64,000 nt of DNA from Minisyncoccota bacterium. Its GTDB lineage: Bacteria; Patescibacteriota; Minisyncoccia; Minisyncoccales; GWA2-38-27. Location of the stretch: positions 25,751 to 89,750 of the forward strand of contig JAQTZP010000004.1 in NCBI GenBank assembly GCA_028687715.1. The letters are read 5' to 3'. The position numbers and the translations under genes were made by a program. This document shows, piece after piece, positions 1 to 64,000 of this stretch. Under the pieces are notes generated by a model. It ran no database searches. It had not been told where the DNA came from and saw only the letters and a program-made list of their open reading frames with translations. Position 1 is the first letter of the stretch, and every line of letters begins with the position of its first letter.

Positions 1-343
1 ATATCTTTTTGGACATAATCAGATTTTAAAAGCCTCATCCCGCAATTTATGTCATAGCCTATTGCTCCGGGAAAGATAACTCCGTCAGAAGATCTCATGG
101 CTCCGACAAAGCCAATAGGCACTCCGTATCCTTCATGTCCGTCAGGCATAACCAGGGAATATCTTTCTATTGACGGCAGACAAGCCGCATCAACCAACTG
201 CTTCAATGTTTTATCTTTTAACATTCCTTCAAGAACCTTTTCGCTGGCATAAATTCTGGCTGGAACTTTCATGCTGCTTTCAAAGCCTTGAGGAATCTCC
301 CAAATCAAATCATTTATTTTTCTTATATCTTTTTTAAAAATCA
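1..343 (-). CDS. rtcB: RNA-splicing ligase RtcB, N-terminal part (gene runs off the window start)
   Basis: The minus-strand translation of 1-343 (MIFKKDIRKINDLIWEIPQGFESSMKVPARIYASEKVLEGMLKDKTLKQLVDAACLPSIERYSLVMPDGHEGYGVPIGFVGAMRSSDGVIFPGAIGYDINCGMRLL) matches the conserved RtcB N-terminal region, including the HxGYG and GYDINCG motifs. The ATG at 341-343 overlaps the stop codon of the upstream gene as ATGA. Confidence 0.7.
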
Positions 344-1837
344 TGATTTAATTCTTCTAATTCTTTTCCTTGTAAATATATAAATAGAAGGCATCCTTTT
401 TCTCAAAGAATCCTTAAGCCAATTATTAAAAGAATCCCATCTTTTCATTAGGAAAATAAGAGTATTTTTAGGGAGATATTTCCATAAGATAATTCTATCC
501 ATAAGGGGCCATAATCTTTCATTTAGAGAATAAAGCCTGGTGAATAACTTAAAATAAAGAGATAAAAACAATACTTCTTTCTTGGAAAAATCAGGCTGAT
601 TTATAAATACATCTTCTTTATAATCTATCTTATCTGCTATAAAATGATTGTTCAGGCATATTTCATAAAGCTTTGTGAAAGGGTATGGAGTGAAAATGTT
701 TACCACCATTGAATCAGGCTTTATCTCGGCATTAAGCTTTATTGTCTCTAAAGTTTTAGCTGGGGTTTCTTTCGGCAAGCCGACGATATTGTAAGCCAGA
801 GTTTTAATTCCCAGCTTCCTGCAGTTATTAAAAGCCTCTTCAATCTGAATATTAGTCATATTTCTTGATAAAATATTCTTTCTAAGCTCTTCGTTGCCGG
901 TTTCAACGCCAAAATAAATCTGGTAGCACCCAGCTTCTTTTAAGAGATCTAATATCTTTAAATTAGCCAAATTAGGACGATGGTCGCAGGAAAAAGGAAG
1001 ATTTATCTCTTTTTTGTATGTATAGGAAAACTCTTCAAGCCACTTTTCTTTGATGCCAAAGATATTGTCTAAAAACCTAAAAGAAGAAATCCAAGGATTA
1101 ATGCTTAATAATTTCTTCAAATAAAGAACTGCGTTAATAGGGCTTCTAAACCGGGTGTAATGCTCTGGGTCAGGATAAACCTCTTTTATTTTATGATTAC
1201 AGCAGTAGGCGCAGTCATAAGGACAGCCCCTTGAAATCATTGTTGTTGCTACTTTAATCTGGGTAGAGATAAGTCTCATGTAGTCAAAAAGTTCAAAATC
1301 AGGGAAAGGAAGGCTGTCTAAGGGGAAAATAAGATTTCTTGGAGGGTTTTTAATAACTTGATTGTTTTTCTTAATTAAAAGATTGGAGATATTGTCAAAG
1401 CTCTGGCCGGTATTTAATGAATCAGCCAAATCAACAAAAGCTCCTTCGCCCTCTCCCACGCAGACAAAATCAGCTCCTTCTGCCGTTATGGATTCATCGG
1501 GACTAATACTGGGATGACAGCCTCCTAAGATAGTTATAGAAGAAGGGTTTGCTTCTTTGGTCCATTTTAGATAATCGCAAATATATAAAAAAGCGCTGGT
1601 TCTTGCTGTAAAGCCTACTATTTCTGGATTTATATCTTTTAACCTGCTTTTAAAATCTTCTTTTTTAATCGGCTCGGTTAAATGAATTAAAGAAACCCTA
1701 TGGCCTTTTTCTTTTAAAACAGAGGACAAGGAAGCCAGACCCTCTGAATACCATCCCCCTTTGACAACATTAAATTTATTAGACCCTGGAGATCTGCGGC
1801 TTATTACAAAATCCGGGTAAACTAAAGCAATATTCAT
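341..1837 (-). CDS. B12-binding (class B) radical SAM protein
   Basis: The N-terminus resembles a cobalamin-binding domain. The central CPYDCAYC segment is a CxxxCxxC radical SAM cluster motif followed by a TIM-barrel-like region. The same architecture recurs at 4463..6001 and 57665..59245. Confidence 0.75.
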   Translation of the reverse strand: MNIALVYPDFVISRRSPGSNKFNVVKGGWYSEGLASLSSVLKEKGHRVSLIHLTEPIKKEDFKSRLKDINPEIVGFTARTSAFLYICDYLKWTKEANPSSITILGGCHPSISPDESITAEGADFVCVGEGEGAFVDLADSLNTGQSFDNISNLLIKKNNQVIKNPPRNLIFPLDSLPFPDFELFDYMRLISTQIKVATTMISRGCPYDCAYCCNHKIKEVYPDPEHYTRFRSPINAVLYLKKLLSINPWISSFRFLDNIFGIKEKWLEEFSYTYKKEINLPFSCDHRPNLANLKILDLLKEAGCYQIYFGVETGNEELRKNILSRNMTNIQIEEAFNNCRKLGIKTLAYNIVGLPKETPAKTLETIKLNAEIKPDSMVVNIFTPYPFTKLYEICLNNHFIADKIDYKEDVFINQPDFSKKEVLFLSLYFKLFTRLYSLNERLWPLMDRIILWKYLPKNTLIFLMKRWDSFNNWLKDSLRKRMPSIYIFTRKRIRRIKS

Positions 1838-3156
1838 ATATTCATCTTCTTAATTTTATCAAACTCCTCTTTGACCACCTTTCTATCATCCCAGGGAATC
1901 TTCTTTCCTTTCTCAACGCACATCCAGGGTTCTGACCCTTTGCCTGTTATTATAACAACATCATCTTGTCGGGCCATTTCCAAAGCCTTTCTAATAGCTT
2001 CTCTTCTGTCTAAAATCTCGCAGAAGTCTGACTTTTTGAAATCAGATTCTAAAATTCCTGATTTTACCATTGATAATATCTCATAATGGTTCTCATCGTA
2101 AGGGTCCTCATTGGTAAGAATTATCTTTTTGCAATGATTAGCAGCGATTTTCCCCATAACCGGTCTTTTCCACTTATCCCGGCCTCCTCCGCAGGCTCCT
2201 AAAACGCAGATAAGATTTGACTGATAAGGCTTTCTATCAAGAACAGAGATATCAGACGAGTAGCTCGTCAGAGTTTCATAGACCTTTAAGAGGCTGTCCG
2301 GAGTATGAGCATAATCAACAATTACGCTGAACGGCTCTTTTACAACAACCTCCATTCTTCCTTTGATTCCCTTTATCTTTTCCAAGCCCCTCTTTATAGT
2401 CTCATAAGATATTCCATAAGATAAAGCTGTAGAGATTGCAGCTAAAGCGTTTAAAGCATTAAAAGCTCCTAAGAGGTTCATATTGAACTCAATTCCGTTT
2501 ACCTTAAAACTGATTTTATCAGGATAAGTCTTTAAATCCTCAGCTTTTATAAAGTCATTGCCTCCGAGCTCAAGCTTCCAATCTTTTATTCCGTATAATA
2601 TCTTTTTATCAGCTGGAACTTCTAAAAAGTATTCTGTATCTTTTTCATCAGAATTTATTATATGGATATTTCTTGTTATTTTAAAAAGCTCTAATTTAGC
2701 TTTGCGGTATTTCTCATAGCTTCCGTGAGATTCAATATGTTCTGGCGATAAATTGGTTAAAACAGCGGCATCGAAATTAATAAACTTGTGGCGGTACTGC
2801 TTTATGCCTTCTGAAGTCGTCTCTAAAATAAAATACTGGCATCCCTCGTTTAAAGCCTGTTTTAAAAACTTCTGAATTTTCATCCTTCCAGGCATTGTCA
2901 TCTTTAATCTATTCTGCCACTCTTTATCTTTTATCTTGAACCTGACCGAAGAGATAGACCCTGTCTTATACCCTGCTTCTTCAAAAATACTTACTATCAT
3001 ATCAACAACGCTTGATTTCCCTTTGGTTCCGGTAACAGCTATTACCTTTAATCTTTTGGAAGGAAAACCATAAAACAAGGCTCCTGTAAAAGCCAAAAAG
3101 TAATGGTAAGAATTTAAAACAAATAAAGGTGTAATTTTTCTGATTAATTCTTTCAT
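1834..3156 (-). CDS. Mur ligase family protein, MurE-like (UDP-MurNAc-tripeptide synthetase-like) lacking the canonical N-terminal domain
   Basis: P-loop VTGTKGKSS; VIVDYAHTPDSL (MurE-type DYAHTPDAL motif); C-terminal ITGKGSE region. The N-terminus begins with a hydrophobic segment instead of the usual MurE N-domain. Confidence 0.55.
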   Translation of the reverse strand: MKELIRKITPLFVLNSYHYFLAFTGALFYGFPSKRLKVIAVTGTKGKSSVVDMIVSIFEEAGYKTGSISSVRFKIKDKEWQNRLKMTMPGRMKIQKFLKQALNEGCQYFILETTSEGIKQYRHKFINFDAAVLTNLSPEHIESHGSYEKYRKAKLELFKITRNIHIINSDEKDTEYFLEVPADKKILYGIKDWKLELGGNDFIKAEDLKTYPDKISFKVNGIEFNMNLLGAFNALNALAAISTALSYGISYETIKRGLEKIKGIKGRMEVVVKEPFSVIVDYAHTPDSLLKVYETLTSYSSDISVLDRKPYQSNLICVLGACGGGRDKWKRPVMGKIAANHCKKIILTNEDPYDENHYEILSMVKSGILESDFKKSDFCEILDRREAIRKALEMARQDDVVIITGKGSEPWMCVEKGKKIPWDDRKVVKEEFDKIKKMNI

Positions 3157-3191
3157 TATTCTACTTTTAACTTAACACAGAGTCTGAAATT

Positions 3192-3220
3192 AGAAAAGAA
3201 AAAGCTCTCGTGTGAGAGCC
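3192..3220 (-). terminator. Rho-independent terminator downstream of the 3229..3660 gene
   Basis: Hairpin GCTCTC-GTGT-GAGAGC at 3204-3219, preceded on the plus strand by an A-run (a T-run on the transcribed minus strand). Confidence 0.5.
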
Positions 3221-3228
3221 TTATTGTT

Positions 3229-3660
3229 TTAAGAGATTTTTAAAACTGCCTCTTTGATGCCGCAGGCCAGCGCTTCTACGCCCGCCCTTACGCTGTCAGT
3301 AGAAACTCCAATACTTGTCCATTTGTTCTTCCCGTCGGAAAAAACAGCTAAAACTTCTACTTTGGCGTCTGTGCCGATTCTCCCATTGGATATTTTGACC
3401 TGATAGTCAATAAGTTCTATTGTTTTTAAGCTCGGATAAACCGGTTCTAAAGCCTTTCTTATGGCAACATCAGCTGCATTTATAGGGCCGTTTCCTTCGG
3501 CTACGGTATGAATTAGTCTTTCTCCGACTCTTATTTTAAAAATAGCTTCTGATAAAGGCTCTTCTTCAATATCTTCATCTTTTATAGTGATTATGAATCC
3601 TGAAATCTTAAAAGGCAGATTATTATCTCTTTCTTCTTCCATCTTCTGTCTCCATATCAA
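3229..3660 (-). CDS. Stand-alone LeuA allosteric/dimerisation (LeuA_dimer)-like domain protein
   Basis: GNGPINAADVAIRKAL and IELIDYQVKISNGRIGTDAKVEVLAVFSDGKNKWTSIGVSTDSVRAGVEALACGIKEAV align by eye with the C-terminal regulatory domain of 2-isopropylmalate/citramalate synthases. No catalytic TIM barrel is present. Confidence 0.45.
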   Translation of the reverse strand: MIWRQKMEEERDNNLPFKISGFIITIKDEDIEEEPLSEAIFKIRVGERLIHTVAEGNGPINAADVAIRKALEPVYPSLKTIELIDYQVKISNGRIGTDAKVEVLAVFSDGKNKWTSIGVSTDSVRAGVEALACGIKEAVLKIS

Positions 3661-3821
3661 AGTGAAAGGAACAAAAAACCTCTTTTGAGGAAGAGGTCTC
3701 TTAAAACTATTTGAAATTTTAAACTACCTCTTCTTCAAAAGAAGCCTGATAATAATTATTTGGTTGATTAAAACTATATTCATTATAAAATATTAATAGA
3801 ACTATATAATTTGTGCCAAAC

Positions 3822-4382
3822 TTAACTGCCTAAAATCTTTAATGCTTCTTTTATCTTCTCATCAAGGTCTTCTATATCTTTTGGAATCCTATCTAGGGCA
3901 TCTTTGACTCTTGCCCTGGAAAAGCCCAGTCCGATTAAAGCATCTTCAGCTTCATCTCTTTTTTCTTCTTTTTTGGAAAATGACTTAATCCTTCCTGAAA
4001 GCTCCAGGATAATTGCCATCGCTTTCTTTTTGCCTATGCCCGGGATTCCGTAGAATAATCCTTCGTCTTGAGACAGAATCTTTTCTTTAATTTTATCCAA
4101 AGGACCTAAAGAAGAAATCTCAAGAGCCGCCTTGGGGCCTATACCTCTAATTTGCTCCAATATTTCAAAAAGCTCAAGTTCATCCTGAGTTAAAAATCCA
4201 TAAAGCTCTATTCCGTTTTCCCTTACATTGAGAAAACAAAAAACCTTAATCTCTTTATCGCTTATGGACGCTTGAGAGATTGACTTGCGTGATAAAAAAA
4301 CCTTATAGCCTATTCCGTTTGATTCTAAAACAATAAACTTCTCCTTTTTCAATACTATTTTTCCAGATATAGAATAAATCAT
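3822..4382 (-). CDS. ruvA: Holliday junction branch-migration protein RuvA
   Basis: MIYSISGKI N-terminus, helix-hairpin-helix motifs (IRGIGPKAALEI, GIPGIGKKKAMAII) and a C-terminal RuvB-interaction region. Confidence 0.85.
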   Translation of the reverse strand: MIYSISGKIVLKKEKFIVLESNGIGYKVFLSRKSISQASISDKEIKVFCFLNVRENGIELYGFLTQDELELFEILEQIRGIGPKAALEISSLGPLDKIKEKILSQDEGLFYGIPGIGKKKAMAIILELSGRIKSFSKKEEKRDEAEDALIGLGFSRARVKDALDRIPKDIEDLDEKIKEALKILGS

Positions 4383-4462
4383 AATTGATTTGCCTATGGC
4401 TATTATATCTCTTTTAGAAATAAATCACAAAAAAAGACGAGACAATGCTCGCCCTTTGAGTA

Positions 4463-6001
4463 TCAACTCAGCTTTTTCTGCTGGTATTCTTCTAACTTTC
4501 CCATAAAATCGCTCTTTCTAAATCTTTCAATCCATTTCTTAATAAGTCCGTAAGCTTCATAGCACAATTTTTCTCTTATCAGGCTTTTAACAGAAAGCTC
4601 TTTGCCTCTTAGGAAAAAATCAATAGGGAAAATAATAAAAGTTCTAAAAAGAAAGTGTAAAAGACGAAAAGGACGCCAGTAAAACCATCTCATAATTTTA
4701 GCAGGAATGCCCTGAAGCTCTCTAGTTGTCATGCCATCGGGGATAAAACAAACATAATTTCCGTCGTAATATCTCCAAGGGACAATATCCTGGGGGAAAA
4801 TCCTGGCTTGAGCTTCAAGCCTTTTCCTTAAATCCGTTCCTGCGCCAGGTCCCGGTAAAAGCACCTGAATGCTGTTGGGACGAGCCCTGCGGATAAACTT
4901 TTTAAAACGCTTAACTATTTCTTTTGGACTAAGCTCGCATTTCTTTCCTTTTAAAGGATATCCAGCTATAAACATCAGATGAACCCAGAAGTATCTCTTT
5001 ATCATCGCAACCCATTCAACCATCTTAGAAGAAAGGTACCCTTTCCTCATAGATTTCAAGTCTTCGTCAATCGGAGATTCAGCGCCGATACTGACAAACC
5101 TTACACCTGCCTTTTTCATTGCCTCTAAAAGCCTGTTATTTTCAGCTGCCTCCAAGCGTATCTGAACTTGAAAATTAAAAGAATCTCCATATTCCTTGGA
5201 AATCATTTCAAAGAATTCTAAGGTACCTTTTAAATCTTCTTCTAGGCGATCATCTACAATAAAGAAGTTCTTTGCCCTCCTTGTATCATTAAGCCATTGG
5301 ACTATATTGAAGAGATGCCTGCTCGTAGAGAAGCGTGGCTCGCCCTTTACGCTGCAGAATTCGCAGTTTCGGCTGCATCCCCTGATTCTGCTGATAGGAT
5401 ATACTTTTATCCTAGCGTATCTGACAAGATTAAAATCCGGATAAGGAAGTAAACCTATGTCAGAAACCTTATTCTCCTTAAAATAGGTAGTAGTCATTTT
5501 TTGGTCCTGGATAAAAGAAATGCCCCCAACAAGACTTAACAGTTCTTTATTGAGTAAAACAGGAAGAATTTGAGCTATGGCCTCTTCGCCGTCGCCATGG
5601 ACAACTATATCAACATTATGACTTAATGTTTCTTCCGGCAGATAATGAGCGTGCCAGCCGCCGGCAATTGTCGGTACCTTCATTCTTTTATACAATCCTG
5701 CTAATTCCCAAACTCTTTCAATAGTACTGCTTAATCCAGTGTAAAAACCAACAGCTTGAGCCGGGTTTTCTCTTTGCAAAACCTCATGATCTGGCAGTCC
5801 TTGGACATTCCTCGGACCGCGGTAGTTATTCTCATCAATTACTTCTGCCCGCCAGCCCCAAACTTTATTGGCGCAAGTTGCAACCATTACAGGCCCCAAA
5901 GCAGTTGTTTTTTTAGCCATCCGAGTAAATACATTAACTTCTGGAAAAGCTGGAATTATTAGTCTGAACAATCTTAAACTCTCATTGAGATCAGCTGTCA
6001 T
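4463..6001 (-). CDS. B12-binding (class B) radical SAM protein
   Basis: CSRNCEFC is a CxxxCxxC motif, with an N-terminal B12-binding-like domain. By eye this gene is GC-richer than its neighbours. Confidence 0.75.
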   Translation of the reverse strand: MTADLNESLRLFRLIIPAFPEVNVFTRMAKKTTALGPVMVATCANKVWGWRAEVIDENNYRGPRNVQGLPDHEVLQRENPAQAVGFYTGLSSTIERVWELAGLYKRMKVPTIAGGWHAHYLPEETLSHNVDIVVHGDGEEAIAQILPVLLNKELLSLVGGISFIQDQKMTTTYFKENKVSDIGLLPYPDFNLVRYARIKVYPISRIRGCSRNCEFCSVKGEPRFSTSRHLFNIVQWLNDTRRAKNFFIVDDRLEEDLKGTLEFFEMISKEYGDSFNFQVQIRLEAAENNRLLEAMKKAGVRFVSIGAESPIDEDLKSMRKGYLSSKMVEWVAMIKRYFWVHLMFIAGYPLKGKKCELSPKEIVKRFKKFIRRARPNSIQVLLPGPGAGTDLRKRLEAQARIFPQDIVPWRYYDGNYVCFIPDGMTTRELQGIPAKIMRWFYWRPFRLLHFLFRTFIIFPIDFFLRGKELSVKSLIREKLCYEAYGLIKKWIERFRKSDFMGKLEEYQQKKLS

Positions 6002-6135
6002 TTCTCTCTCTCCTTATGCTTGAGTCAAAGAACATAAAAAGGAGCTATTTTCATATTGACTTATTTTTTTAATTATGGCAATAATACTCTATTGCTCTTT
6101 GCTTTTGCCCCAGCTATTTTAAAAGGGAGAACTAA

Positions 6136-6447
6136 GTGCGCCAGTCTTTTGAAAGCCTTAAAGAAGAGTTTTTAAACTCCAGCCCTGATAACCCTGAAAG
6201 AAAGCAAATTCTATCAAGACTTGCAAAATCAGCCCATACTTTCAAGCAGCATATGTATGTATTCTATAAGTTCGGAATAAAAACCGAAGAAGGAAAGACC
6301 GCTTTGGCGAATATGGCCCGTCTTGCCCACGGCTTCTATGAATGGAGAAGAGTATACTTTGCTGCTCCCATAAACAGCCATTTGGGGGAAGCTGCTTATC
6401 AGCAGATACTGAAACTTAGAAAAAAGAGAAAACTGGTAAGGCAATAA
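6136..6447 (+). CDS. Hypothetical protein (GTG start, strong RBS)
   Basis: AAGGGAG Shine-Dalgarno 7 nt upstream of the GTG start; a terminator hairpin follows at 6455-6487. No recognisable domain. Confidence 0.4.
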   Translation: MRQSFESLKEEFLNSSPDNPERKQILSRLAKSAHTFKQHMYVFYKFGIKTEEGKTALANMARLAHGFYEWRRVYFAAPINSHLGEAAYQQILKLRKKRKLVRQ

Positions 6448-6454
6448 TATCAGG

Positions 6455-6487
6455 CTAAATCGCTAAGGCGGTTTAGCTCTTTTTATT
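6455..6487 (+). terminator. Rho-independent terminator
   Basis: GCTAAA...TTTAGC stem followed by TCTTTTTATTT. Confidence 0.5.
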
Positions 6488-6543
6488 TAATAGAATAATA
6501 AAATATTTACAAAAGATTATTTATCTGCTAAACTCTTAATATT

Positions 6544-6807
6544 ATGCCTATAACAAAATCAGCGAAAAAGGCTCTCCGTCAGAATACGAAACGAAGAGCA
6601 AGAAATATTGTTTATAAAAGCAATTTAAAAAAGCTTTTAAAGGAAGCGAGGTTTTTAGTTTCCCAGAATAAAATTCAAGAAGCGAAAAATCTTCTGCCTC
6701 AAGTTTATAAAATCCTGGATAAGTCAGCCAAGGTCGGGGTTATAAAGAAAAATACAGCTAAAAATAAGAGGTCAAAAATAGCAAGGCTAATAAATTCAAA
6801 ATCTTAA
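6544..6807 (+). CDS. rpsT: 30S ribosomal protein S20
   Basis: MPITKSAKKALRQNTKRRARN... is a typical S20 N-terminus; the protein is basic and 87 aa long. Confidence 0.85.
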   Translation: MPITKSAKKALRQNTKRRARNIVYKSNLKKLLKEARFLVSQNKIQEAKNLLPQVYKILDKSAKVGVIKKNTAKNKRSKIARLINSKS

Positions 6808-6821
6808 AAGAACTATTCTCT

Positions 6822-7781
6822 TTATATCTCTGATATCAGCATATCAAGAGCTGTTTCTGGATTAACTCTTCCGGTCTTAGCATTTAAATCTGCCTCAAAA
6901 ATCTTTTGGTAGATTTTTTTTAATTCAGGAAAGCTGAATCTTTGAGACTGAAAATAACTCTTTTTCGCCACATAAGGATGAAGCTTTGTTTTTGAAAGAA
7001 TTATGTCATAAGGGCTGCGGTTTTCAACAAGCTCTTTGACCAGCAGAATATTGCGGAATTGATAATTTATCATTGACAGAAGATACAAAGGGGAATCGCC
7101 TTTATCCAAATGATTCTTTATTAATCTCAAAGCCTGCTTTTTGTTCTTCTCTGAAACAGCGTCAATGGTTTTAAATATATCAGCTTCTATTTTCGACCTT
7201 ACCATTAAATCTACATCTTCTGCGTTTACCTCTTTTAAATCGCAGAAAGCGGCTAATTTATGGATTTCACTGGCAAGCCTCCATAAATCATTGCCCGCGA
7301 GATTAATAATTCTCTCTAAAACCATATGGTTAATTTTTAACCCGTATCTTTCAAACTCCTTTATAACCCATAATCTAAGCTTTTGGCCCGACAAAGGAAC
7401 AAACTCCTGGCATTTGGCGCTCTTTTGAAGAAGTTTAAAAACTTTATCTTTTTTATCTATATCATTTTCTTCATATATTACTATTATGTCATCTGTTTCA
7501 ATAAACTTATCAGCCTGCTCTAAAAAAGAACTCTTAAACTTCTGGTCTTTTGAAGGATTTATTAAAACCAAAAGCTTCTTTTGCTTAAAAATAGAGATTT
7601 GTTTAATTTCATCAACCAAATTGTATAAATTTTCATTATAGTTCTCTGAAAAATCAAAATGCTTTAAGTTTAGCCCGCATTTGCAGCTTTTTTTATACCT
7701 GCTGATTATCTCTGTTAATTTCCTTTTCATTCGATATGTATCTTTTCCGTAAAGAAAATAAATCATAATAGTTTTTGGCAA
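6822..7781 (-). CDS. holA: DNA polymerase III delta subunit-like protein
   Basis: Length of about 320 aa and an N-terminal IYFLYGKDTY pattern typical of HolA clamp-loader delta subunits. Sequence similarity is weak. Confidence 0.5.
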   Translation of the reverse strand: MPKTIMIYFLYGKDTYRMKRKLTEIISRYKKSCKCGLNLKHFDFSENYNENLYNLVDEIKQISIFKQKKLLVLINPSKDQKFKSSFLEQADKFIETDDIIVIYEENDIDKKDKVFKLLQKSAKCQEFVPLSGQKLRLWVIKEFERYGLKINHMVLERIINLAGNDLWRLASEIHKLAAFCDLKEVNAEDVDLMVRSKIEADIFKTIDAVSEKNKKQALRLIKNHLDKGDSPLYLLSMINYQFRNILLVKELVENRSPYDIILSKTKLHPYVAKKSYFQSQRFSFPELKKIYQKIFEADLNAKTGRVNPETALDMLISEI

Positions 7782-8632
7782 TTAGGGCAGAAATGAGCGC
7801 TTCTGTTTTTAATTTTTATCCTTTCTATGGCAGCTCCGCAATAAAAGCACTTCTTATTTGTTCTCTGGTAGACTTTTCTTATTGGCCCGAACCCTCCTTC
7901 GTCTCCTGTAATTGTCCTATAATCGGAAATGCTGGTGCCTTTTGCCTTTACTGCTTTTTTTAAAATCTTTTTCAAAGATAAATAAATTCTTTTAAGCTCT
8001 TCTTGGGTTAATTTTGACGCATCCCTTAAAGGATGCACTCTTGCCTCCCATAGTATCTCATCGGAATAGATGTTGCCAATCCCGACAATAACTTTTTGAT
8101 CCATTAAAACTTCTTTAATCGCTCCTTTTCTTAAGCGTTTTTTAAAAACATTGAAATTAAAATCTTTATCCAACGGCTCCGGACCAAGGCTTTTAAATTC
8201 TTTTGAATCTGCCAATTCATTATTCTTCCATAACTGGACCTTGGCAAATTTTCTTAAATCAGAAAGAGCTATCATTTTTTTATTGTCTAAGAAAAAAATC
8301 AGATGAATATAGCTGTTTACTTTTTCGTTTAATCTGCTGTCTTCGGCCAGCCATCGGCCCTTCCTATTTTCCCATATTCCGTAAAGCAGATGACCGGTGA
8401 GCTTCTGATGAATCAAAAGAGAATAGTTATCTGATAGTTCAAAAATGATATTTTTTCCCCTGCGCCTTATTCCCTTTATTCTTCTGCCTTTTAATTCTTT
8501 TAAAAAAAGATTAAAGCTAATAGGTCTTTTAATTATTTTCCTGATATCGGTCCAGACATTAACAAAGGTCCTGTTGAGGACCTTGTTTTTTAAACCATTT
8601 ATAGTTGTTTCAACTTCAGGCAGCTCCGGCAT
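7763..8632 (-). CDS. mutM: Formamidopyrimidine-DNA glycosylase
   Basis: MPELPEVET N-terminus with the catalytic Pro2/Glu3, an H2TH region and a C-terminal zinc finger CxxC...CPNC. Confidence 0.85.
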   Translation of the reverse strand: MPELPEVETTINGLKNKVLNRTFVNVWTDIRKIIKRPISFNLFLKELKGRRIKGIRRRGKNIIFELSDNYSLLIHQKLTGHLLYGIWENRKGRWLAEDSRLNEKVNSYIHLIFFLDNKKMIALSDLRKFAKVQLWKNNELADSKEFKSLGPEPLDKDFNFNVFKKRLRKGAIKEVLMDQKVIVGIGNIYSDEILWEARVHPLRDASKLTQEELKRIYLSLKKILKKAVKAKGTSISDYRTITGDEGGFGPIRKVYQRTNKKCFYCGAAIERIKIKNRSAHFCPNCQKLL

Positions 8633-8639
8633 ATCTTGA

Positions 8640-9008
8640 TTACTTTATTACGCTTCTTATCTTCTCTATTATCTCGGGCGGAGTAGAATGGGCTTTTATT
8701 AAATAATCATCGGCTCCCATTTTCAATCCTCTTTCTATATCATCTTTTTGCCCGAGATTTGAAAGAATAATAACCGGAATACTTGAAAGACCGGGATCTT
8801 CTTTGATTTTAGCCAAGACTTCAAATCCGTCTATACCCGGAAGGATAAGGTCTAAAAGAATCAAATCAGGCTTTTCGTCTTTTACCGCTTTTACTCCTTT
8901 TTCTCCGTCCACCGCTTCTTTAATATCATAGCCTTCTTTTGAGAGTTTCTGGGAAATTAATTCCCTGAGAAATTTATCGTCTTCTATAATTAAGATTTTT
9001 TTAGCCAT
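8640..9008 (-). CDS. Response regulator, receiver domain only (CheY-like)
   Basis: ILIIEDD...DLILLDLILPGIDGF...IPVIILS...GADDYLIK carries the conserved receiver-domain residues. Confidence 0.8.
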   Translation of the reverse strand: MAKKILIIEDDKFLRELISQKLSKEGYDIKEAVDGEKGVKAVKDEKPDLILLDLILPGIDGFEVLAKIKEDPGLSSIPVIILSNLGQKDDIERGLKMGADDYLIKAHSTPPEIIEKIRSVIK

Positions 9009-9069
9009 ATTATTTTATTATTGATTTATATAATTTATTCTAACTTATTTTAAAAGGTCAGACAAGATA

Positions 9070-10206
9070 TCAATAAAACTCTCCTGTTAAGAATTCTCCG
9101 AACTTTTCTTTTATAGGAATGCTGAAGCAAAATACAGAGCCTTTTTTTTCCTTTGACTGAAACCAAATCCTTCCTCTGTGGGCTTCAATAATATTTTTTG
9201 AGATGTAGAGGCCGAGACCCGTTCCTTCCGTTTCTATTCTTACTATATTAGCACCGCGAAAAAACTTAGTAAATATTTTATCCTTCTGATTCTCTAAGAT
9301 GCCAAAACCATTATCCTCAATTTTTACCTCTACCTCCTTGTCATTTATTGAAAAAGAAACTATTATCTTTCCGCCCTTTTTATTATATCTTACAGCGTTA
9401 TCTAAAAGGTTTCCCACAGCAATAGCCATTTTCTCCTTATCAAGAAGAAGCTTGGGCAGTTTTTCTTCGGGCTTGTTGAATTCAAGCTTAATACCTTTAT
9501 CGTCTATCATCTTTTTATAACTCTCTATTACGGAATAAACTACTTCTTCAATATCTGAAAGAACTAATTTTGAAAGATATTTGCCTTCCTCAATCTGGGC
9601 AACGTTTAGAAGGTCATTAACCAGCCTTATCATCTTTTCATTTGTCTTATACGCTATATCAAGAGATTCCTTCTGATTTTCTGTGAGCTCTCCTATGTCT
9701 CCGTCAAGCAGCATCTTAATGGTCCACTTTACCGCCGAAGCAGGAGTTCTCAATTGATGAGCCGCCACTGTTACGAACTCGCTTTTTAACCTCTCTATCA
9801 TCTTTTGTTTGGTGATATCGTGAAGAATAACCAAAGTTCCTGTCTTCTCTCTATTAATCACAAGAGAAATGCTTGAAACCTCTATGATGAAATCCTGACT
9901 AATCTCAAGCTCTTTTTTCTCTGTTTCTTTAAAGCCTCCGCCAAAAACAGTGGTTAAAAGCTGAACCCGGGAATTGCGGCAGAGATCTAATAATGAAGTC
10001 CCTATAATATTTTTATTCTCAATATCTAAAATCTCTTGAGCTTTAGGGTTGATTAAAGAAAGCTTATTCCCTTTATCAAAAACTAAAATACCATCAGTCA
10101 GATAATAAACAATAGCCATTAAGATATTGCCGTTGTCGGGCATTACGCTCTTGGCCTTATCAATATCTAAGTTATCTCTTTTTGTTTTCTTCTTTTTCCA
10201 AAACAT
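9070..10206 (-). CDS. Sensor histidine kinase (PAS-like sensor, HisKA and HATPase_c)
   Basis: H-box VAAHQLRTPASAV; G-boxes GTGLGLYISKNIIEAHRG; a PAS-like N-terminal region. Confidence 0.8.
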   Translation of the reverse strand: MFWKKKKTKRDNLDIDKAKSVMPDNGNILMAIVYYLTDGILVFDKGNKLSLINPKAQEILDIENKNIIGTSLLDLCRNSRVQLLTTVFGGGFKETEKKELEISQDFIIEVSSISLVINREKTGTLVILHDITKQKMIERLKSEFVTVAAHQLRTPASAVKWTIKMLLDGDIGELTENQKESLDIAYKTNEKMIRLVNDLLNVAQIEEGKYLSKLVLSDIEEVVYSVIESYKKMIDDKGIKLEFNKPEEKLPKLLLDKEKMAIAVGNLLDNAVRYNKKGGKIIVSFSINDKEVEVKIEDNGFGILENQKDKIFTKFFRGANIVRIETEGTGLGLYISKNIIEAHRGRIWFQSKEKKGSVFCFSIPIKEKFGEFLTGEFY

Positions 10207-10226
10207 ATCAGTTCTTTTTTATTATT

Positions 10227-11222
10227 CTACCATAAACTAAGATTATTTTTATTCTTCTCTTCGGTTTTGTTCTCCTTTTCTGGTTCGGGCAGACGGTTAA
10301 TCAGGCTTTTAAACTCAAATCTCTCAAATATCTCTTTGATTTTATCCCTGCTGTAATCGCCGAACTTAAATGTTTCAAGCTCAAAATCAACCAGAGCATC
10401 GCATCTTATCTCAGCAAGCATCTTGGAAACAAAAGCCTGGTCCTTGTAATCTATGAGCTTTTTCCTTACTGAAGCGTTTATAGTTTTTGACTTTTCAGTA
10501 TTTTCCTCAATCTCTTTGTAAAGATTGTCTAAAGAATTGAATTCTTTTATTAAAGATATTGCTGTTTTTTCTCCAATTCCATATACTCCCGGTATATTAT
10601 CAGAAGGGTCTCCTCTTAAAGCCTTAAAATCAACCAGCTTATCCGGCGCTAAATCATTATATCTTTCTTTAACTCTTTTTTCATCGTATAATACTGCTTC
10701 ATTTATGCCTTTTTTTAAAACATATACTTTAGTGTATCTGTCAACAAGCTGAAGGGCGTCTAAGTCTCCAGTTAAAATAATTGTTTCAAGCTCTGGGAAA
10801 ATCTGCTTTTTAGGAGCCTTTTTGGAAATCGTCCCGATAATATCATCTGCTTCATACCCCTTTTGCTCAAAAACCTGGATATTAAGCTCTTTAAGTATTT
10901 CTTTTACTTTCGGAATCTGTTCATAAAGGTTATCCGGCGCTTTAGGCCTGTTTGCTTTGTAAAGCTTGTACTTTACATGGCGGAAAGTTTCAGCCGGAAA
11001 ATCAAAAGCAGCGATGATAAAATCAGGTTTAAACTCTTTCATTGATTTTAAAAAGAACGATAAAAAACCGTAAACAGCGTTTACCAGTTCTCCTTTTTTA
11101 GTGGCAAGCGGCGGAAGAGCATGATAAGCCCTGTGGATTATGGCATTTCCGTCAATGATTATTAAGCGTTTTTTATCTTCCATAAATTTAAACCCTATTA
11201 TGATTCTAACATAGTTTATCAA
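10227..11222 (-). CDS. 5'-3' exonuclease (FEN/Pol I N-terminal domain homolog)
   Basis: LIIIDGNAIIHRAYHALPPL, AFDFPAETFRH and GYEADDIIGT are conserved 5'-3' exonuclease motifs, followed by an H3TH region. Confidence 0.8.
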   Translation of the reverse strand: MINYVRIIIGFKFMEDKKRLIIIDGNAIIHRAYHALPPLATKKGELVNAVYGFLSFFLKSMKEFKPDFIIAAFDFPAETFRHVKYKLYKANRPKAPDNLYEQIPKVKEILKELNIQVFEQKGYEADDIIGTISKKAPKKQIFPELETIILTGDLDALQLVDRYTKVYVLKKGINEAVLYDEKRVKERYNDLAPDKLVDFKALRGDPSDNIPGVYGIGEKTAISLIKEFNSLDNLYKEIEENTEKSKTINASVRKKLIDYKDQAFVSKMLAEIRCDALVDFELETFKFGDYSRDKIKEIFERFEFKSLINRLPEPEKENKTEEKNKNNLSLW

Positions 11223-11655
11223 TAATTATCCTTCTTTTGTTTTCACCCATAGAATCTATTTTTATCCATATTGAATTTTTGGGCATAATCTTTTTAACCT
11301 TATCAGCCCATTCAACAGCAATTATATTCAAATGATTATGAATGATTTCTTTAAAACCTAAATCCAGAAGCTCTTTTGGGCTTTTAAGGCGATAGCAGTC
11401 AATGTGATAAAAAAATCTTCTCTTTATTTTAAACTTTCTTAAAATAACAAAAGTAGGGCTTAAAACTCTTTCTTTGACGCCTAAACCATTGGCAAAGCCC
11501 TGAAGAAAAGTGGTTTTTCCAGCGCCCAAGTCGCCTAAGAGCCCAATAACAATAGGTTTTTGGGAAGTTTTTTCGCTTAAAATCTTTTGAGCCAGCTTTC
11601 TGGCTAAATCCTTAGTTTCAATCTCTTTATATATTATATGGATTTCTTTTTTCAT
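11206..11655 (-). CDS. tsaE: tRNA threonylcarbamoyladenosine biosynthesis protein TsaE
   Basis: P-loop GDLGAGKTTFLQG and the VLSPTFVI motif of the YjeE family. Confidence 0.75.
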   Translation of the reverse strand: MKKEIHIIYKEIETKDLARKLAQKILSEKTSQKPIVIGLLGDLGAGKTTFLQGFANGLGVKERVLSPTFVILRKFKIKRRFFYHIDCYRLKSPKELLDLGFKEIIHNHLNIIAVEWADKVKKIMPKNSIWIKIDSMGENKRRIIIDKLC

Positions 11656-11725
11656 AATTAAAAGATTGACTATTTATTTTAATTAAGCTAAATTAAACTT
11701 AATCAGTTAATTAATTTTAATACAA

Positions 11726-13042
11726 ATGGCAGAAATCAAAAAGATTACCAAGGAAATATCTATTGATGGAATTTTAGCAGATGATATAAAAAAGGAAATA
11801 GAGAGTGTTTCTGATTTTAAAGAAAAGATTAAAAAAAGCCTAAATAAAAATGTAAGCGATTTGGTTGAAATTATTTTAACAGCATCTTTTTATCTTGACG
11901 CCTCTGATATTCATTTAGAGCCGAGCCAAAAAAAAACAGACTTTAGACTAAGAATAGACGGAGTGCTTCATGATGTATTCTCTTTTTCTCCAGATGAGTA
12001 TAAAAAGCTTCTCTCAAGAATTAAGCTTCTGTCAAAATTAAAGCTTAATATAACAGCCAAGCCCCAGGACGGCCGATTTTCTGTTTTAATAAAAGACGCT
12101 TCTATTGAAATAAGGACATCGTCAATACCGGCAGAGTACGGAGAATCCCTTGTTTTAAGAATCCTAAACCCGAAATGGGTGGTGGAAATGGAGGATTTGG
12201 GCTTAAGAAAAGATTTAATGGAACTATTTAAAAAGGAAATAGAAAAACCTAATGGGATGATAGTCTGCACCGGGCCTACCGGTTCTGGAAAAACAACAAC
12301 TCTCTATGCTTTTTTAAAGAAGATTTACGTTCCCGAGATAAAAATCATTACAATTGAAGACCCTATTGAATACCATCTAAAAGGAGTTTCTCAAACTCAG
12401 GTTGACTCCTCAAGAGGATATGATTTTGCCAACGGATTAAGGGCTATAGTCCGTCAGGATCCTGATGTTATTTTAGTCGGAGAAATAAGGGATTTAGAAA
12501 CCGCTCAAATATCTCTTCAAGCCGCCTTAACCGGACACCTTGTTTTAAGCACTATTCACACCAATGACGCCTCAGGCACAATATCAAGATTTCAAGCCTT
12601 AGGGGAAAAACCCTCAAACATTGCTCCTGCCTTAAATCTTGCCATAGGCCAAAGGCTGGTTAGAAAACTCTGTCCTAAATGCCAGGTATCTAAAAAAATC
12701 AAGCCTGATGATTTTAAGAAAATAAAGAACGAGCTGAAAAACCTTCCCAAGTCAGTAGAAATCCCGAAATTAAGCCCTTCTATGAAAATAAATTATGGGA
12801 AAGGGTGCAAATACTGCAATTTTACCGGATTTAAGGGCCGGGCAGGAATCTTTGAGGCTTTTTTGATTGACAATGAAATGGAGAAATTCATTCTGTCATC
12901 TCCTTCTATAAATGAAATCAAACAAAAAGCAGTTGAAAAAGGAATGGTTCTAATGAGGCAGGATGGGTTTATAAAAGTATTATCAGGCATAACCACAATA
13001 TCTGAAATAGAAAGAGTTACCAGCGAGGAAGAATCTTTGTAA
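11726..13042 (+). CDS. pilB: Type IV pilus / type II secretion assembly ATPase (PilB/GspE family)
   Basis: Walker A GPTGSGKTTTL; Asp box and Walker B (VGEIRD); His box LVLSTIHTND; C-terminal tetracysteine CPKCQ...CKYC. Confidence 0.85.
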   Translation: MAEIKKITKEISIDGILADDIKKEIESVSDFKEKIKKSLNKNVSDLVEIILTASFYLDASDIHLEPSQKKTDFRLRIDGVLHDVFSFSPDEYKKLLSRIKLLSKLKLNITAKPQDGRFSVLIKDASIEIRTSSIPAEYGESLVLRILNPKWVVEMEDLGLRKDLMELFKKEIEKPNGMIVCTGPTGSGKTTTLYAFLKKIYVPEIKIITIEDPIEYHLKGVSQTQVDSSRGYDFANGLRAIVRQDPDVILVGEIRDLETAQISLQAALTGHLVLSTIHTNDASGTISRFQALGEKPSNIAPALNLAIGQRLVRKLCPKCQVSKKIKPDDFKKIKNELKNLPKSVEIPKLSPSMKINYGKGCKYCNFTGFKGRAGIFEAFLIDNEMEKFILSSPSINEIKQKAVEKGMVLMRQDGFIKVLSGITTISEIERVTSEEESL

Positions 13043-13050
13043 AATAAAAA

Positions 13051-13180
13051 CAACCCTTAAGGTTGGGGGGTTGACTAAAGTTTTAGGAACTAAAAGTTTA
13101 GAATTTTTACCAGGATAAGCCTCGCCGAAACCAAGCTGTCCATAGAATAAAAATTCCAAACCCCCCAACCCTAAGAGCTG
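13051..13180. repeat. Long-range inverted repeat (about 19 nt arms, G6/C6 tracts) enclosing roughly 80 nt of intergenic sequence
   Basis: ACAACCCTTAAGGTTGGGGGGTT (13051-13074) is near-perfectly complementary to AACCCCCCAACCCTAAGAG (about 13155-13175). G/C homopolymer runs are unusual in this AT-rich genome. Confidence 0.45.
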
Positions 13181-13206
13181 TTCAATAACTCTAATTCTAA
13201 TACTAT

Positions 13207-14241
13207 ATGAAAAATTTGTCAAGACCACCCTTTCTTGCCGGCTCTGACGCTCTGACCGAAGAAGAAAAAAACCTTGACCTTGCCTTAAGGCCTAAAAATT
13301 GGGACAGCTATATCGGCCAGGATAAGATTAAAAGAAATATAAAGATAATAATTGAAGCTGCCAAAAAGAGAAACGAAGCGCCTGAACATCTTCTTTTTTA
13401 CGGAAACAGCGGTCTGGGAAAAACAAGCCTGGCCCATCTCATTGCCAAAGAAACAGGCTCTAATATCCGAGTCACCTCGGGTCCGGTAATAGAAAAAGCA
13501 GGAGACCTTGCTGCGATTCTAACCAATCTTTCAGAAAAAGATATTCTTTTTATTGATGAACTTCACAGGCTTAATAAGCTCTGCGAGGAAATAATATATC
13601 CTGCAATGGAGGATTATAAGTTGAATATTGTACTGGGAAAAGGACCCATGGCAAGAACAATGGAATTAAAACTCCCTCATTTTACCATAATCGGAGCCAC
13701 AACAAGACTAGGCCTTATATCAGCCCCTTTAAGAAATAGGTTCGGAGCAACCTTTCAGCTTAGCTTTTACCAAAAAGAAGATATAGAGAAGATTATAATA
13801 AATTCAAGCAGAATTCTAAACATAAAAATAGAGCCTGAAGCAGTAAAGATTATCGCCAGACGCTCCAGGCTTACCCCTCGAGCCGCCAACAGGCTATTGA
13901 AAAGAGTGAGAGACTTTGCCCAGGTTGAAGGACAGGGAATAATTACTGCCCCAAACGCTGAAAAAGCTTTAACTCAACTGGAAATAGACCAAATGGGGCT
14001 TGAATCTGGAGACAGAAAAATCTTAGAAGCAATCATTGATAAGTTTCAAGGAGGTCCTGTCGGACTCCAAACCTTGGCGGCAGCCACTTCAGAAGAAGAA
14101 GGCACTATTTTAGATATCTATGAACCCTATCTAATGCAGATAGGCTTTATTGAAAGAACTCCCAGAGGAAGAATGGCTACTAAATATGCCTATGAGCATT
14201 TTGGGATAAAATACAAAGGCCCTCAAAACTCATTGATTTAA
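13207..14241 (+). CDS. ruvB: Holliday junction ATP-dependent DNA helicase RuvB
   Basis: LRPKNWDSYIGQ; Walker A GNSGLGKTSLA; a sensor/arginine finger; and a winged-helix C-terminus. Confidence 0.9.
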   Translation: MKNLSRPPFLAGSDALTEEEKNLDLALRPKNWDSYIGQDKIKRNIKIIIEAAKKRNEAPEHLLFYGNSGLGKTSLAHLIAKETGSNIRVTSGPVIEKAGDLAAILTNLSEKDILFIDELHRLNKLCEEIIYPAMEDYKLNIVLGKGPMARTMELKLPHFTIIGATTRLGLISAPLRNRFGATFQLSFYQKEDIEKIIINSSRILNIKIEPEAVKIIARRSRLTPRAANRLLKRVRDFAQVEGQGIITAPNAEKALTQLEIDQMGLESGDRKILEAIIDKFQGGPVGLQTLAAATSEEEGTILDIYEPYLMQIGFIERTPRGRMATKYAYEHFGIKYKGPQNSLI

Positions 14242-15428
14242 TGAAAAGATATCTTATTATAATAATCTTTGCCATAGCTCCTTTTGACGTCTTGGGAGCT
14301 AATTTTTTAGATGTGTCTATCAACGAAATATGCTGGATGGGAACAGAAATATCAGCCAATGATGAATGGATTGAACTTTACAATAACACCAACAACACCA
14401 TAAATCTTGAAGGATGGGTTTTAAAATCAGAGGATGACAGCCCAGAGATAAATCTAACCGGCGCTATCAATCCTTATGGCTATTATCTAATGGAAAGAAC
14501 AGACGACAATACAGTGCCTTATATATCTGCTGACGTAATTTATAAAGGAGGCTTGTCAAACAGCGGTGAAAGTTTAAAGCTCTATGACAATTCCGGAAAT
14601 CTAATTGACGAAGCTGATTGCAAAGACGGCTGGCCGGAAGGAGATAATGCTAAAAAACTAACAATGGAAAGGACAGATGATTCCAACTGGCAGACAAGCC
14701 AGAATACAAATGGAACCCCAAAAGCAAAAAACAGCCAGAAAGAAATAAATGCAGAGACTATAACTCCAAACAATTTGGAACAAATAACCGATATGCCGAT
14801 CATAAGGGAAGAAACCGAAACAACTTACCCGGGCGGAATATTATTTAATGAAATTCTTCCATCTCCTGAAGGAAAAGATGATACCGAAGAATGGATTGAA
14901 ATATTCAATCAGAATAACTTTGAAGTAAGCCTTTACAACTGGAAAATAAAAGACAATGAAGGGAAAACTACCGAATATATCTTTGACAGCGAATCAAAGA
15001 TATCTCCTTTGGGATATCTAGTATTGAAAAGACCTAAAACAAAAATCATCTTAAACAATGACATTGATAATCTTGTTCTCATCAACCCAATTAATGAAAT
15101 TATAGACTCTGTATCTTATGAAAAAGCGCCCCAGGGGAAATCATACAACAGAGTTTCATCTAACTGGATCTGGAGCAAGAGCCTGACTCCTGGCTCAAAA
15201 AATATCATTGTGAATGAAGAAAAAAGCACTGATTCTTTAAATAAAACTCTAGATAAAAAAGAGTTTGAGTCAAGTAATAATGATAATAAAACTGCTGAGA
15301 TAAAAGAGAAGCTAATGCCCTATGTTTCCAATAAATTTAGCTTTCTAATTGCTTTTTTAACTGCGCTCTTTTCAGCAGTGATAATTATATTTCTTAAGAA
15401 AAGCCTCTCTAAGCGTGAAGATATTTAA
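14241..15428 (+). CDS. Lamin-tail-domain (LTD) protein with a signal peptide, two LTD repeats and a C-terminal transmembrane anchor
   Basis: Two copies of the NEIxW...EWIELYN...LEGWxL pattern (INEICWMGT...EWIELYNNTNNTINLEGWVL and LFNEILPSPEGKDDTEEWIEIFNQ...NWKIKDNEG). N-terminal hydrophobic signal and C-terminal helix FLIAFLTALFSAVIIIFL. Confidence 0.65.
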   Translation: MKRYLIIIIFAIAPFDVLGANFLDVSINEICWMGTEISANDEWIELYNNTNNTINLEGWVLKSEDDSPEINLTGAINPYGYYLMERTDDNTVPYISADVIYKGGLSNSGESLKLYDNSGNLIDEADCKDGWPEGDNAKKLTMERTDDSNWQTSQNTNGTPKAKNSQKEINAETITPNNLEQITDMPIIREETETTYPGGILFNEILPSPEGKDDTEEWIEIFNQNNFEVSLYNWKIKDNEGKTTEYIFDSESKISPLGYLVLKRPKTKIILNNDIDNLVLINPINEIIDSVSYEKAPQGKSYNRVSSNWIWSKSLTPGSKNIIVNEEKSTDSLNKTLDKKEFESSNNDNKTAEIKEKLMPYVSNKFSFLIAFLTALFSAVIIIFLKKSLSKREDI

Positions 15429-15436
15429 AATCAGTT

Positions 15437-15476
15437 AAAAAAAGACCCGGGCACTTCAACTCGGGTCTTTTATTTT
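15437..15476. terminator. Bidirectional rho-independent terminator between convergent genes
   Basis: AAGACCCGG-loop-CGGGTCTT hairpin with an A-run upstream and a T-run downstream. Confidence 0.6.
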
Positions 15477-15492
15477 AAACCTTTGATTAATC

Positions 15493-18400
15493 TTAAAAAG
15501 GAGGTATTTCAATCCATTCTGGAGGAAGAAGAGTCATTCCTATAGGTACATCAATAGCCAGAGAGCAATCCCTGGACAAAGAATCGGTAACCATTAGAAC
15601 AACCTCTTTGGAACCTTCGGAATTAAACTTAATATTTGCGGGATTAGGACTAGTAGAACTCGCAGGAGTTCCGCTTTCAAAAGTCCATAAATAATTACAA
15701 GGACCTGAAGGACAAGTAGTTCCTGCGCTGAAAAAATCAGTATTTTCACCAACATTAGGATTTGAAGGATCCCAGGTAAATGAGGGACAGGGATATTCAG
15801 CTATCGAAGGAATGGTTGAGCTTGCCCAAGGAGAGTCTATAGGTCCGTTAGTATCCCAAACCATTACTCTCCAGTAATAATTAGTGCTGAAATTAATAGA
15901 TTGAGTAGCATAAGAATTTGAACTGCTTTGTACTTTATTGGTGTCAATTATTAGGTTGTTAAAACCCTCGTCAGTTGCAACCTGAACCTGATAGGCTGAT
16001 TGAAGATCGCCTTCGTCAGGATCAGAATATGTCCAAGAAAAAGCTACTGAAGGAACAGCATCGCAACAATCGGTAGCGCTGGGATTAAAGCTGATATTAG
16101 AAGGAGCATTAGGAGGATTATTAGACGGCTCTCCTTCACATCTACAATTTATACATTGCTGATATGGAAAACATAGATTTAAGCCCGGCTCTCCGCACTC
16201 CTCACCTGCATCTCTTATTCCGTCTCCGCAGCAGCAGTCTTCATCGCTAGAACACTCATCAGGAAGCTGTGATTTTGCTGATAATAAACATGCTATCATT
16301 CCGTTTGAAAAAGTACAAATTTTGCTTTTGCCTTCGCAATCTTCATAAGAGAAACATTGATTGCTTCCTTCTCCTGATACAGAAACGCAAGAATTACTGC
16401 TGTCGCATTCTAAGTGCTGTTTATCGCAGTCATTATTTGATAAACATTCATTTTTTCCCTCTCCGGGTTGAGGAACGCAAGTCGTGCCTACGCATTCATA
16501 ATGAGAGCCATCGCACCCTGAATCATCTAAGCACTTGTCTTCTCCTCCGCCTGACACAGAAACGCACCTATTGGCACTGCAGTCTAAATGTGTCTCGCCG
16601 CAATCGCTGTTTGAAAAACATTCATCAGAGCCTTCTCCTGAAACTAAATTACAGATGTTTACTCCACAAGCCCTGTGTTTATCATCTGTTCTGCAAATAG
16701 TAGAATCAGAACATTCATCTGGCCCTTGATCCATTACTGCAATGCAGTATTCAGCATAACAGATGTTATGGCTTCCCCAATCCTGGAAGCTTACTATCCC
16801 TCCCCCTTCACCAGCACAGGATTCAGGACCCTTAGAAGCAGAAGGGATTGATGAGATTTGAACGCTTGAGCCGATTTCTCCGGCTGAACCATTATTTGAA
16901 GGCGGAATGAACTTAATTGAAAAGTTTTCAGCAGAATAATTTGAACCTCCAAGCAAAGGATCTTTTGTCCTGCAGGAATTGAGTCCTGAATAAGAACAGC
17001 AATAAGGAGAATCAACAGGGCACTCAACTCCGTAATCCCAATAAGGATAAGTACCTGAATAAGCGCAGAAAGAATCAGCGCGAGGAAGATCTAGGACGGA
17101 AGCGCCCTGCAACCCACCTGCTCCCCCTGCTCCTGGGTTAAGCTGACCTTGAATAATATTTATATTAGTTAGTTGTATCGTACCGGCATTTCCTCCTTTG
17201 CCTCCAATTCCTCCGTTCCCAGGCTGATTTATGGAACTTGATTGTCCTGTTCCTCCTCTTCTGCCTATGCCGCCGCTAGCATAAAAGTTTTTTAAAATAG
17301 AGATATCAAGCGGGCTGTCTATTAAAATACTTCCTCCATCTCCGCCGCTTGCTCCTGACTGACCGCCATAGGAAGAAAAACCTGTTTGAGCAATTTCAAC
17401 TACTCCGCTTGTTCGAGATATTCCTGAGGCAACCTCTTCCGGGCTTAATACTCTTGTCTGGCAAGGAGTCTGAAGATTAGGCCCTCCTGATTTTGCTATA
17501 TTAATAAGTTCGGCTCCGCTTTTTGGATTAGTGCAGTACCAAGGATAAGAGCTGTAATCTCCGTCTCCTGTATCTCCGCCGTCTCCTCCTTTAATTTCTG
17601 CTGTAATGTTTTCAATAGGGTCATCAGTAGGCATCGGCTTTAAAGTTATATTTCCTCCAGCTCCTCCAGCGCCTGATACTTCAGCTACTTTTATCTCTTT
17701 TACTGCTTTATCTCTCCAGCCGGTTAAATCGCAGTTTCCAGTATGGTTATTGTAAATATCAAAAGGCGTTGCCATAACATTATAATCACCACTTTCTCCT
17801 CCTTTGCCCCCATTGCTTTTAAGAACTAAACTTTTAAAACAATGTATCCTGCTTGCACTTACTGTGATACTTCCTCCAATTCCTCCTGTTCCTCCTTGAC
17901 CCCCTGAACCTCTTTCATACATTGTATGAGTTACTGGTCCTTGATAGTAAATTCCGCCAACAGAGCAGTAATTACCTCCTGCGCCTATTCCTCCTCGAGA
18001 ACCATTCCCGCCGTTAGACTTCAAATCAAGAATATTAGTTCCTGACGCCCACTGGATCCTTGGACTTGTAACTGATATGTTTCCTCCATTTCCTCCAGAA
18101 ACTCCGTCTTGACCATCTGTTCCGTTGTAATATTCATGGGTTTGTTCTCTACAAAACGCATCTGTATCAGAAATAAAACTTCCAGTTGCAGGATCTAGAC
18201 TCACCCCTTCTTTTAAATACCATAAAGAGCCGTAGGGGCTTGGGTCTGAAGGAGTAAAACCAGAAGTATCTGCTATAAGGGAACGGCCCCAACCATTTGG
18301 CGCTGTTCCTTCTATCCTATAATTTGAAACTAAATTAACATCCCCCCCGTTGGGAGCAAAAGCATATCTGGCCCTGGCATAAATAGGGTTTTCTATTAAA

Positions 18401-19758
18401 AGAGTAGGTTCTAAGGAAAGATTAGTGTTTGAAGCTTCAATCCAGATATTTCCAGCAGACTGACCCGGAGGGTTTATAAGTTCGCCCGTAAATGCTGTTA
18501 CATCAAAATTATCGCTTGTTATGCTTCCTTTAACTTGAACCCAGGTTCCTTTTATATTAACATTATTAGGATCGGCTGCAGTATGAAATCCTGTAGAATT
18601 AATTCCAGAAGAACCTATAAAAACTATTCCATTGGGAGCATACAAAGAAATCTTTCCAACTATCCCAGCGCCGCTGTATCCTGTAGCATAAAGATTGCTA
18701 TTCTGATAGCCGCTGTAAGCACTGTTATTAATCCCTGAACCTACTCTTACTCCTCTCTGCTGACCAGTTCCGTTTGCTTGCAGTATAATTTTTCCACTAC
18801 TTTTATAATCCTTGCAGAATCTTCTGAATTTATAAGTGACAGGATTTAATTGGCAAAGATTTCCGTAATCGCATTTCTCTTCCTTAGTACTTTCTTCACA
18901 GGCGCTGTAGGTATAGATATTGTCAGTTATCCAGATTCTCTCATTAGCCTTAATTACAATATTACTAGGCTCAAGCCCCTGGGCAAATAAATTATTGGCA
19001 TATAAAGAGTTAATAAACATATCAAAAGGGGCAGGCAGAATTGTTATCTGACCCGCCCTGCCAAAGCCAGCAGTAGAAAAACCAAATACCGGCGCAAAAA
19101 CCCAGCCATATATTGATTGAGAAGATAAGGACCCTGCTTTAATATCTTTTCCATAAATAGAGATATTTCCTCCGTCTCCGCTAATACCGGCACAACTTAT
19201 ATTCCCTACAGAAACTATCTTCCCTTTTAAAATCACATTACCTCCATTGCCTTGATAAACTACGGCGCTTAACTCTTGGCTAGGCTGATTAAAGATATCC
19301 CCTCCGATTACCAGTCCCTCATTGGTTCTAAAAGTAATATTTGACGGAATAAATGAAACTCCTGAATACTTATAAATAGTAACGCTTTTATACTCTATCA
19401 AATCATAGGCAAATAAGTTTATGTCCGTTAAACTAGGCCTAGTTATCCGTAAACCTTCATCCGGGGAGAAATAAATCTTTTTTGTCCCCTTGATCGCAAA
19501 AGAACTAGCGGTTAATTTTACCTTATCCAAATCATTGCCGCTCCCATCTCTTAAATCAAAAGTTAAACCTGCATTAATCACATTATCAACAAAACTCTTA
19601 TTAACGCAGATAGAATCATCAGCGTCTATTTCCGAACAGGTTGAACTTTGATTAACTAAAGTGCAATTGCAAGATGCGGCAGAAACTGAACCTCCTTTTA
19701 TGGTTATTATAAAAAAGAAAAGAGCAAAGATTATTATTTTTAGCTTTTTATTTTTCAT
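15493..19758 (-). CDS. Giant secreted/surface protein (1421 aa) with Gly-rich repeats, Cys-rich modules and C-terminal FN3/PKD-like domains
   Basis: Signal peptide MKNKKLKIIIFALFFFIITIKGGSVSAA. Many GGxGGxG/SGGNGGN repeats suggestive of a beta-helix/beta-roll. About six tandem Cys-rich units of about 30 aa (CxxVSGxGxxxCxxxxDCxxxHLxC). FN3-like (YYWRVMVWD) and PKD-like segments near the C-terminus. Confidence 0.6.
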   Translation of the reverse strand: MKNKKLKIIIFALFFFIITIKGGSVSAASCNCTLVNQSSTCSEIDADDSICVNKSFVDNVINAGLTFDLRDGSGNDLDKVKLTASSFAIKGTKKIYFSPDEGLRITRPSLTDINLFAYDLIEYKSVTIYKYSGVSFIPSNITFRTNEGLVIGGDIFNQPSQELSAVVYQGNGGNVILKGKIVSVGNISCAGISGDGGNISIYGKDIKAGSLSSQSIYGWVFAPVFGFSTAGFGRAGQITILPAPFDMFINSLYANNLFAQGLEPSNIVIKANERIWITDNIYTYSACEESTKEEKCDYGNLCQLNPVTYKFRRFCKDYKSSGKIILQANGTGQQRGVRVGSGINNSAYSGYQNSNLYATGYSGAGIVGKISLYAPNGIVFIGSSGINSTGFHTAADPNNVNIKGTWVQVKGSITSDNFDVTAFTGELINPPGQSAGNIWIEASNTNLSLEPTLLIENPIYARARYAFAPNGGDVNLVSNYRIEGTAPNGWGRSLIADTSGFTPSDPSPYGSLWYLKEGVSLDPATGSFISDTDAFCREQTHEYYNGTDGQDGVSGGNGGNISVTSPRIQWASGTNILDLKSNGGNGSRGGIGAGGNYCSVGGIYYQGPVTHTMYERGSGGQGGTGGIGGSITVSASRIHCFKSLVLKSNGGKGGESGDYNVMATPFDIYNNHTGNCDLTGWRDKAVKEIKVAEVSGAGGAGGNITLKPMPTDDPIENITAEIKGGDGGDTGDGDYSSYPWYCTNPKSGAELINIAKSGGPNLQTPCQTRVLSPEEVASGISRTSGVVEIAQTGFSSYGGQSGASGGDGGSILIDSPLDISILKNFYASGGIGRRGGTGQSSSINQPGNGGIGGKGGNAGTIQLTNINIIQGQLNPGAGGAGGLQGASVLDLPRADSFCAYSGTYPYWDYGVECPVDSPYCCSYSGLNSCRTKDPLLGGSNYSAENFSIKFIPPSNNGSAGEIGSSVQISSIPSASKGPESCAGEGGGIVSFQDWGSHNICYAEYCIAVMDQGPDECSDSTICRTDDKHRACGVNICNLVSGEGSDECFSNSDCGETHLDCSANRCVSVSGGGEDKCLDDSGCDGSHYECVGTTCVPQPGEGKNECLSNNDCDKQHLECDSSNSCVSVSGEGSNQCFSYEDCEGKSKICTFSNGMIACLLSAKSQLPDECSSDEDCCCGDGIRDAGEECGEPGLNLCFPYQQCINCRCEGEPSNNPPNAPSNISFNPSATDCCDAVPSVAFSWTYSDPDEGDLQSAYQVQVATDEGFNNLIIDTNKVQSSSNSYATQSINFSTNYYWRVMVWDTNGPIDSPWASSTIPSIAEYPCPSFTWDPSNPNVGENTDFFSAGTTCPSGPCNYLWTFESGTPASSTSPNPANIKFNSEGSKEVVLMVTDSLSRDCSLAIDVPIGMTLLPPEWIEIPPF
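16300..16720. repeat. Divergent tandem repeats of about 90 nt inside the giant protein gene, encoding the Cys-rich modules
   Basis: GAAACGCA-containing units of similar length recur on the plus strand. Boundaries are approximate. Confidence 0.4.
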
Positions 19759-19923
19759 AGATTATGTCTTTTACTTATTATGAGATTTATTTTAAAAAAA
19801 AGCGAGTGGATAAATAAGGCATCTTTTTTTATTTTATTATAACCAGAATTAAATTAAAAGAAGGAAAATAGACAAAATCCATTTTTTAAGATAAAATAAA
19901 GCTAAATTAACATTATTAAACCT

Positions 19924-20643
19924 ATGAGCGGACACAGTCATTGGAGTTCAATAAAAAGAGGAAAAGAAATTGAGGATAAAAAAAGAGGAAAGATTTTCTC
20001 AAAGCTTTCCAAGATTATAACTTTAAGCGCCAGAGAAAAAGGAGGAAATCCTGATGCTAATCCGAAGTTAAGAATAGCGATTGAAAAGGCGAAAGAAGCC
20101 AATATGCCCAAAGATAACATTGAAAGGGCAGTAAAGCGGGGCACAGGAGAATTGGCCGGAGAAAAGCTGGAAGAGTTTATCTTTGAAGCGTACGGACCTT
20201 CAGGCATTGCAGTAATAATTGAAGGAATTACTGATAATAGAAAAAGGGCGCTGGGGGATATAAAGCAGATTCTAAATCAATACAGCGGCAAACTGGCAAA
20301 CGAAGGTTCGGTTAAATGGCTTTTTGAAAGACAGGGAGTTTTAGAGATTGTAAAAGGTGAAAATAACTCAAAAGAAGAGCTTGAGCTTAAGGCTATTGAA
20401 GCTGGAGCCTTAGATTTTTTCTGGCATGATGAAGTTTTAGAAATATACACCAAGCCCGAAGAATTAGAGAATGTAAAAAAGAACCTTGAAGAATCTAAAT
20501 TAAAAATAGAGTCTGCGTCTTTGGGCTGGATTCCTAAAGAAAAGATTAAAATAGAAGGAAAAGACAAAGAAACCTCTGAAAAGCTGTTTGAAGCGCTTGA
20601 TGAAAATGAGGATGTCCAAGAGATATATTCAAACCTTTTATAA
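19924..20643 (+). CDS. yebC: YebC/PmpR family DNA-binding transcriptional regulator
   Basis: MSGHSHWSSIKRGKEIEDKKRGKIFSKL...NMPKDNIERAVKRG is highly conserved across the family. Confidence 0.85.
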   Translation: MSGHSHWSSIKRGKEIEDKKRGKIFSKLSKIITLSAREKGGNPDANPKLRIAIEKAKEANMPKDNIERAVKRGTGELAGEKLEEFIFEAYGPSGIAVIIEGITDNRKRALGDIKQILNQYSGKLANEGSVKWLFERQGVLEIVKGENNSKEELELKAIEAGALDFFWHDEVLEIYTKPEELENVKKNLEESKLKIESASLGWIPKEKIKIEGKDKETSEKLFEALDENEDVQEIYSNLL

Positions 20644-20711
20644 CTAAACACAAGGATTTTCATTAATTTAGGCCTTTATTATTAAGGCTTGAAAACTGAA
20701 AATTAAAAACT

Positions 20712-21209
20712 TTGATAATATTAGGAATTGATCCGGGACTGGCAACCATAGGCTATGGGGTCTTAAAAAAGCCTAAAGATAAAAAAGATAAAATTAAAGT
20801 AATCGCCTACGACTGCATTACTACAAGCCCAAAGTTCAATCCCGGCCAGCGCCTTTATAAAATAAATAGAGAGCTTAATAAAATAATCAAGAAATACAAC
20901 CCTAAAGTTTTAGCCGTAGAAAACATTTATTTCTTTAAAAACTTAAAGACTGCAATGCCGGTAAGCCAAGCGAAAGGAGTAATTTTAATGACTGCGGCAA
21001 AGAAGAAAATTCCTGTTTTTGAAGTAACACCTCTGCAAGTCAAAATGACCGTGGCAGGCTACGGCAAAGCAGAAAAAAAGCAGGTTCAGAAAATGATCCA
21101 AATCCTGCTTGATTTAAAAGAATTCCCTAAAAAAGACGATGCCGCTGATGCTTTAGGGGTCGCCCTCTGCTGCGCCATAGAGAGTGAGAGAATAATTAAA
21201 CAATCTTAG
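20712..21209 (+). CDS. ruvC: Crossover junction endodeoxyribonuclease RuvC
   Basis: MIILGIDPGLATIGYGVL carries the first catalytic Asp. Other RNase H-fold acidic residues lie in the DDAADALGVALC region. Confidence 0.85.
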   Translation: MIILGIDPGLATIGYGVLKKPKDKKDKIKVIAYDCITTSPKFNPGQRLYKINRELNKIIKKYNPKVLAVENIYFFKNLKTAMPVSQAKGVILMTAAKKKIPVFEVTPLQVKMTVAGYGKAEKKQVQKMIQILLDLKEFPKKDDAADALGVALCCAIESERIIKQS

Positions 21210-22389
21210 CAAACCTTCTTTTTCCTGCTTTAATTATCATTCCTTTTTTTATTTCAATAATCTTTTCTAAATCAGCTTGAACTTCATTATCAATTCTTAC
21301 TGCTCTTTGGACAATCAGCCTTTTTGCTTCAGATTTTGAAGAAACCAGCCTTAATTTAACCAGCAAATCAATAATAGGAATTCTTTCCCCTTCTATTTTA
21401 ACCTCGTCAATATCTGTCGGAGCCTTTTTATTCTTAAAAACTCTCTCAAACTCTTTTTCCGATTCAGATGCCAGCTTCTCTCCGTGATAAATTCTTACAA
21501 TTTCTTTGGCAAGCCATAATTTAAGGTCTTTAGGATTTGCCTTGCCTTTCAATTCTTTTTTAATCTGCTGAATTTCTTTTAAAGAGGCATCGGTAGCTAG
21601 TTCAAAATAATCTGGTATAAGGTTATCGGTCATTGACATTATCCTGCCGAACATCTCTTGAGGTTTATCCATTATTGTTATAATATTGCCCCAGCTGGTA
21701 GACATCTTTCTTGAATCAAGGCCCGGAAGCATCTTTAAGGTCATGATATCCTGAACAGGCATATTAGAGGTTTCTTGGAGCTGGCGTCCTACTTTTAAAT
21801 TAAACAATTGATCAGTGCCTCCAATCTCAACATCGGCAGAAACAGCAACTGAGTCGTATCCCTGAAACAAAGGGTACAAAAGCTCGTGAAGGCCTATAGG
21901 CTTACTGCTGGCCCATCTCTCCTTGAAGTTTCTTCTTGTAATCATCTGCTGGGCAGTAAAGTTCATTGAAAGAGAAATAAGGTCTTTGGAGTTAAGTTTT
22001 TTAAGCCATTTGCTATTGTAGCAAAATTCTGTTTTCTTTATATCCAATATCTTTCCTATCTGCCTCTTATAATCCTTCATATTCTCTTTTATCTCATTTT
22101 CTGACAAAGACCTTCTCATTGAAGTTTTATCAGAAGCATCGCCTATCAAAGCAGTAAAATCGCCGATAATTAAAACAATCTGATGCCCCAAATCCTGAAA
22201 CGCCTTAAGTTTTCTAAACTGAAGAGCCCTGCCCAAGTGAATCCTTGGACCGGTTGGGTCAATTCCGTGTTTTATTCTAAGCTTTTTCCCAGATTTCAGT
22301 TTCTTTATCAAGCTGTCTTTTTCAATAACTTCTTCAACCCCTTTTGTCAGAATTTCTTCAATTTTTTTCTCATCGCTATTTATTTTCAT
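21196..22389 (-). CDS. tyrS: Tyrosine--tRNA ligase
   Basis: HIGH-like GIDPTGPRIHLGR; KMSKS-like KMSTS; C-terminal S4 RNA-binding domain (RLIVQRAVRIDNE). Confidence 0.75.
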   Translation of the reverse strand: MKINSDEKKIEEILTKGVEEVIEKDSLIKKLKSGKKLRIKHGIDPTGPRIHLGRALQFRKLKAFQDLGHQIVLIIGDFTALIGDASDKTSMRRSLSENEIKENMKDYKRQIGKILDIKKTEFCYNSKWLKKLNSKDLISLSMNFTAQQMITRRNFKERWASSKPIGLHELLYPLFQGYDSVAVSADVEIGGTDQLFNLKVGRQLQETSNMPVQDIMTLKMLPGLDSRKMSTSWGNIITIMDKPQEMFGRIMSMTDNLIPDYFELATDASLKEIQQIKKELKGKANPKDLKLWLAKEIVRIYHGEKLASESEKEFERVFKNKKAPTDIDEVKIEGERIPIIDLLVKLRLVSSKSEAKRLIVQRAVRIDNEVQADLEKIIEIKKGMIIKAGKRRFAKIV

Positions 22390-22433
22390 ACAATTTTATT
22401 TTATGATAAAAATACAAGATTGTAAATCCATTT

Positions 22434-24434
22434 ATGCCTAAAAGAGTTTTCAGCAGAAAAGTGTACAAAAAAGATAAAAGAAAAGAGATAATCTCTTTAG
22501 TTCTGAAATTATCAGTTTTAGCTTTAATAGCAGCTCCGGTTGTTATGGTTTTTTTATTTCTTTACTATTCAAAGGACCTGCCCCGACCGGAAAAGTTTAC
22601 TGAAAAAACCTTTGTTGAATCCACTAAGATTTACGACAGAACCGGAAAGGTATTGCTGTTTGAGATGTACGGAGAGGAAAAAAGAGAAACAGTTCCCCTT
22701 GATTCAGTCTCCGACTATTTAAAAAAAGCAGTCATCTCGGTAGAGGATGCCAATTTCTACTCCCATTATGGAATTGATATTACAGGTATCTTCAGAGCGA
22801 TTAAAACAGATATAATAATTGGGAAGCCGGCTTTCGGCGGTTCAACAATCTCCCAGCAGCTTATCCGTTCAACCTTTCTAACCCCTGAAAAGACAATAAA
22901 AAGGAAAATAAGGGAGATAATCCTAACTTTAGAGCTTGAAAGAAAGTATTCAAAAGACCAAATCTTAGAATGGTATCTTAACCAAATTCCCTTTGGTCCC
23001 AACCTTTACGGAGTAGAAACCGCTTCAAAAGCATACTTTGAAAAATCTGCCAAAGACCTTTCTTTAAACGAAGCCGCAGCCTTAGCTGCTGTGATTCAGG
23101 CGCCGAGCTATTTTTCTCCTTACGGTCCGAATAAAGAAGAACTAGTCAACAGGAAGAATTATGTTTTAGAAAGAATGAACCAGGAAGGATATATCACAAA
23201 AGAAGAGCTTGAAAGCGCTAAAGCCCAGGAGCTGGCTTTTTCAGAATCTGTTGGTTCAATAAAAGCTCCTCATTTTGTTTTTTACATCCAGAACTATCTT
23301 TTAGAAAACTACGGTAAAGATATGCTTGAGAAAGGAGGTCTCAATATTTATACTTCTTTGGACTGGGAGCTTCAAGAAACTGCTGAAAAAGCAGTTTTAG
23401 AAGGAGTTGAAAAGAATAAAAATTACAAGGTAAATAATGCGGCCCTGGTTGCAATAGACCCGAAAACAGGAGAAGTACTGGCAATGGTTGGCTCAAAAAA
23501 CTGGTTTGGAGACCCTTATCCTGAAGGATGCACTTCTGGAAAAGACTGCCTCTTTGACCCTAAGGTTAATGTAGCAACGTATAATATAGGAAGACAGCCC
23601 GGCTCTTCCTTTAAGCCCTTTGTTTACGCCACTGCTTTTTCAAAAGGTTATGACGATAAATATGTTGTAGTAGATGAAGAAACTAATTTTGGAATCTTTG
23701 GAGGAAAACCCTATATCCCCAGAAATTATGACGGGAAATTCAGGGGTCCGGTTACTTTGCGCCAGGCCTTGGCCCAGTCGCTCAACATTCCCGCTGTGAA
23801 AACTTTAGCCTATCTGGCCGGACAAAAAGACAGCATTGAAACAGCGAAAAAGCTGGGAATTACAACTCTAAACAAACCTTATTCATATTACGGACTTTCA
23901 ATTGTCTTGGGAGGAGGAGAAGTCAAGCTCTTGGATATGGTTTCTGCTTACGGTGTTTTTGCAACCGAAGGATACAGAATCCCCCCTGTTTCTGTTTTAA
24001 GAATAGAAGATTCAAAGGGAAATATTTTAGAGCAGAACAACAAGATTTCTAAAATGGTCTTGGAAAAAAGGTCAGCGGTGATATTAAACAGCATTCTTTC
24101 AGACAATGACGCCAGAGCTCCTATGTTCGGCTATAATTCTTTATTGTATTTTAAAGACTATCAGGTGGCAGTAAAAACAGGAACAACTGATGACTTTAAA
24201 GACGGATGGATTATAGGGTATACGCCTTCTGTCGTCCTTGGGGTCTGGGTAGGCAATAATAATAATGTTTCAATGAGCAAAGAACCAGGGGTGGTTTTAG
24301 CCGGACCCATCTGGAGAAGCGTAATGAGCTATATTCTTCCCAAGCTCCCTAGGGAAAACTTCACTCCTATTGAAACTATTGAGCCTCAAAAAACTGACTC
24401 TGAAATAATAGAAGAAATTGAGACAAATCCCTAG
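22434..24434 (+). CDS. Bifunctional class A penicillin-binding protein (glycosyltransferase GT51 plus transpeptidase)
   Basis: An N-terminal transmembrane segment; GT51 motifs (EDANFYSHYGID, GGSTISQQL); transpeptidase motifs SSFKP (SxxK) and KTGTT. Confidence 0.85.
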   Translation: MPKRVFSRKVYKKDKRKEIISLVLKLSVLALIAAPVVMVFLFLYYSKDLPRPEKFTEKTFVESTKIYDRTGKVLLFEMYGEEKRETVPLDSVSDYLKKAVISVEDANFYSHYGIDITGIFRAIKTDIIIGKPAFGGSTISQQLIRSTFLTPEKTIKRKIREIILTLELERKYSKDQILEWYLNQIPFGPNLYGVETASKAYFEKSAKDLSLNEAAALAAVIQAPSYFSPYGPNKEELVNRKNYVLERMNQEGYITKEELESAKAQELAFSESVGSIKAPHFVFYIQNYLLENYGKDMLEKGGLNIYTSLDWELQETAEKAVLEGVEKNKNYKVNNAALVAIDPKTGEVLAMVGSKNWFGDPYPEGCTSGKDCLFDPKVNVATYNIGRQPGSSFKPFVYATAFSKGYDDKYVVVDEETNFGIFGGKPYIPRNYDGKFRGPVTLRQALAQSLNIPAVKTLAYLAGQKDSIETAKKLGITTLNKPYSYYGLSIVLGGGEVKLLDMVSAYGVFATEGYRIPPVSVLRIEDSKGNILEQNNKISKMVLEKRSAVILNSILSDNDARAPMFGYNSLLYFKDYQVAVKTGTTDDFKDGWIIGYTPSVVLGVWVGNNNNVSMSKEPGVVLAGPIWRSVMSYILPKLPRENFTPIETIEPQKTDSEIIEEIETNP

Positions 24435-24536
24435 CGCTGCAATAAAAAAGTCCTTGTTTTCCCCTTGTTGTTTGTTTTTTATCTGTGGTAGAATAAATCA
24501 AAAGTCGATAAGGAAATAATATTTTCTGAATTTAAC

Positions 24537-24950
24537 ATGGCTGATTACTCAAAAGACCAGCTTTGGGATCTTTACGAAAGCCTGCCCAAAGAGCTTCAAA
24601 AAGCTATTTTTTCCTCTGAAAATGCTGACAAGATATACAATATAGCCGTAAAGAACGGATTAGAGGAAGAAAACATTCCAATTGTTTCTAAATATACAGG
24701 CTATGTTCTTTTAGGAATTATGCCGCCTGACGAGTTCCAGAAAACAATCAAGAAAGATTTAAAACTCTCAGAGCAGACTGCCAAAAAGATTGCCCTAGAA
24801 ATAAACAGGTTTATCTTTTATCCAGTAAAAAACAGCTTGGAGGCATTATACAGGATTGAAATTGAATCAAGTCCAAAGACCTTAAAAGAAAAAGCCTCTG
24901 AACCTGTTAAAAAAACATTAAAAGATAAATACAGAGAAGAAGTAGGATAA
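24537..24950 (+). CDS. Hypothetical protein (first gene of the T4SS-like module)
   Basis: An ORF with an upstream extended -10 (TGTGGTAGAAT). No recognised domain. Confidence 0.4.
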   Translation: MADYSKDQLWDLYESLPKELQKAIFSSENADKIYNIAVKNGLEEENIPIVSKYTGYVLLGIMPPDEFQKTIKKDLKLSEQTAKKIALEINRFIFYPVKNSLEALYRIEIESSPKTLKEKASEPVKKTLKDKYREEVG

Positions 24951-24958
24951 AAGATCTT

Positions 24959-25360
24959 ATGCAGTTTATTGTCCCTAAAATAGAAAGGAAATTAAGAATA
25001 GGGCCTCTCACCTTAGAACAGCTTGTTTATCTTGTTGTCGGCGGAGCAATCTCTTTTTTACTCTATCATTCAATCCCGCTTACCTCTTTTATTATTGCTT
25101 CAAGCCTGGTGATAACCCTAACTCTGCTTATGGCTTTTGGAAAAATAGGTAGAGATTCTTTTCCCGTGTTTATAAAAAAGGCGTTTTTATTCGCACTAAG
25201 CTCAAAGATTTATCTTTGGAAAAGAAAAGAAATATCTGTTAGTTTTGCTCCTGAGAAAAAAAGTAAATTAAAAGAAGAAAAGGAGGAGGAAGGCTTAAAA
25301 ATAGCCCAGTACAGCAGGCTTAAAGACTTATCAACAAAATTAGAAACCAAATCAAAATAA
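24959..25360 (+). CDS. PrgI/VirB3-like small membrane protein
   Basis: Two predicted transmembrane helices (LVYLVVGGAISFLLY, FIIASSLVITLTLLMAF) and a position immediately upstream of VirB4, as in Gram-positive-type T4SS. Confidence 0.4.
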   Translation: MQFIVPKIERKLRIGPLTLEQLVYLVVGGAISFLLYHSIPLTSFIIASSLVITLTLLMAFGKIGRDSFPVFIKKAFLFALSSKIYLWKRKEISVSFAPEKKSKLKEEKEEEGLKIAQYSRLKDLSTKLETKSK

Positions 25361-26011
25361 TTGTTTATGGCGAAATCAATAACTCAGGATTTCTTGCAGT
25401 TCAGCCAAATCAAAGACGGAATTCTTGTTCTAAAAAACAAGGGATTAAGAGCTGTTTTAATGGTCTCTTCTTTGAATTTTGAACTTAAATCAGAAGACGA
25501 GCAAAATGCAATTCTTTATCAGTTCCAGAACTTTTTAAACTCTCTGGATTTTTCTTGTCAGATTATAATCCATTCAAGGAGATTGAATATGGCAGGATAT
25601 TTAGACAGGCTTAAAGAGATAGAAAAGAACGAAAGAAACGAACTGTTAAAAATCCAAATAAATGAATATCAAAAATTTATTGAGAGCATTGTAGGAGAAG
25701 GAACGATTATGCAGAAGAACTTCTATGTAGTAGTTCCTTTTTCTTTAATGGAAATACCTGCTAAATCATTGTCTGAAACAGGAAAAAAAATCACTAAAAT
25801 AATCAATGAATTAACCGAGGAAGAGTTTAAAAGAGCCAGAACCCAGCTGCTTCAAAGAGCGGAATTTGTGGCTTTGGGATTAAGGAGTTCAGGACTCCAA
25901 AGCGTTCTTTTAAACACCATGGAAGTTTCCGAGCTTTTCTGGAGCCTCCATCATCCAACAGAATCAGAACAAGGGTATTATCCTGAAATCCCTCCGGAAC
26001 TTACTTCTTAA
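25361..26011 (+). CDS. VirB4/TrbE N-terminal domain encoded as a separate ORF
   Basis: IKDGILVLKNKGLRAVLMVSSLNFELKSEDEQNAILYQFQNFLNSLDFSCQIIIHSRR follows the VirB4 N-domain pattern (DDGxV..KDGSL.A..E..G.DL.S...EL......LN.AL..LG.GW.LH). The ORF ends 5 nt before the ATPase ORF, in a different frame. Confidence 0.5.
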   Translation: MFMAKSITQDFLQFSQIKDGILVLKNKGLRAVLMVSSLNFELKSEDEQNAILYQFQNFLNSLDFSCQIIIHSRRLNMAGYLDRLKEIEKNERNELLKIQINEYQKFIESIVGEGTIMQKNFYVVVPFSLMEIPAKSLSETGKKITKIINELTEEEFKRARTQLLQRAEFVALGLRSSGLQSVLLNTMEVSELFWSLHHPTESEQGYYPEIPPELTS

Positions 26012-26016
26012 TTTTT

Positions 26017-27816
26017 ATGTTGTTTCCTTTTTTTAAAAAAAGAGATAGAAAAACACCAGAAATTCCCTCGTCTGACCCTTTTAATATCGCTGATATAATA
26101 GCCCCGTCTTTTATTGAGATAAAGCATAGTTACCTGAAAATGGGAGAACGACTGGCTAAAACCTATTTTATCTTTTCATATCCAAGATATCTAAACACCG
26201 GATGGTTTTCTCCGGTGATAAATCTCAGCTTCCCGATAGACGTCTCCATCTATATTCATCCCATTGACAGCGCAGAAGCTTTAAAGCAGTTAAGGAGAAA
26301 AGTAACAGAGGTTCAGGCGGAAATATCAGAACGAGAGGAAAAAGGATTAATCCGCGACCCGGCGCTTGAAACTGCTTATACAGACTTAGAAGACTTAAGA
26401 GACAGGCTTCAAACGGCCCAGGAAAAGATGTTTAATTTTTCTGTTTATGTAACTTCTTATGCTGACAATGAAAAAGAGTTAAGAGATATAGAGATTGAAC
26501 TGCGCTCTATTTTGGAATCACGACTGATATATATAAAGCCGGCCCTATACCAGCAGAAAGAAGGGTTTTTATCAACCTCTCCCTACAACTTGGACCTTTT
26601 AATGGTGTCTAACAAATTAAACACAAGCCCGCTTTCAACATCGTTCCCTTTTGTCTCATTTGACTTAAGCTCAAACGAAGGGATTCTTTACGGCCTAAAC
26701 AAGCATAATGCCTCTCTTGTCTTGTTTGACCGATTTTCATTAGCCAATGCCAATTCAGTTATCTTTGGGGTAAGCGGCAGCGGAAAAAGCTATGCCATTA
26801 AGCTTGAGATTTTAAGATACCTGATGCTTAATGTTGATGTTATTGTAATCGACCCTGAAAATGAATACAGATTCCTTTCTGATGCCGTAGGCGGCTCTTT
26901 TTTCGAAATATCTCTTTCATCTGACAATCACATTAATCCCTTTGACCTTCCTCAGCCTAAAGAAGATGAAAAGCCTTCTGATGTTTTAAGGTCAAACATA
27001 ATAAACATGGTTGGTCTGATAAGAATAATGCTTGGCGGATTAACGCCTGAAGAAGACGCTATTATAGACCAGGCAATAACCGAAACATACGCTGCCAAAG
27101 ATATTACTCCTGAAAGCGACCCAAAGCTCTGGGGTAAAAAAGAAGGACTGGAATTTCCTATTATGAGCGATTTAGAGGAGGTTCTTTCTACTATGGAAGG
27201 AGCTGAATCGCTTGTTAGAAGAATCCAAAGGTTTACAAAAGGGGTTTACTCCAATTTCTTTAATCAGCCTTCAAACGTTGATACGACAAATAGAATGGTT
27301 GTTTTCGGCATCAGAGACATGGAAGACGAACTAAGACCCATGGCTTTATTTATAATCCTAAGATATGTCTGGAAAACAATTACCTCCAAGATGAAAAAAC
27401 GCCTCCTTATAATAGACGAAGCCTGGTGGCTGATGAAAAATGAAGATGGAGCTTCATTTCTATTCGGCACTGTCAAAAGAGCCAGGAAATACTGGCTGGG
27501 AGTAACCACTATCACCCAGGACGTAAACGATTTTATGAAGTCTGATTACGGAAAACCGATTATCACCAATTCAGAGCTCCTTGTTTTAATGAAGCAGAGC
27601 CCGGCTACTATTGAAACGGTCAAAAATACCTTTAATCTAACAGAAGAAGAAAAGCTTTTACTGCTTGAATCTCCGACTGGCGAAGGGATATTTTTTGCCG
27701 GAACCAAGCATGTTTTAATAAGGGTGCTTGCTTCATACACCGAAGACCAGATAATCACCACAGCGCCTGAAGAGATTATAAAAATAAAGGAGGCTAAAAA
27801 AGAATTAGAAAGCTAA
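26017..27816 (+). CDS. VirB4-family type IV secretion ATPase (ATPase domain)
   Basis: Walker A GVSGSGKSY and Walker B LLIIDEAWWLM (the DEAW signature of VirB4/TraE/PrgJ). Confidence 0.8.
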   Translation: MLFPFFKKRDRKTPEIPSSDPFNIADIIAPSFIEIKHSYLKMGERLAKTYFIFSYPRYLNTGWFSPVINLSFPIDVSIYIHPIDSAEALKQLRRKVTEVQAEISEREEKGLIRDPALETAYTDLEDLRDRLQTAQEKMFNFSVYVTSYADNEKELRDIEIELRSILESRLIYIKPALYQQKEGFLSTSPYNLDLLMVSNKLNTSPLSTSFPFVSFDLSSNEGILYGLNKHNASLVLFDRFSLANANSVIFGVSGSGKSYAIKLEILRYLMLNVDVIVIDPENEYRFLSDAVGGSFFEISLSSDNHINPFDLPQPKEDEKPSDVLRSNIINMVGLIRIMLGGLTPEEDAIIDQAITETYAAKDITPESDPKLWGKKEGLEFPIMSDLEEVLSTMEGAESLVRRIQRFTKGVYSNFFNQPSNVDTTNRMVVFGIRDMEDELRPMALFIILRYVWKTITSKMKKRLLIIDEAWWLMKNEDGASFLFGTVKRARKYWLGVTTITQDVNDFMKSDYGKPIITNSELLVLMKQSPATIETVKNTFNLTEEEKLLLLESPTGEGIFFAGTKHVLIRVLASYTEDQIITTAPEEIIKIKEAKKELES

Positions 27817-28122
27817 TTGCTTATGAGCAACTTTATATCCCCAGAAGCCGTAGTAATGCTTCTTGCCGCCGTTCTTCTTGATACAATAGGCTTTTTATTC
27901 TTGTTTCTCAGTTTTTTAGGCGTAGGTATTCCTCTTTCTTTTATCCCTGATTTAATTGGATTAATTTTTATCGGAGGCTGGATGTTTCTACGCTCTGGAG
28001 CAAGGCAAAAAAGAATAGGCAAGAGACTGGGTCTGGCTTTTTTAGGGGAAATAATCCCTTTTTTCGGAGATATTGCTCCCTGCTGGACCTTAGCTGTATT
28101 TTTTGAATTAAAAAATAATTAA
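27817..28122 (+). CDS. Small integral membrane protein (likely ATG start at 27823)
   Basis: Three hydrophobic helices; contiguous with VirB4. Confidence 0.4.
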   Translation: MLMSNFISPEAVVMLLAAVLLDTIGFLFLFLSFLGVGIPLSFIPDLIGLIFIGGWMFLRSGARQKRIGKRLGLAFLGEIIPFFGDIAPCWTLAVFFELKNN

Positions 28123-28132
28123 TCTATATATT

Positions 28133-28480
28133 ATGAAAATTGCAATAACTATATTTTCATTACTTATTTTTCTTTTCCCGTCTATTATATATTCTTTTTC
28201 TAGACCCCCAGAGCTTGATTATCCTTTTACAGACCTTACTAATCTGCCCGGCTATATCATTTATCTTTATAATTTTGCAGTTGTGATAAGTGCATTTATT
28301 GCTCTTGGAGCTTTAGTTTACGGAGGCTTTAAATATCTTACATCAGCAGGAAATCCAAGCAAAGTTCAGGACGGGTTAGACCAAATTAAAGCAGCGATAT
28401 TCGGTATTTTGATTGTCTTGTGTTCTTATTTAATTCTTAAAACTATAAATCCTAATTTAGTAGTCTGGCCTTTCTTTTAA
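28133..28480 (+). CDS. VirB2/TrbC-like pilin candidate (signal peptide plus two transmembrane segments)
   Basis: A signal-like N-terminus followed by a hydrophobic helix, a loop and a second hydrophobic helix (YGGFKYLTSAGNPSKVQDGLDQIKAAIFGILIVLCSYLIL). A paralog lies at 39210..39647. Confidence 0.45.
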   Translation: MKIAITIFSLLIFLFPSIIYSFSRPPELDYPFTDLTNLPGYIIYLYNFAVVISAFIALGALVYGGFKYLTSAGNPSKVQDGLDQIKAAIFGILIVLCSYLILKTINPNLVVWPFF

Positions 28481-28529
28481 AAATAAAACACCGAGACTAT
28501 ATAACCTTGGTGTTTTTATTTTATCGAAA

Positions 28530-28991
28530 CTAAGCTTTGGGCCTTATTATCAATCTTCTTTCAGGCTCTTCTCCGATGCTCTCTGTTTCAACATCTTCTC
28601 TGTTTATCAGCTCTAAATGGATTATTCTTCTGTCATAAGAAGACATAGGAGACAGAATCTTTTCTCTTTTAGATAAAACAACCTCGTCAGCCAAAGACCT
28701 TGCTGTTTCTTTAAGATACTCGGTCTTTTTCTCTTTATAGCTGTTGATGTCAATATCTACGTAGAACTTCTGGTCTATATCCTTCCTAAGTATTGATTTT
28801 ATCAGATATTGAACTTCTGACAAAGTCTGGCCGTTCTGGCCGATTAAAATCTGAGGCTCTTCTGTTTTTATCTTTATAGAAATAGTATCTTCATATAGAT
28901 CTACTGACTTTATCTCAACTATAAAGCCTGCTTTTTGGAAAAACTCCTCCAATACTTTCTTTATTTTATTTAAATTTAGATTATCAATCAT
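28530..28991 (-). CDS. jag: RNA-binding protein KhpB/Jag (KH and R3H domains)
   Basis: A KH-like region (ILIGQNGQTLSEVQYLIKSIL) and C-terminal R3H (SSYDRRIIHLEL). It occupies the conserved position next to yidC. Confidence 0.75.
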   Translation of the reverse strand: MIDNLNLNKIKKVLEEFFQKAGFIVEIKSVDLYEDTISIKIKTEEPQILIGQNGQTLSEVQYLIKSILRKDIDQKFYVDIDINSYKEKKTEYLKETARSLADEVVLSKREKILSPMSSYDRRIIHLELINREDVETESIGEEPERRLIIRPKA

Positions 28992-28994
28992 AAA

Positions 28995-29711
28995 CTATGC
29001 TGTTTTTTCTTTTTTTAGAACAAAATACTGCTGGATTATAGAAAATACAGAGCTTGTTAGAAAGTAAAGGGCAATAGCTGAAGGCATATTTAAAAGAATT
29101 ATAACGGTAAAAAATGGAAAAAAGTACTGCATTTGAGTCTGAAGTATTTTTGCAAAATCAGACTGACTCTTTAGGGAGCTTTTTGATTTAGGACCCATTG
29201 TTTTAACCTCAAGATACTGAAGGATTCCTGCTGAGGCAGCAAGATAAATATTTGATTTTGAAAGATTGAGAATTGATAAAAAATCAGGATTAATTGCTCC
29301 TTCAAAGGAAACAAAAGAGTAGAGAAACCTCATTTGTTCGGGATTAAGGCCCTGCCAGAATAATTGGTATAAAGCGATTAAAACAGGCAGTTGAATCAGC
29401 ATTGAAGAAAAGCCTGCGAAAGGGCTGACTTTTGCGCCTTTATAGACTTCCATAAGCTCTTTAGCCTGTTTTTCTTTGTCATCTTTGTACTTATTTTGAA
29501 TTTCTTTAATCTTCGGCTGAAGCTCTGAAAAAACTTTTTGAGACTTTATAGCTTTAACGTTTAAGGGATAAAGGATAAATTTTACTAAGATTGTTAAGAT
29601 AATAACCGCTATGCCGAAATCTCCAAAAGAGATATATTTGTAGATTACTATTAAAAAATTAAAAAGCGGCTGATAAAAAAAGACGTTGAAAAATTCAATT
29701 AAAAAACTCAT
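28995..29711 (-). CDS. yidC: Membrane protein insertase YidC (short Gram-positive/Oxa1 type)
   Basis: GIAVIILTILVKFILYPL and SPFAGFSSMLIQLPVLIALY are conserved YidC transmembrane-core motifs. Confidence 0.8.
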   Translation of the reverse strand: MSFLIEFFNVFFYQPLFNFLIVIYKYISFGDFGIAVIILTILVKFILYPLNVKAIKSQKVFSELQPKIKEIQNKYKDDKEKQAKELMEVYKGAKVSPFAGFSSMLIQLPVLIALYQLFWQGLNPEQMRFLYSFVSFEGAINPDFLSILNLSKSNIYLAASAGILQYLEVKTMGPKSKSSLKSQSDFAKILQTQMQYFFPFFTVIILLNMPSAIALYFLTSSVFSIIQQYFVLKKEKTA

Positions 29712-29716
29712 ATATT

Positions 29717-30064
29717 TTATTTACTTTTGAAAAGATTTGCTTTTTTAAAGAGAATATCAATTCTTTTATCAAGCTCCCAAAAATCATTAATCTTCAATCC
29801 GGGCCTTATAATCATTATGCAGTCAAAACCTTTTTTAATCCCATCTAGCCTATTGCTTATTATCTCGCTTATTTTCCTTCTAAGACTATTCCTCATTACC
29901 GCTTTCTTGGAGAATTTCTTGCTTACAATAAAGCCAAACCTGGTACTTTTAAGATTGTTTCTATTTATTTTAAGGTATATAAAGTCTTCTTTATACCCCT
30001 GGCCTTTTTTAAAAACCTCCTCAAAATCCTTTATTCTTTTAAGCCTGTTTAGTTTCGGGAGCAT
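29717..30064 (-). CDS. rnpA: Ribonuclease P protein component
   Basis: Matches the RNR motif region (FGFIVSKKFSKKAVMRNSLRR) and lies between yidC and rpmH. Confidence 0.8.
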   Translation of the reverse strand: MLPKLNRLKRIKDFEEVFKKGQGYKEDFIYLKINRNNLKSTRFGFIVSKKFSKKAVMRNSLRRKISEIISNRLDGIKKGFDCIMIIRPGLKINDFWELDKRIDILFKKANLFKSK

Positions 30065-30079
30065 GAAAATATTTACCCT

Positions 30080-30214
30080 TTAAACGCTTAGTTTTTTTCT
30101 TCCTTTTTTTCTTCTTCTGGATAAAACCTGCCTTCCCTTTTTTGTTTTCTGACGGACTAAAAACCCGTGAGTCCTTTTTCTTTTTTTTCTTTTTGGCTTA
30201 TAAGTAAAAGACAT
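30080..30214 (-). CDS. rpmH: 50S ribosomal protein L34 (not in the supplied ORF track; 44 aa)
   Basis: The minus-strand translation [44 protein letters not shown] matches the L34 consensus (..RTHGFR.RM.T..GR.VL.RRR.KGRK.L). Confidence 0.8.
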
Positions 30215-30430
30215 ATTCTAAAATTATTATTAATTACTGTTTGCTAATATAGTAGTATAATATTAAAATTAATCAGGGTCAACAAATCTGTTTTTTTAGA
30301 ACCAAGAATTATCCATATTTAATCACCAACTTATCCACAGCTTGTTAACAAATAGTGGATTTCTCTGTTTATTTTAGTTTTGTTTTGACTTGTGTTAAAA
30401 TGAAATAATCGTAATTTTATTCCCATTATT
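30215..30430. promoter_or_regulatory. oriC-proximal region upstream of dnaA, with DnaA boxes and the dnaA promoter
   Basis: Perfect TTATCCACA at 30331-30339; TTATCCATA at 30309-30317; reverse-orientation AATCCACTA at about 30352-30360; extended -10 TGTTAAAAT before dnaA. Confidence 0.7.
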
Positions 30431-31780
30431 ATGACAAACGAAGAGCTTTGGCAAGGCGTTCTTGCCCAAATTCAATTGAATATCTCCCAGGCAAACTTTG
30501 CTACTTGGTTTAAAAATACTTCTATTGTTTCTCAAAAAGAAGGCAGGTTGTTAATCTCTGTGCCTAATTCATTTGTCAGAGAATGGCTTGAAAATAAATA
30601 CAATAAGCAGATATTTAAAATAATCCATAATTTAAACGAAGAGATTAAGGAAATCAAATACAGCGTTGGGAAGGCCTCGGAAAAAGCTGTTAAAAAGGCT
30701 TCTATAGACCTGCTTGAAAGCGACCAGCTTGAGTTCCAAGAACTTAAAATAGACAAAGAAACAAACCTTAATCCCAAATACATCTTTGATTCTTTTATAG
30801 TCGGCCCCTTCAATGAACTGCCCCACGCAGCCGCCTCAGCAGTAGCTGAAAATCCAGGATACATCTATAACCCTTTATTCATTTACGGAGGAGTGGGTCT
30901 TGGAAAAACTCATTTGCTTCAGGCAATAGGCAATGAAGTTGCAAAGAACTTTAAAACAAAAAAAGTAAGATATATTTCTTCTGAAAAATTCACTTCAGAA
31001 GTTGTATTGTCTATTAAAAACCATCAAATTGACTCTTTTAAATCAAAATACAGAGCCATTGACGTCTTAATAATAGATGATATTCAGTTTTTAGCAGGAA
31101 AAGAAAAGACTCAAGAAGAATTCTTCCATATTTTCAACGTCTTATACGAGAATAATAAGCAGATTATCCTTTCATCTGATTGTCCACCCAAAGCAATCCA
31201 CTCGTTAGCCGAAAGATTAAGATCCAGATTTGAAGGAGGAATGACAGCGGATATAAGCAATCCTGATTTTGAAACCAGAGTTGCTATTTTAAAAACAAAA
31301 GCTCAGGAAAAAAAGGTTGATTTTCCAATTGAAGTATATAATTATCTTGCTTCTTCTATTCAAAAGAACATCAGGGAATTAGAAGGAGCCTTAAACAGGC
31401 TTATTGCTTATCAAAAAATAAACAACAAGCAGCTGGATTTGGAAACCATAAAGATTATTCTTAAAAACGTTCTAATGAGTCCGGCTAAGGTTATCACCCC
31501 AAAGAAAATCATCCAAACCGTGGCTGAATTCTATGATTTAAAAGAAAAAGACATTTTAGACTGCTCCAGAAAAAAAGAGATTGTAAGACCGAGACAAATA
31601 GCAATGTATTTATTAAGAGAAGAATTAAAAAGCTCTTTCCCTTTTATCGGAAGAAAATTCCAGGGCAAAGACCATACTACTGCCATTCATTCGTATAAAA
31701 AAATAGCTAAAGAAATTGAAAAAGATAAAAAACTGGAAGAAGAAATAAGTTTAATTAAAGAAAGGGTTTTAAGCTCTTAG
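30431..31780 (+). CDS. dnaA: Chromosomal replication initiator protein DnaA
   Basis: AAA+ Walker A GGVGLGKTHLL; sensor motifs; C-terminal DnaA-box-binding domain (RPRQIAMYL...TAIHSY). Confidence 0.95.
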   Translation: MTNEELWQGVLAQIQLNISQANFATWFKNTSIVSQKEGRLLISVPNSFVREWLENKYNKQIFKIIHNLNEEIKEIKYSVGKASEKAVKKASIDLLESDQLEFQELKIDKETNLNPKYIFDSFIVGPFNELPHAAASAVAENPGYIYNPLFIYGGVGLGKTHLLQAIGNEVAKNFKTKKVRYISSEKFTSEVVLSIKNHQIDSFKSKYRAIDVLIIDDIQFLAGKEKTQEEFFHIFNVLYENNKQIILSSDCPPKAIHSLAERLRSRFEGGMTADISNPDFETRVAILKTKAQEKKVDFPIEVYNYLASSIQKNIRELEGALNRLIAYQKINNKQLDLETIKIILKNVLMSPAKVITPKKIIQTVAEFYDLKEKDILDCSRKKEIVRPRQIAMYLLREELKSSFPFIGRKFQGKDHTTAIHSYKKIAKEIEKDKKLEEEISLIKERVLSS

Positions 31781-31983
31781 AAGATGAGGAAAAAATGTTG
31801 ATAAGATTGTGGATTTAAAAGTGATAAAAATACAATAACTTTATCTATTAATTTATCCACAATTTATCTAATGTTTTTTAAAGGGAAAATTAGATATTAA
31901 TCCCCAATAAAACCTATATTAAAAACCTAAATTAAAACTTAACTTAATAATAATAAATTTTAATTAAAAACTAATAATTAATT
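31781..31983. promoter_or_regulatory. Candidate oriC core (dnaA-dnaN intergenic region) with DnaA boxes and an AT-rich unwinding region
   Basis: Perfect TTATCCACA at 31853-31861; degenerate boxes TTGTGGATT (31808-16), TTATCTATT and TTATCTAAT; about 100 nt of more than 85% AT sequence immediately before dnaN. Confidence 0.7.
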
Positions 31984-33114
31984 ATGAGATTATCAATTTT
32001 ACAAGAAAAACTAAAAGAAGGATTAAATATTGTTGAAAGAGTTTCTTCTAAATCTTTATCTCTTCCTATTTTAAACAATATCTTGATTTCTACTGAAAAG
32101 AATTTCTTAAATTTAGCTGCAACTGATTTAGAGGTGGGAATAAATTGGTGGGTCTTGGCTAAAATTGAAAAAGAAGGAAAAATTACAATTCCCAGTAGAT
32201 TATTTTCAAGTTTTATTAATCTTTTACCTAATAAAAAGATAGATATAAAGGAGGAAAAGAATAATATATTTATTGAGTGTGAGAATTATAATACTCAAAT
32301 TAAAGGAATTTCAGCTGATGAGTTCCCTATTATTCCTAAAATAAATGAAGGCGAATCAGTGTCTTTTGATATTAATTTATTTTGTCAAAGCGTTAACCAA
32401 GTAGTTGATATTCCGGTATTATCAACTACTAGACCTGAAATTTCAGGAGTTTATTTCTATTTTAATAAGAATTTAATAACAATTACTGCCACTGATAGTT
32501 TTAGATTGGGCGAAAAAAAGATATTTCTTAAAAACAGCTTTAATTTAAAAAAAGAATATTCTTTAATTATCCCCCAAAGAGCTGTAAAGGAAATTATTAA
32601 TATATTCGGAGAAAAAAAAGGAGAATTAAAGGTATATTTTTCAACAAACCAAATAATGTTTGAGTCTTTTATGGAAGAAACAGAGCATTCTCAGATTCAG
32701 CTTGTTTCCCGCTTAATTGAAGGAGAATATCCGAATTATAAGGAGATTATACCTTCAAAATATGCAACTCAAATTATCTTGGATAAGAATGAGTTTTTAA
32801 ACCAAATAAAAGCAGCCAGCTTGTTCAGCGGCAAGGCTAATGAAGTTAAAATAAAATCAGGATCTGGCGATAAAACAATAGAAATTTCCAGTCAAAGTTC
32901 AGAACTTGGGAGTAATAAATCTTTAATTCCTGCTAAAATCAAAGGAGAATCAGTAGATATTTCGTTTAATTATAGGTTCCTATTAGATGGTATTTTAAAT
33001 ATTAAAAGCTCAGAAATTATCTTTGAGCTAAACAGCGATTCAGGTCCCGGGGTATTAAAACCAGTAGGAGATGATAGTTATATCTACGTAGTTATGCCGA
33101 TAAAGGCAAGTTGA
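31984..33114 (+). CDS. dnaN: DNA polymerase III beta sliding clamp
   Basis: Length of about 376 aa with three-domain clamp-like periodicity, directly downstream of dnaA. Confidence 0.85.
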   Translation: MRLSILQEKLKEGLNIVERVSSKSLSLPILNNILISTEKNFLNLAATDLEVGINWWVLAKIEKEGKITIPSRLFSSFINLLPNKKIDIKEEKNNIFIECENYNTQIKGISADEFPIIPKINEGESVSFDINLFCQSVNQVVDIPVLSTTRPEISGVYFYFNKNLITITATDSFRLGEKKIFLKNSFNLKKEYSLIIPQRAVKEIINIFGEKKGELKVYFSTNQIMFESFMEETEHSQIQLVSRLIEGEYPNYKEIIPSKYATQIILDKNEFLNQIKAASLFSGKANEVKIKSGSGDKTIEISSQSSELGSNKSLIPAKIKGESVDISFNYRFLLDGILNIKSSEIIFELNSDSGPGVLKPVGDDSYIYVVMPIKAS

Positions 33115-33133
33115 GATATTGAATTTAGATTAT

Positions 33134-33160
33134 TAAAACCCGAAGCTGATTCGGGTTTTT
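33134..33160 (+). terminator. Rho-independent terminator after dnaN
   Basis: AAACCCGAA-GCTGA-TTCGGGTTT hairpin followed by TTTT. Confidence 0.65.
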
Positions 33161-33345
33161 GATTTATAAAATAGCTTAATAAATTTTCAAAAAGTTATAA
33201 GATATTTTATTTTTTAGGGGTTTTATATTCATCTATTTGTTTTATTTTAATAATTCGTTCCCATCCTTCGTAAGGCTTAATTCTCTCTTTTTTCCCCAAT
33301 TATAACATATATTATATTTTTAATTATATCTGATAACTTCACCCA

Positions 33346-33516
33346 CTAAGGAAGGTTACTGCAACCCATTAAACATTTTGAGACATCCTCTTCTTTAAAG
33401 GATATTAATATTTTATACCATTTGTGACCACATCTTGTGCATTGATAGGTTGCAAGAAATATTTTTGTAAAAATAACGCCTTTAGCATAAATTAATTTAT
33501 AAATAGATTCCTTCAT
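33346..33516 (-). CDS. Candidate small zinc-ribbon protein (56 aa; below the ORF-track cutoff)
   Basis: MKESIYKLIYAKGVIFTKIFLATYQCTRCGHKWYKILISFKEEDVSKCLMGCSNLP has a CxxC...CxxxC cysteine arrangement. It is the only sizeable ORF in a 540-nt non-coding stretch. The RBS is weak. Confidence 0.25.
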   Translation of the reverse strand: MKESIYKLIYAKGVIFTKIFLATYQCTRCGHKWYKILISFKEEDVSKCLMGCSNLP

Positions 33517-33645
33517 TGATGGCGTGATTCCATATTTTTTTATATAAATATTCAGGGTCAGAAGATATTTTATTCCCCTTACAAAGAGTGTTCTAAAGAA
33601 CTAATTTATAATAATATAAATTATTACCAAGAGTCAAGTGTTTTA

Positions 33646-33664
33646 TTGACAAAAATTAAAAGAT
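33646..33664 (+). promoter_or_regulatory. Sigma70-like promoter for the SPFH gene
   Basis: TTGACA, a 17-18 nt spacer, then TTATAAT, ending about 10 nt before the ATG at 33665. Confidence 0.45.
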
Positions 33665-34915
33665 GTGATTATAATTTATACATCAAGAAATAGGTTCTTG
33701 ATAGCGGAACCTTCACAATTTAATATGGAGGAAAATACAATGAAGATGTGGTATAGTTTTTGTCAGATAATATTTATCATCATTGCCCTGGTTATCGTCG
33801 GGGTAATAGCATTCTTTTTGGCAAAATTAATTTTTTGGCTCAGTATAATTAGTATCCCTATTCTAATTCTTATTTTCATCTATAATGCTATTACTATTAT
33901 TTCAGCAGATCCTCCCAATAAAGGAATTTGGGTTTTTTTTGGAAAAAGACAGAAAGTGTTATTAAAAGAAGGATGGCATTTCCTTCCTTTTTATCCTATT
34001 GTTTTTGATGCAATTTCAATTAGAGTGACTAAAATAAATCAAGATCTGCCCAATCAGGTAGTACGAACCCCCGATTTAGCAGAGGTTAGTGTAAGCATAA
34101 GCGTTACTTGGATTCCGGGTGGTCCGGACAATATAGATGAAAAAGATCAGGCAAGTGCCTTTATCCAATTTCTGAACAGCGGAGAGGAGGAAGGAGTTAA
34201 AAATATTCTCCAGGATATTATCAACGACAGGCTTAGAGGATGGGCGATCTCCGAAGAAGAGGGTCCGTCTGATTGGCAAGAATTATTGGGCGCCAGGGAT
34301 GATGCTATAACTGTTTTATTAAAAGCCATCCTAGGAGAAGATCTATCTTCTATTCCTTCTTCTGTCCCTACACCTGTGTTACTTAAATATTGGGATGTTC
34401 CCCCGAAGAGACCTTTAAAAAAAGAGATGAGTAAATGGGGAAAGAGAACTAGAAAAGGTAGTGAGTGGCAAAGATTAGAAGAAGAATTAGCCAAATTATC
34501 AGATCAAGAAAGAGAAAATTTAAAAATGAAAATAGAAGAAAGACGAAATCTTATTAAGATGGCTAGGCAAGGTAATGGGTTTTTTTATAAAAAACCTCTT
34601 GGTATTACAATTAATCGTTTTACTATCGATAACGCAGCCCCTCTAGGAAAAACTGCAGAAGCGGCTGAACTCAAAGCTAAAGAGCAACACGAAAGAGCTG
34701 CTGAAAAAACAGAAATAGAGGGAATTATGGATAGAATAAGAGATTTAAAAGATTTAGGCTTTTCTTTAGAGCAAGCCTTAGAAATAGTTCAATCTGAAAG
34801 AGGAAAGATTACTAAATCAGTTTCTGAGAGTAAGCTTAACATTTCTTCTGAGACGAGAGCAATGATTGAAAAAGTGTTTCCTGATTTAGCTAAATTATTA
34901 AAGAAAACAACGTAA
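33665..34915 (+). CDS. SPFH/band-7 (prohibitin/flotillin-like) membrane protein with a charged coiled-coil tail
   Basis: N-terminal transmembrane helices followed by an SPFH-like core (GIWVFFGKRQKVLLKEGWHFLPFYP...SIRVTKINQDLPNQVVRTPDLAEVSVSISVTW). Confidence 0.65.
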   Translation: MIIIYTSRNRFLIAEPSQFNMEENTMKMWYSFCQIIFIIIALVIVGVIAFFLAKLIFWLSIISIPILILIFIYNAITIISADPPNKGIWVFFGKRQKVLLKEGWHFLPFYPIVFDAISIRVTKINQDLPNQVVRTPDLAEVSVSISVTWIPGGPDNIDEKDQASAFIQFLNSGEEEGVKNILQDIINDRLRGWAISEEEGPSDWQELLGARDDAITVLLKAILGEDLSSIPSSVPTPVLLKYWDVPPKRPLKKEMSKWGKRTRKGSEWQRLEEELAKLSDQERENLKMKIEERRNLIKMARQGNGFFYKKPLGITINRFTIDNAAPLGKTAEAAELKAKEQHERAAEKTEIEGIMDRIRDLKDLGFSLEQALEIVQSERGKITKSVSESKLNISSETRAMIEKVFPDLAKLLKKTT

Positions 34916-34938
34916 AAAAAGAACCCCATAAAGGGGTT

Positions 34939-37014
34939 TTATTTTTTAAATAAATCTCTTAATTTTTTAGGTTTACTTTTTGCGGGGGGCTGGGTTTGTT
35001 TTTTTTCAATTTCAACGCCTGGCGGTAGAATTATTCTTGATATTACCCCTTTTTCTTTTTCTTCTTTCCATCGTTGCAATATTTCGGGTTTAATTGTGAA
35101 CATGCTTTGACCCGCCTGGCTGGAAAAATAATTTTTAAGAGTTGGACTTATATTGGCTCCAGTATTAATTCTTTCTTCTATCTTCGAGGCTGCATTTTTT
35201 CCAAGATTTTCAATAAGCTTATCTATATGTTTACTAGTAGCATTAATTAATATTGCATCCATTACTTCGGTGCTTTCTATTGCTTGACTAGATATCTTTT
35301 CGTAATCAGCAGGTTTCATTTTTTTAATTGTTTCCATCATGTCGGCGCCTTCAAGCATATGAGGTATTGCCTTGTCAATAACCTTATTAGACTGCCATTT
35401 CTTAGCCGTTTCTCTTATTTTCTTAATTTCTGCATCAGTTATATTCCCTTTTTTAACAAAGTCATTAAAGTTTCCATCTTCTATAATTTGATTTAATATT
35501 CCTACTTTATCAGTTTCAATCTTTGCTTTGCGGTAGGCGGATAATTGGGTTTCTGCTGTTTTTCCTTTTATGCTTTCTTGAGTTTTTTTAATCTGTTCTC
35601 TTTGGCTTTCAGTCAAGCCTGGGCCCAAAGGAGTTGCTATTGCCCTTCCAAGAGCAACAAAAGGAGTGCTTACAGTTCTTTTAGCCCAGCCTCCAATTCC
35701 GGTTTGGTTTTGTCCCCACTTTCCTGCAGTAGCCATTCCTGTCGCTGCTTTCCTAACCGCTGCTGGCACCAATTGTTTTACTTTTCCTGCCGCATACTTT
35801 CCTGCTGCTCCTGCGGCCTTCCCCCCGGCCCATCCAGCAGCTTGCTTGCCCCTTCTTTTAAATGAGTCTATTATCGCGCCAGAGCCTATAGCAGAGGTTT
35901 TTAGCCCAAATACCAGTCCAAGGCCTAGAAAAGCTAAAGAGACGAAATAGCTGATAATTCTGGCCTTAAAGCCAACAACAGCAGTGCTTCCAAAATTTAT
36001 ATCCGGTGAGCTAGAATTTATATTAGGCCATATGTTTATAAAATAGTTTGCCATAGAAAAGAAGAAGGCGCAGGTTATTCCAATGGTGGCCCATTGGACA
36101 AACTGCGTCCACCATGTATTCCAATACTGCCTTGTATTGGGCAGAATATAGAGGGCAAAGGCAATTGGGGATAAGATAACCAGTATCATTATGGCAAAGT
36201 ATCTGAGCAGAAAAATAGCGGCAAATAACAGATAAATAAAGAAGGATATCAGGTATACAAAAATTAAGACAAATAATTGAATAATACCTGTTTTAAATGT
36301 TTCATAATTCCAATTGCTCCACATTTCATATGAAAGACAGTCTGGAAGACTGTATATTGGCCTGCCTTGATAATAATAACAGGCGCTTTGCTGTTCTATT
36401 ATTCCTGATTTCTGAAAAAGGAAATAATCCATAGTAATATTTGAGGCATCAACAATAAGTCCGCATATAACAGGAGCAAAGTTTATAAGCAGAGCAATAA
36501 CAATAAAAGTGTATAAGGTTTTTTTAGTCCTGTAGTTTTCCAGTCTTAGCATGGTTGCCAGTCCAATAAACACTAAAACTAAAGCAAGCACCATATTAAT
36601 AAGACCTCTGGTATATCCCAGCCCTATTGCGACTATAGGATTAGTGCCTGGATTGGTAAGCTGCATTTCTAAAAAGCCAGGACTTATTACCCATTGTACC
36701 AGCGAGATGCCGAGGTCTTTCAACATTTCAGCTATTTTAGCAAACAGCCAGAAAAACATAGCGAAAAGATACATTATCCATGCTTCAATAAAGCTAAGGG
36801 ATTTAGTTTCAGACACTTTTTGATTATTCAAATAGTCTGCATAAGCGCCTGTTGGCATAACTCCGCCTGGTCCTGGGACAATGGGAAAAACAGTGCCTGT
36901 GCCAGGATCAACAACCTGAGCATTAGCAAATGAAGACAGAACAAGGATTGCGCCTATTAAGCATAAAGAGAAAGAAATAAGAATCTTTTTTGGGTTTTTC
37001 AATTTCTTAAACAT
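34939..37014 (-). CDS. Large polytopic membrane protein with a signal peptide and a Gly/Ala/Lys-rich C-terminal tail; possible VirB6/TrbL-like component
   Basis: At least 8 predicted transmembrane helices in the N-terminal 400 aa; the C-terminus carries GKQAAGWAGGKAAGAAGKYAAGK repeats. The topology resembles TrbL/VirB6, but there is no motif-level proof. Confidence 0.35.
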   Translation of the reverse strand: MFKKLKNPKKILISFSLCLIGAILVLSSFANAQVVDPGTGTVFPIVPGPGGVMPTGAYADYLNNQKVSETKSLSFIEAWIMYLFAMFFWLFAKIAEMLKDLGISLVQWVISPGFLEMQLTNPGTNPIVAIGLGYTRGLINMVLALVLVFIGLATMLRLENYRTKKTLYTFIVIALLINFAPVICGLIVDASNITMDYFLFQKSGIIEQQSACYYYQGRPIYSLPDCLSYEMWSNWNYETFKTGIIQLFVLIFVYLISFFIYLLFAAIFLLRYFAIMILVILSPIAFALYILPNTRQYWNTWWTQFVQWATIGITCAFFFSMANYFINIWPNINSSSPDINFGSTAVVGFKARIISYFVSLAFLGLGLVFGLKTSAIGSGAIIDSFKRRGKQAAGWAGGKAAGAAGKYAAGKVKQLVPAAVRKAATGMATAGKWGQNQTGIGGWAKRTVSTPFVALGRAIATPLGPGLTESQREQIKKTQESIKGKTAETQLSAYRKAKIETDKVGILNQIIEDGNFNDFVKKGNITDAEIKKIRETAKKWQSNKVIDKAIPHMLEGADMMETIKKMKPADYEKISSQAIESTEVMDAILINATSKHIDKLIENLGKNAASKIEERINTGANISPTLKNYFSSQAGQSMFTIKPEILQRWKEEKEKGVISRIILPPGVEIEKKQTQPPAKSKPKKLRDLFKK

Positions 37015-37045
37015 TAAAATATTATAACAGATATATCAAGTTAAG

Positions 37046-37879
37046 TTAACAAGTGGATAATTCACAGCTGTTTGTTAGCTTAATCCAATCATCAATACCT
37101 AATGTTTCAGCTCTTTGGCTTGGCCTAATTTCATTTTTCAAAAGCCATAACTTTATTCTGTTTTTATCCGATTTTAATTCTTTCGACAGGTTGTTTAAAA
37201 GCTGCTTCCTGGGCTGGGAGAAACCAGCTTTAACTATCTTAAAGAAGAGTTCCTTGTTGACCTTAATCTCGCTTGTCTTTGGAATAATTTCTATAACTGC
37301 GCTGTCTACTTTTGGCTTGGGCCAGAAATGATTTTTAGAAACATGTAAGATAATTTCAGCTTCTGCGTAGAATTGGACAGAAACAGCTAAAACATTCATT
37401 TTAGGAGGCTTTTCGCATATTCTCTCAGCCATTTCTTTTTGGACCAAAAGAACTATATTTTTAGGAGGACTTTTAGACTCAAGAAGCCTTTTTATAACAG
37501 GTGCTGTTAAATAATATGGGATGTTAGAGACCACATTATAATTATTCTGTATTTTATTATCAGATAGAAACCTTAAGATATCTTTTTGAACTATTTCTAT
37601 GTTCTTGATATCTTTTAGTGTTTTTTCCATTACCTTTATCATCTTAGGGTCTTTTTCAACTGCTATCACCTTTTTTGCCCTATTGGCCAATTCTTGGGTT
37701 AGATTTCCAATGCCTGGTCCAATCTCTAAAATAGTTTCATGCGGTTTAATAGAAGCTGTTTTGGTAATCCTTTGAGCTGTTTGCTTGTCAATCAGAAAAT
37801 TCTGACCCAATCCCTTAGAAGGAGAAATATTATGGTTTTTAAGAATCTCTTTGATGGTTTTTTGAGAAAATAGGTTCAT
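37046..37879 (-). CDS. rsmA: 16S rRNA (adenine1518/1519-N6)-dimethyltransferase
   Basis: GQNFLIDKQ motif; SAM-binding EIGPGIGNLT; NIPYYL motif. Confidence 0.85.
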   Translation of the reverse strand: MNLFSQKTIKEILKNHNISPSKGLGQNFLIDKQTAQRITKTASIKPHETILEIGPGIGNLTQELANRAKKVIAVEKDPKMIKVMEKTLKDIKNIEIVQKDILRFLSDNKIQNNYNVVSNIPYYLTAPVIKRLLESKSPPKNIVLLVQKEMAERICEKPPKMNVLAVSVQFYAEAEIILHVSKNHFWPKPKVDSAVIEIIPKTSEIKVNKELFFKIVKAGFSQPRKQLLNNLSKELKSDKNRIKLWLLKNEIRPSQRAETLGIDDWIKLTNSCELSTC

Positions 37880-37987
37880 TGTGTTAATCTTACCCTTTTT
37901 ATAAATCCAAACAATATCTATAGGCTAATTGTGGAAAAACCCCTTGACCTCAGTTCTAAAAAAGGATAGGATTAAAATAACATAAAG

Positions 37988-39109
37988 ATGCTGCCTTTAT
38001 CTAATAATAAAGAGAATTTGCCTGTTGGAAGCGGCAATAAAAGGAATAAAAAGAAACGTAAAAGGGCTCTAAACCCTGTTTTTGTTAGCCTCTCATTCTT
38101 GTTTATTATCGTAATAGGAGTCTTGTTTTTTAAAGACAACAGCAATAAATCCCTTTTTGGACGGGATTTTTCTTTTTTGTCAGCAAACGCAAAAGATATA
38201 ATTTACTCCCAAAGATTATTTGTGGAACCGGCTAAAAATATTGTAAGTGATTCGCCTGATATAAATTTTGTTCAGGATAACAGTATAGCTAGAATTTGCC
38301 CTCCTGTTTCATTTAACCCCCAGTCTTTAGGCACTATTTTAGGGGAAGTGGATGTCGGCTCTGATATTGACGGCGAGATAAGGGAATACGTTGTTGAAGC
38401 AGGCGATACCCTTTCTTCTATTGCCCAGAAATTCAACATATCTCAGGAAACAATATTGTGGGCTAATAATCTAAAGAGCAAATCTGATATCAAGAATAAT
38501 CAGAAGCTTATAATCCTTCCAGTGTCCGGAGTCCTTCATATGGTAAAAGACGGAGATACTGTCGGTTCCATTGCCAAGGTCTACGGGTCAAGCTCGAAAG
38601 AGGTAGTTGATTTCAATAATTTGTCTGATGAAGGAAATATCTATATCGGAGATATTTTAGTTGTTCCCGGAGGAAAGGTGCCTCAGAAATCAGCGCCTTC
38701 GGTCCCTTCAATCCCCTTGGCTGATTCTTACTTTATCTTTCCCTGCGAAGGAACTATCAGTCAGGGCCCTCACGGCTCCTTCTTTAGCGCCATTGATATA
38801 GCCAATCAATGCGGCAAAATAGTTGTTGCCGCTGCCGGAGGAGTTGTTCAGAAGACGGGGTATATAAAAGTGGGAGGCAATATGGTGAATATCCTTCATC
38901 CGAACGGAGTTGTAACCTATTACGGACACCTTTCAAAAACAGCTGTGGCTCCCGGTCAGACAGTTGGAGCAGGAGATATAATAGGGTATATAGGAAATAC
39001 AGGCTATACTATCGGAGGCACTGGATGCCATCTCCACTTTGAAGTAAGGGGAGCAAAGAACTTTTTATCGCAGTATCCGGTAGGCACTTGCTTGAGCTGG
39101 AGGAAATAG
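37988..39109 (+). CDS. LysM-domain M23 family metallopeptidase (cell-wall hydrolase)
   Basis: An N-terminal transmembrane segment; two LysM repeats (YVVEAGDTLSSIAQKF, HMVKDGDTVGSIAKVY); M23 motifs HPNG...YYGH and CHLHFEV. Confidence 0.8.
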   Translation: MLPLSNNKENLPVGSGNKRNKKKRKRALNPVFVSLSFLFIIVIGVLFFKDNSNKSLFGRDFSFLSANAKDIIYSQRLFVEPAKNIVSDSPDINFVQDNSIARICPPVSFNPQSLGTILGEVDVGSDIDGEIREYVVEAGDTLSSIAQKFNISQETILWANNLKSKSDIKNNQKLIILPVSGVLHMVKDGDTVGSIAKVYGSSSKEVVDFNNLSDEGNIYIGDILVVPGGKVPQKSAPSVPSIPLADSYFIFPCEGTISQGPHGSFFSAIDIANQCGKIVVAAAGGVVQKTGYIKVGGNMVNILHPNGVVTYYGHLSKTAVAPGQTVGAGDIIGYIGNTGYTIGGTGCHLHFEVRGAKNFLSQYPVGTCLSWRK

Positions 39110-39209
39110 GCTTAATCAATATCAATTTATAAAAGAGCAGATTAAGCTTTTTTATTTTGGAAAAGACAGTTCTTTTCTTTCATTTTAAAATATGTTAGAA
39201 TTTTAAAAG

Positions 39210-39647
39210 ATGAAAAAATCATTATTGATTATTTTTTTGATATTTACTGGATTATTATTTTTTACCAGTTCTGTTTCAGCTGCAGGAACAAATTGCCCGA
39301 CAGGACTGGTTCCCTGCGGTACAAGCGGCTGTCCCTGCACTCTGTGCGATTTTTTTGTAATGTTTAATAGGATTTTTGTATTCTTTCTTTATCCGCCGCC
39401 AATAGGAGGCGGAATTGTATTAGGCATTGCCATCCTAATGATTACATACTCTGGTTTTCTGTTTATGACCGCTTATACAGGATTGGCTGGAGATCCTCAA
39501 GGAGCTTTTTCAAGGGCAAAGCAGGTAATCATCTATACCATAATCGGGCTTTTAATAGTATACGGGGCTTGGATAATACTGCATACCTTTTTCTATCTTA
39601 TCGGTTTTAATAGATACGGAAGCTGGTATCAGGTTAACTGCCAGTAA
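39210..39647 (+). CDS. VirB2/TrbC-like pilin candidate with a Cys-rich N-terminal segment (paralog of 28133..28480)
   Basis: Signal peptide; CPTGLVPCGTSGCPCTLC; then two hydrophobic helices with YSGFLFMTAYTGLAGDPQGAFSRAKQVIIYTIIGLLIV, which resembles the core of the 28133 protein. Confidence 0.45.
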   Translation: MKKSLLIIFLIFTGLLFFTSSVSAAGTNCPTGLVPCGTSGCPCTLCDFFVMFNRIFVFFLYPPPIGGGIVLGIAILMITYSGFLFMTAYTGLAGDPQGAFSRAKQVIIYTIIGLLIVYGAWIILHTFFYLIGFNRYGSWYQVNCQ

Positions 39648-39720
39648 GCCCTCATAGCTCAATTGGCAGAGCAGATCCCTCTTAAGGATAAGGTTCCAGG
39701 TTCGACTCCTGGTGGGGGCA
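39648..39720 (+). tRNA. tRNA-Lys (anticodon CTT), no encoded CCA
   Basis: Cloverleaf read by hand: acceptor GCCCTCA/TGGGGGC with one G.U pair; D-arm GCTC-AATTGGCA-GAGC; anticodon loop CT-CTT-AA; T-arm CCAGG-TTCGACT-CCTGG. Confidence 0.7.
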
Positions 39721-39847
39721 TATGTTTGTTAAGAACTTAGGGCTTTACAAATTATTCATTTGTTATAATATCAATAATTAATATCAAAAAAGGTATTTTG
39801 CCTTTTTTATTTTTTAATTGTAAAATTAAGTTAAGAAAATAAAAATT

Positions 39848-40111
39848 ATGTTGTCGTTAGAAGAAAAAAACAAAATTATCCAAAAATACAAAATTCATGA
39901 TAAAGACAGCGGTTCAAGCGAGGTTCAAATCGCTCTTTTTACCGAAGAGATAAAAAAGCTTCTTTCTCATTTAAAAAAGAACTCTAAAGACCTTCATTCA
40001 AAAAGAGGGCTTTTGGGTATGGTTTCTAAAAGAAGAAAGCTTTTAAAGTATCTAAAAAAAGAAGACGAGAAAAGGTACAAAGAGATATTGAAGAAAATAG
40101 GACTTAAATAA
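39848..40111 (+). CDS. rpsO: 30S ribosomal protein S15
   Basis: MLSLEEKNKIIQKY...GSSEVQIALFTEEIKKLLSHLKKN.KD.HS.RGLL is a canonical S15 sequence. Confidence 0.9.
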   Translation: MLSLEEKNKIIQKYKIHDKDSGSSEVQIALFTEEIKKLLSHLKKNSKDLHSKRGLLGMVSKRRKLLKYLKKEDEKRYKEILKKIGLK

Positions 40112-40115
40112 ATTT

Positions 40116-40619
40116 ATGGTTATAAAGCACATAGGTCAAAAAGTTGCGGTTTTAATAGATGTTCAGAATCTTTATCATTCAGCAAAAAACCTTTATCAGG
40201 CAAGAGTTAATTTTCAGGAGGTTTTAAAATTAGCAGTCAGTAAAAGGAATCTAATTAGGGTTTTTGCCTATGTTGTTAGAACAAAAACAGGAGAGGAAAA
40301 GCCTTTCTTTGAAGCGCTTACAAAACTTGGCATTGAAACAAGAATTAGAGATTTGCAGGAATTCTACGGCGGACAGAAAAAAGCTGACTGGGATGTTGGA
40401 ATTGTAATAGACGCAATTAGGATTGCTTCAAGCGTTGATACTATAATTTTAGCCTCAGGAGACGGAGATTTTATCTCTTTGGTGGAATATCTTAAAAACC
40501 AGGGGAAAAGAGTAGAGGTAATGGCTTTCGGCAGGTCTGCTTCGTCTCATCTAAAAGAAGTAGCTGATGAATTTATAGATTTAGGAGAAACTCCCTCAAA
40601 GTTTTTATTTAAAAAATAG
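40116..40619 (+). CDS. NYN-domain (LabA-like, PIN-related) protein
   Basis: VAVLIDVQNLY...ILASGDGDF are conserved acidic NYN/LabA residues. The gene lies between rpsO and pnp. Confidence 0.65.
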   Translation: MVIKHIGQKVAVLIDVQNLYHSAKNLYQARVNFQEVLKLAVSKRNLIRVFAYVVRTKTGEEKPFFEALTKLGIETRIRDLQEFYGGQKKADWDVGIVIDAIRIASSVDTIILASGDGDFISLVEYLKNQGKRVEVMAFGRSASSHLKEVADEFIDLGETPSKFLFKK

Positions 40620-40622
40620 AAT

Positions 40623-42728
40623 ATGAAGTTCAACTTAGAAATAAACAACAAGAATTTAGAGGTAGAATATAATAATTTGGCAGAACAAGCAAACGGCAAT
40701 GTTATGGTTTCTTTGGGCGACACAGTAGTTTTAGCCACTTCCGTAATGTCTAAAGAAGAAAGGGAGAATTTAGGTTTTTTCCCTTTAACAGTGGAATATG
40801 AAGAAAAATACTATGCTGCTGGGAAAATAAAAGGCTCCCGATATATCAAGCGCGAGAGCAGGCCTTCTGACGAAGCAATCTGCAACGCCCGCTTGATTGA
40901 TAGGGCAATCAGGCCTCTTTTTGACAAGGATTTATCAAGAGAGGTTCAGGTTATAGCAACTGTTTTATCCTGGGATAATGAAAACGACCCTGATGTCTTA
41001 GCCCTTATATCCTCTTCTTTATCTTTGGCAATTTCTGATATCCCTTGGCAGGGCCCTGTCTCTGCGGCAAGGGTGATTAAAACCAAAGACGGCAGATTTA
41101 TTCTAAACCCAAGCTATGAAGAAAGAGAAAACAGCGAACTGGATATTGTTTTTGCCGCTGTTTTAAGAGACAAAGAAATCCTTATTAATATGATAGAAGG
41201 AGGAGCTGATGAAGCAGACGAGGAATCAGTATTGAAAGCTTTTGACCTATCCCGCGATTACTTGGAAAAACTGATTGAATTTCAAAAAGAAGTTGCAGAA
41301 AAAATAGGAAAGGAAAAGATAAAAATAGAGAAATATGAACCTGAGGAGTCTTTTAGGAATAAAATGAGGGAGATATTGGCTGACAGATTGGAAAAAGCTC
41401 TTTTTCAAAAGGACAAAGATAAAAGGGCTCAAGATGTAAATCTTTTAAAACAGGAATTTATTTCAACCCTTTTGGAATCAGAAACAGATTCAAATAAGAT
41501 TAAGTTTGCTAAAAAGTTCTTTGATGAGGAGATTGACAATCTGGTTCATCTAAACGCAATAAAGCATAACAAGAGAGTTGACGGCAGAAAACTCGACGAG
41601 CTTAGAGAAATAAGCTGCGAGGTCGGGTTGTTAAAACGGGCTCACGGTTCAGCTCTTTTTTCCCGAGGACAGACAAAATCTTTATCTATACTAACCCTGG
41701 GCGCTCCCGGAGACCAGCAGCTGTTGGAAGGAATGGAGATTGTAGGCAAGAAAAGATTTATGCATCATTACAATTTTCCTCCTTATTCTACTGGAGAAGT
41801 AAAACCAGTAAGGGGCCCGGGCAGAAGAGAGATTGGGCATGGCATGCTGGCTGAAAAAGCAATTCTGCCTCTAATTCCCTCTGTTGACGAGTTTCCCTAT
41901 ACTATTCGTTCTGTTTCAGAGATGCTTTCTTCAAACGGCTCTACCTCAATGGCTTCTGTCACAAGCACTTCTTTAGCTTTAATGGATGCCGGGGTTCCCA
42001 TCAAGAACCCTGCTTCAGGCATTGCCATCGGTCTTATGCAGGACCTTGAAACAGAAGAGTTCAAGGTTTTAACTGATATCCAGGGTCCTGAAGACCATCA
42101 TGGAGACATGGATTTTAAAGTTGCCGGAACCGAAAAAGGCATTACTGCTATTCAGCTTGATGTAAAGATTTGGGGGATTAACAAAGAAATTATGAAAGAG
42201 GCGCTTTCTAGAGCTAAGAAAGCGAGGCTTGAAATACTTAATAAAATGAAAAAAGTCATATCCGGCCCCAGATCCGAGCTTTCTCCTTTTGCTCCAAGGA
42301 TTTTAACCATGCAGATAAATCCAGAGAAAATAAGGGAGGTAATAGGCCCGGGCGGTAAAATAATAAATGCTATTATCGCTGAGACCGGAGTTTCAATCGA
42401 TATTCAGGATTCAGGCCTTATCTTTATTACTTCAGATAAAGAAGAAACTGCCAATAAAGCTCTTGAATGGATAAAAAACATCACAAAAGAGGTAGAGGTT
42501 GGAGAAGTTTTTACAGGGAAAGTAAAAAGAATATTGGAATTCGGCGCCTTTGTAGAGATTCTGCCTGGCCAGGAGGGCATGATTCATATTTCTAAATTAG
42601 GCCAAAAGACCAGGGTAAAGAAGGTAGAAGATGTATTAAAAATTGGAGATAATGTATCTGTAAAAGTTATTTCTATTGACGAGCAGGGAAGGATAAACTT
42701 AACTCTTTTAAAAAAGGAGAACAAATAG
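40623..42728 (+). CDS. pnp: Polyribonucleotide nucleotidyltransferase (PNPase)
   Basis: Two RNase PH domains, a KH domain (IREVIGPGGKIINAI) and a C-terminal S1 domain (GEVFTGKVKRILEFGAFVEI). Confidence 0.95.
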   Translation: MKFNLEINNKNLEVEYNNLAEQANGNVMVSLGDTVVLATSVMSKEERENLGFFPLTVEYEEKYYAAGKIKGSRYIKRESRPSDEAICNARLIDRAIRPLFDKDLSREVQVIATVLSWDNENDPDVLALISSSLSLAISDIPWQGPVSAARVIKTKDGRFILNPSYEERENSELDIVFAAVLRDKEILINMIEGGADEADEESVLKAFDLSRDYLEKLIEFQKEVAEKIGKEKIKIEKYEPEESFRNKMREILADRLEKALFQKDKDKRAQDVNLLKQEFISTLLESETDSNKIKFAKKFFDEEIDNLVHLNAIKHNKRVDGRKLDELREISCEVGLLKRAHGSALFSRGQTKSLSILTLGAPGDQQLLEGMEIVGKKRFMHHYNFPPYSTGEVKPVRGPGRREIGHGMLAEKAILPLIPSVDEFPYTIRSVSEMLSSNGSTSMASVTSTSLALMDAGVPIKNPASGIAIGLMQDLETEEFKVLTDIQGPEDHHGDMDFKVAGTEKGITAIQLDVKIWGINKEIMKEALSRAKKARLEILNKMKKVISGPRSELSPFAPRILTMQINPEKIREVIGPGGKIINAIIAETGVSIDIQDSGLIFITSDKEETANKALEWIKNITKEVEVGEVFTGKVKRILEFGAFVEILPGQEGMIHISKLGQKTRVKKVEDVLKIGDNVSVKVISIDEQGRINLTLLKKENK

Positions 42729-42759
42729 AAATTAAGCCTCTAGTCTCTCTTTTATTTTC

Positions 42760-45525
42760 ATGAAAGAAGATTTCTTGAAAACAGGGAATATAATAACAAT
42801 GGAAAAAGACATTGCCCGTCTTGAGGGCAGGGAGATTAAAAGACCCTCTGCTCCTGTTTTTATTGAACCCGAAGTTGTCAAAGCTAAGCCGGATAAAAAA
42901 AAAGAAGAAAAAAAGAAAGAAGAGGAAATCTTAGAAAACCAATTAAAAGAAAAAAGAAGGATAGAAGCGCTTCTAAAAGAAGAAGAGGAAAAGAGGCAAA
43001 AAGAGGAAAGACAAAAAATAATTGAAGAAGAAAAGAAAAAGCAGGAGATTAAGAAAAAAGAAGAAGAGGAAAGGATAAGGATTGAAGAAGAGAAAAAAAG
43101 ACAGGAAAAAGAAGCGCTGATAAGAGAGAGGGAAAAGGAACAGGAGATAAAGCGGATTGAAGAGGAAAAGAAAATCAGGGAAAAGATAAAGACAGAAGAA
43201 GAAGAAAGATTAATGGCAGATCCCAAAAAGAAAAGAGAGGCTCTTCTTGTCCAGCTGGAAGGGTTTAAAAAACAAAAAAACGAGATAAACAGAGAGCTTG
43301 AAAGATTTACAGTAGAAGAAAAACCTTTAAATAACAGAAAAGCAATACTCTTGAAAGAAATAGAAAGCATCAAGAAGGGTTTTGACCTTATCGCTGAGAG
43401 AGAAAAAAAGATAGAAGAAGAAGAAAGAGGGCTTGAAAGAAAAGAAGAAGAGGCTGTAGAGGCAAGAGATAGAAGAAAGCTGGAAAAAGAAAGATGGAGG
43501 ATAGAAGAAAAGAGGCAGGATCTTGAAAAGAAAAGATGGCCTTGGGACGAAAGGCTTAAAAATCTAAGCGATAAGATAGAAGAGATTGATATAGAGCTTA
43601 AAAGTATAGAGAATAAGGGATCTGGGTTTAGAAAGAAGGAGAAAGATATCAAGAAATCAGAAGACAATATCCGTCTTCAGATTGAGATAATTGATTTAAT
43701 AGAGGAGTCAAAGAAAATCGAAGAGCTTAAAAAGGTTGTCGCAGAGAAAAAGAACGAGCTTTTAAGCAGTTTAGATGGCTTTGATGAAAGAATTAAAGAT
43801 ATTTCAGATAAAGAAAAAGAAGTTGAAGAGGAAAAGAAGATAATTGAAAGCGAGGAGGAGACAAGCTCTGATTTTGAAAAAAGAAAAGAATTAGAACAAA
43901 AAAGATGGCAGATTGGAGAGGAAAGAAGGGGTATTGAAAAGCAAAGATGGCAGATTGAGGAGGAAAAAGAAAAAGTAGAGGATAATATCAAAAGAAGCGA
44001 AGAGAGATTCCAGAGTTTGATAAATAGAGCAAGCAGAATAATAGAGAGAAAGAAAGAAATTGAGAGAATTCTAACAGGAAAAGAACCCGAAGAAGAGGAA
44101 AAAAAGATAGAGAAAAAACCTGCTCTAAAACCTGTTGTTTTAGAGAAGCCAATCACTAAAGATAAAAAACCTGTTGAAGAACCTTTGATTTTAAAAGAAA
44201 AAGATGAAAAGCCTGAAGTATTTGATGAAAAGATTGAAGAAGCTAAAAAAAGAATTGCCGCTTTAAAAGACAGCCAAAAGGGGTCAGTTCAGAAGTGGGA
44301 GGACGAAGAAAGAAAAAGAGTGGAAAAAGAGGTTCTTGAAGAAAAAAAGAAGGCAGAGTTTTTGAAGATGGAGGAGGAAAGAAGAAAAGAGATTCTTTCG
44401 CGCTTGGAGGAAAAAGAAGTTGAGTTTGAAAAAGTTGAACCCATAGCAGCTTCTCCTCCTTTGAAAAAAGCTGTTTTAGAAAGAGATAAGGTTCCTAAAA
44501 AGACAACTTTTAAAGAAAAGCTTTGGGTAAGATTTTTAATATTCTCTTTTATCTTTACAATTTTAGCCGCAGTTGCAACTTTTTGGTACTGGTATCTCGT
44601 AGTAAATAGAAAGATTGTTGTTTTCCCTGACTCTGGAGGACCTCAAGAGGAAGCTGTTTTGCCTGAAGAGGAAGAATTAGAAGCTGGCTTGCCTGCTTCT
44701 ATTTTTTCCGCAGAAGAAACTAAAGTTATCAGCATATCTTCTTCAAATGAGTTAAGCGATTTAATAAAGCAGACTCTCGGCCAGTGGCATAATATAGAGC
44801 GTTTTAAAAGGATAGTAATAAAAGATGCAAAAGAGAATAAGATCCTCAATTTCAGAGAATTTCTGAATCATCTGAACATAGAGCTTCCTGAAAGCTTTTA
44901 TAGTATAATAGGAGACAAGTTCACTTTATTTATTTTCTCTCAAGCAGAAGGAAATAGAATCGGATTCGTGGTTGATATAGCCGATAAAAACAGAATGTCT
45001 TCTTTTCTTTCTTCAAGAGAGTCATCATTAAAACAGGACTTTAATCCTTTATACTCTCTAATGATAAATAATAATCCTGTTCTAAGCTCCCAATTCAAGA
45101 ATTCTTCTTCTGTAAGAGGTTATGTTGGTCTTAATTTCAGGTACCTGACTCTGGGGAAAGAAGATTTAGGTCTTTGCTATATTATCACTGATAATTATTT
45201 AGCCTTTACCAGCTCCTGGAACAGCGCTGTAAAGGTAATGGAAAGATTAAATATTGCTGGTTCTTCGGCAAAGATTGATAAAAATCTTAAGTACGGCGAT
45301 ACCGGAGAAGAGGTAACCCTTCTTCAATCATGGCTGGCTCAAGACTCTGTTATTTTCCCTGAGAAGATAATAAGCGGCATATTTGGAGATTCTACCAAAA
45401 GAGCCGTGATTCGCTTTCAGGAAAAATACGCTTCAGAGATTTTAGCCCCTCAGGGTCTTACCAGCCCAACTGGCGAAGTTGATTCTTTAACCAGGGAAAA
45501 ATTAAATGAGATTTATGGAAAATAA
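42760..45525 (+). CDS. K/E/R-rich coiled-coil protein (about 570 aa, cytoplasmic) with a single transmembrane helix and a C-terminal putative peptidoglycan-binding domain
   Basis: Extreme E/K/R low complexity with recurring E[KQ][KE]RW[RQ]IEE motifs (KERWRIEEKRQDLEKKRWPWDE; EQKRWQIGEERRGIEKQRWQIEEEK). Transmembrane helix LWVRFLIFSFIFTILAAVATFWYWYLVV. PGBD-like C-terminus (LKYGDTGEEVTLLQSWL...TKRAVIRFQEKY). Confidence 0.6.
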   Translation: MKEDFLKTGNIITMEKDIARLEGREIKRPSAPVFIEPEVVKAKPDKKKEEKKKEEEILENQLKEKRRIEALLKEEEEKRQKEERQKIIEEEKKKQEIKKKEEEERIRIEEEKKRQEKEALIREREKEQEIKRIEEEKKIREKIKTEEEERLMADPKKKREALLVQLEGFKKQKNEINRELERFTVEEKPLNNRKAILLKEIESIKKGFDLIAEREKKIEEEERGLERKEEEAVEARDRRKLEKERWRIEEKRQDLEKKRWPWDERLKNLSDKIEEIDIELKSIENKGSGFRKKEKDIKKSEDNIRLQIEIIDLIEESKKIEELKKVVAEKKNELLSSLDGFDERIKDISDKEKEVEEEKKIIESEEETSSDFEKRKELEQKRWQIGEERRGIEKQRWQIEEEKEKVEDNIKRSEERFQSLINRASRIIERKKEIERILTGKEPEEEEKKIEKKPALKPVVLEKPITKDKKPVEEPLILKEKDEKPEVFDEKIEEAKKRIAALKDSQKGSVQKWEDEERKRVEKEVLEEKKKAEFLKMEEERRKEILSRLEEKEVEFEKVEPIAASPPLKKAVLERDKVPKKTTFKEKLWVRFLIFSFIFTILAAVATFWYWYLVVNRKIVVFPDSGGPQEEAVLPEEEELEAGLPASIFSAEETKVISISSSNELSDLIKQTLGQWHNIERFKRIVIKDAKENKILNFREFLNHLNIELPESFYSIIGDKFTLFIFSQAEGNRIGFVVDIADKNRMSSFLSSRESSLKQDFNPLYSLMINNNPVLSSQFKNSSSVRGYVGLNFRYLTLGKEDLGLCYIITDNYLAFTSSWNSAVKVMERLNIAGSSAKIDKNLKYGDTGEEVTLLQSWLAQDSVIFPEKIISGIFGDSTKRAVIRFQEKYASEILAPQGLTSPTGEVDSLTREKLNEIYGK

Positions 45526-45544
45526 TAAATAAGAGATTAAATAT

Positions 45545-45919
45545 ATGAATAAAAAAACCATTAAAGAGCTTAAAGAGAAGCTTGAAAAGCAAAAATCAGA
45601 TATAGAGTCTGAGCTTTTAAAATTTGCCAAAGAGGATAAGAAAATCAAGGGAGACTGGGATACAAAATATCCCAGAACTGATGGAGGAACAGGAAGCCAG
45701 ACAATGGAGGATGCGGCTGACCAGGTAGAAGAATATGCCAATTTACTGCCGGTAGAGCATAGTCTAGAGCTAAGACTGAAGGATATAAATTTTGCCTTGG
45801 AAAAAATTAAAAAGAATAAATACGGAAAATGCGAAAAATGCAAAAAGCAGATTGACGAGGAAAGATTAAAAGTTTATCCAGAGGCAAGGTTCTGCGCTAA
45901 TTGTCCTAAAAAAAGATAA
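45545..45919 (+). CDS. DksA/TraR family C4-type zinc-finger protein
   Basis: A coiled-coil N-terminus and CEKCKKQIDEERLKVYPEARFCANC (CxxC-N17-CxxC). Confidence 0.65.
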   Translation: MNKKTIKELKEKLEKQKSDIESELLKFAKEDKKIKGDWDTKYPRTDGGTGSQTMEDAADQVEEYANLLPVEHSLELRLKDINFALEKIKKNKYGKCEKCKKQIDEERLKVYPEARFCANCPKKR

Positions 45920-45951
45920 AAAACGCTTTTTTAAAGCATTTTTTACGTTTA

Positions 45952-46024
45952 TGCCCCCGGAAGGATTCGAACCCTCAACTAGGCGTCCGAAGCGCCTCGT
46001 GTTGTCCAGTTATACCACAGGGGC
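45952..46024 (-). tRNA. tRNA-Arg (anticodon TCG), no encoded CCA
   Basis: The minus-strand sequence GCCCCTG...GGTTCGAATCC...CGGGGGCA has an anticodon arm AGGCG-CTTCGGA-CGCCT. The D-stem has one A.C mismatch. Confidence 0.6.
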
Positions 46025-46106
46025 TTTTTTAATTCTAACATAAAATTGCTTAAAATCAATTCTAGGCTTATTGAAAAAAAGCATAAATTAAGATAGAGTA
46101 AATTTA

Positions 46107-47561
46107 ATGAAGATACATAAAGAAATAATATCTATTATAAATAAGCTTGAGAAAAAGGGATTTGAAGCTTATCTTGTCGGAGGATGCGTTCGTGATTTTC
46201 TGAAAAACAGAGAGCCAGAAGACTGGGATATTGCAACTAATGCCAGACCAGAGGAGATAATTAAAGTTTTTCCTAAAAGCTTTTCAGATAATAAATTCGG
46301 CACTGTCAGAGTTTTAACAGGCTCTAAAAACCAAAGATTAAAAGAAGTAGAGATTACTCCTTACAGAATTGATGAAAAATACAGCGATAGAAGGCATCCT
46401 GATAAGGTGGTTTGGGCAAAGACAATAAAAGAGGATTTATCAAGAAGGGATTTTACTATAAACGCAATGGCAATAGGGGTTCGGAAACCTTTAAGTATCA
46501 TAGATCCCTCCAATGGGCAGAAAGACTTAAAAAACAGAATAATTAGGGCGGTAGGGAACCCCCAGGACAGATTTTCAGAAGATGCCTTAAGGATGATGAG
46601 GGCAGTAAGATTCAGCGTTTGTTTGGATTTTAAAATAGAGGAAAATACTGCTTCTGCCATTTCAAAGAATTCTTTCTGGCTAAGCGCTATTTCAAAAGAA
46701 AGGATAAGAGATGAGTTTTTAAAGATCATTATGAGCGATAAAGCAAGTAAAGGAATAGAGGTTTTGAGAGAATTAGGCCTTTTAAAGCATATTGTTCCTG
46801 AGCTTGAAGAAGGATACGGAGTTTCTCAGAATAAGCATCATATCTATAACTGCTACGAGCATTCTTTGAAGTCTTTAGATTATGCCGCTAAAAAGAATTT
46901 TAATAAATATGTCAGGCTTACTGCGCTTTTCCATGATATTGCAAAGCCAAGGGTTAAAAAAGGGGAAGGTCCGGATTCTACTTTTTACAATCATGAAGTA
47001 GTCGGCGCCAAGATGACAGCTCAAATCTTGGAAAGACTGAGATTTTCTAAAAAAGATATTGAAAAGATTGTAAAGCTTGTAAGATACCATCTTTTCTATT
47101 ATAACGTAGGAGAAGTTTCAGAAGCTTCAGTTAGAAGGTTAGTCAGCAGGGTTGGCATAGAGAATATGGATGAGCTGCTTCAGGTTAGAATGGCAGACAG
47201 GATAGGTTCAGGCGTTCCAAAAGCAGAGCCTTACAAATTAAGGCATCTGCGCTATATTATCGAAAAGGCTTCTCGGGACCCTATTTCATCAAAGATGCTT
47301 AAGGTTAATGGAAACGATGTAATGAAGATATTAAATATTAAAGCTGGTCCTAAAGTAGGATTAATTTTAGAGATATTATTAGGTCTTGTTTTATCAGACC
47401 CAAAGAATAATAAAAAAGAGTTTTTGAGGAGAGAAATTAAAAATCTAGGAAACAAGCCTGATGATAATTTAAAAGGACTTGCCTTTAAGGCGAAGAAAGA
47501 AAGAGAGGATATAGAGACAAAAAAAGACAGGATGACTAAAGAGAAATACTGGGTTAGCTAA
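46107..47561 (+). CDS. cca: CCA-adding enzyme (tRNA nucleotidyltransferase, class II, with HD domain)
   Basis: Pol-beta NT motif YLVGGCVRDFLL...DWDIAT; RRDFTINAMA; HD domain (HHIYNCYEHSL...LFHDIAKP). Confidence 0.8.
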   Translation: MKIHKEIISIINKLEKKGFEAYLVGGCVRDFLKNREPEDWDIATNARPEEIIKVFPKSFSDNKFGTVRVLTGSKNQRLKEVEITPYRIDEKYSDRRHPDKVVWAKTIKEDLSRRDFTINAMAIGVRKPLSIIDPSNGQKDLKNRIIRAVGNPQDRFSEDALRMMRAVRFSVCLDFKIEENTASAISKNSFWLSAISKERIRDEFLKIIMSDKASKGIEVLRELGLLKHIVPELEEGYGVSQNKHHIYNCYEHSLKSLDYAAKKNFNKYVRLTALFHDIAKPRVKKGEGPDSTFYNHEVVGAKMTAQILERLRFSKKDIEKIVKLVRYHLFYYNVGEVSEASVRRLVSRVGIENMDELLQVRMADRIGSGVPKAEPYKLRHLRYIIEKASRDPISSKMLKVNGNDVMKILNIKAGPKVGLILEILLGLVLSDPKNNKKEFLRREIKNLGNKPDDNLKGLAFKAKKEREDIETKKDRMTKEKYWVS

Positions 47562-47633
47562 ACGGAGCGTAATATAACGGCAGTATACACCCTTCGGGAG
47601 GGTGCGGTCTGAGTTCGATTCTCAGCGCTCCGA
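47562..47633 (+). tRNA. tRNA-Pro (anticodon CGG), no encoded CCA
   Basis: Acceptor CGGAGCG/CGCTCCG; anticodon arm CACCC-TTCGGGA-GGGTG with G37; T-arm CTGAG-TTCGATT-CTCAG. The D-arm is slightly irregular. Confidence 0.65.
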
Positions 47634-47643
47634 ATGATATTTA

Positions 47644-49851
47644 TTATCTCATTGTCAAAGCGTTTAAAACAACGCTTATTGAAGAAAATGCCATTGCCCC
47701 AGCTGCAACAGCAGGGTTTAAGAGCCAGCCGGTAAAAGGATATAATATGCCGGCTGCTACAGGTATTCCTATTATATTATAAGAGAATGCCCAGAAAAGA
47801 TTCTGCTTTATTTTTCTTAAGGTGTATTTGCTTAATTTTATAGCTTTTACCACGTCTCTTAAGTCGTCCTTTATTAAAACTATCTCTCCTGTTTCTATTG
47901 ATATGTCAGTGCCTGAGCCAAGCGCAATGCCTAAGTCAGCTTGGGCTAATGCCGGAGCATCGTTTATCCCGTCTCCAACCATTGCTATAACATTGTTTTT
48001 AGTTTGCAGTTTTTTTATCTCTTTGGCCTTTTCTTGAGGCAGGACTTCGGCTAATACATAATCTATGCCTACTTGCTTTGCCATTGCTTCGGCAGATGTT
48101 TTGTTATCTCCGGTAATTATAGCTGTCTTTTTGCCCATATTATGAATCATCTTTACTGCTTCTTTTGAATATTCCTTCAGCGTATCGCTTACAGCAATAG
48201 CCCCGATAATTTCTTTATCCAGGGCAAGGATTGCAACGGTTTTGCCCTGATTTTCCAGTTCATTTAATTTATCTTCAATTTCCTTATAATCTATCTCGTT
48301 TTCATTCATTAGCTTCCTTGTGCCCAGTAGAGCTTTCATTTTATTAATTTCAGCTTTAATTCCTTTGCCTGGAACTGCTTGGAAGTTTTGAACCAAGGTA
48401 AGTTCTATTTTTTCTTTTTCTGCTCTTTGAATAACAGCTTGAGCCAAAGGATGCTCTGAGTTTTTTTCAATTGAGGCTGCAATTTTTAATATCTCAATGT
48501 TAGAATGTTCTTTGTTAGAGATTATATCAGTAACAACAGGCTCTCCCTTTGTTAATGTCCCTGTTTTGTCAAAAACAACCATATTAATCTTTTCAGCGGC
48601 CTCCAGCGCCCGACTGGTTTTAATAAGTATTCCTTTTTGGGCCGATAAGCCTGTTCCCATCATTACTGCTACCGGAGTTGCCAGTCCTAAAGCGCAGGGG
48701 CAGGCAATAATTAAAACTGCTACAAATACTGTTAGACTGAAGGCAAGCGACTTGCCGACTATCAGCCAGAAAATAAGTGATAGAAAAGCGATAATAATTA
48801 CCGATGGGACGAAATAAAAAGATACTTTATCTGCCAACAGCTGAATAGGCGCCTTAGACTCCATCGCTTCTTCAACTGTTTTCACGATTTGGCTGAGCAT
48901 TGTGTCTTTTCCGACTTTAGTAACTTTAAAACTTAAGGCCCCTGTTTTATTTATGGTGCCGCCGATAACTATATCTCCTTTTTTCTTTTCAACAGGCATG
49001 CTTTCTCCTGTGATAGTTTTTTCATCAACACTTGAATATCCATCAAATACAACTCCGTCAATTGGAATCTTTTCGCCCGGCTTTACTAAAATCATATCGC
49101 CTATTTTAACCTTAGAAATAGGAACTTTTATCTGCTGGTTGTTTTTTAAAATAGTAGCTTCTTTTGGCTGAAGTCCAATTAGTTTTTTTATTGCTTGGCT
49201 TGTTTTTCCTTTGGTAACTGCTTCAAGATATTTCCCTAAGGATATAAAGAGGAGGATTAAGGCGGCACTTTCAAAATAGAGATCTGCTTGGGTGATATTT
49301 AAAAAAGAAACAGCGGTACTATAAAAATAGGCGGCTGAAGTGCCTATGAAAACCAAAGAGTCCATGTTTGGGCTAAGCCGCACTAAACCCTTAAAGCCGT
49401 TCTGCCAGAGATAAAAAGAAGAAGCTACTACTAAAGTAGTGAGTATAAATTGGATTATATAATTATACCTTATTATCAATTGGGGGATATAAAGGCCAAA
49501 AAGGCTTAAAGCCATCATAATAATTAAGGGAAGGCTGAAAATTAAAGAAAAGAGAAAGCGGTTTCTCAGCTTTCTAACCTCTTCTTCTTTTTCTATTCTG
49601 TGATGGTCGTGATGATGATTCTTGAGGCTTTCATTATTGATGTCGTTTGCCTTATAGCCTGCTTTTTCTATTATTTCCTTTATTTTCTCAACGCTGATTT
49701 TTTCAGGCTCAAGCTCAATAGATGCTTTTTCTGAGGCAAAGTTTATACCAACAGAAATAATACCTTTCTCTTTTTTAAGGATTTTTTCAATATTTAAAGC
49801 GCAGGAAACACAACTCATCTTGGATATTTTTAAGATGATTTTTTGAGTCAT
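47644..49851 (-). CDS. copA: Copper-translocating P1B-type ATPase
   Basis: N-terminal HMA domain ([12 protein letters not shown]); transmembrane CPC motif ([10 protein letters not shown]); DKTGTLT phosphorylation site; [10 protein letters not shown] hinge. Confidence 0.9.
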
Positions 49852-49867
49852 TGATTTTTATAGATAA

Positions 49868-50083
49868 TTACTTTTTATCAGTCAGCATTTTGTTAGCTTC
49901 TTTTAAAAAACCTTCCATGTCAATTTTATACATCTGGGCAATATCTGATATTTTTAGGAATTGTTTTTCCTGAGCTGCCATAGGACAGCCAAGGCATGGG
50001 AAATTATACTTTAAGATAATATCTGTAAGCTCTGGAATTTCCATAAGTTCTTTTAAGGTAGTGTCTTTTGTTATCTTTTTCAT
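49868..50083 (-). CDS. DUF1858-type small redox-disulfide protein
   Basis: 71 aa with CLGCPMA, reminiscent of the hybrid-cluster-protein-associated redox disulfide domain. Confidence 0.45.
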   Translation of the reverse strand: MKKITKDTTLKELMEIPELTDIILKYNFPCLGCPMAAQEKQFLKISDIAQMYKIDMEGFLKEANKMLTDKK

Positions 50084-50102
50084 GGTATTTAAACTTAATT
50101 AT

Positions 50103-51620
50103 TTATTTTTCAACTCCGCAGCTGCAGCCTGAATCTTTGTTTTGCTCCGGCAGATATTCATTTGCTTTCTTGGTTATAACGCTGGCGGAGCTGTTTGGCT
50201 CAACTGCTTCAATTGTGCCAGAAACCATTCCCATCCAACAGCTAAACTTATATCTTCCCGGTTTATCTATAGTGAATTCCTTGATGCTGGTTTTTCCAGG
50301 GGTTAGATTAATTTCTCCTTCAAACAAATCCTTAGAAATTACAGCATTGGTGCAGCCGCTGGTTCCCAAATCTGTTATTTCCCATCTAACTGGCATGCCG
50401 GTTTTGATTATAAAGTAGTTGGGGGAGTAGCCCCGGCTTGTGGCAGTCATCTTTATAACCTGAATATTATTTTCTATCGGAGCAAAACTGCTTTGATCGT
50501 TAACTTTATTTAAATTATCTAAGCTGTAAAACCCTAAAACATTTAATTGAGAATTTATATTATATACAGCAAAAAATAAAACTAAGATTCCAGCTGTTTT
50601 TAAGAAATTGTTTGACAAGACCTGGTTTTTAGAAAATCTTACAGAAGAAAGCCCGATTATTAAAAGCATTGGCAGGGTTCCTAAGGCGAAAAAGAGCATA
50701 ATAAGGCTTCCTTTGATGGGGCTGCCTGATAAAAGAGCTATTCCTTGGGCCGTAATAGTGAAGCCGCAGGGGAGAAAAAAAGTAGAGGCCCCCATTAAAA
50801 AAGGCATATATTTTCCTTCAAAACTATGTTTGTCAGCAATCTTTCGGGCTATGATTTTTGGCAGACCAAACCTTATTTTCTGAAATCTTTTAAAGCCAAG
50901 CATCTGAAGACCCATAACTGCCATTATTATAGATACGCCGATAACCAGTATTGAAGTAAAAGATAAAGAAATCTGAAGTTTTTGACCGATTAATCCCAAT
51001 GCTGCTCCGAAAAAGGCATAAGAGATAATTCTCCCGGAGTTAAACATTATATGGGGCTGGATCTTTTCTGAGAAGTAATTCTTTGATGAATAAAGTTCTG
51101 TCCATTGCTTTGACATTGACAGGATGAGGCCGCCGACAAGAGCCGCACAGCTTGAAATTCCAGCTGCAAGACCAAGCCCGAAAAACATTGCTAAAGATGA
51201 TGTTGAATTTACGTTAATTAGTTCTGAGATGCCTAAGTTTTTAAGAATAATAAAGACTGAGATTATTACAAAAGATATTGATAAAGCGGTTAATATGCTT
51301 TTTTTAGCAGAATCTTGTTTAAATGGATTATTTGAAAAATAGTAGTTTTCTTTTTCAAAGGCTTTATTTAAAATTTCTGTTTTCGGCAGATTTCCTTCGT
51401 ACTCTATCACCACTTTATTTTCAGAAAGCGAGGCATCGGCTGATTTTATTTCTTTAAAATCTTCCAATAATTTCTTTTCAATTAAAATCTCGCAAGAAGC
51501 GCAGTGCATTCCTTTTAGATAATAAGTGTGTTTTTTTAAATTAGACATAAAATGATTATTTATTAAATAATCTAATGACTTTAAGAATCTCTTCCACCAT
51601 TTCCTGCTTCCTTTTTTCAT
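50103..51620 (-). CDS. HMA-domain membrane protein (N-terminal MxCxxC metal-binding domain, DsbD/CcdA-like thiol-containing transmembrane core, C-terminal cupredoxin-like domain); probable Cu handling
   Basis: GMHCASCEILIEK (HMA motif); transmembrane cysteines AGISSCAALVGG and FFLPCGFTITAQG; a C-terminal beta-rich domain with C/M/H residues. The true start is probably the internal Met (MSNLKKHTYYLKG), near 51545. Confidence 0.45.
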   Translation of the reverse strand: MKKGSRKWWKRFLKSLDYLINNHFMSNLKKHTYYLKGMHCASCEILIEKKLLEDFKEIKSADASLSENKVVIEYEGNLPKTEILNKAFEKENYYFSNNPFKQDSAKKSILTALSISFVIISVFIILKNLGISELINVNSTSSLAMFFGLGLAAGISSCAALVGGLILSMSKQWTELYSSKNYFSEKIQPHIMFNSGRIISYAFFGAALGLIGQKLQISLSFTSILVIGVSIIMAVMGLQMLGFKRFQKIRFGLPKIIARKIADKHSFEGKYMPFLMGASTFFLPCGFTITAQGIALLSGSPIKGSLIMLFFALGTLPMLLIIGLSSVRFSKNQVLSNNFLKTAGILVLFFAVYNINSQLNVLGFYSLDNLNKVNDQSSFAPIENNIQVIKMTATSRGYSPNYFIIKTGMPVRWEITDLGTSGCTNAVISKDLFEGEINLTPGKTSIKEFTIDKPGRYKFSCWMGMVSGTIEAVEPNSSASVITKKANEYLPEQNKDSGCSCGVEK

Positions 51621-51828
51621 TTTTTGCCTCTATTGCTTTTTTAAAACAGCTGTTTAAATGGTCTTCCATTATCATTTGATGAGCTGATTTTAAAAGGCCT
51701 AAAACAGCTAAATTCTGCTGCATAACGTCAATGCAGTATTTTTCTTCCTCCACCATTTTTATAATTTTAGAAATTAGGCTCTGGGCTTTTTTAAAATTAA
51801 TAAGGGTTTTTTCTTTTTTATAGGGCAT
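51556..51828 (-). CDS. csoR: CsoR/RcnR-family metal-sensing transcriptional repressor
   Basis: 90 aa and all-helical, with YCIDVMQQ...H...C, the Cys-His-Cys copper-sensing pattern of CsoR. Confidence 0.7.
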   Translation of the reverse strand: MPYKKEKTLINFKKAQSLISKIIKMVEEEKYCIDVMQQNLAVLGLLKSAHQMIMEDHLNSCFKKAIEAKNEKRKQEMVEEILKVIRLFNK

Positions 51829-51852
51829 AGTTTTAGTTCAGTATAATATATT

Positions 51853-51878
51853 ATACCAATACCATAGGTATAGGTATA
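51853..51878. promoter_or_regulatory. Candidate CsoR operator: 26-nt near-perfect palindrome in the csoR promoter region
   Basis: ATACCAATACC-AT-AGGTATAGGTAT (11 of 12 positions complementary) lies immediately upstream of the minus-strand csoR start, embedded in TATAAT-like sequence. Confidence 0.4.
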
Positions 51879-51961
51879 TTATAATATTATCATTCCAAAA
51901 TCTTATGTCAATAGCAGGTTGCTTTTTAGATCAAAAAATGATATTGTTTAAAGATAGAATT

Positions 51962-52032
51962 GGGCCTTTAGTTTAACGGCAAAACACGGCATTCGCATTG
52001 CCGGGATGGCGGTTCAATTCCGCCCAGGTCCA
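51962..52032 (+). tRNA. tRNA-Ala (anticodon CGC), no encoded CCA
   Basis: G3.U70 wobble identity element in the acceptor stem; D-arm GTTT-AACGGCA-AAAC; anticodon arm CGGCA-TTCGCAT-TGCCG; T-arm GGCGG-TTCAATT-CCGCC. Confidence 0.75.
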
Positions 52033-52036
52033 TAAT

Positions 52037-52963
52037 TTAGTCTAAGATATTTCTCACAATGATTTGTGAGATATCTATGTTTGCCTCTTTTCTGTTTATC
52101 GTATTGGTCAAATAAAGCTTTGAGTATTTCTTCTTTATCTCTTTAATTCCTTCAGAAATTACCCCATGAGTTATTAGAGCAATTACCTTTTTTGCCTTGC
52201 ATTTTTTAGCAAAATCATAGAATTTGATTAAAGTTGCTCCGCTTCCTATTATGTCATCAACTACGGCTATAGTTTTTCCTTTGAGGTCAATTTCTTTAGA
52301 AGAAATCTTTATCTTGCAGTCATTTATCCTTTTCTTTTTTAAGCCGTTTATCCCTGTTCTTCTCTTTCCTCCTTTATCAGGAGACATAAATAGAATATCT
52401 TCTTTGAAGTCTTTTTTAGCTCTTTCAATCATTTCTTCTACAACTGATATGGCTTTAATAGGATATTTATTTATCCAGGCTCTTTTTCCAAAGTGAGGGT
52501 CAATCACATAGATCTTTTTAACAAGATAGTAAGTTATAAGTTTTTTAATTAGAGATAGAGCTGCGTTTGTTTCTCCTTTTTCAAAAACCTTATCTTGTCT
52601 GCTGTAGGGGAAATAAGAGAAAAATACCTCAGGCCTTATATCGTAATCTTTTAATATTTCTAAGATTAGCTCCAGTTCTATTATTCCCTCATTTGGATCA
52701 GGCGCCCCTGAATGCAAAATAACAACTCTTTTATTCTTAAGTCTTTCAGCTTCTGGGATTTTAACATATATTTCTTTATCTAAAAACTGCCTTTCCCCTC
52801 TTTTATTCTCTTTAGGGAAAACAGCTTTTATTTGTTTTTCTTTTATCTTTTTGATTAAATACTGAGCTTTGGATGTTGAAATGATATAAGTTGTCATTAA
52901 TGTTATTTTAGATAAAAAAGGATATAAAATCAAAAACAAGCTCCTGGTTTTTATCAGGAGCAA
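52037..52963 (-). CDS. prs: Ribose-phosphate pyrophosphokinase (PRPP synthetase)
   Basis: PRPP-binding loop VVDDIIGSGATL; MSPDKGGKRR region. The likely true start is the internal Met (MTTYIIS). Confidence 0.7.
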   Translation of the reverse strand: MLLIKTRSLFLILYPFLSKITLMTTYIISTSKAQYLIKKIKEKQIKAVFPKENKRGERQFLDKEIYVKIPEAERLKNKRVVILHSGAPDPNEGIIELELILEILKDYDIRPEVFFSYFPYSRQDKVFEKGETNAALSLIKKLITYYLVKKIYVIDPHFGKRAWINKYPIKAISVVEEMIERAKKDFKEDILFMSPDKGGKRRTGINGLKKKRINDCKIKISSKEIDLKGKTIAVVDDIIGSGATLIKFYDFAKKCKAKKVIALITHGVISEGIKEIKKKYSKLYLTNTINRKEANIDISQIIVRNILD

Positions 52964-52966
52964 TAA

Positions 52967-53779
52967 CTAATCCTCTTGAGGCATAAAGTACTTTATTATA
53001 TCGACTACGCCTTGAGTGTTTGCAAATGGAGAAATTCTTCCTCTTTTTTCTCTCACAAGTTCCTTGCATTTTAGACTGGCATTTACCGGGCATCCAATCA
53101 GCCGGAGCTTCCTTAGAAAGGGTATGTCTTCTTTGGCGTCTCCTATGCCTATGGATCTTTTAAGATCTATTCCTTCACGCTCGGCTAAAAATTCTAAGCC
53201 AGTGCCTTTATTGATATTAGCCGGAAATACGCTTATTGAATTATAAAGCCGAATAACTCTTAGCATCCTGCGCTTTACAAAATAATTTAGCTCACCTCTT
53301 ATAACCTTACGCATTTGATCTAAGTCAAGAGGGCCTTCAACGCTTCTTATTCTCTCTATTGAAATTCCCACAAGGTTTCCATAGCAAAGAGACATTCCAG
53401 GATGATTTTTCAAAATTCTAGCCACTCTTTTTCTTAGAGTCCTTAGAAATAATCTTTTGATTCTGGGAGTTATGTCTGGGCTTAAGATTAGTTCTTTGGT
53501 CAAAGGGTTGAAAAGGGCAATTCCGTTTTCAATCACAGAAAAACAGTCAGGCAATCCTAAAAGACAAGCGATCATCTCAACACAGTTTCTGTTTCTGCCC
53601 GAGCAAAAGGTTATTTTAGGAAACATTCCTATTTTTGCCTTCTGAATTTTTTGAGCGAGCCAGAAAAGAGACTGATAATCAGAAAGGCAGACATTAGCGT
53701 CCTGGGAAAGCAGGCAGCCGTCTATATCAACAAAAATCCTGTTATTTGTCTCTGTCATAATTCTTTCTCCTGATATCAA
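52967..53779 (-). CDS. HAD-superfamily hydrolase, subfamily IIB (Cof / sugar-phosphate phosphatase-like)
   Basis: Motif I FVDIDGCLL and motif IV GIGDAKEDIPFL with a cap insertion between them. Confidence 0.6.
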   Translation of the reverse strand: MISGERIMTETNNRIFVDIDGCLLSQDANVCLSDYQSLFWLAQKIQKAKIGMFPKITFCSGRNRNCVEMIACLLGLPDCFSVIENGIALFNPLTKELILSPDITPRIKRLFLRTLRKRVARILKNHPGMSLCYGNLVGISIERIRSVEGPLDLDQMRKVIRGELNYFVKRRMLRVIRLYNSISVFPANINKGTGLEFLAEREGIDLKRSIGIGDAKEDIPFLRKLRLIGCPVNASLKCKELVREKRGRISPFANTQGVVDIIKYFMPQED

Positions 53780-53827
53780 GGTGCTTGATGTTTGAAAATC
53801 CTAAGGAGCTAAAAATAACCTGTTTAA

Positions 53828-54256
53828 TTAGACTATTTTTAACTCCCTAGCCACCTCTTCGTTAAGTTTGGTGGTAATTAAATTCTTAATGTCTGAAACT
53901 CTTACCCATCTTATTTCTGATATTTCATGGGGTTCTTTAGGCCTGGCAGTTTGTTTTTTAGAGTTTAGGCGGCAAAGGTGGTAAACAATCATAACTGGAA
54001 ATTGATCATGAAGAGTCAAGCTGATTTGTTTAATCGATGTTATATCATATCCTGTTTCATCTAATACTTCCCGTCTTACGCATTCTTCTCTTGTTTCATT
54101 GTATCTCTGTTTTCCGCCTGGAAATGCCCAAATTAAGATAGATTCGTCTCTGCCTTTTTCCGGCTTTCTTCTTTTAATCATCAGGACTTCATTTTTGTCA
54201 TTGAGTATTATGCCTAAGTTTATGAAGTTTTTTGCTTCTTTTATTTCTTTTGTCAT
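53828..54256 (-). CDS. NUDIX hydrolase
   Basis: Nudix box GGKQRYNETREECVRREVLDETG (Gx5Ex7REUxEExGU). Confidence 0.8.
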   Translation of the reverse strand: MTKEIKEAKNFINLGIILNDKNEVLMIKRRKPEKGRDESILIWAFPGGKQRYNETREECVRREVLDETGYDITSIKQISLTLHDQFPVMIVYHLCRLNSKKQTARPKEPHEISEIRWVRVSDIKNLITTKLNEEVARELKIV

Positions 54257-54406
54257 AATTTTAATATTGAACCCTAGTTAAATATACCACTTTTTATGAA
54301 AAGGACAAGTTTTTAAGGCAATGTATTATATTGCCAAGGTCATTTAACTTTTAGGGTAAAAGTGGTAAAATAAGATAAATTATTTAAGATAGTATTAATA
54401 AAATTT

Positions 54407-54730
54407 ATGGAGTTTAAGAAATTGCAGAAAAAAATTATTAAAAACGCTTTAGATTATGGCAGAAAGTATAAAGTGAAAATAGACGAGGATTTTGCCTTTC
54501 TTAAATTATACGAAGAGGTTGGCGAGTTAACGCAGGATTTTTTAATTTACAAAAGAAAATGCAGACCGGAAAAATATTTATCTGAAAAAAGAGCTAAAGA
54601 AGAATTGGCAAAAGAACTCGCTGATGTTTTAGGGCTTATTGTGCTGAATGCCTACTTATTAAATATAGATTTAGAAGAGGCGATAGATAATAAGTGGATA
54701 AACAAAAAATGGATTAGCCAAAAGATATAG
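54407..54730 (+). CDS. MazG-like nucleoside triphosphate pyrophosphohydrolase domain protein
   Basis: EEVGELTQ and ELADVLGL are the EExxE/ExxD metal-binding helices of the all-alpha NTP-PPase fold. Confidence 0.5.
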   Translation: MEFKKLQKKIIKNALDYGRKYKVKIDEDFAFLKLYEEVGELTQDFLIYKRKCRPEKYLSEKRAKEELAKELADVLGLIVLNAYLLNIDLEEAIDNKWINKKWISQKI

Positions 54731-54968
54731 TATTTTAGCTTAATATGAGAAAAAAATAACTCCGAGATTGTTTATTTGAAATACAAAACTTGATTAAGAT
54801 TGATAAAAATTAAAGAAGAAAAGGATAGAGTCATAGACGGAAAATTTACAATAATTAACTGTTTTGAAACAATAACAGACACATTATTAAAAGTTCTGAT
54901 CACGCATTGAGCGAATTTAATCAAAGTAGATTAGCTAGATTTATACACAATAATTTAAATTAAAACTT

Positions 54969-55533
54969 ATGAAAAAAAGAAATATAGAAATAGAATTTCG
55001 ATCAATATTCAATAAACAAAAATATGATAATTTACGAGACTTTCTGGTAAAGAATGCCCAGAATCTCGGGGAAGATGATAAAGATGTTTTTTTTCTTCAC
55101 TCTTAAAGATAAACTTCTAAAAGTAGAAAATAATATCTCAAAGAAAAATGCCAATATCGTTCTAAAGCTGAATAGAATAGGAAATGGAAGTAATTTTGAA
55201 GAATTTGAATTACCTATTCCTCAAGACAAAGTTGACCAAGCAGTTAAAATATTTACTGCAATAAATCTTACTGACAATATAATGCATTCATTTCAACGAC
55301 GAATTAATTTTATTTATAAAGATGTTGAAATCGCCCTTAAATATAGTGATGTTTGGGGGTATCATCTTGAATTAGAGAAAATTATAAACGATGAAAAAGA
55401 AAAACAGATGGCTGAAGAAAAAATAAAAAAAGTGGCGAATGAATTAAAGATTAAATTAATGACCGACAAAGAACTTACCGAATTTACTAAAAAAGCGGAA
55501 GAAAATTACAGAAAATCAAAAAAATTATATTAA
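54969..55533 (+). pseudogene. CYTH-domain (triphosphate tunnel metalloenzyme-like) gene disrupted by a frameshift in a T8 homopolymer
   Basis: The upstream frame (ATG 54969) reads MKKRNIEIEFRSIFNKQKYDNLRDFLVKNAQNLGEDDKDVFFLHS* with a CYTH-like ExExK-type start. A -1 T in the T8 run at 55088-55095 would fuse it to the 55054..55533 ORF (..DVFFFTLKDKLLKVEN..). Confidence 0.5.
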
Positions 55534-55534
55534 A

Positions 55535-55975
55535 ATGGAAATAATTAAATATTCCAATCTTTCTCAAGAAGAAAAACAACTTGTAAATAAAGCTATAATG
55601 ATTGCCGAACAATCTAATTTTGGAGCTGATAATAAAATTGGTTGTGTAATTTTATGTAAAAATGGAGATGAATTTTATGGAGCAGTAATGGACAGAACTA
55701 GGGCTATAGGTTCTACTTGTGCAGAACGAATGGCCGTAGATTAATTATATTTCCATAATAATAAAAAACCCTGCCTAGTAGTACTAACAGGGGTATTTAA
55801 TAGAAAAGAGTGGACAAAGAGCACTATTTGTACTCCATGCGGAGTATGTTTAGAAATGTTTCTAATTCTATTATCATCTTTGAATTTAGATAATTTAAAC
55901 TTTCTCTGTTCAAGTTGGAACAAGAAGAGAATCCTTCGTACTAAGCTTACAGAACTTTATCCTCAGATAAGGTAA
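55535..55975 (+). pseudogene. cdd: Cytidine deaminase gene interrupted by an in-frame TAA
   Basis: The N-terminal part (..VILCKNGDEFYGAVMDRTRAIGSTCAERMAVD) stops at TAA 55742-55744. The same frame continues ..LYFHNNKKPCLVVLTGV..ICTPCGVCLEMF.., containing the second zinc ligands (PCxxC). The CAE and PCGVC motifs are correctly spaced for Cdd. Confidence 0.55.
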
Positions 55976-55985
55976 TTCTTGAAAT

Positions 55986-56636
55986 CTAATTGTTTCCGAT
56001 TCCATTAATAAATCTAACTATATCGTGAGCAACGCTAGCGATTTTCACTTTTTTCTCTAAATCCGAGTCGCCATTATTGACGACTAGACAAGGAGTGCTT
56101 CCTTGAAAACATTTTTCTACTAATGTTCGCCATGCTTGATTACTTTCTTCTGAGACGTCCTCTTTAGAGAATCTTCCTTTATTTCTTACATCCGAATTAT
56201 TCAACATATCTTTTTGTCTTCTTTTCCAGGCACTATTTGCATCTACCTCAACATATATGGCACCCCTGAAAACTTTCTTATACCAAAGTCTTATTCTTTC
56301 TTTATAGACAATTGTTTTTCCAATATTATCTTGTTTAAGAAGAACTAAATGTAATGTAGCTACCGCTTTAATGTCTTCTCTTAAGAAACCCGCTAAGTAT
56401 GATTGAAAATAACCATCAGCGATTTCATCAATTTTCTCCGGAGGCATACTCTCTAAATGAAGATACCATTCTTTAGGAGTTGTTTCCGGAGAAAGAGGGT
56501 CCGCTGGATAACCAATAGCTTTCATAAAAACTTTTGTGCTTCTTATTACGATAATCTGCGGATCAATTAATTGAACTTCGTGTAAGATTGAATCTTTACC
56601 GGCACAATTCTGTCCAAAAATAGCGAATGCTGTCAT
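55986..56636 (-). CDS. P-loop NTPase/kinase-like protein of unknown family
   Basis: Walker A-like FGQNCAGKDS near the N-terminus. GC-richer than its surroundings. Divergently oriented from the downstream cassette. Confidence 0.45.
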   Translation of the reverse strand: MTAFAIFGQNCAGKDSILHEVQLIDPQIIVIRSTKVFMKAIGYPADPLSPETTPKEWYLHLESMPPEKIDEIADGYFQSYLAGFLREDIKAVATLHLVLLKQDNIGKTIVYKERIRLWYKKVFRGAIYVEVDANSAWKRRQKDMLNNSDVRNKGRFSKEDVSEESNQAWRTLVEKCFQGSTPCLVVNNGDSDLEKKVKIASVAHDIVRFINGIGNN

Positions 56637-56838
56637 TTTTCACCTCCTTTCAAGCCCAAACACATTGTACAAAAAATTTGACTAATTGATTTTAACCTTG
56701 TAAAATAAAATTATTAGAAATTTAGGTCGTTTAAATAAAAAATAATAAATTTATGCATAAATCACTTGACAAAAATAAGTTTAAAAGATATCTTAAATAC
56801 AGAACACTTCAGCAGAACCTTAACATCTTAAAAAGGAG

Positions 56839-57615
56839 ATGAGAAAGATGGTTAAGCCAGAATCTATAGCATTGTATGTTATCAAAAATATACCGCTTAT
56901 TAGGGCGGGTGATAACCTTGGTGTAATAATTGCTAATTGTATTCAGAAGCAAGATATGTTAATTTTAGATAGAGATATTCTTGTTATTGCACAAAAAGTT
57001 GTTTCTCGCGCCGAGAATAGAATGGTTCTATTAAGTAAAGTTATACCTTCTCAGGAAGCTAATTATCTTGCGTCAAAAACTAGACGCGATCCCCGGTTAT
57101 GCCAGTTGATCCTTGATCATAGTAGAGTTTTGTACTGTAACGATAAAGCCATCATTACCCAAGATCGATTAGGCATTGTCAGCACAAGTGCTGGTATTGA
57201 TCGTTCGAATTCTGATTCGCCAGAAGGAGAAATAGCAATATTACTTCCTGAAAACCCCGATTTAAGTGCCCGGAGAGTTCGAGACAAAATTAAGGAAATA
57301 ATGGATGTGAATGTGGCCGTGATAATAAGCGATAGCTTAGGTCGACCTTGGCGCGAAGGATCGGTTGGTATGGCGATCGGTTTAGCTGGTATTAAAGCAA
57401 TCGAAGCTACTGAAAAAAGAGACTTAAGTGGTCGAGTTATTCATCCCGAAATTGCTTTGGTTGATAGGGTTGCCGCCGCTGCATCTATTTTGATGGGAGA
57501 AGCAGATGAGGGCTATCCTGTTATTATTGTTCGGGGAATAAATTACACGCCATCCGATACAGTAAAAATCAGAGATCTTCTTCGTCCAGCCGAAGAAGAT
57601 CAGGTATGGGAATAA
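56839..57615 (+). CDS. CofE-like (F420-0:gamma-glutamyl ligase family, PF01996-like) protein
   Basis: IALVDRVAAAASILMGEADEGYPVIIVRG resembles the conserved CofE C-terminal motif (..AAAAEL.MGKA.EG.PVV.VRG). Length is about 250 aa. AAGGAG RBS; the likely start is ATG 56848. Confidence 0.55.
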   Translation: MRKMVKPESIALYVIKNIPLIRAGDNLGVIIANCIQKQDMLILDRDILVIAQKVVSRAENRMVLLSKVIPSQEANYLASKTRRDPRLCQLILDHSRVLYCNDKAIITQDRLGIVSTSAGIDRSNSDSPEGEIAILLPENPDLSARRVRDKIKEIMDVNVAVIISDSLGRPWREGSVGMAIGLAGIKAIEATEKRDLSGRVIHPEIALVDRVAAAASILMGEADEGYPVIIVRGINYTPSDTVKIRDLLRPAEEDQVWE

Positions 57616-57664
57616 TTTTTTTAGGTCATAACCCAATAGGTTGTGGCTTTTTTAAAAACTAAAT

Positions 57665-59245
57665 ATGCAAATTTGTAAAAAAACTAAGATAGCCTTAGTA
57701 AATCCGAATAATCGAGGTTCTTACAGGTCAAATTATTTAACAAGAGAGAATTTAGGATTAGGCTATCTTGCATCCTGGCTTATCAAAAATAATTGTGAAG
57801 TTAGAATTTATGACGCAAGGTTGGAGAAAAAAGGACCAGATATCATAGCAAAAGATATTCTTTCTTTCGGTCCAGATGTTGTGGGAGTTTCTTTAATAGT
57901 TAAAGAAGCAAGTTATTGGACCAGAAGATTAACCGAATATTTAAAAGATGGCGGAATAAAAGCTCAAATAGTTATGGGAAATTATTTTCCTTCTCTTCAG
58001 CCAAAAAGAGCTTTAGATTTAATTCCTGAGGCTAATTATATAGTTAAAGGAGAAGGGGAGCTTTCACTTCTTGGACTGGTTCAAAGGATTAATAAAAAAA
58101 GAAACTTAACTGGCATAGAGGGGATTTTTATCAAAAATAAGATAGGAAAAATTTATTTTACTGGAAGAGGGAAATTAATATCAAATTTAGATTTTTTACC
58201 ATTTCCTTATCGTTATGCAGATGAAAACCAAATAACTGAAATATCAATAGAAGGATCTAGGGGATGTTTTTATAATTGTACTTTTTGTGCAATACCTTGT
58301 CATTTTGACGCTGATCCTCGATATAAATGGAGAGCAAGATCCGCCGATCATATTATCGCAGAAATAATCCAACTTAGAAAGAGATACCCAAATATTAATA
58401 TTTATCGTTTTGTTGATCCAGATTTTATAGGTTATAAAAAAACAGGAGAAAAACGAGTACTTGAGTTTGCTAAATTGGTTATAAAACATCGGCTTGATAT
58501 CAAATTTTATATCGAGACAAGATCTTCTAATGTAGAAGATATAAAATTATGGGAAATTTTAAAAAAAGCTGGATTAAGACAAGTTTATATTGGAGTTGAA
58601 ACAGGAAGTCCAAAAATAAAGAGAATGATGGATAAAAAATCCTATTTTTTTCAAGATGAAAAAGCTATAGCACTGTTAAGAAGTATAGGAATAAATACTC
58701 AATATGGATTTATGATGTTTACCCCTTGGACAACAGAAAAAGATATTTTACTTAATATTAGATTTATCAAACAAATTGGTTATGCTGGTTTAGATAAATT
58801 TTTTCAAGAAATGAATCTTGTTCCAGGTACAAAGGCTTTAGAATTAGCACAGGAAATAGAAACGATTTTTCCAGACGGGGATACTGGTTATTATACTTAT
58901 AACTTACCTCCAATAGTTGATCGTTTAAGAAAAATAGGAAGAATGTTTGAGGATGCTAAATATGTCTATTTTCTTGAAAGAATTTGGTTTTTATATAAAG
59001 ATATACAGTATCTTAGTCAATTAGGAATAAGCAAAACAGATATTTTTAAAAATAATTTAAATGATCTTAATTTCCATGTTTTTACCTTTTGTTTAAAAAG
59101 TGCCAGAAAAGCAAAATCAAGCGACGATAATATTCTTATTTCTATCGTTGAACAATGTATAGAAAAATTTATTCCCAAGATTAAATTATTAGAAGAAAAA
59201 TTAAATCTAAAAATACATTTTCTAACAGATATTGGACATCGTTAA
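57665..59245 (+). CDS. B12-binding (class B) radical SAM protein
   Basis: CFYNCTFCAIPC contains CxxxCxxC, with an N-terminal cobalamin-binding-like domain. This is the third such paralog in the window. Confidence 0.75.
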   Translation: MQICKKTKIALVNPNNRGSYRSNYLTRENLGLGYLASWLIKNNCEVRIYDARLEKKGPDIIAKDILSFGPDVVGVSLIVKEASYWTRRLTEYLKDGGIKAQIVMGNYFPSLQPKRALDLIPEANYIVKGEGELSLLGLVQRINKKRNLTGIEGIFIKNKIGKIYFTGRGKLISNLDFLPFPYRYADENQITEISIEGSRGCFYNCTFCAIPCHFDADPRYKWRARSADHIIAEIIQLRKRYPNINIYRFVDPDFIGYKKTGEKRVLEFAKLVIKHRLDIKFYIETRSSNVEDIKLWEILKKAGLRQVYIGVETGSPKIKRMMDKKSYFFQDEKAIALLRSIGINTQYGFMMFTPWTTEKDILLNIRFIKQIGYAGLDKFFQEMNLVPGTKALELAQEIETIFPDGDTGYYTYNLPPIVDRLRKIGRMFEDAKYVYFLERIWFLYKDIQYLSQLGISKTDIFKNNLNDLNFHVFTFCLKSARKAKSSDDNILISIVEQCIEKFIPKIKLLEEKLNLKIHFLTDIGHR

Positions 59246-59271
59246 AATAAATTTCTAAAAACGATAAAAAT

Positions 59272-60417
59272 ATGCAATATAAAATAGCTATTGGTATTCC
59301 ATCTTATAATGAAGCGAGGTATATCAAATTTGTTTTGACTCAGATTGATAGAGGTCTTAAAAAATATTATAAACCATCAGAATGTTTAATTATAAACTTA
59401 GATAGCAAGAGCAATGATGGGACTAAAAAAGTATTTTTAACAACCAAAACAGTTTGTTCCAAAAAATATCTCGAAACTCCTATAGGAAAAGGAAGGGCAA
59501 TGTTAAATTTTTTCAAATTTTGCTTGAAACGAAACATACCATACATTACCACAATTGATGCTGACTTAACTTCTATCGCCCCTGACTGGATGTTTAAACT
59601 TATAAATCCATTAACAAAAGGATATGACTATACTATTCCTACCTATACTCGAAATCGTTTTGAGTCAAATATCACTAATCATTTCGCTTATCCGTTATTA
59701 TATAGTATGTATTCCGTGGGTTTACGCCAACCCCTAGGGGGTGAGTTTGGTTATAGTCAGAAATTTTACGAGTATATATTAAAACAGCCTAAACACCCGA
59801 AAACCTTTGAATACGGGATTGATATATTTATCTCATGTAATGCCATTGCTGGGGGATTTAATATCCAAGAAGTATATCTTGGTAAAAAAATACATGCTCC
59901 GAGTTTTTATCACATGGAGTTAACATTTCGACAAGTTTTTGAGTCGGGTGTTTTTGTTAGTAAGATCCATCGGCGATACAAAGCCAAGCATGGTAGTATA
60001 ATATTGAACACTGTGTCGTCTGGAATTGATAACCTTAAATATTTTCCCCACAAAAATGCGATAAATCGGTTATTAAAACAATTACGGCACCGCTTTTTTA
60101 GATATAACGAAGCGGGTTATTATAATAAGTATTTAAATCAGGAATTAATTAAAAAGCTGAAATATATTATTGGTAGCAGTAAACCAAATTTGTCTGGTGA
60201 CCTATGGATAGATGTTCTTTCAAATGTATTAAAAAAATGCTATCAGTCAAACTTTGATATCAAAGAGATATCTTTAATTTCAAGGATTCTAGTTCCAATT
60301 TATCGATGGCGTGCCGCATCTTGTTGGTTAGAAATCGAGAATATGACAACTAAGGAAACGGAAGAGGTAATATGTCGAGAAGCAAGACGATTACGAAAAA
60401 AATTATTATATCATTAA
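59272..60417 (+). CDS. GT-A fold glycosyltransferase (family 2-like)
   Basis: N-terminal IGIPSYNEARYI (GT2 signature) and DxD motif TIDADL. Confidence 0.6.
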   Translation: MQYKIAIGIPSYNEARYIKFVLTQIDRGLKKYYKPSECLIINLDSKSNDGTKKVFLTTKTVCSKKYLETPIGKGRAMLNFFKFCLKRNIPYITTIDADLTSIAPDWMFKLINPLTKGYDYTIPTYTRNRFESNITNHFAYPLLYSMYSVGLRQPLGGEFGYSQKFYEYILKQPKHPKTFEYGIDIFISCNAIAGGFNIQEVYLGKKIHAPSFYHMELTFRQVFESGVFVSKIHRRYKAKHGSIILNTVSSGIDNLKYFPHKNAINRLLKQLRHRFFRYNEAGYYNKYLNQELIKKLKYIIGSSKPNLSGDLWIDVLSNVLKKCYQSNFDIKEISLISRILVPIYRWRAASCWLEIENMTTKETEEVICREARRLRKKLLYH

Positions 60418-61685
60418 TTATTATTTTAATAACTATGAATAATTTATTTTTTGATTCAAATTTAGTGTCAATAGAAAAAAGATCATTTGAACTTGTAGAA
60501 CGAAAGGGAATTGGGCATCCCGATACGCTAGCTGACGGAGTGGCAGAAGCGATTTGTTTGGAGTATTCAAATTATTGCTATAATCATTTCGGAGCTATTT
60601 TACATCAGATGTTAGATAAAATTATGTTTATCGGGGGAAAAGGTGAATTTGCTTTTAATTACGGAAAAATGTTAGAACCGTGGAAACTTATAATAAACGG
60701 AAAGCTAACTGAAAGTTTCGGTAATACCCAGATTAATTATCAGGATTTGGCTACTCGTGTTACTAAAGATTATTTACGGAAAGTAATTCCTAACTTAGAT
60801 GTAGAACGTTGGCTGAATATTATTTTTTATACTTCGACATCTTCGAAAGCCCCCTATTGGTTTCATCCTCGTACGCTAACTGATGTGCCAGATGCCAGTA
60901 ATCCTTATGCTAATGATACGGTGACAGCAGTCGGGTATTGGCCTTTATCAATAACAGAAAGATTAACTTTATTAATGGAAAGGTATTTTTATCACAAAAA
61001 TGATACTCCTCGTTTTTCTTTTATTGGACAAGATATTAAGATATTATCTGTTAGAAAAAAGAAAAATATTGATATTACCATATGCGTACCTTTTTTCTCC
61101 GCTAAAACCCCTAATGCTGATGTATACTTTAGTCGCAAAAGAAAAATACAAAATGATTTACAGAATATAGCTAATCAATTTTTGAAAGGAAAATACAAAG
61201 TTATACTATCTATTAATACCCAGGATGAAATGATCAATAATCCGTCCAGAGGTATAGGATTTTACTTTGTAGTTTCCGGATCAGCGTTAGATTCGGGAGA
61301 AGAAGGTGTGGTTGGACGAGGAAATCGATCTCGAGGATTAATTTCAAATGTCCGACCTTACAGTATAGAAGGAATCCATGGCAAAAATCCAGTGTATCAT
61401 GTTGGTAAAGTTTTTAACTATATTGCTGATTTGTTTGCTAAAAAGATTTCTGAGGAATTTAGGTGTGAATGTAATGTTTTTATATCATCTCGAAATGGCG
61501 ATGATTTGAATATACCTAGACATATTATTATTCAAACAGATAAAAAAATTATTAATAAAAAGAAAGTTAACGTTGTATTAGATAAAATTTTGGAGAAAAA
61601 TATTGCTAAAGAAATTTTATTGCATAAGCCATATTTACCAATCCCGGGCGGTGGAAATGGATATGTAGCATCATTAAGCATTTAG
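60372..61685 (+). CDS. Archaeal-type S-adenosylmethionine synthetase (MAT, PF01941-like); likely true start at ATG 60435
   Basis: VERKGIGHPDTLADGVAEA, FGAILHQ, ANDT, VGYWPLSITERLTL..ERY and GSALDSGEEGVVGRGNRSRGLISNVRPYSIEGIHGKNPVYHVGKVFNYIA align closely with the archaeal MAT as recalled from memory. The first 21 codons overlap the upstream gene. Confidence 0.85.
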   Translation: MSRSKTITKKIIISLIIILITMNNLFFDSNLVSIEKRSFELVERKGIGHPDTLADGVAEAICLEYSNYCYNHFGAILHQMLDKIMFIGGKGEFAFNYGKMLEPWKLIINGKLTESFGNTQINYQDLATRVTKDYLRKVIPNLDVERWLNIIFYTSTSSKAPYWFHPRTLTDVPDASNPYANDTVTAVGYWPLSITERLTLLMERYFYHKNDTPRFSFIGQDIKILSVRKKKNIDITICVPFFSAKTPNADVYFSRKRKIQNDLQNIANQFLKGKYKVILSINTQDEMINNPSRGIGFYFVVSGSALDSGEEGVVGRGNRSRGLISNVRPYSIEGIHGKNPVYHVGKVFNYIADLFAKKISEEFRCECNVFISSRNGDDLNIPRHIIIQTDKKIINKKKVNVVLDKILEKNIAKEILLHKPYLPIPGGGNGYVASLSI

Positions 61686-61696
61686 TTTATATTATT

Positions 61697-62710
61697 ATGG
61701 GTACGTTATTTGCATTTGTGTGTAATATATCGATGAGAGATCGTTCTGTAAATGTATTTAGTAGTACAGATGCTTTTTTACCATTGATAGAAAAGGGAGA
61801 ATACATCCCTTTTATTCCGGGGTGGAAATGTAGTACAAAAAAGGTAAATACAAAATATTCTATTTTTTATTTTCCAGGAAAAGAAATAAAATTAATATAC
61901 TCAAAAGATAAGTGCTCAATAAAACTATACGGGCCCCTTAACTATTTTATCGATGGACAAGCTATTGCTTATTTGATTTATTCTTTACTTGAGCTTGATC
62001 GACAAGAATATAATCAGACAACAGCCCATTTGGCAGCTTGTTCTAAAAATGGCCGTGCAGTAATATTATTAGGTGAACGAGGGGCTGGTAAGACATCTAT
62101 TCTTTTAATGTTGTGTAGGGACTATGGCTACAAATTAATAGCTAATGATATCGCTTTGATCGGTTTTAATAAACAGCGAGGAAAGAGCTTTATTGTCGAT
62201 GGAACAAAAATTTTTGGTCTTCGTCATACCGCTGCGGAAAAAAACCATCCTGATTTATTAAAATTATTTCCGAAAACTATTAAAGATTCATGGACTACTA
62301 AGCTTTTTATTTCTCCATATGAAATTAACGTACAAATAGAAAATAAAAAAGTAGTTGTATCATCAGTATTTTTTTGTCATCTTGATTCTGGTATCAGAAA
62401 AATTTTTTTAGATAGAATGTCTGGAAGTTGGATTAAAATCAACCTATACGAAAATTTTTCTCGTTATATTAGAGGATCAGCTTTGATACCCTTTCTTGAT
62501 GGTAAGAATTATAGTAACATTGGTTATATCCCTAATTTGGATACAATAGAATTTCATCAAAAAAGAATTAATCTTATTAATTATTTAGTTAATAAGCTTG
62601 GTATCACGTATATCTCCGGTAGCGATATTCATAAGATTTGTGATATAATACACAAAAAACACCGGAAAGTAGCTAAAATATTTAAAATTTTGAACAGAGA
62701 AAGAATCTAA
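61697..62710 (+). CDS. HprK-like P-loop kinase domain protein (HPr kinase C-terminal domain homolog)
   Basis: AHLAACSKNGRAVILLGERGAGKTSILLMLCRDYGYKLIANDIALI resembles the HprK/P C-domain P-loop (GvlitGeSGvGKSE.AL.L..RGH.LvADD). Confidence 0.5.
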   Translation: MGTLFAFVCNISMRDRSVNVFSSTDAFLPLIEKGEYIPFIPGWKCSTKKVNTKYSIFYFPGKEIKLIYSKDKCSIKLYGPLNYFIDGQAIAYLIYSLLELDRQEYNQTTAHLAACSKNGRAVILLGERGAGKTSILLMLCRDYGYKLIANDIALIGFNKQRGKSFIVDGTKIFGLRHTAAEKNHPDLLKLFPKTIKDSWTTKLFISPYEINVQIENKKVVVSSVFFCHLDSGIRKIFLDRMSGSWIKINLYENFSRYIRGSALIPFLDGKNYSNIGYIPNLDTIEFHQKRINLINYLVNKLGITYISGSDIHKICDIIHKKHRKVAKIFKILNRERI

Positions 62711-62816
62711 AATATCTTCAGGTGAAATTATTATTCAAGTTTTTTGAACGGATATTGGTTTCTCAAGAAATAGTTGAGATATAATGGATTATATGAATAT
62801 ATTTTTATAAAATATC

Positions 62817-62957
62817 ATGAAATTAAAAGAAGAAACAAAAATGTCAATCAGCTTTATGCTTTTTGTCATTACATTTATTTTAATGTCTCCTTTATTATTG
62901 TTTCTTTTTATGGCTAAGAAATTATGGGGCTGGAGGGTAATTGATAATCTTTTTTAA
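62817..62957 (+). CDS. Candidate 46-aa hydrophobic micro-protein (not in the ORF track)
   Basis: MKLKEETKMSISFMLFVITFILMSPLLLFLFMAKKLWGWRVIDNLF has a single transmembrane-like core. It lies directly downstream of the HprK-like gene. Confidence 0.2.
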   Translation: MKLKEETKMSISFMLFVITFILMSPLLLFLFMAKKLWGWRVIDNLF

Positions 62958-63145
62958 ATGAACGGGCATAGGCAGTCATTCTTTTATAAGAGTTCAGTTA
63001 AAAATAAAGATGTTGCATTTTGGAATAGAATTTAATAGTAAAGGGCAAGACCCTTTTTCTTATTAAATTCTACTTAACTTCTATAGTTAAAAATGGTAGA
63101 ATATGATTGAAAAATAATAAGTAGAAGGTAAATATAGAAAATAGA

Positions 63146-63553
63146 ATGTTTAATTTGAAAGAAAAAAAGACAATTAAAAAAATTGCAGATAAGTATTTTC
63201 TTGATTTGATTTTACTTTTTGGCTCAAGGGCTTCTGGAAAGAATTATAAAAGAAGCGATTTCGATATCGCCTATTTAGGCAGAAAAGAATTAGATCTTAA
63301 TAAGGAGGCGGGTTTAATTTTAGAACTTTCATCGGTTTTTAAAAGCGAAAACATTGATTTGGTGAATATCAAGAAAAGTTCACCCCTTTTATTTTACGCT
63401 ATTACCAAAGAATGCCGGATTATCTATGAAAAAAATCCTGTGATATTTCCTGCTTTAAGGGCATACGCTTTTAAAAAATACATAGAAACAAAGCCTTTAT
63501 ACGAAGAAAAGTTTAAAAGACTAAGAAATAAAATAAAAGGTTCAAATCGATGA
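63146..63553 (+). CDS. mntA: Nucleotidyltransferase-fold antitoxin (MntA-like)
   Basis: LFGSRASG...SDFDIA is the Pol-beta superfamily GSx9-13DxD motif. It overlaps the next gene by 4 nt. Confidence 0.75.
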   Translation: MFNLKEKKTIKKIADKYFLDLILLFGSRASGKNYKRSDFDIAYLGRKELDLNKEAGLILELSSVFKSENIDLVNIKKSSPLLFYAITKECRIIYEKNPVIFPALRAYAFKKYIETKPLYEEKFKRLRNKIKGSNR

Positions 63554-63978
63554 CTTTTAAAAAAGCGTTTATCTACCAAAAAATAGAAGAAATTTCAGGT
63601 TATTTAATAGAAATAAAAGATTTCCTTAAGTATTCAGATGCGGAAATTTTAGCTGATTCTGGCAGAGTTCATATTGCCGAGAGGCTTCTTCAGTTAATAG
63701 TTGATACCATGATCGATATAAATCAACATTTTATTCGAGAATTAAATCTAAAAATATCAGAAGACTTTCAGGGCACTTTTTACCTTTTAGGAAAAGAGAA
63801 GATTTTACCTAATAATTTTGCCATAAAGATTGCTCCTGTGGTTGGGTTGAGAAATCGTATAGTTCATCGTTACGATACATTGGATAAAAAACTTTTCATC
63901 AAAACACTTAGGAAGAATTATTCAGATTTTGAAGAATATATTAAGCTGATAAATAATTATTTGGAAAAGAATGCATGA
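63550..63978 (+). CDS. hepT: HepT-like (DUF86) toxin
   Basis: RNRIVHRY matches the Rx4HxY RNase motif of HepT. The start is coupled to the nucleotidyltransferase gene. Confidence 0.75.
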   Translation: MTFKKAFIYQKIEEISGYLIEIKDFLKYSDAEILADSGRVHIAERLLQLIVDTMIDINQHFIRELNLKISEDFQGTFYLLGKEKILPNNFAIKIAPVVGLRNRIVHRYDTLDKKLFIKTLRKNYSDFEEYIKLINNYLEKNA

Positions 63979-64000
63979 TTAAAATATAAGCTGATACGAT

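Follow-up and report, generated by a model that had tools for sequence, protein, structure and literature searches.

What do the five closely spaced genes at this locus make, if they work together at all? We analyzed them within a window of 64,000 nucleotides, meaning the whole stretch of DNA from this Minisyncoccota bacterium. A sequence-only reading had described a co-directional cassette for a CofE-like ligase, a B12-radical SAM (rSAM) enzyme, a glycosyltransferase (GT), an archaeal-type methionine adenosyltransferase (MAT), and an HprK-like kinase. The ORF map agreed with this layout and gave gaps of 49, 26, 17, and 11 bp, in order (Table 1). Matches to PF01996, PF02310 plus PF04055, PF00535, and PF01941 bore out the domain assignments, and the kinase, called P337 here, has an HprK/PEPCK-like fold. 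The same reading held that this combination is not a known pathway, and we agree.

Table 1. Features of the operon and its borders
Feature	Coordinates	Strand	Basis
Probable promoter region, upstream intergenic	56637..56838	+	202-bp gap before first gene; upstream ORF divergent
CofE-family GTP-dependent carboxylate:L-glutamate ligase, core gene	56839..57615	+	PF01996, TIGR01916
Cobalamin-binding radical SAM enzyme, variable tailoring slot	57665..59245	+	PF02310 + PF04055
Retaining GT-A glycosyltransferase, MgS/GpgS type, core gene	59272..60417	+	PF21969, PF00535
Archaeal-type methionine adenosyltransferase, CPR-specific subfamily, core gene	60435..61685 (ORF also from 60372)	+	PF01941
HprK/P- and PEPCK-fold P-loop kinase P337, core gene	61697..62710	+	Fold
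Terminator-like hairpin 3' of operon, tentative	63040..63056	+	6-pair stem, then T-run

Sigma-70-like matches (10/12) lie in the upstream intergenic region at 56678-56706 and 56766-56794, and the operon region has no more of them than expected from shuffled sequence. A riboswitch search of the same intergenic region found none. Terminator-like sites in the operon region were also no more numerous than in shuffled sequence, so the hairpin in Table 1 is weak.

The flanks had been described as two disrupted genes (CYTH and cdd) and a MntA/HepT toxin-antitoxin pair. The pair (63146-63978) passed the NCBIfam cutoffs. The cdd fragment (55535-55744) does look like a truncated deaminase, covering profile positions 2 to 60 of 102, but its match is below cutoff (E = 2.8e-4), and the CYTH call comes down to a single weak cyaB match (E = 2.5e-4) with no Pfam match. 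Two smaller suggestions did not hold. The "P-loop" ORF next to the cassette (55986-56636; 216 aa) contains an imperfect Walker-like GQNCAGKD. Profile searches gave it no family match, none of the fetched loci encodes a relative, and it clusters as a singleton. A structure model from the single sequence failed, with a pLDDT of 35. The 46-aa ORF at 62817, proposed as a substrate or immunity peptide for peptide tailoring, has one hydrophobic stretch and is a singleton that has no counterpart in any related cluster examined. Both ORFs and the toxin-antitoxin pair are outside the operon. A PqqD-rSAM gene lies just past the window end, with the toxin-antitoxin pair and a MazG-like gene between it and the cassette.

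Searches with the window proteins (tblastn) found CofE, GT, MAT, and P337 together in L025-28, L031, L068-73, and L075-78, and in L074 an APH kinase takes the place of P337 beside the other three. MAT, kinase, GT, and CofE occur together in at least 10 nonredundant CPR loci, in at least seven gene orders, with the kinase directly 3' of the MAT in every arrangement seen. The closest relatives are collinear with the window operon (64 to 74% protein identity; ~68% at the nucleotide level). L031 is a mosaic, with a CofE 72% identical to that of the window and other genes at 44 to 52%. What the window contains is one variant of an operon that recurs in many CPR (Patescibacteria) lineages and has not been described before.

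Every cell needs a MAT, and the compact CPR genomes have many mixed operons, which would suit a housekeeping MAT placed beside unrelated genes by chance or operon hitchhiking. The comparative linkage data contradict this, and we consider it very improbable. Four MAT homologues chosen blind (53, 47, 45, and 43% identity) all adjoined GT, CofE, and kinase genes; the homologues were decisively not scattered, as the sequence-only reading had allowed they might be, and its idea of a functional unit stands. Linkage persists at identities down to 32 to 47%, through the changes of gene order, the nonorthologous replacement of the kinase, and a fusion of GT and CofE into one 673-aa protein (L077), whereas the flanking genes are different in every locus. 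Phosphatases of three families adjoin clusters, namely, HAD (L074), HD of the RelA/SpoT type after the kinase (L077), and two His_Phos_1 proteins (L078); they are missing from some loci, and the families are generic. Downstream of the L068/69 clusters are lipid head-group genes (CDP-OH_P_transf and CarS-like), and the L077 cluster has glycosyltransferases nearby.

The cassette had been read as five genes. Four of them are conserved, but the fifth is not: the operon has an invariant core (GT, CofE, MAT, and kinase) plus one variable slot. Over 56827-57672 and 59278-62658, the window aligns collinearly with L068 and L071 at ~68% nucleotide identity, and the alignment is interrupted precisely at the rSAM gene. 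At this position, the collinear loci L068-L073 have a LarA-like gene, and occupants elsewhere include a TylCIII-like C-methyltransferase and a Gfo/Idh/MocA oxidoreductase. The LarA-like protein keeps the GTHR and GFSGGxK motifs, and the characterized LarA homologues all act at C2 of 2-hydroxy acids (PMC11770544). The B12-rSAM cleanly replaced the LarA-like 2-hydroxy-acid epimerase of the closest relatives.

The rSAM enzyme itself is an orphan family. Its PF02310 and PF04055 matches exceed their cutoffs, and the cysteines of CxxxCxxC (C201, C205, and C208) are invariant in the family. Its family profile matched OxsB (5ul2) at 150 bits, with the next match at 84 bits. All NCBIfam matches, including weak ones to ApyD and rSAM_ocin_1, were at most 95 bits against cutoffs of 250 to 750, and a domain search found no PqqD/RRE or SPASM domain. 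The closest CPR relatives adjoin NDK-like, NUDIX, and NTP-transferase genes, and further neighbors of relatives include SAM_HAT_N, adenylate-kinase-like, and HIT genes.

Composition also sets the rSAM gene apart. Against 57 window ORFs (mean GC3, 0.318; standard deviation, 0.050), its GC3 of 0.160 is the lowest in the window (z = -3.2), and P337, MAT, and GT have z values of -2.0, -1.8, and -1.0. The rSAM gene is the only clear compositional outlier, and the whole cassette is mildly atypical. The earlier claim of GC-rich CofE and "P-loop" genes was right for CofE (overall GC, 0.403; z = +1.4) but not for the latter, whose GC of 0.352 is exactly average. Likewise, the TTA/ATA-rich style ascribed to the rSAM, GT, MAT, and kinase genes is seen as high TTA/Leu (0.58 to 0.61) in the first three but not in P337, and ATA/Ile usage in the cassette genes is not distinctive.

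The GT had been called a generic GT2 or CofC-like fold. It is more specific than that, with matches to PF21969 (MGS_GT; 38.7, cutoff 27) and PF00535 (41.1, cutoff 23.3), and its PDB relatives are MgS structures only. The matches are weak (E of ~1e-10; GpgS equivalog, 38.8 versus a cutoff of 262). However, among nine cluster GTs, the DxD, the GKG lysine, the Arg and Thr equivalent to MgS R131 and T139, and the QP(L/I)GGE loop show no variation or almost none, and the roles of these residues in MgS include binding the acceptor carboxylate (PMC2581804). The GT is MgS/GpgS-like, and its predicted acceptor is a 2-hydroxy acid, glycosylated at the 2-OH. CofE, in all cluster loci, matches PF01996 (213 bits) and TIGR01916 (232 versus a cutoff of 180.65), and it aligns over its full length to Af-CofE (7uld). 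By the residue roles known for CofE (PMC10861534), the cluster enzymes keep the catalytic core, but the deazaflavin-stacking Phe92 is absent from 10/10 and the stacking Arg is lost from 4/10. For the window CofE, the predicted substrate is not F420-0 but the GT product, with glutamylation at its carboxylate.

The 416-aa MAT is identical to NCBI's gene call. It matches PF01941 at 298 bits and misses every NCBIfam equivalog cutoff (368 versus 481). Catalytic and ATP residues are invariant in its clade, but in 119/119 members GDDG has become GEEG, with Glu in place of the Asp whose role is to bind the alpha-amino group of methionine, and the gating loop is replaced. In characterized enzymes, this loop contacts methionine and adenine (PMC3853416), and the clade has a remodeled methionine site. 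No bacterial MetK motif or other MAT was seen within the 64-kb window. P337 has no Pfam or NCBIfam match above cutoff. Its replacement by an APH-fold kinase in L074 argues for a small-molecule substrate.

Our best explanation, held tentatively, is that the operon builds a sugar-linked, glutamate-tailed 2-hydroxy (aldonic-type) acid with lineage-specific tailoring, a product that we infer from its enzymes. With an NDP-sugar as donor, the GT would attach a sugar at the 2-hydroxyl of its acceptor acid, which could be glycerate or lactate, for example, or a phosphorylated derivative of such an acid. The kinase and the varied phosphatases beside some clusters might make and then remove a phospho-intermediate, as in GpgS/GpgP and MpgS/MpgP. 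The CofE-like enzyme would use GTP to add at least one L-glutamate to the free carboxylate, which in chemical terms would correspond to the carboxylate of the 2-O-substituted lactyl group in F420-0. The variable enzyme would tailor the sugar or acid moiety and so give lineage-specific products. In the window, this is probably cobalamin-dependent C-methylation or rearrangement of a nucleotide-linked or glycosidic intermediate, for which the adjacent MAT would supply SAM. The LarA-like slot occupant suggests, by analogy, the same hydroxy-acid theme. Several points count against the model, among them the weakness of the GT matches and the patchy presence and generic families of the phosphatases. 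The conserved GT acceptor residues are necessary but not sufficient for it; a glycolytic acceptor such as 3-PG would need no kinase; and the obligatory MAT (even without a SAM-using enzyme), its adjacency to the kinase, and its methionine-site changes fall outside it. The nucleotide genes beside rSAM relatives, and the action of OxsB on a nucleotide, also mean that the rSAM enzyme may have a different job from the LarA-like protein.

These MAT features would fit a SAM-derived metabolite or cofactor as the product. MAT and kinase would make a modified adenosyl or sulfonium compound, by adenosylation of a methionine analogue (e.g., a 2-hydroxy acid) or by SAM phosphorylation, which GT and CofE would glycosylate and glutamylate, with an OxsB-like rSAM acting on the nucleoside part. 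The missed MAT equivalog cutoffs, the altered methionine site beside invariant ATP and catalytic residues, the adenine nucleotide substrates of OxsB, the neighbors of rSAM relatives, and the HD hydrolase in L077 all fit. However, we judge this unlikely. The MAT shares ~40% identity with proven archaeal MATs and retains the methionine-carboxylate binders His62 and Asn161, and Asp to Glu is a conservative change. The genomes need SAM, with no second MAT in the window, and SAM itself has no alpha-hydroxy acid group of the kind that the GT acceptor geometry calls for. With similar reserve, we consider that the sugar-linked acid could serve to prime or anchor a variable cell-surface glycoconjugate instead of being a soluble metabolite. 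Swapped tailoring enzymes would then diversify the structure for host or phage interactions. Glucosylglycerate has such a role in mycobacterial methylglucose lipopolysaccharide (MGLP) (PMC2581804), and the swapping of accessory genes among close relatives, the mosaic L031, the lipid head-group and glycosyltransferase genes near some clusters, and a SAM demand suited to methylated glycans are consistent with it. Yet the envelope-gene neighbors are not conserved between loci, all four core proteins look soluble, and the core has no flippase, polymerase, or membrane-anchoring enzyme.

More doubtful is a noncanonical F420 (or F420-like flavin or deazaflavin) tail, even though F420-like logic without CofD and CofG/H was, of the earlier remarks, the closest to what the evidence supports. 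P337 would be the missing lactate kinase that makes 2-phospholactate (the archaeal "CofB" is still unidentified [PMC8498797]), LarA would provide lactate in the required enantiomeric form, the GT-A protein would stand in for CofC/CofD, and CofE, which does pass the curated TIGR01916 cutoff, would add glutamates. A PEPCK/HprK fold suits a PEP- or 2-phospholactate-like ligand, and sister clusters have the LarA-like enzyme. We set this aside. No CofC, CofD, CofG, or CofH/FO synthase gene was found in the cluster loci examined, where ~20 kb around each homologue was covered, so CofC/D, metK, and LarBCE may lie elsewhere in those genomes; a weak CofC/TIGR04282-like gene 5 kb from the L075 cluster is below cutoff. 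The stacking Phe is missing, the GT retains features of a true NDP-sugar transferase (the DxD and the MgS acceptor motifs), the scheme has no place for a MAT, and a 2021 review does not include CPR among known or predicted F420 producers (PMC8498797). Some ribosomally made peptide (RiPP) clusters have B12-rSAMs, HprK-related kinases, and GTs. A RiPP tailoring cluster, in which the 46-aa ORF would encode the precursor or an immunity peptide, would also accord with the ApyD and rSAM_ocin_1 matches and the nearby PqqD-rSAM gene. We give it almost no credence: the ORF is a singleton, the PqqD-rSAM gene is set apart from the cassette, the cassette rSAM lacks the PqqD/RRE and SPASM domains, and the core has no protease, transporter, or leader-recognition gene, its conserved partners being a hydroxy-acid-type GT, CofE, and MAT.

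Each component resembles a known system in part. The window MAT is ~40% identical to archaeal MATs of PF01941 (TkMAT, MjMAT, and SsMAT) and keeps the catalytic His, His62, Asn161, Asp201, Tyr271, and GRGNR. However, the archaeal RIGQGSxDL gating loop has become a longer loop (...S-K-x-P-x-W-F-x-P-R...D-V-P-D), and the CPR clade is bacterial and always embedded in this operon. P337 is comparable to HPr kinase/phosphorylase, TIGR04352/TIGR04355, and FomB, but its N-terminal lobe makes the whole protein resemble a mini-PEPCK, and there is no HPr/PTS context around it. OxsB, which makes oxetanocin A with OxsA, is by far the best solved relative of the rSAM enzyme, which is also comparable to class B cobalamin-dependent radical SAM enzymes such as Fom3, GenK, and TokK. 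OxsB and the window enzyme both have a B12-binding domain and a radical SAM core with CxxxCxxC, but OxsB has 744 aa and the window protein has ~520 aa, without the OxsB N-terminal domain. The HD phosphohydrolase of L077 is reminiscent of OxsA. Compared with F420 tail synthesis (CofC, CofD, and CofE/FbiB), the cluster CofE keeps the GTP, metal, and glutamate core, and its predicted substrate, a 2-O-substituted 2-hydroxy-acid carboxylate, would mimic the phospholactyl end of F420-0. However, it does not conserve the chromophore-stacking residues and is instead fused or linked to a glycosyltransferase. That glycosyltransferase shares the GT-A fold, DxD, PLGGE loop, and acceptor-carboxylate Thr and Arg with GpgS, MpgS, and MgS (CAZy GT81/GT78), and it matches MgS in length (~380 aa) and in two-domain layout. 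The two-step GpgS-GpgP and MpgS-MpgP pathways include a phosphatase, as do some clusters. No CofE-type ligase, dedicated kinase, MAT, or rSAM or LarA tailoring belongs to any known GG/MG pathway, which sets the CPR clusters apart.

The source names the organism as Candidatus Pacebacteria, a CPR/Patescibacteria bacterium, and one public contig matches the window without a difference over 16.3 kb. In 60+ loci fetched around members of the B12-radical SAM (rSAM) family, we looked for homologues of the window proteins. The closest rSAMs were accompanied by the CofE-like ligase, the glycosyltransferase (GT), the archaeal-type MAT, and the 337-aa kinase P337, in varying gene orders. We also picked four MAT homologues (53, 47, 45, and 43% identity) solely for their long surrounding sequence, and all four were adjoined by a GT, a CofE, and a kinase. 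The genes flanking the cluster differ in every locus, and these members are shared. Therefore, the core is MAT, kinase, GT, and CofE. A kinase directly after MAT is a constant feature, and the linkage of GT and CofE is strong enough for a natural fusion of the two in locus L077.

Gene order in the window and in fetched loci around homologues
Locus	Gene order
Window	CofE>rSAM>GT>MAT>P337
L027	P337<MAT, CofE>rSAM, <GT
L031	CofE>GT>MAT>P337>rSAM
L078	GT>CofE>MAT>P337>rSAM
Loci of P337's closest relatives (64-65% identity, including Cand. Buchananbacteria)	CofE>LarA-like>GT>MAT>P337
L074	GT>CofE>MAT>APH-family kinase>HAD phosphatase
L075	MAT>HprK-like>CofE>GT
L076	GT>TylCIII-like C-methyltransferase>MAT>HprK-like; CofE and a different B12-rSAM adjoining
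L077	MAT>HprK-like>HD hydrolase (RelA/SpoT-type)>GT-CofE fusion

The sequence-only reading had treated the five window genes as one functional unit. The related loci held neither scattered genes nor a housekeeping MAT with unrelated neighbors, and the cluster is a real, conserved CPR operon. Its boundaries need correcting to the four conserved genes. HMM searches backed four of the five domain calls (CofE, B12-rSAM, GT-A, and archaeal-type MAT), and the judgment that this is not a known pathway was upheld. Literature searches on the gene combination, on CofE and archaeal-type MAT in CPR, and on LarA contexts turned up no account of this cluster. The CofE of L031 shares 72% identity with its window counterpart, and the other four L031 cluster genes share 44 to 52% with theirs. 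These values suggest a mosaic exchange of components among clusters.

Coordinates of the cassette and of other features, in the window unless a locus is named
Feature	Position	Direction	Remark
B12-binding rSAM gene	341-1837	- strand	498 aa
Mur-ligase-like gene	1834-3156		between the two rSAM genes
B12-binding rSAM gene	4463-6001	- strand	512 aa
1421-aa protein and adjacent lamin-tail-domain protein	14241-19758		Ig-like domain the sole match of the 1421-aa protein
dnaA and dnaN	30431-33114
Lowest-GC stretch	31-34 kb		GC 0.28
HAD-IIB gene	52967-53779		upstream
MazG-like gene	54407-54730
CYTH/CyaB-like ORF pair	54969-55106, 55054-55533		directly upstream of the operon region
cdd fragment	55535-55744		profile positions 2-60 of 102
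Collinear block with L068/L071	56827-57672		CofE
CofE ORF	56839-57615	co-directional with the other four	ORF call
rSAM ORF	57665-59245	co-directional	49-bp gap after CofE
Collinear block with L068/L071	59278-62658		GT-MAT-P337
GT ORF	59272-60417	co-directional	26-bp gap after rSAM
MAT ORF	60435-61685	co-directional	NCBI start, 416 aa; longer ORF from 60372; 17-bp gap after GT
P337 ORF	61697-62710	co-directional	11-bp gap after MAT
MntA/HepT-type pair	63146-63978
MazG-like gene	L001:16345-16674 (~64009-64338)		just beyond the window end
PqqD-domain rSAM gene	L001:16914-17501 (~64578 on)		outside the window
L031 CofE	L031:1120-1905
MntA/HepT-type pair	L074:3564-4215		~3 kb off the cluster
GT-CofE fusion	L077:11681-13702		673 aa

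The cassette had also been described as compositionally distinct. Measured over 57 ORFs (mean GC3 0.318, SD 0.050), that description holds for the rSAM gene, an extreme outlier (GC3 0.160, z = -3.2). For the cassette as a whole it is only partly true: P337 (z = -2.0), MAT (-1.8), and GT (-1.0) are moderately low, the CofE gene is GC-rich overall (z = +1.4), and a 216-aa ORF upstream is of average GC. No family could be assigned to this upstream ORF, none of the fetched loci contains a relative, and its single-sequence AF2 model was unusable (pLDDT 35). Searches at gathering or permissive thresholds found no riboswitch or leader RNA, and the window contains no LarA remnant and no bacterial MetK motif. 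The upstream HAD-IIB gene has weak phosphoglycolate-phosphatase/MPGP-like similarity; it was left out of the cluster because it is not conserved with it.

Two MazG-like paralogues (70% amino acid and 73% nucleotide identity) bracket a ~9.3-kb segment that holds gene fragments, the orphan ORF, the operon, a small ORF, and a MntA/HepT pair. The fragments include a truncated cytidine deaminase gene (cdd) and two CYTH/CyaB-like ORFs of weak similarity, possibly frameshifted. This segment may have been rearranged or inserted. A MntA/HepT-type pair also occurs near the L074 cluster, which is probably a coincidence, since such pairs are common. After the toxin-antitoxin pair and the second MazG-like gene comes a RiPP-maturase-like rSAM with a PqqD domain. 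Elsewhere in the window, dnaA and dnaN lie beside the lowest-GC stretch, and cumulative GC skew turns near 30-31 kb. Because these three features coincide, the window probably spans the replication origin. The 1421-aa protein is encoded beside a lamin-tail-domain protein, and both are likely large surface proteins.

The fifth position of the operon varies. Two blocks of the window align collinearly with L068 and L071 at ~68% nucleotide identity, and the break between the blocks coincides exactly with the rSAM gene. A LarA-family protein holds the rSAM's position in these closest relatives. The core proteins are 64 to 74% identical to those of L068/L071, and the nearest rSAM relative is just 52% identical. 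Together with the outlying GC3, this gap indicates a fairly recent replacement in situ between putative tailoring genes. The LarA-like protein retains the GTHR and GFSGGxK motifs; among solved structures, it is closest to a LarA homologue that carries the annotation "putative uronate isomerase."

The rSAM exceeds the cutoffs of PF02310 (49.5) and PF04055 (72), with an N-terminal B12-binding domain and a CxxxCxxC core; across 44 sequences, C201, C205, and C208 do not vary. There are ~75 full-length orthologues, after which scores drop abruptly. Among solved relatives, the family profile is by far nearest OxsB (150 bits; runner-up, 84), which is not known to act as a methylase. In a rough neighbor-joining tree, cassette-linked rSAMs are intermixed with CPR rSAMs that adjoin genes for NDK-like, NUDIX, and sugar-phosphate nucleotidyltransferase-like proteins and a second rSAM. 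Orthologues from Alphaproteobacteria and Chlamydiae that are linked to PEP mutase, Ldh_2, and SAM_HAT_N fall into clades of their own. This pattern points to a nucleotide-linked substrate, and it cautions against equating the job of the rSAM with that of LarA.

Distant orthologues (34 to 40% identity) occur in Alphaproteobacteria, Chlamydiae, and others (L006-L009, L012, L014, L016, L039, and L043). They cluster with genes for PEP mutase, Ldh_2 dehydrogenase, SAM_HAT_N (SAM hydroxide adenosyltransferase-like), HIT-like, and adenylate-kinase-like proteins, apparently an uncharacterized phosphonate pathway. In L006, the rSAM is followed by a 337-aa protein that lacks annotation; this was considered as a P337 orthologue, but it matches in the P-loop alone. 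The extra 350 aa of an 870-aa rSAM fusion (P0032) are also unrelated to P337. Two more B12-binding rSAM genes lie near the start of the window, with a Mur-ligase-like gene between them; their products are just 27 to 28% identical to the cassette rSAM. For a tiny genome that presumably has to scavenge cobalamin, at least three class B rSAMs in 64 kb is an unusual number.

The specific HMM matches of the GT are mannosylglycerate synthase (PF21969, MGS_GT; 38.7 versus a cutoff of 27) and glucosyl-3-phosphoglycerate synthase, and its PDB matches are MgS structures only. It has a DAD motif at residues 96-98. The GKG lysine, the DxD motif, the Arg/Thr pair equivalent to MgS R131/T139, and a (R/Q)QP(L/I)(G/A)GE loop are kept in all nine cluster GTs. 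In GpgS/MgS, two contacts hold the acceptor carboxylate, one from the backbone N of Val186/Ile138 and one from the Thr187/Thr139 side chain (PMC2581804). With these carboxylate-binding residues conserved, the predicted glycosylation site is a hydroxyl alpha to a carboxylate.

The ligase matches PF01996 (213 bits; cutoff, 25) and TIGR01916 (232; cutoff, 180.65), falls under the PRK13293 cutoff (227 versus 274), and has conserved catalytic core motifs. Phe92 and Arg234 of Af-CofE clamp or stack on the F420 chromophore (PMC10861534). Phe92 is replaced by K, G, R, or A in 10 of 10 cluster CofEs, in an alignment that is somewhat uncertain near this residue, and Arg234 is kept in six and lost in four. 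CofC/FbiD, CofD/FbiA, and the FO synthase CofG/H were not found within ~10 kb in the window, L025-31, or L068-78, the sole near-match being a sub-cutoff CofC/TIGR04282-like gene 5 kb from the L075 cluster. CPR are not among the producers in a 2021 F420 review (PMC8498797). An F420 pathway was rejected for this cluster: the ligase belongs to the CofE family, but the partner genes are absent from the ~10 kb covered around each locus and the chromophore residues are not conserved.

The MAT matches PF01941 (298 bits), and the most it reaches for any NCBIfam equivalog is 368, where the cutoff is 481. Among 119 clade members, the catalytic and ATP-binding residues (His33, Asp66, Asp201, Tyr271, and the GRGNR motif) are invariant. 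Of the methionine contacts, His62 and Asn161 are retained, whereas Asn64 varies and is Met in the window. Asp283 contacts ribose and the amino group of methionine; in all 119 the residue is Glu (GDDG to GEEG). The gating loop (Asp144/Leu145) that contacts adenine and the methionine side chain is swapped for a longer conserved loop, again in 119 of 119.

P337 has the HPr kinase catalytic-domain fold and P-loop, with an invariant Walker A and (A/G)ND motif. Its PF07475 score is 15 bits (orthologues, up to 26) against a cutoff of 33.3, and the L077 orthologue reaches 35 against a TIGR00679 cutoff of 240. Orthologues have weak matches to HprK_rel_B and FomB, and also a weak precomputed match to "ScmC" (PF27840), a name we could not trace in the literature. 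The cluster loci showed neither ptsH nor any other PTS gene. An APH-fold kinase takes the place of P337 in L074, and this favors a small molecule as the substrate. Three clusters have HAD, HD, or histidine phosphatases beside them. Methionine salvage (MtnK/MtnC) was considered for the APH-HAD pair of L074, but NCBIfam gave only weak homoserine-kinase-like and generic HAD matches and no MtnK.

Four independent assignments (MgS-like GT, CofE, LarA-like, and PEPCK/HprK-like) converge on a 2-hydroxy- or enol-acid theme. Our leading, though tentative, proposal is that the product is a glycosylated, glutamylated 2-hydroxy acid. The GT would move a sugar from an NDP-sugar onto the hydroxyl at C2 of an aldonic-type 2-hydroxy acid, which may be phosphorylated. 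The kinase would form a phospho-intermediate for a phosphatase to clear, as with GpgS/GpgP. The CofE-like ligase would then place one or more L-glutamates on the free carboxylate, which corresponds chemically to the lactyl carboxylate of F420-0; the GT-CofE fusion ties these two central steps together. Lineage-specific enzymes, such as the B12-rSAM of the window, would alter the sugar or acid part.

Class B enzymes use two SAM per methylation. A MAT that supplies SAM to the B12-rSAM explains the window, but it leaves three things unaccounted for: clusters of the LarA or minimal type, the constant pairing of MAT with a kinase, and the remodeled methionine site. This gap leaves room for a reading in which the MAT does something other than, or more than, housekeeping SAM synthesis and, with the adjacent kinase, makes a modified adenosyl-sulfonium as a SAM-derived building block, which we consider unlikely. 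It is improbable, too, that the GT and CofE glycosylate and oligoglutamylate this compound into a CPR-specific cofactor with an F420-like glutamate tail, and there is only a small chance that an OxsB-like rSAM or a LarA-like enzyme remodels it in different lineages. The peptide tailoring raised in the sequence-only reading was not borne out. There is no conserved precursor peptide and no PqqD/RRE domain in the cassette proteins, and the 46-aa ORF suggested as the peptide component is a singleton, missing from all related loci.

The operon appears undescribed in the literature searched. CPR/Patescibacteria are a large, mostly uncultured share of bacterial diversity with very small genomes. The module is kept across many such small-genome lineages, so it likely matters to CPR biology. 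The CofE family, known almost only from F420 synthesis, gains a new context in its linkage or fusion to a hydroxy-acid GT, and from this context glutamylated glycosides of a new class are predicted. The MAT is a distinct subfamily with a remodeled substrate site that could serve for making SAM analogues. Close relatives carry either a B12-rSAM or a nickel-pincer LarA-type enzyme at the same place in the operon, and this clean swap offers an unusual natural experiment on how pathways diversify. The proteins of the module are all small, soluble, and expressible, so these predictions are directly testable, and the L077 fusion would be an ideal construct for biochemistry.

The cluster GT does not reach the GpgS equivalog score (NF010496; 38.8 bits against a cutoff of 262). 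The cluster resembles a cross between glucosyl/mannosyl-glycerate synthesis and glutamylation of the F420 tail, and it is a member of neither.
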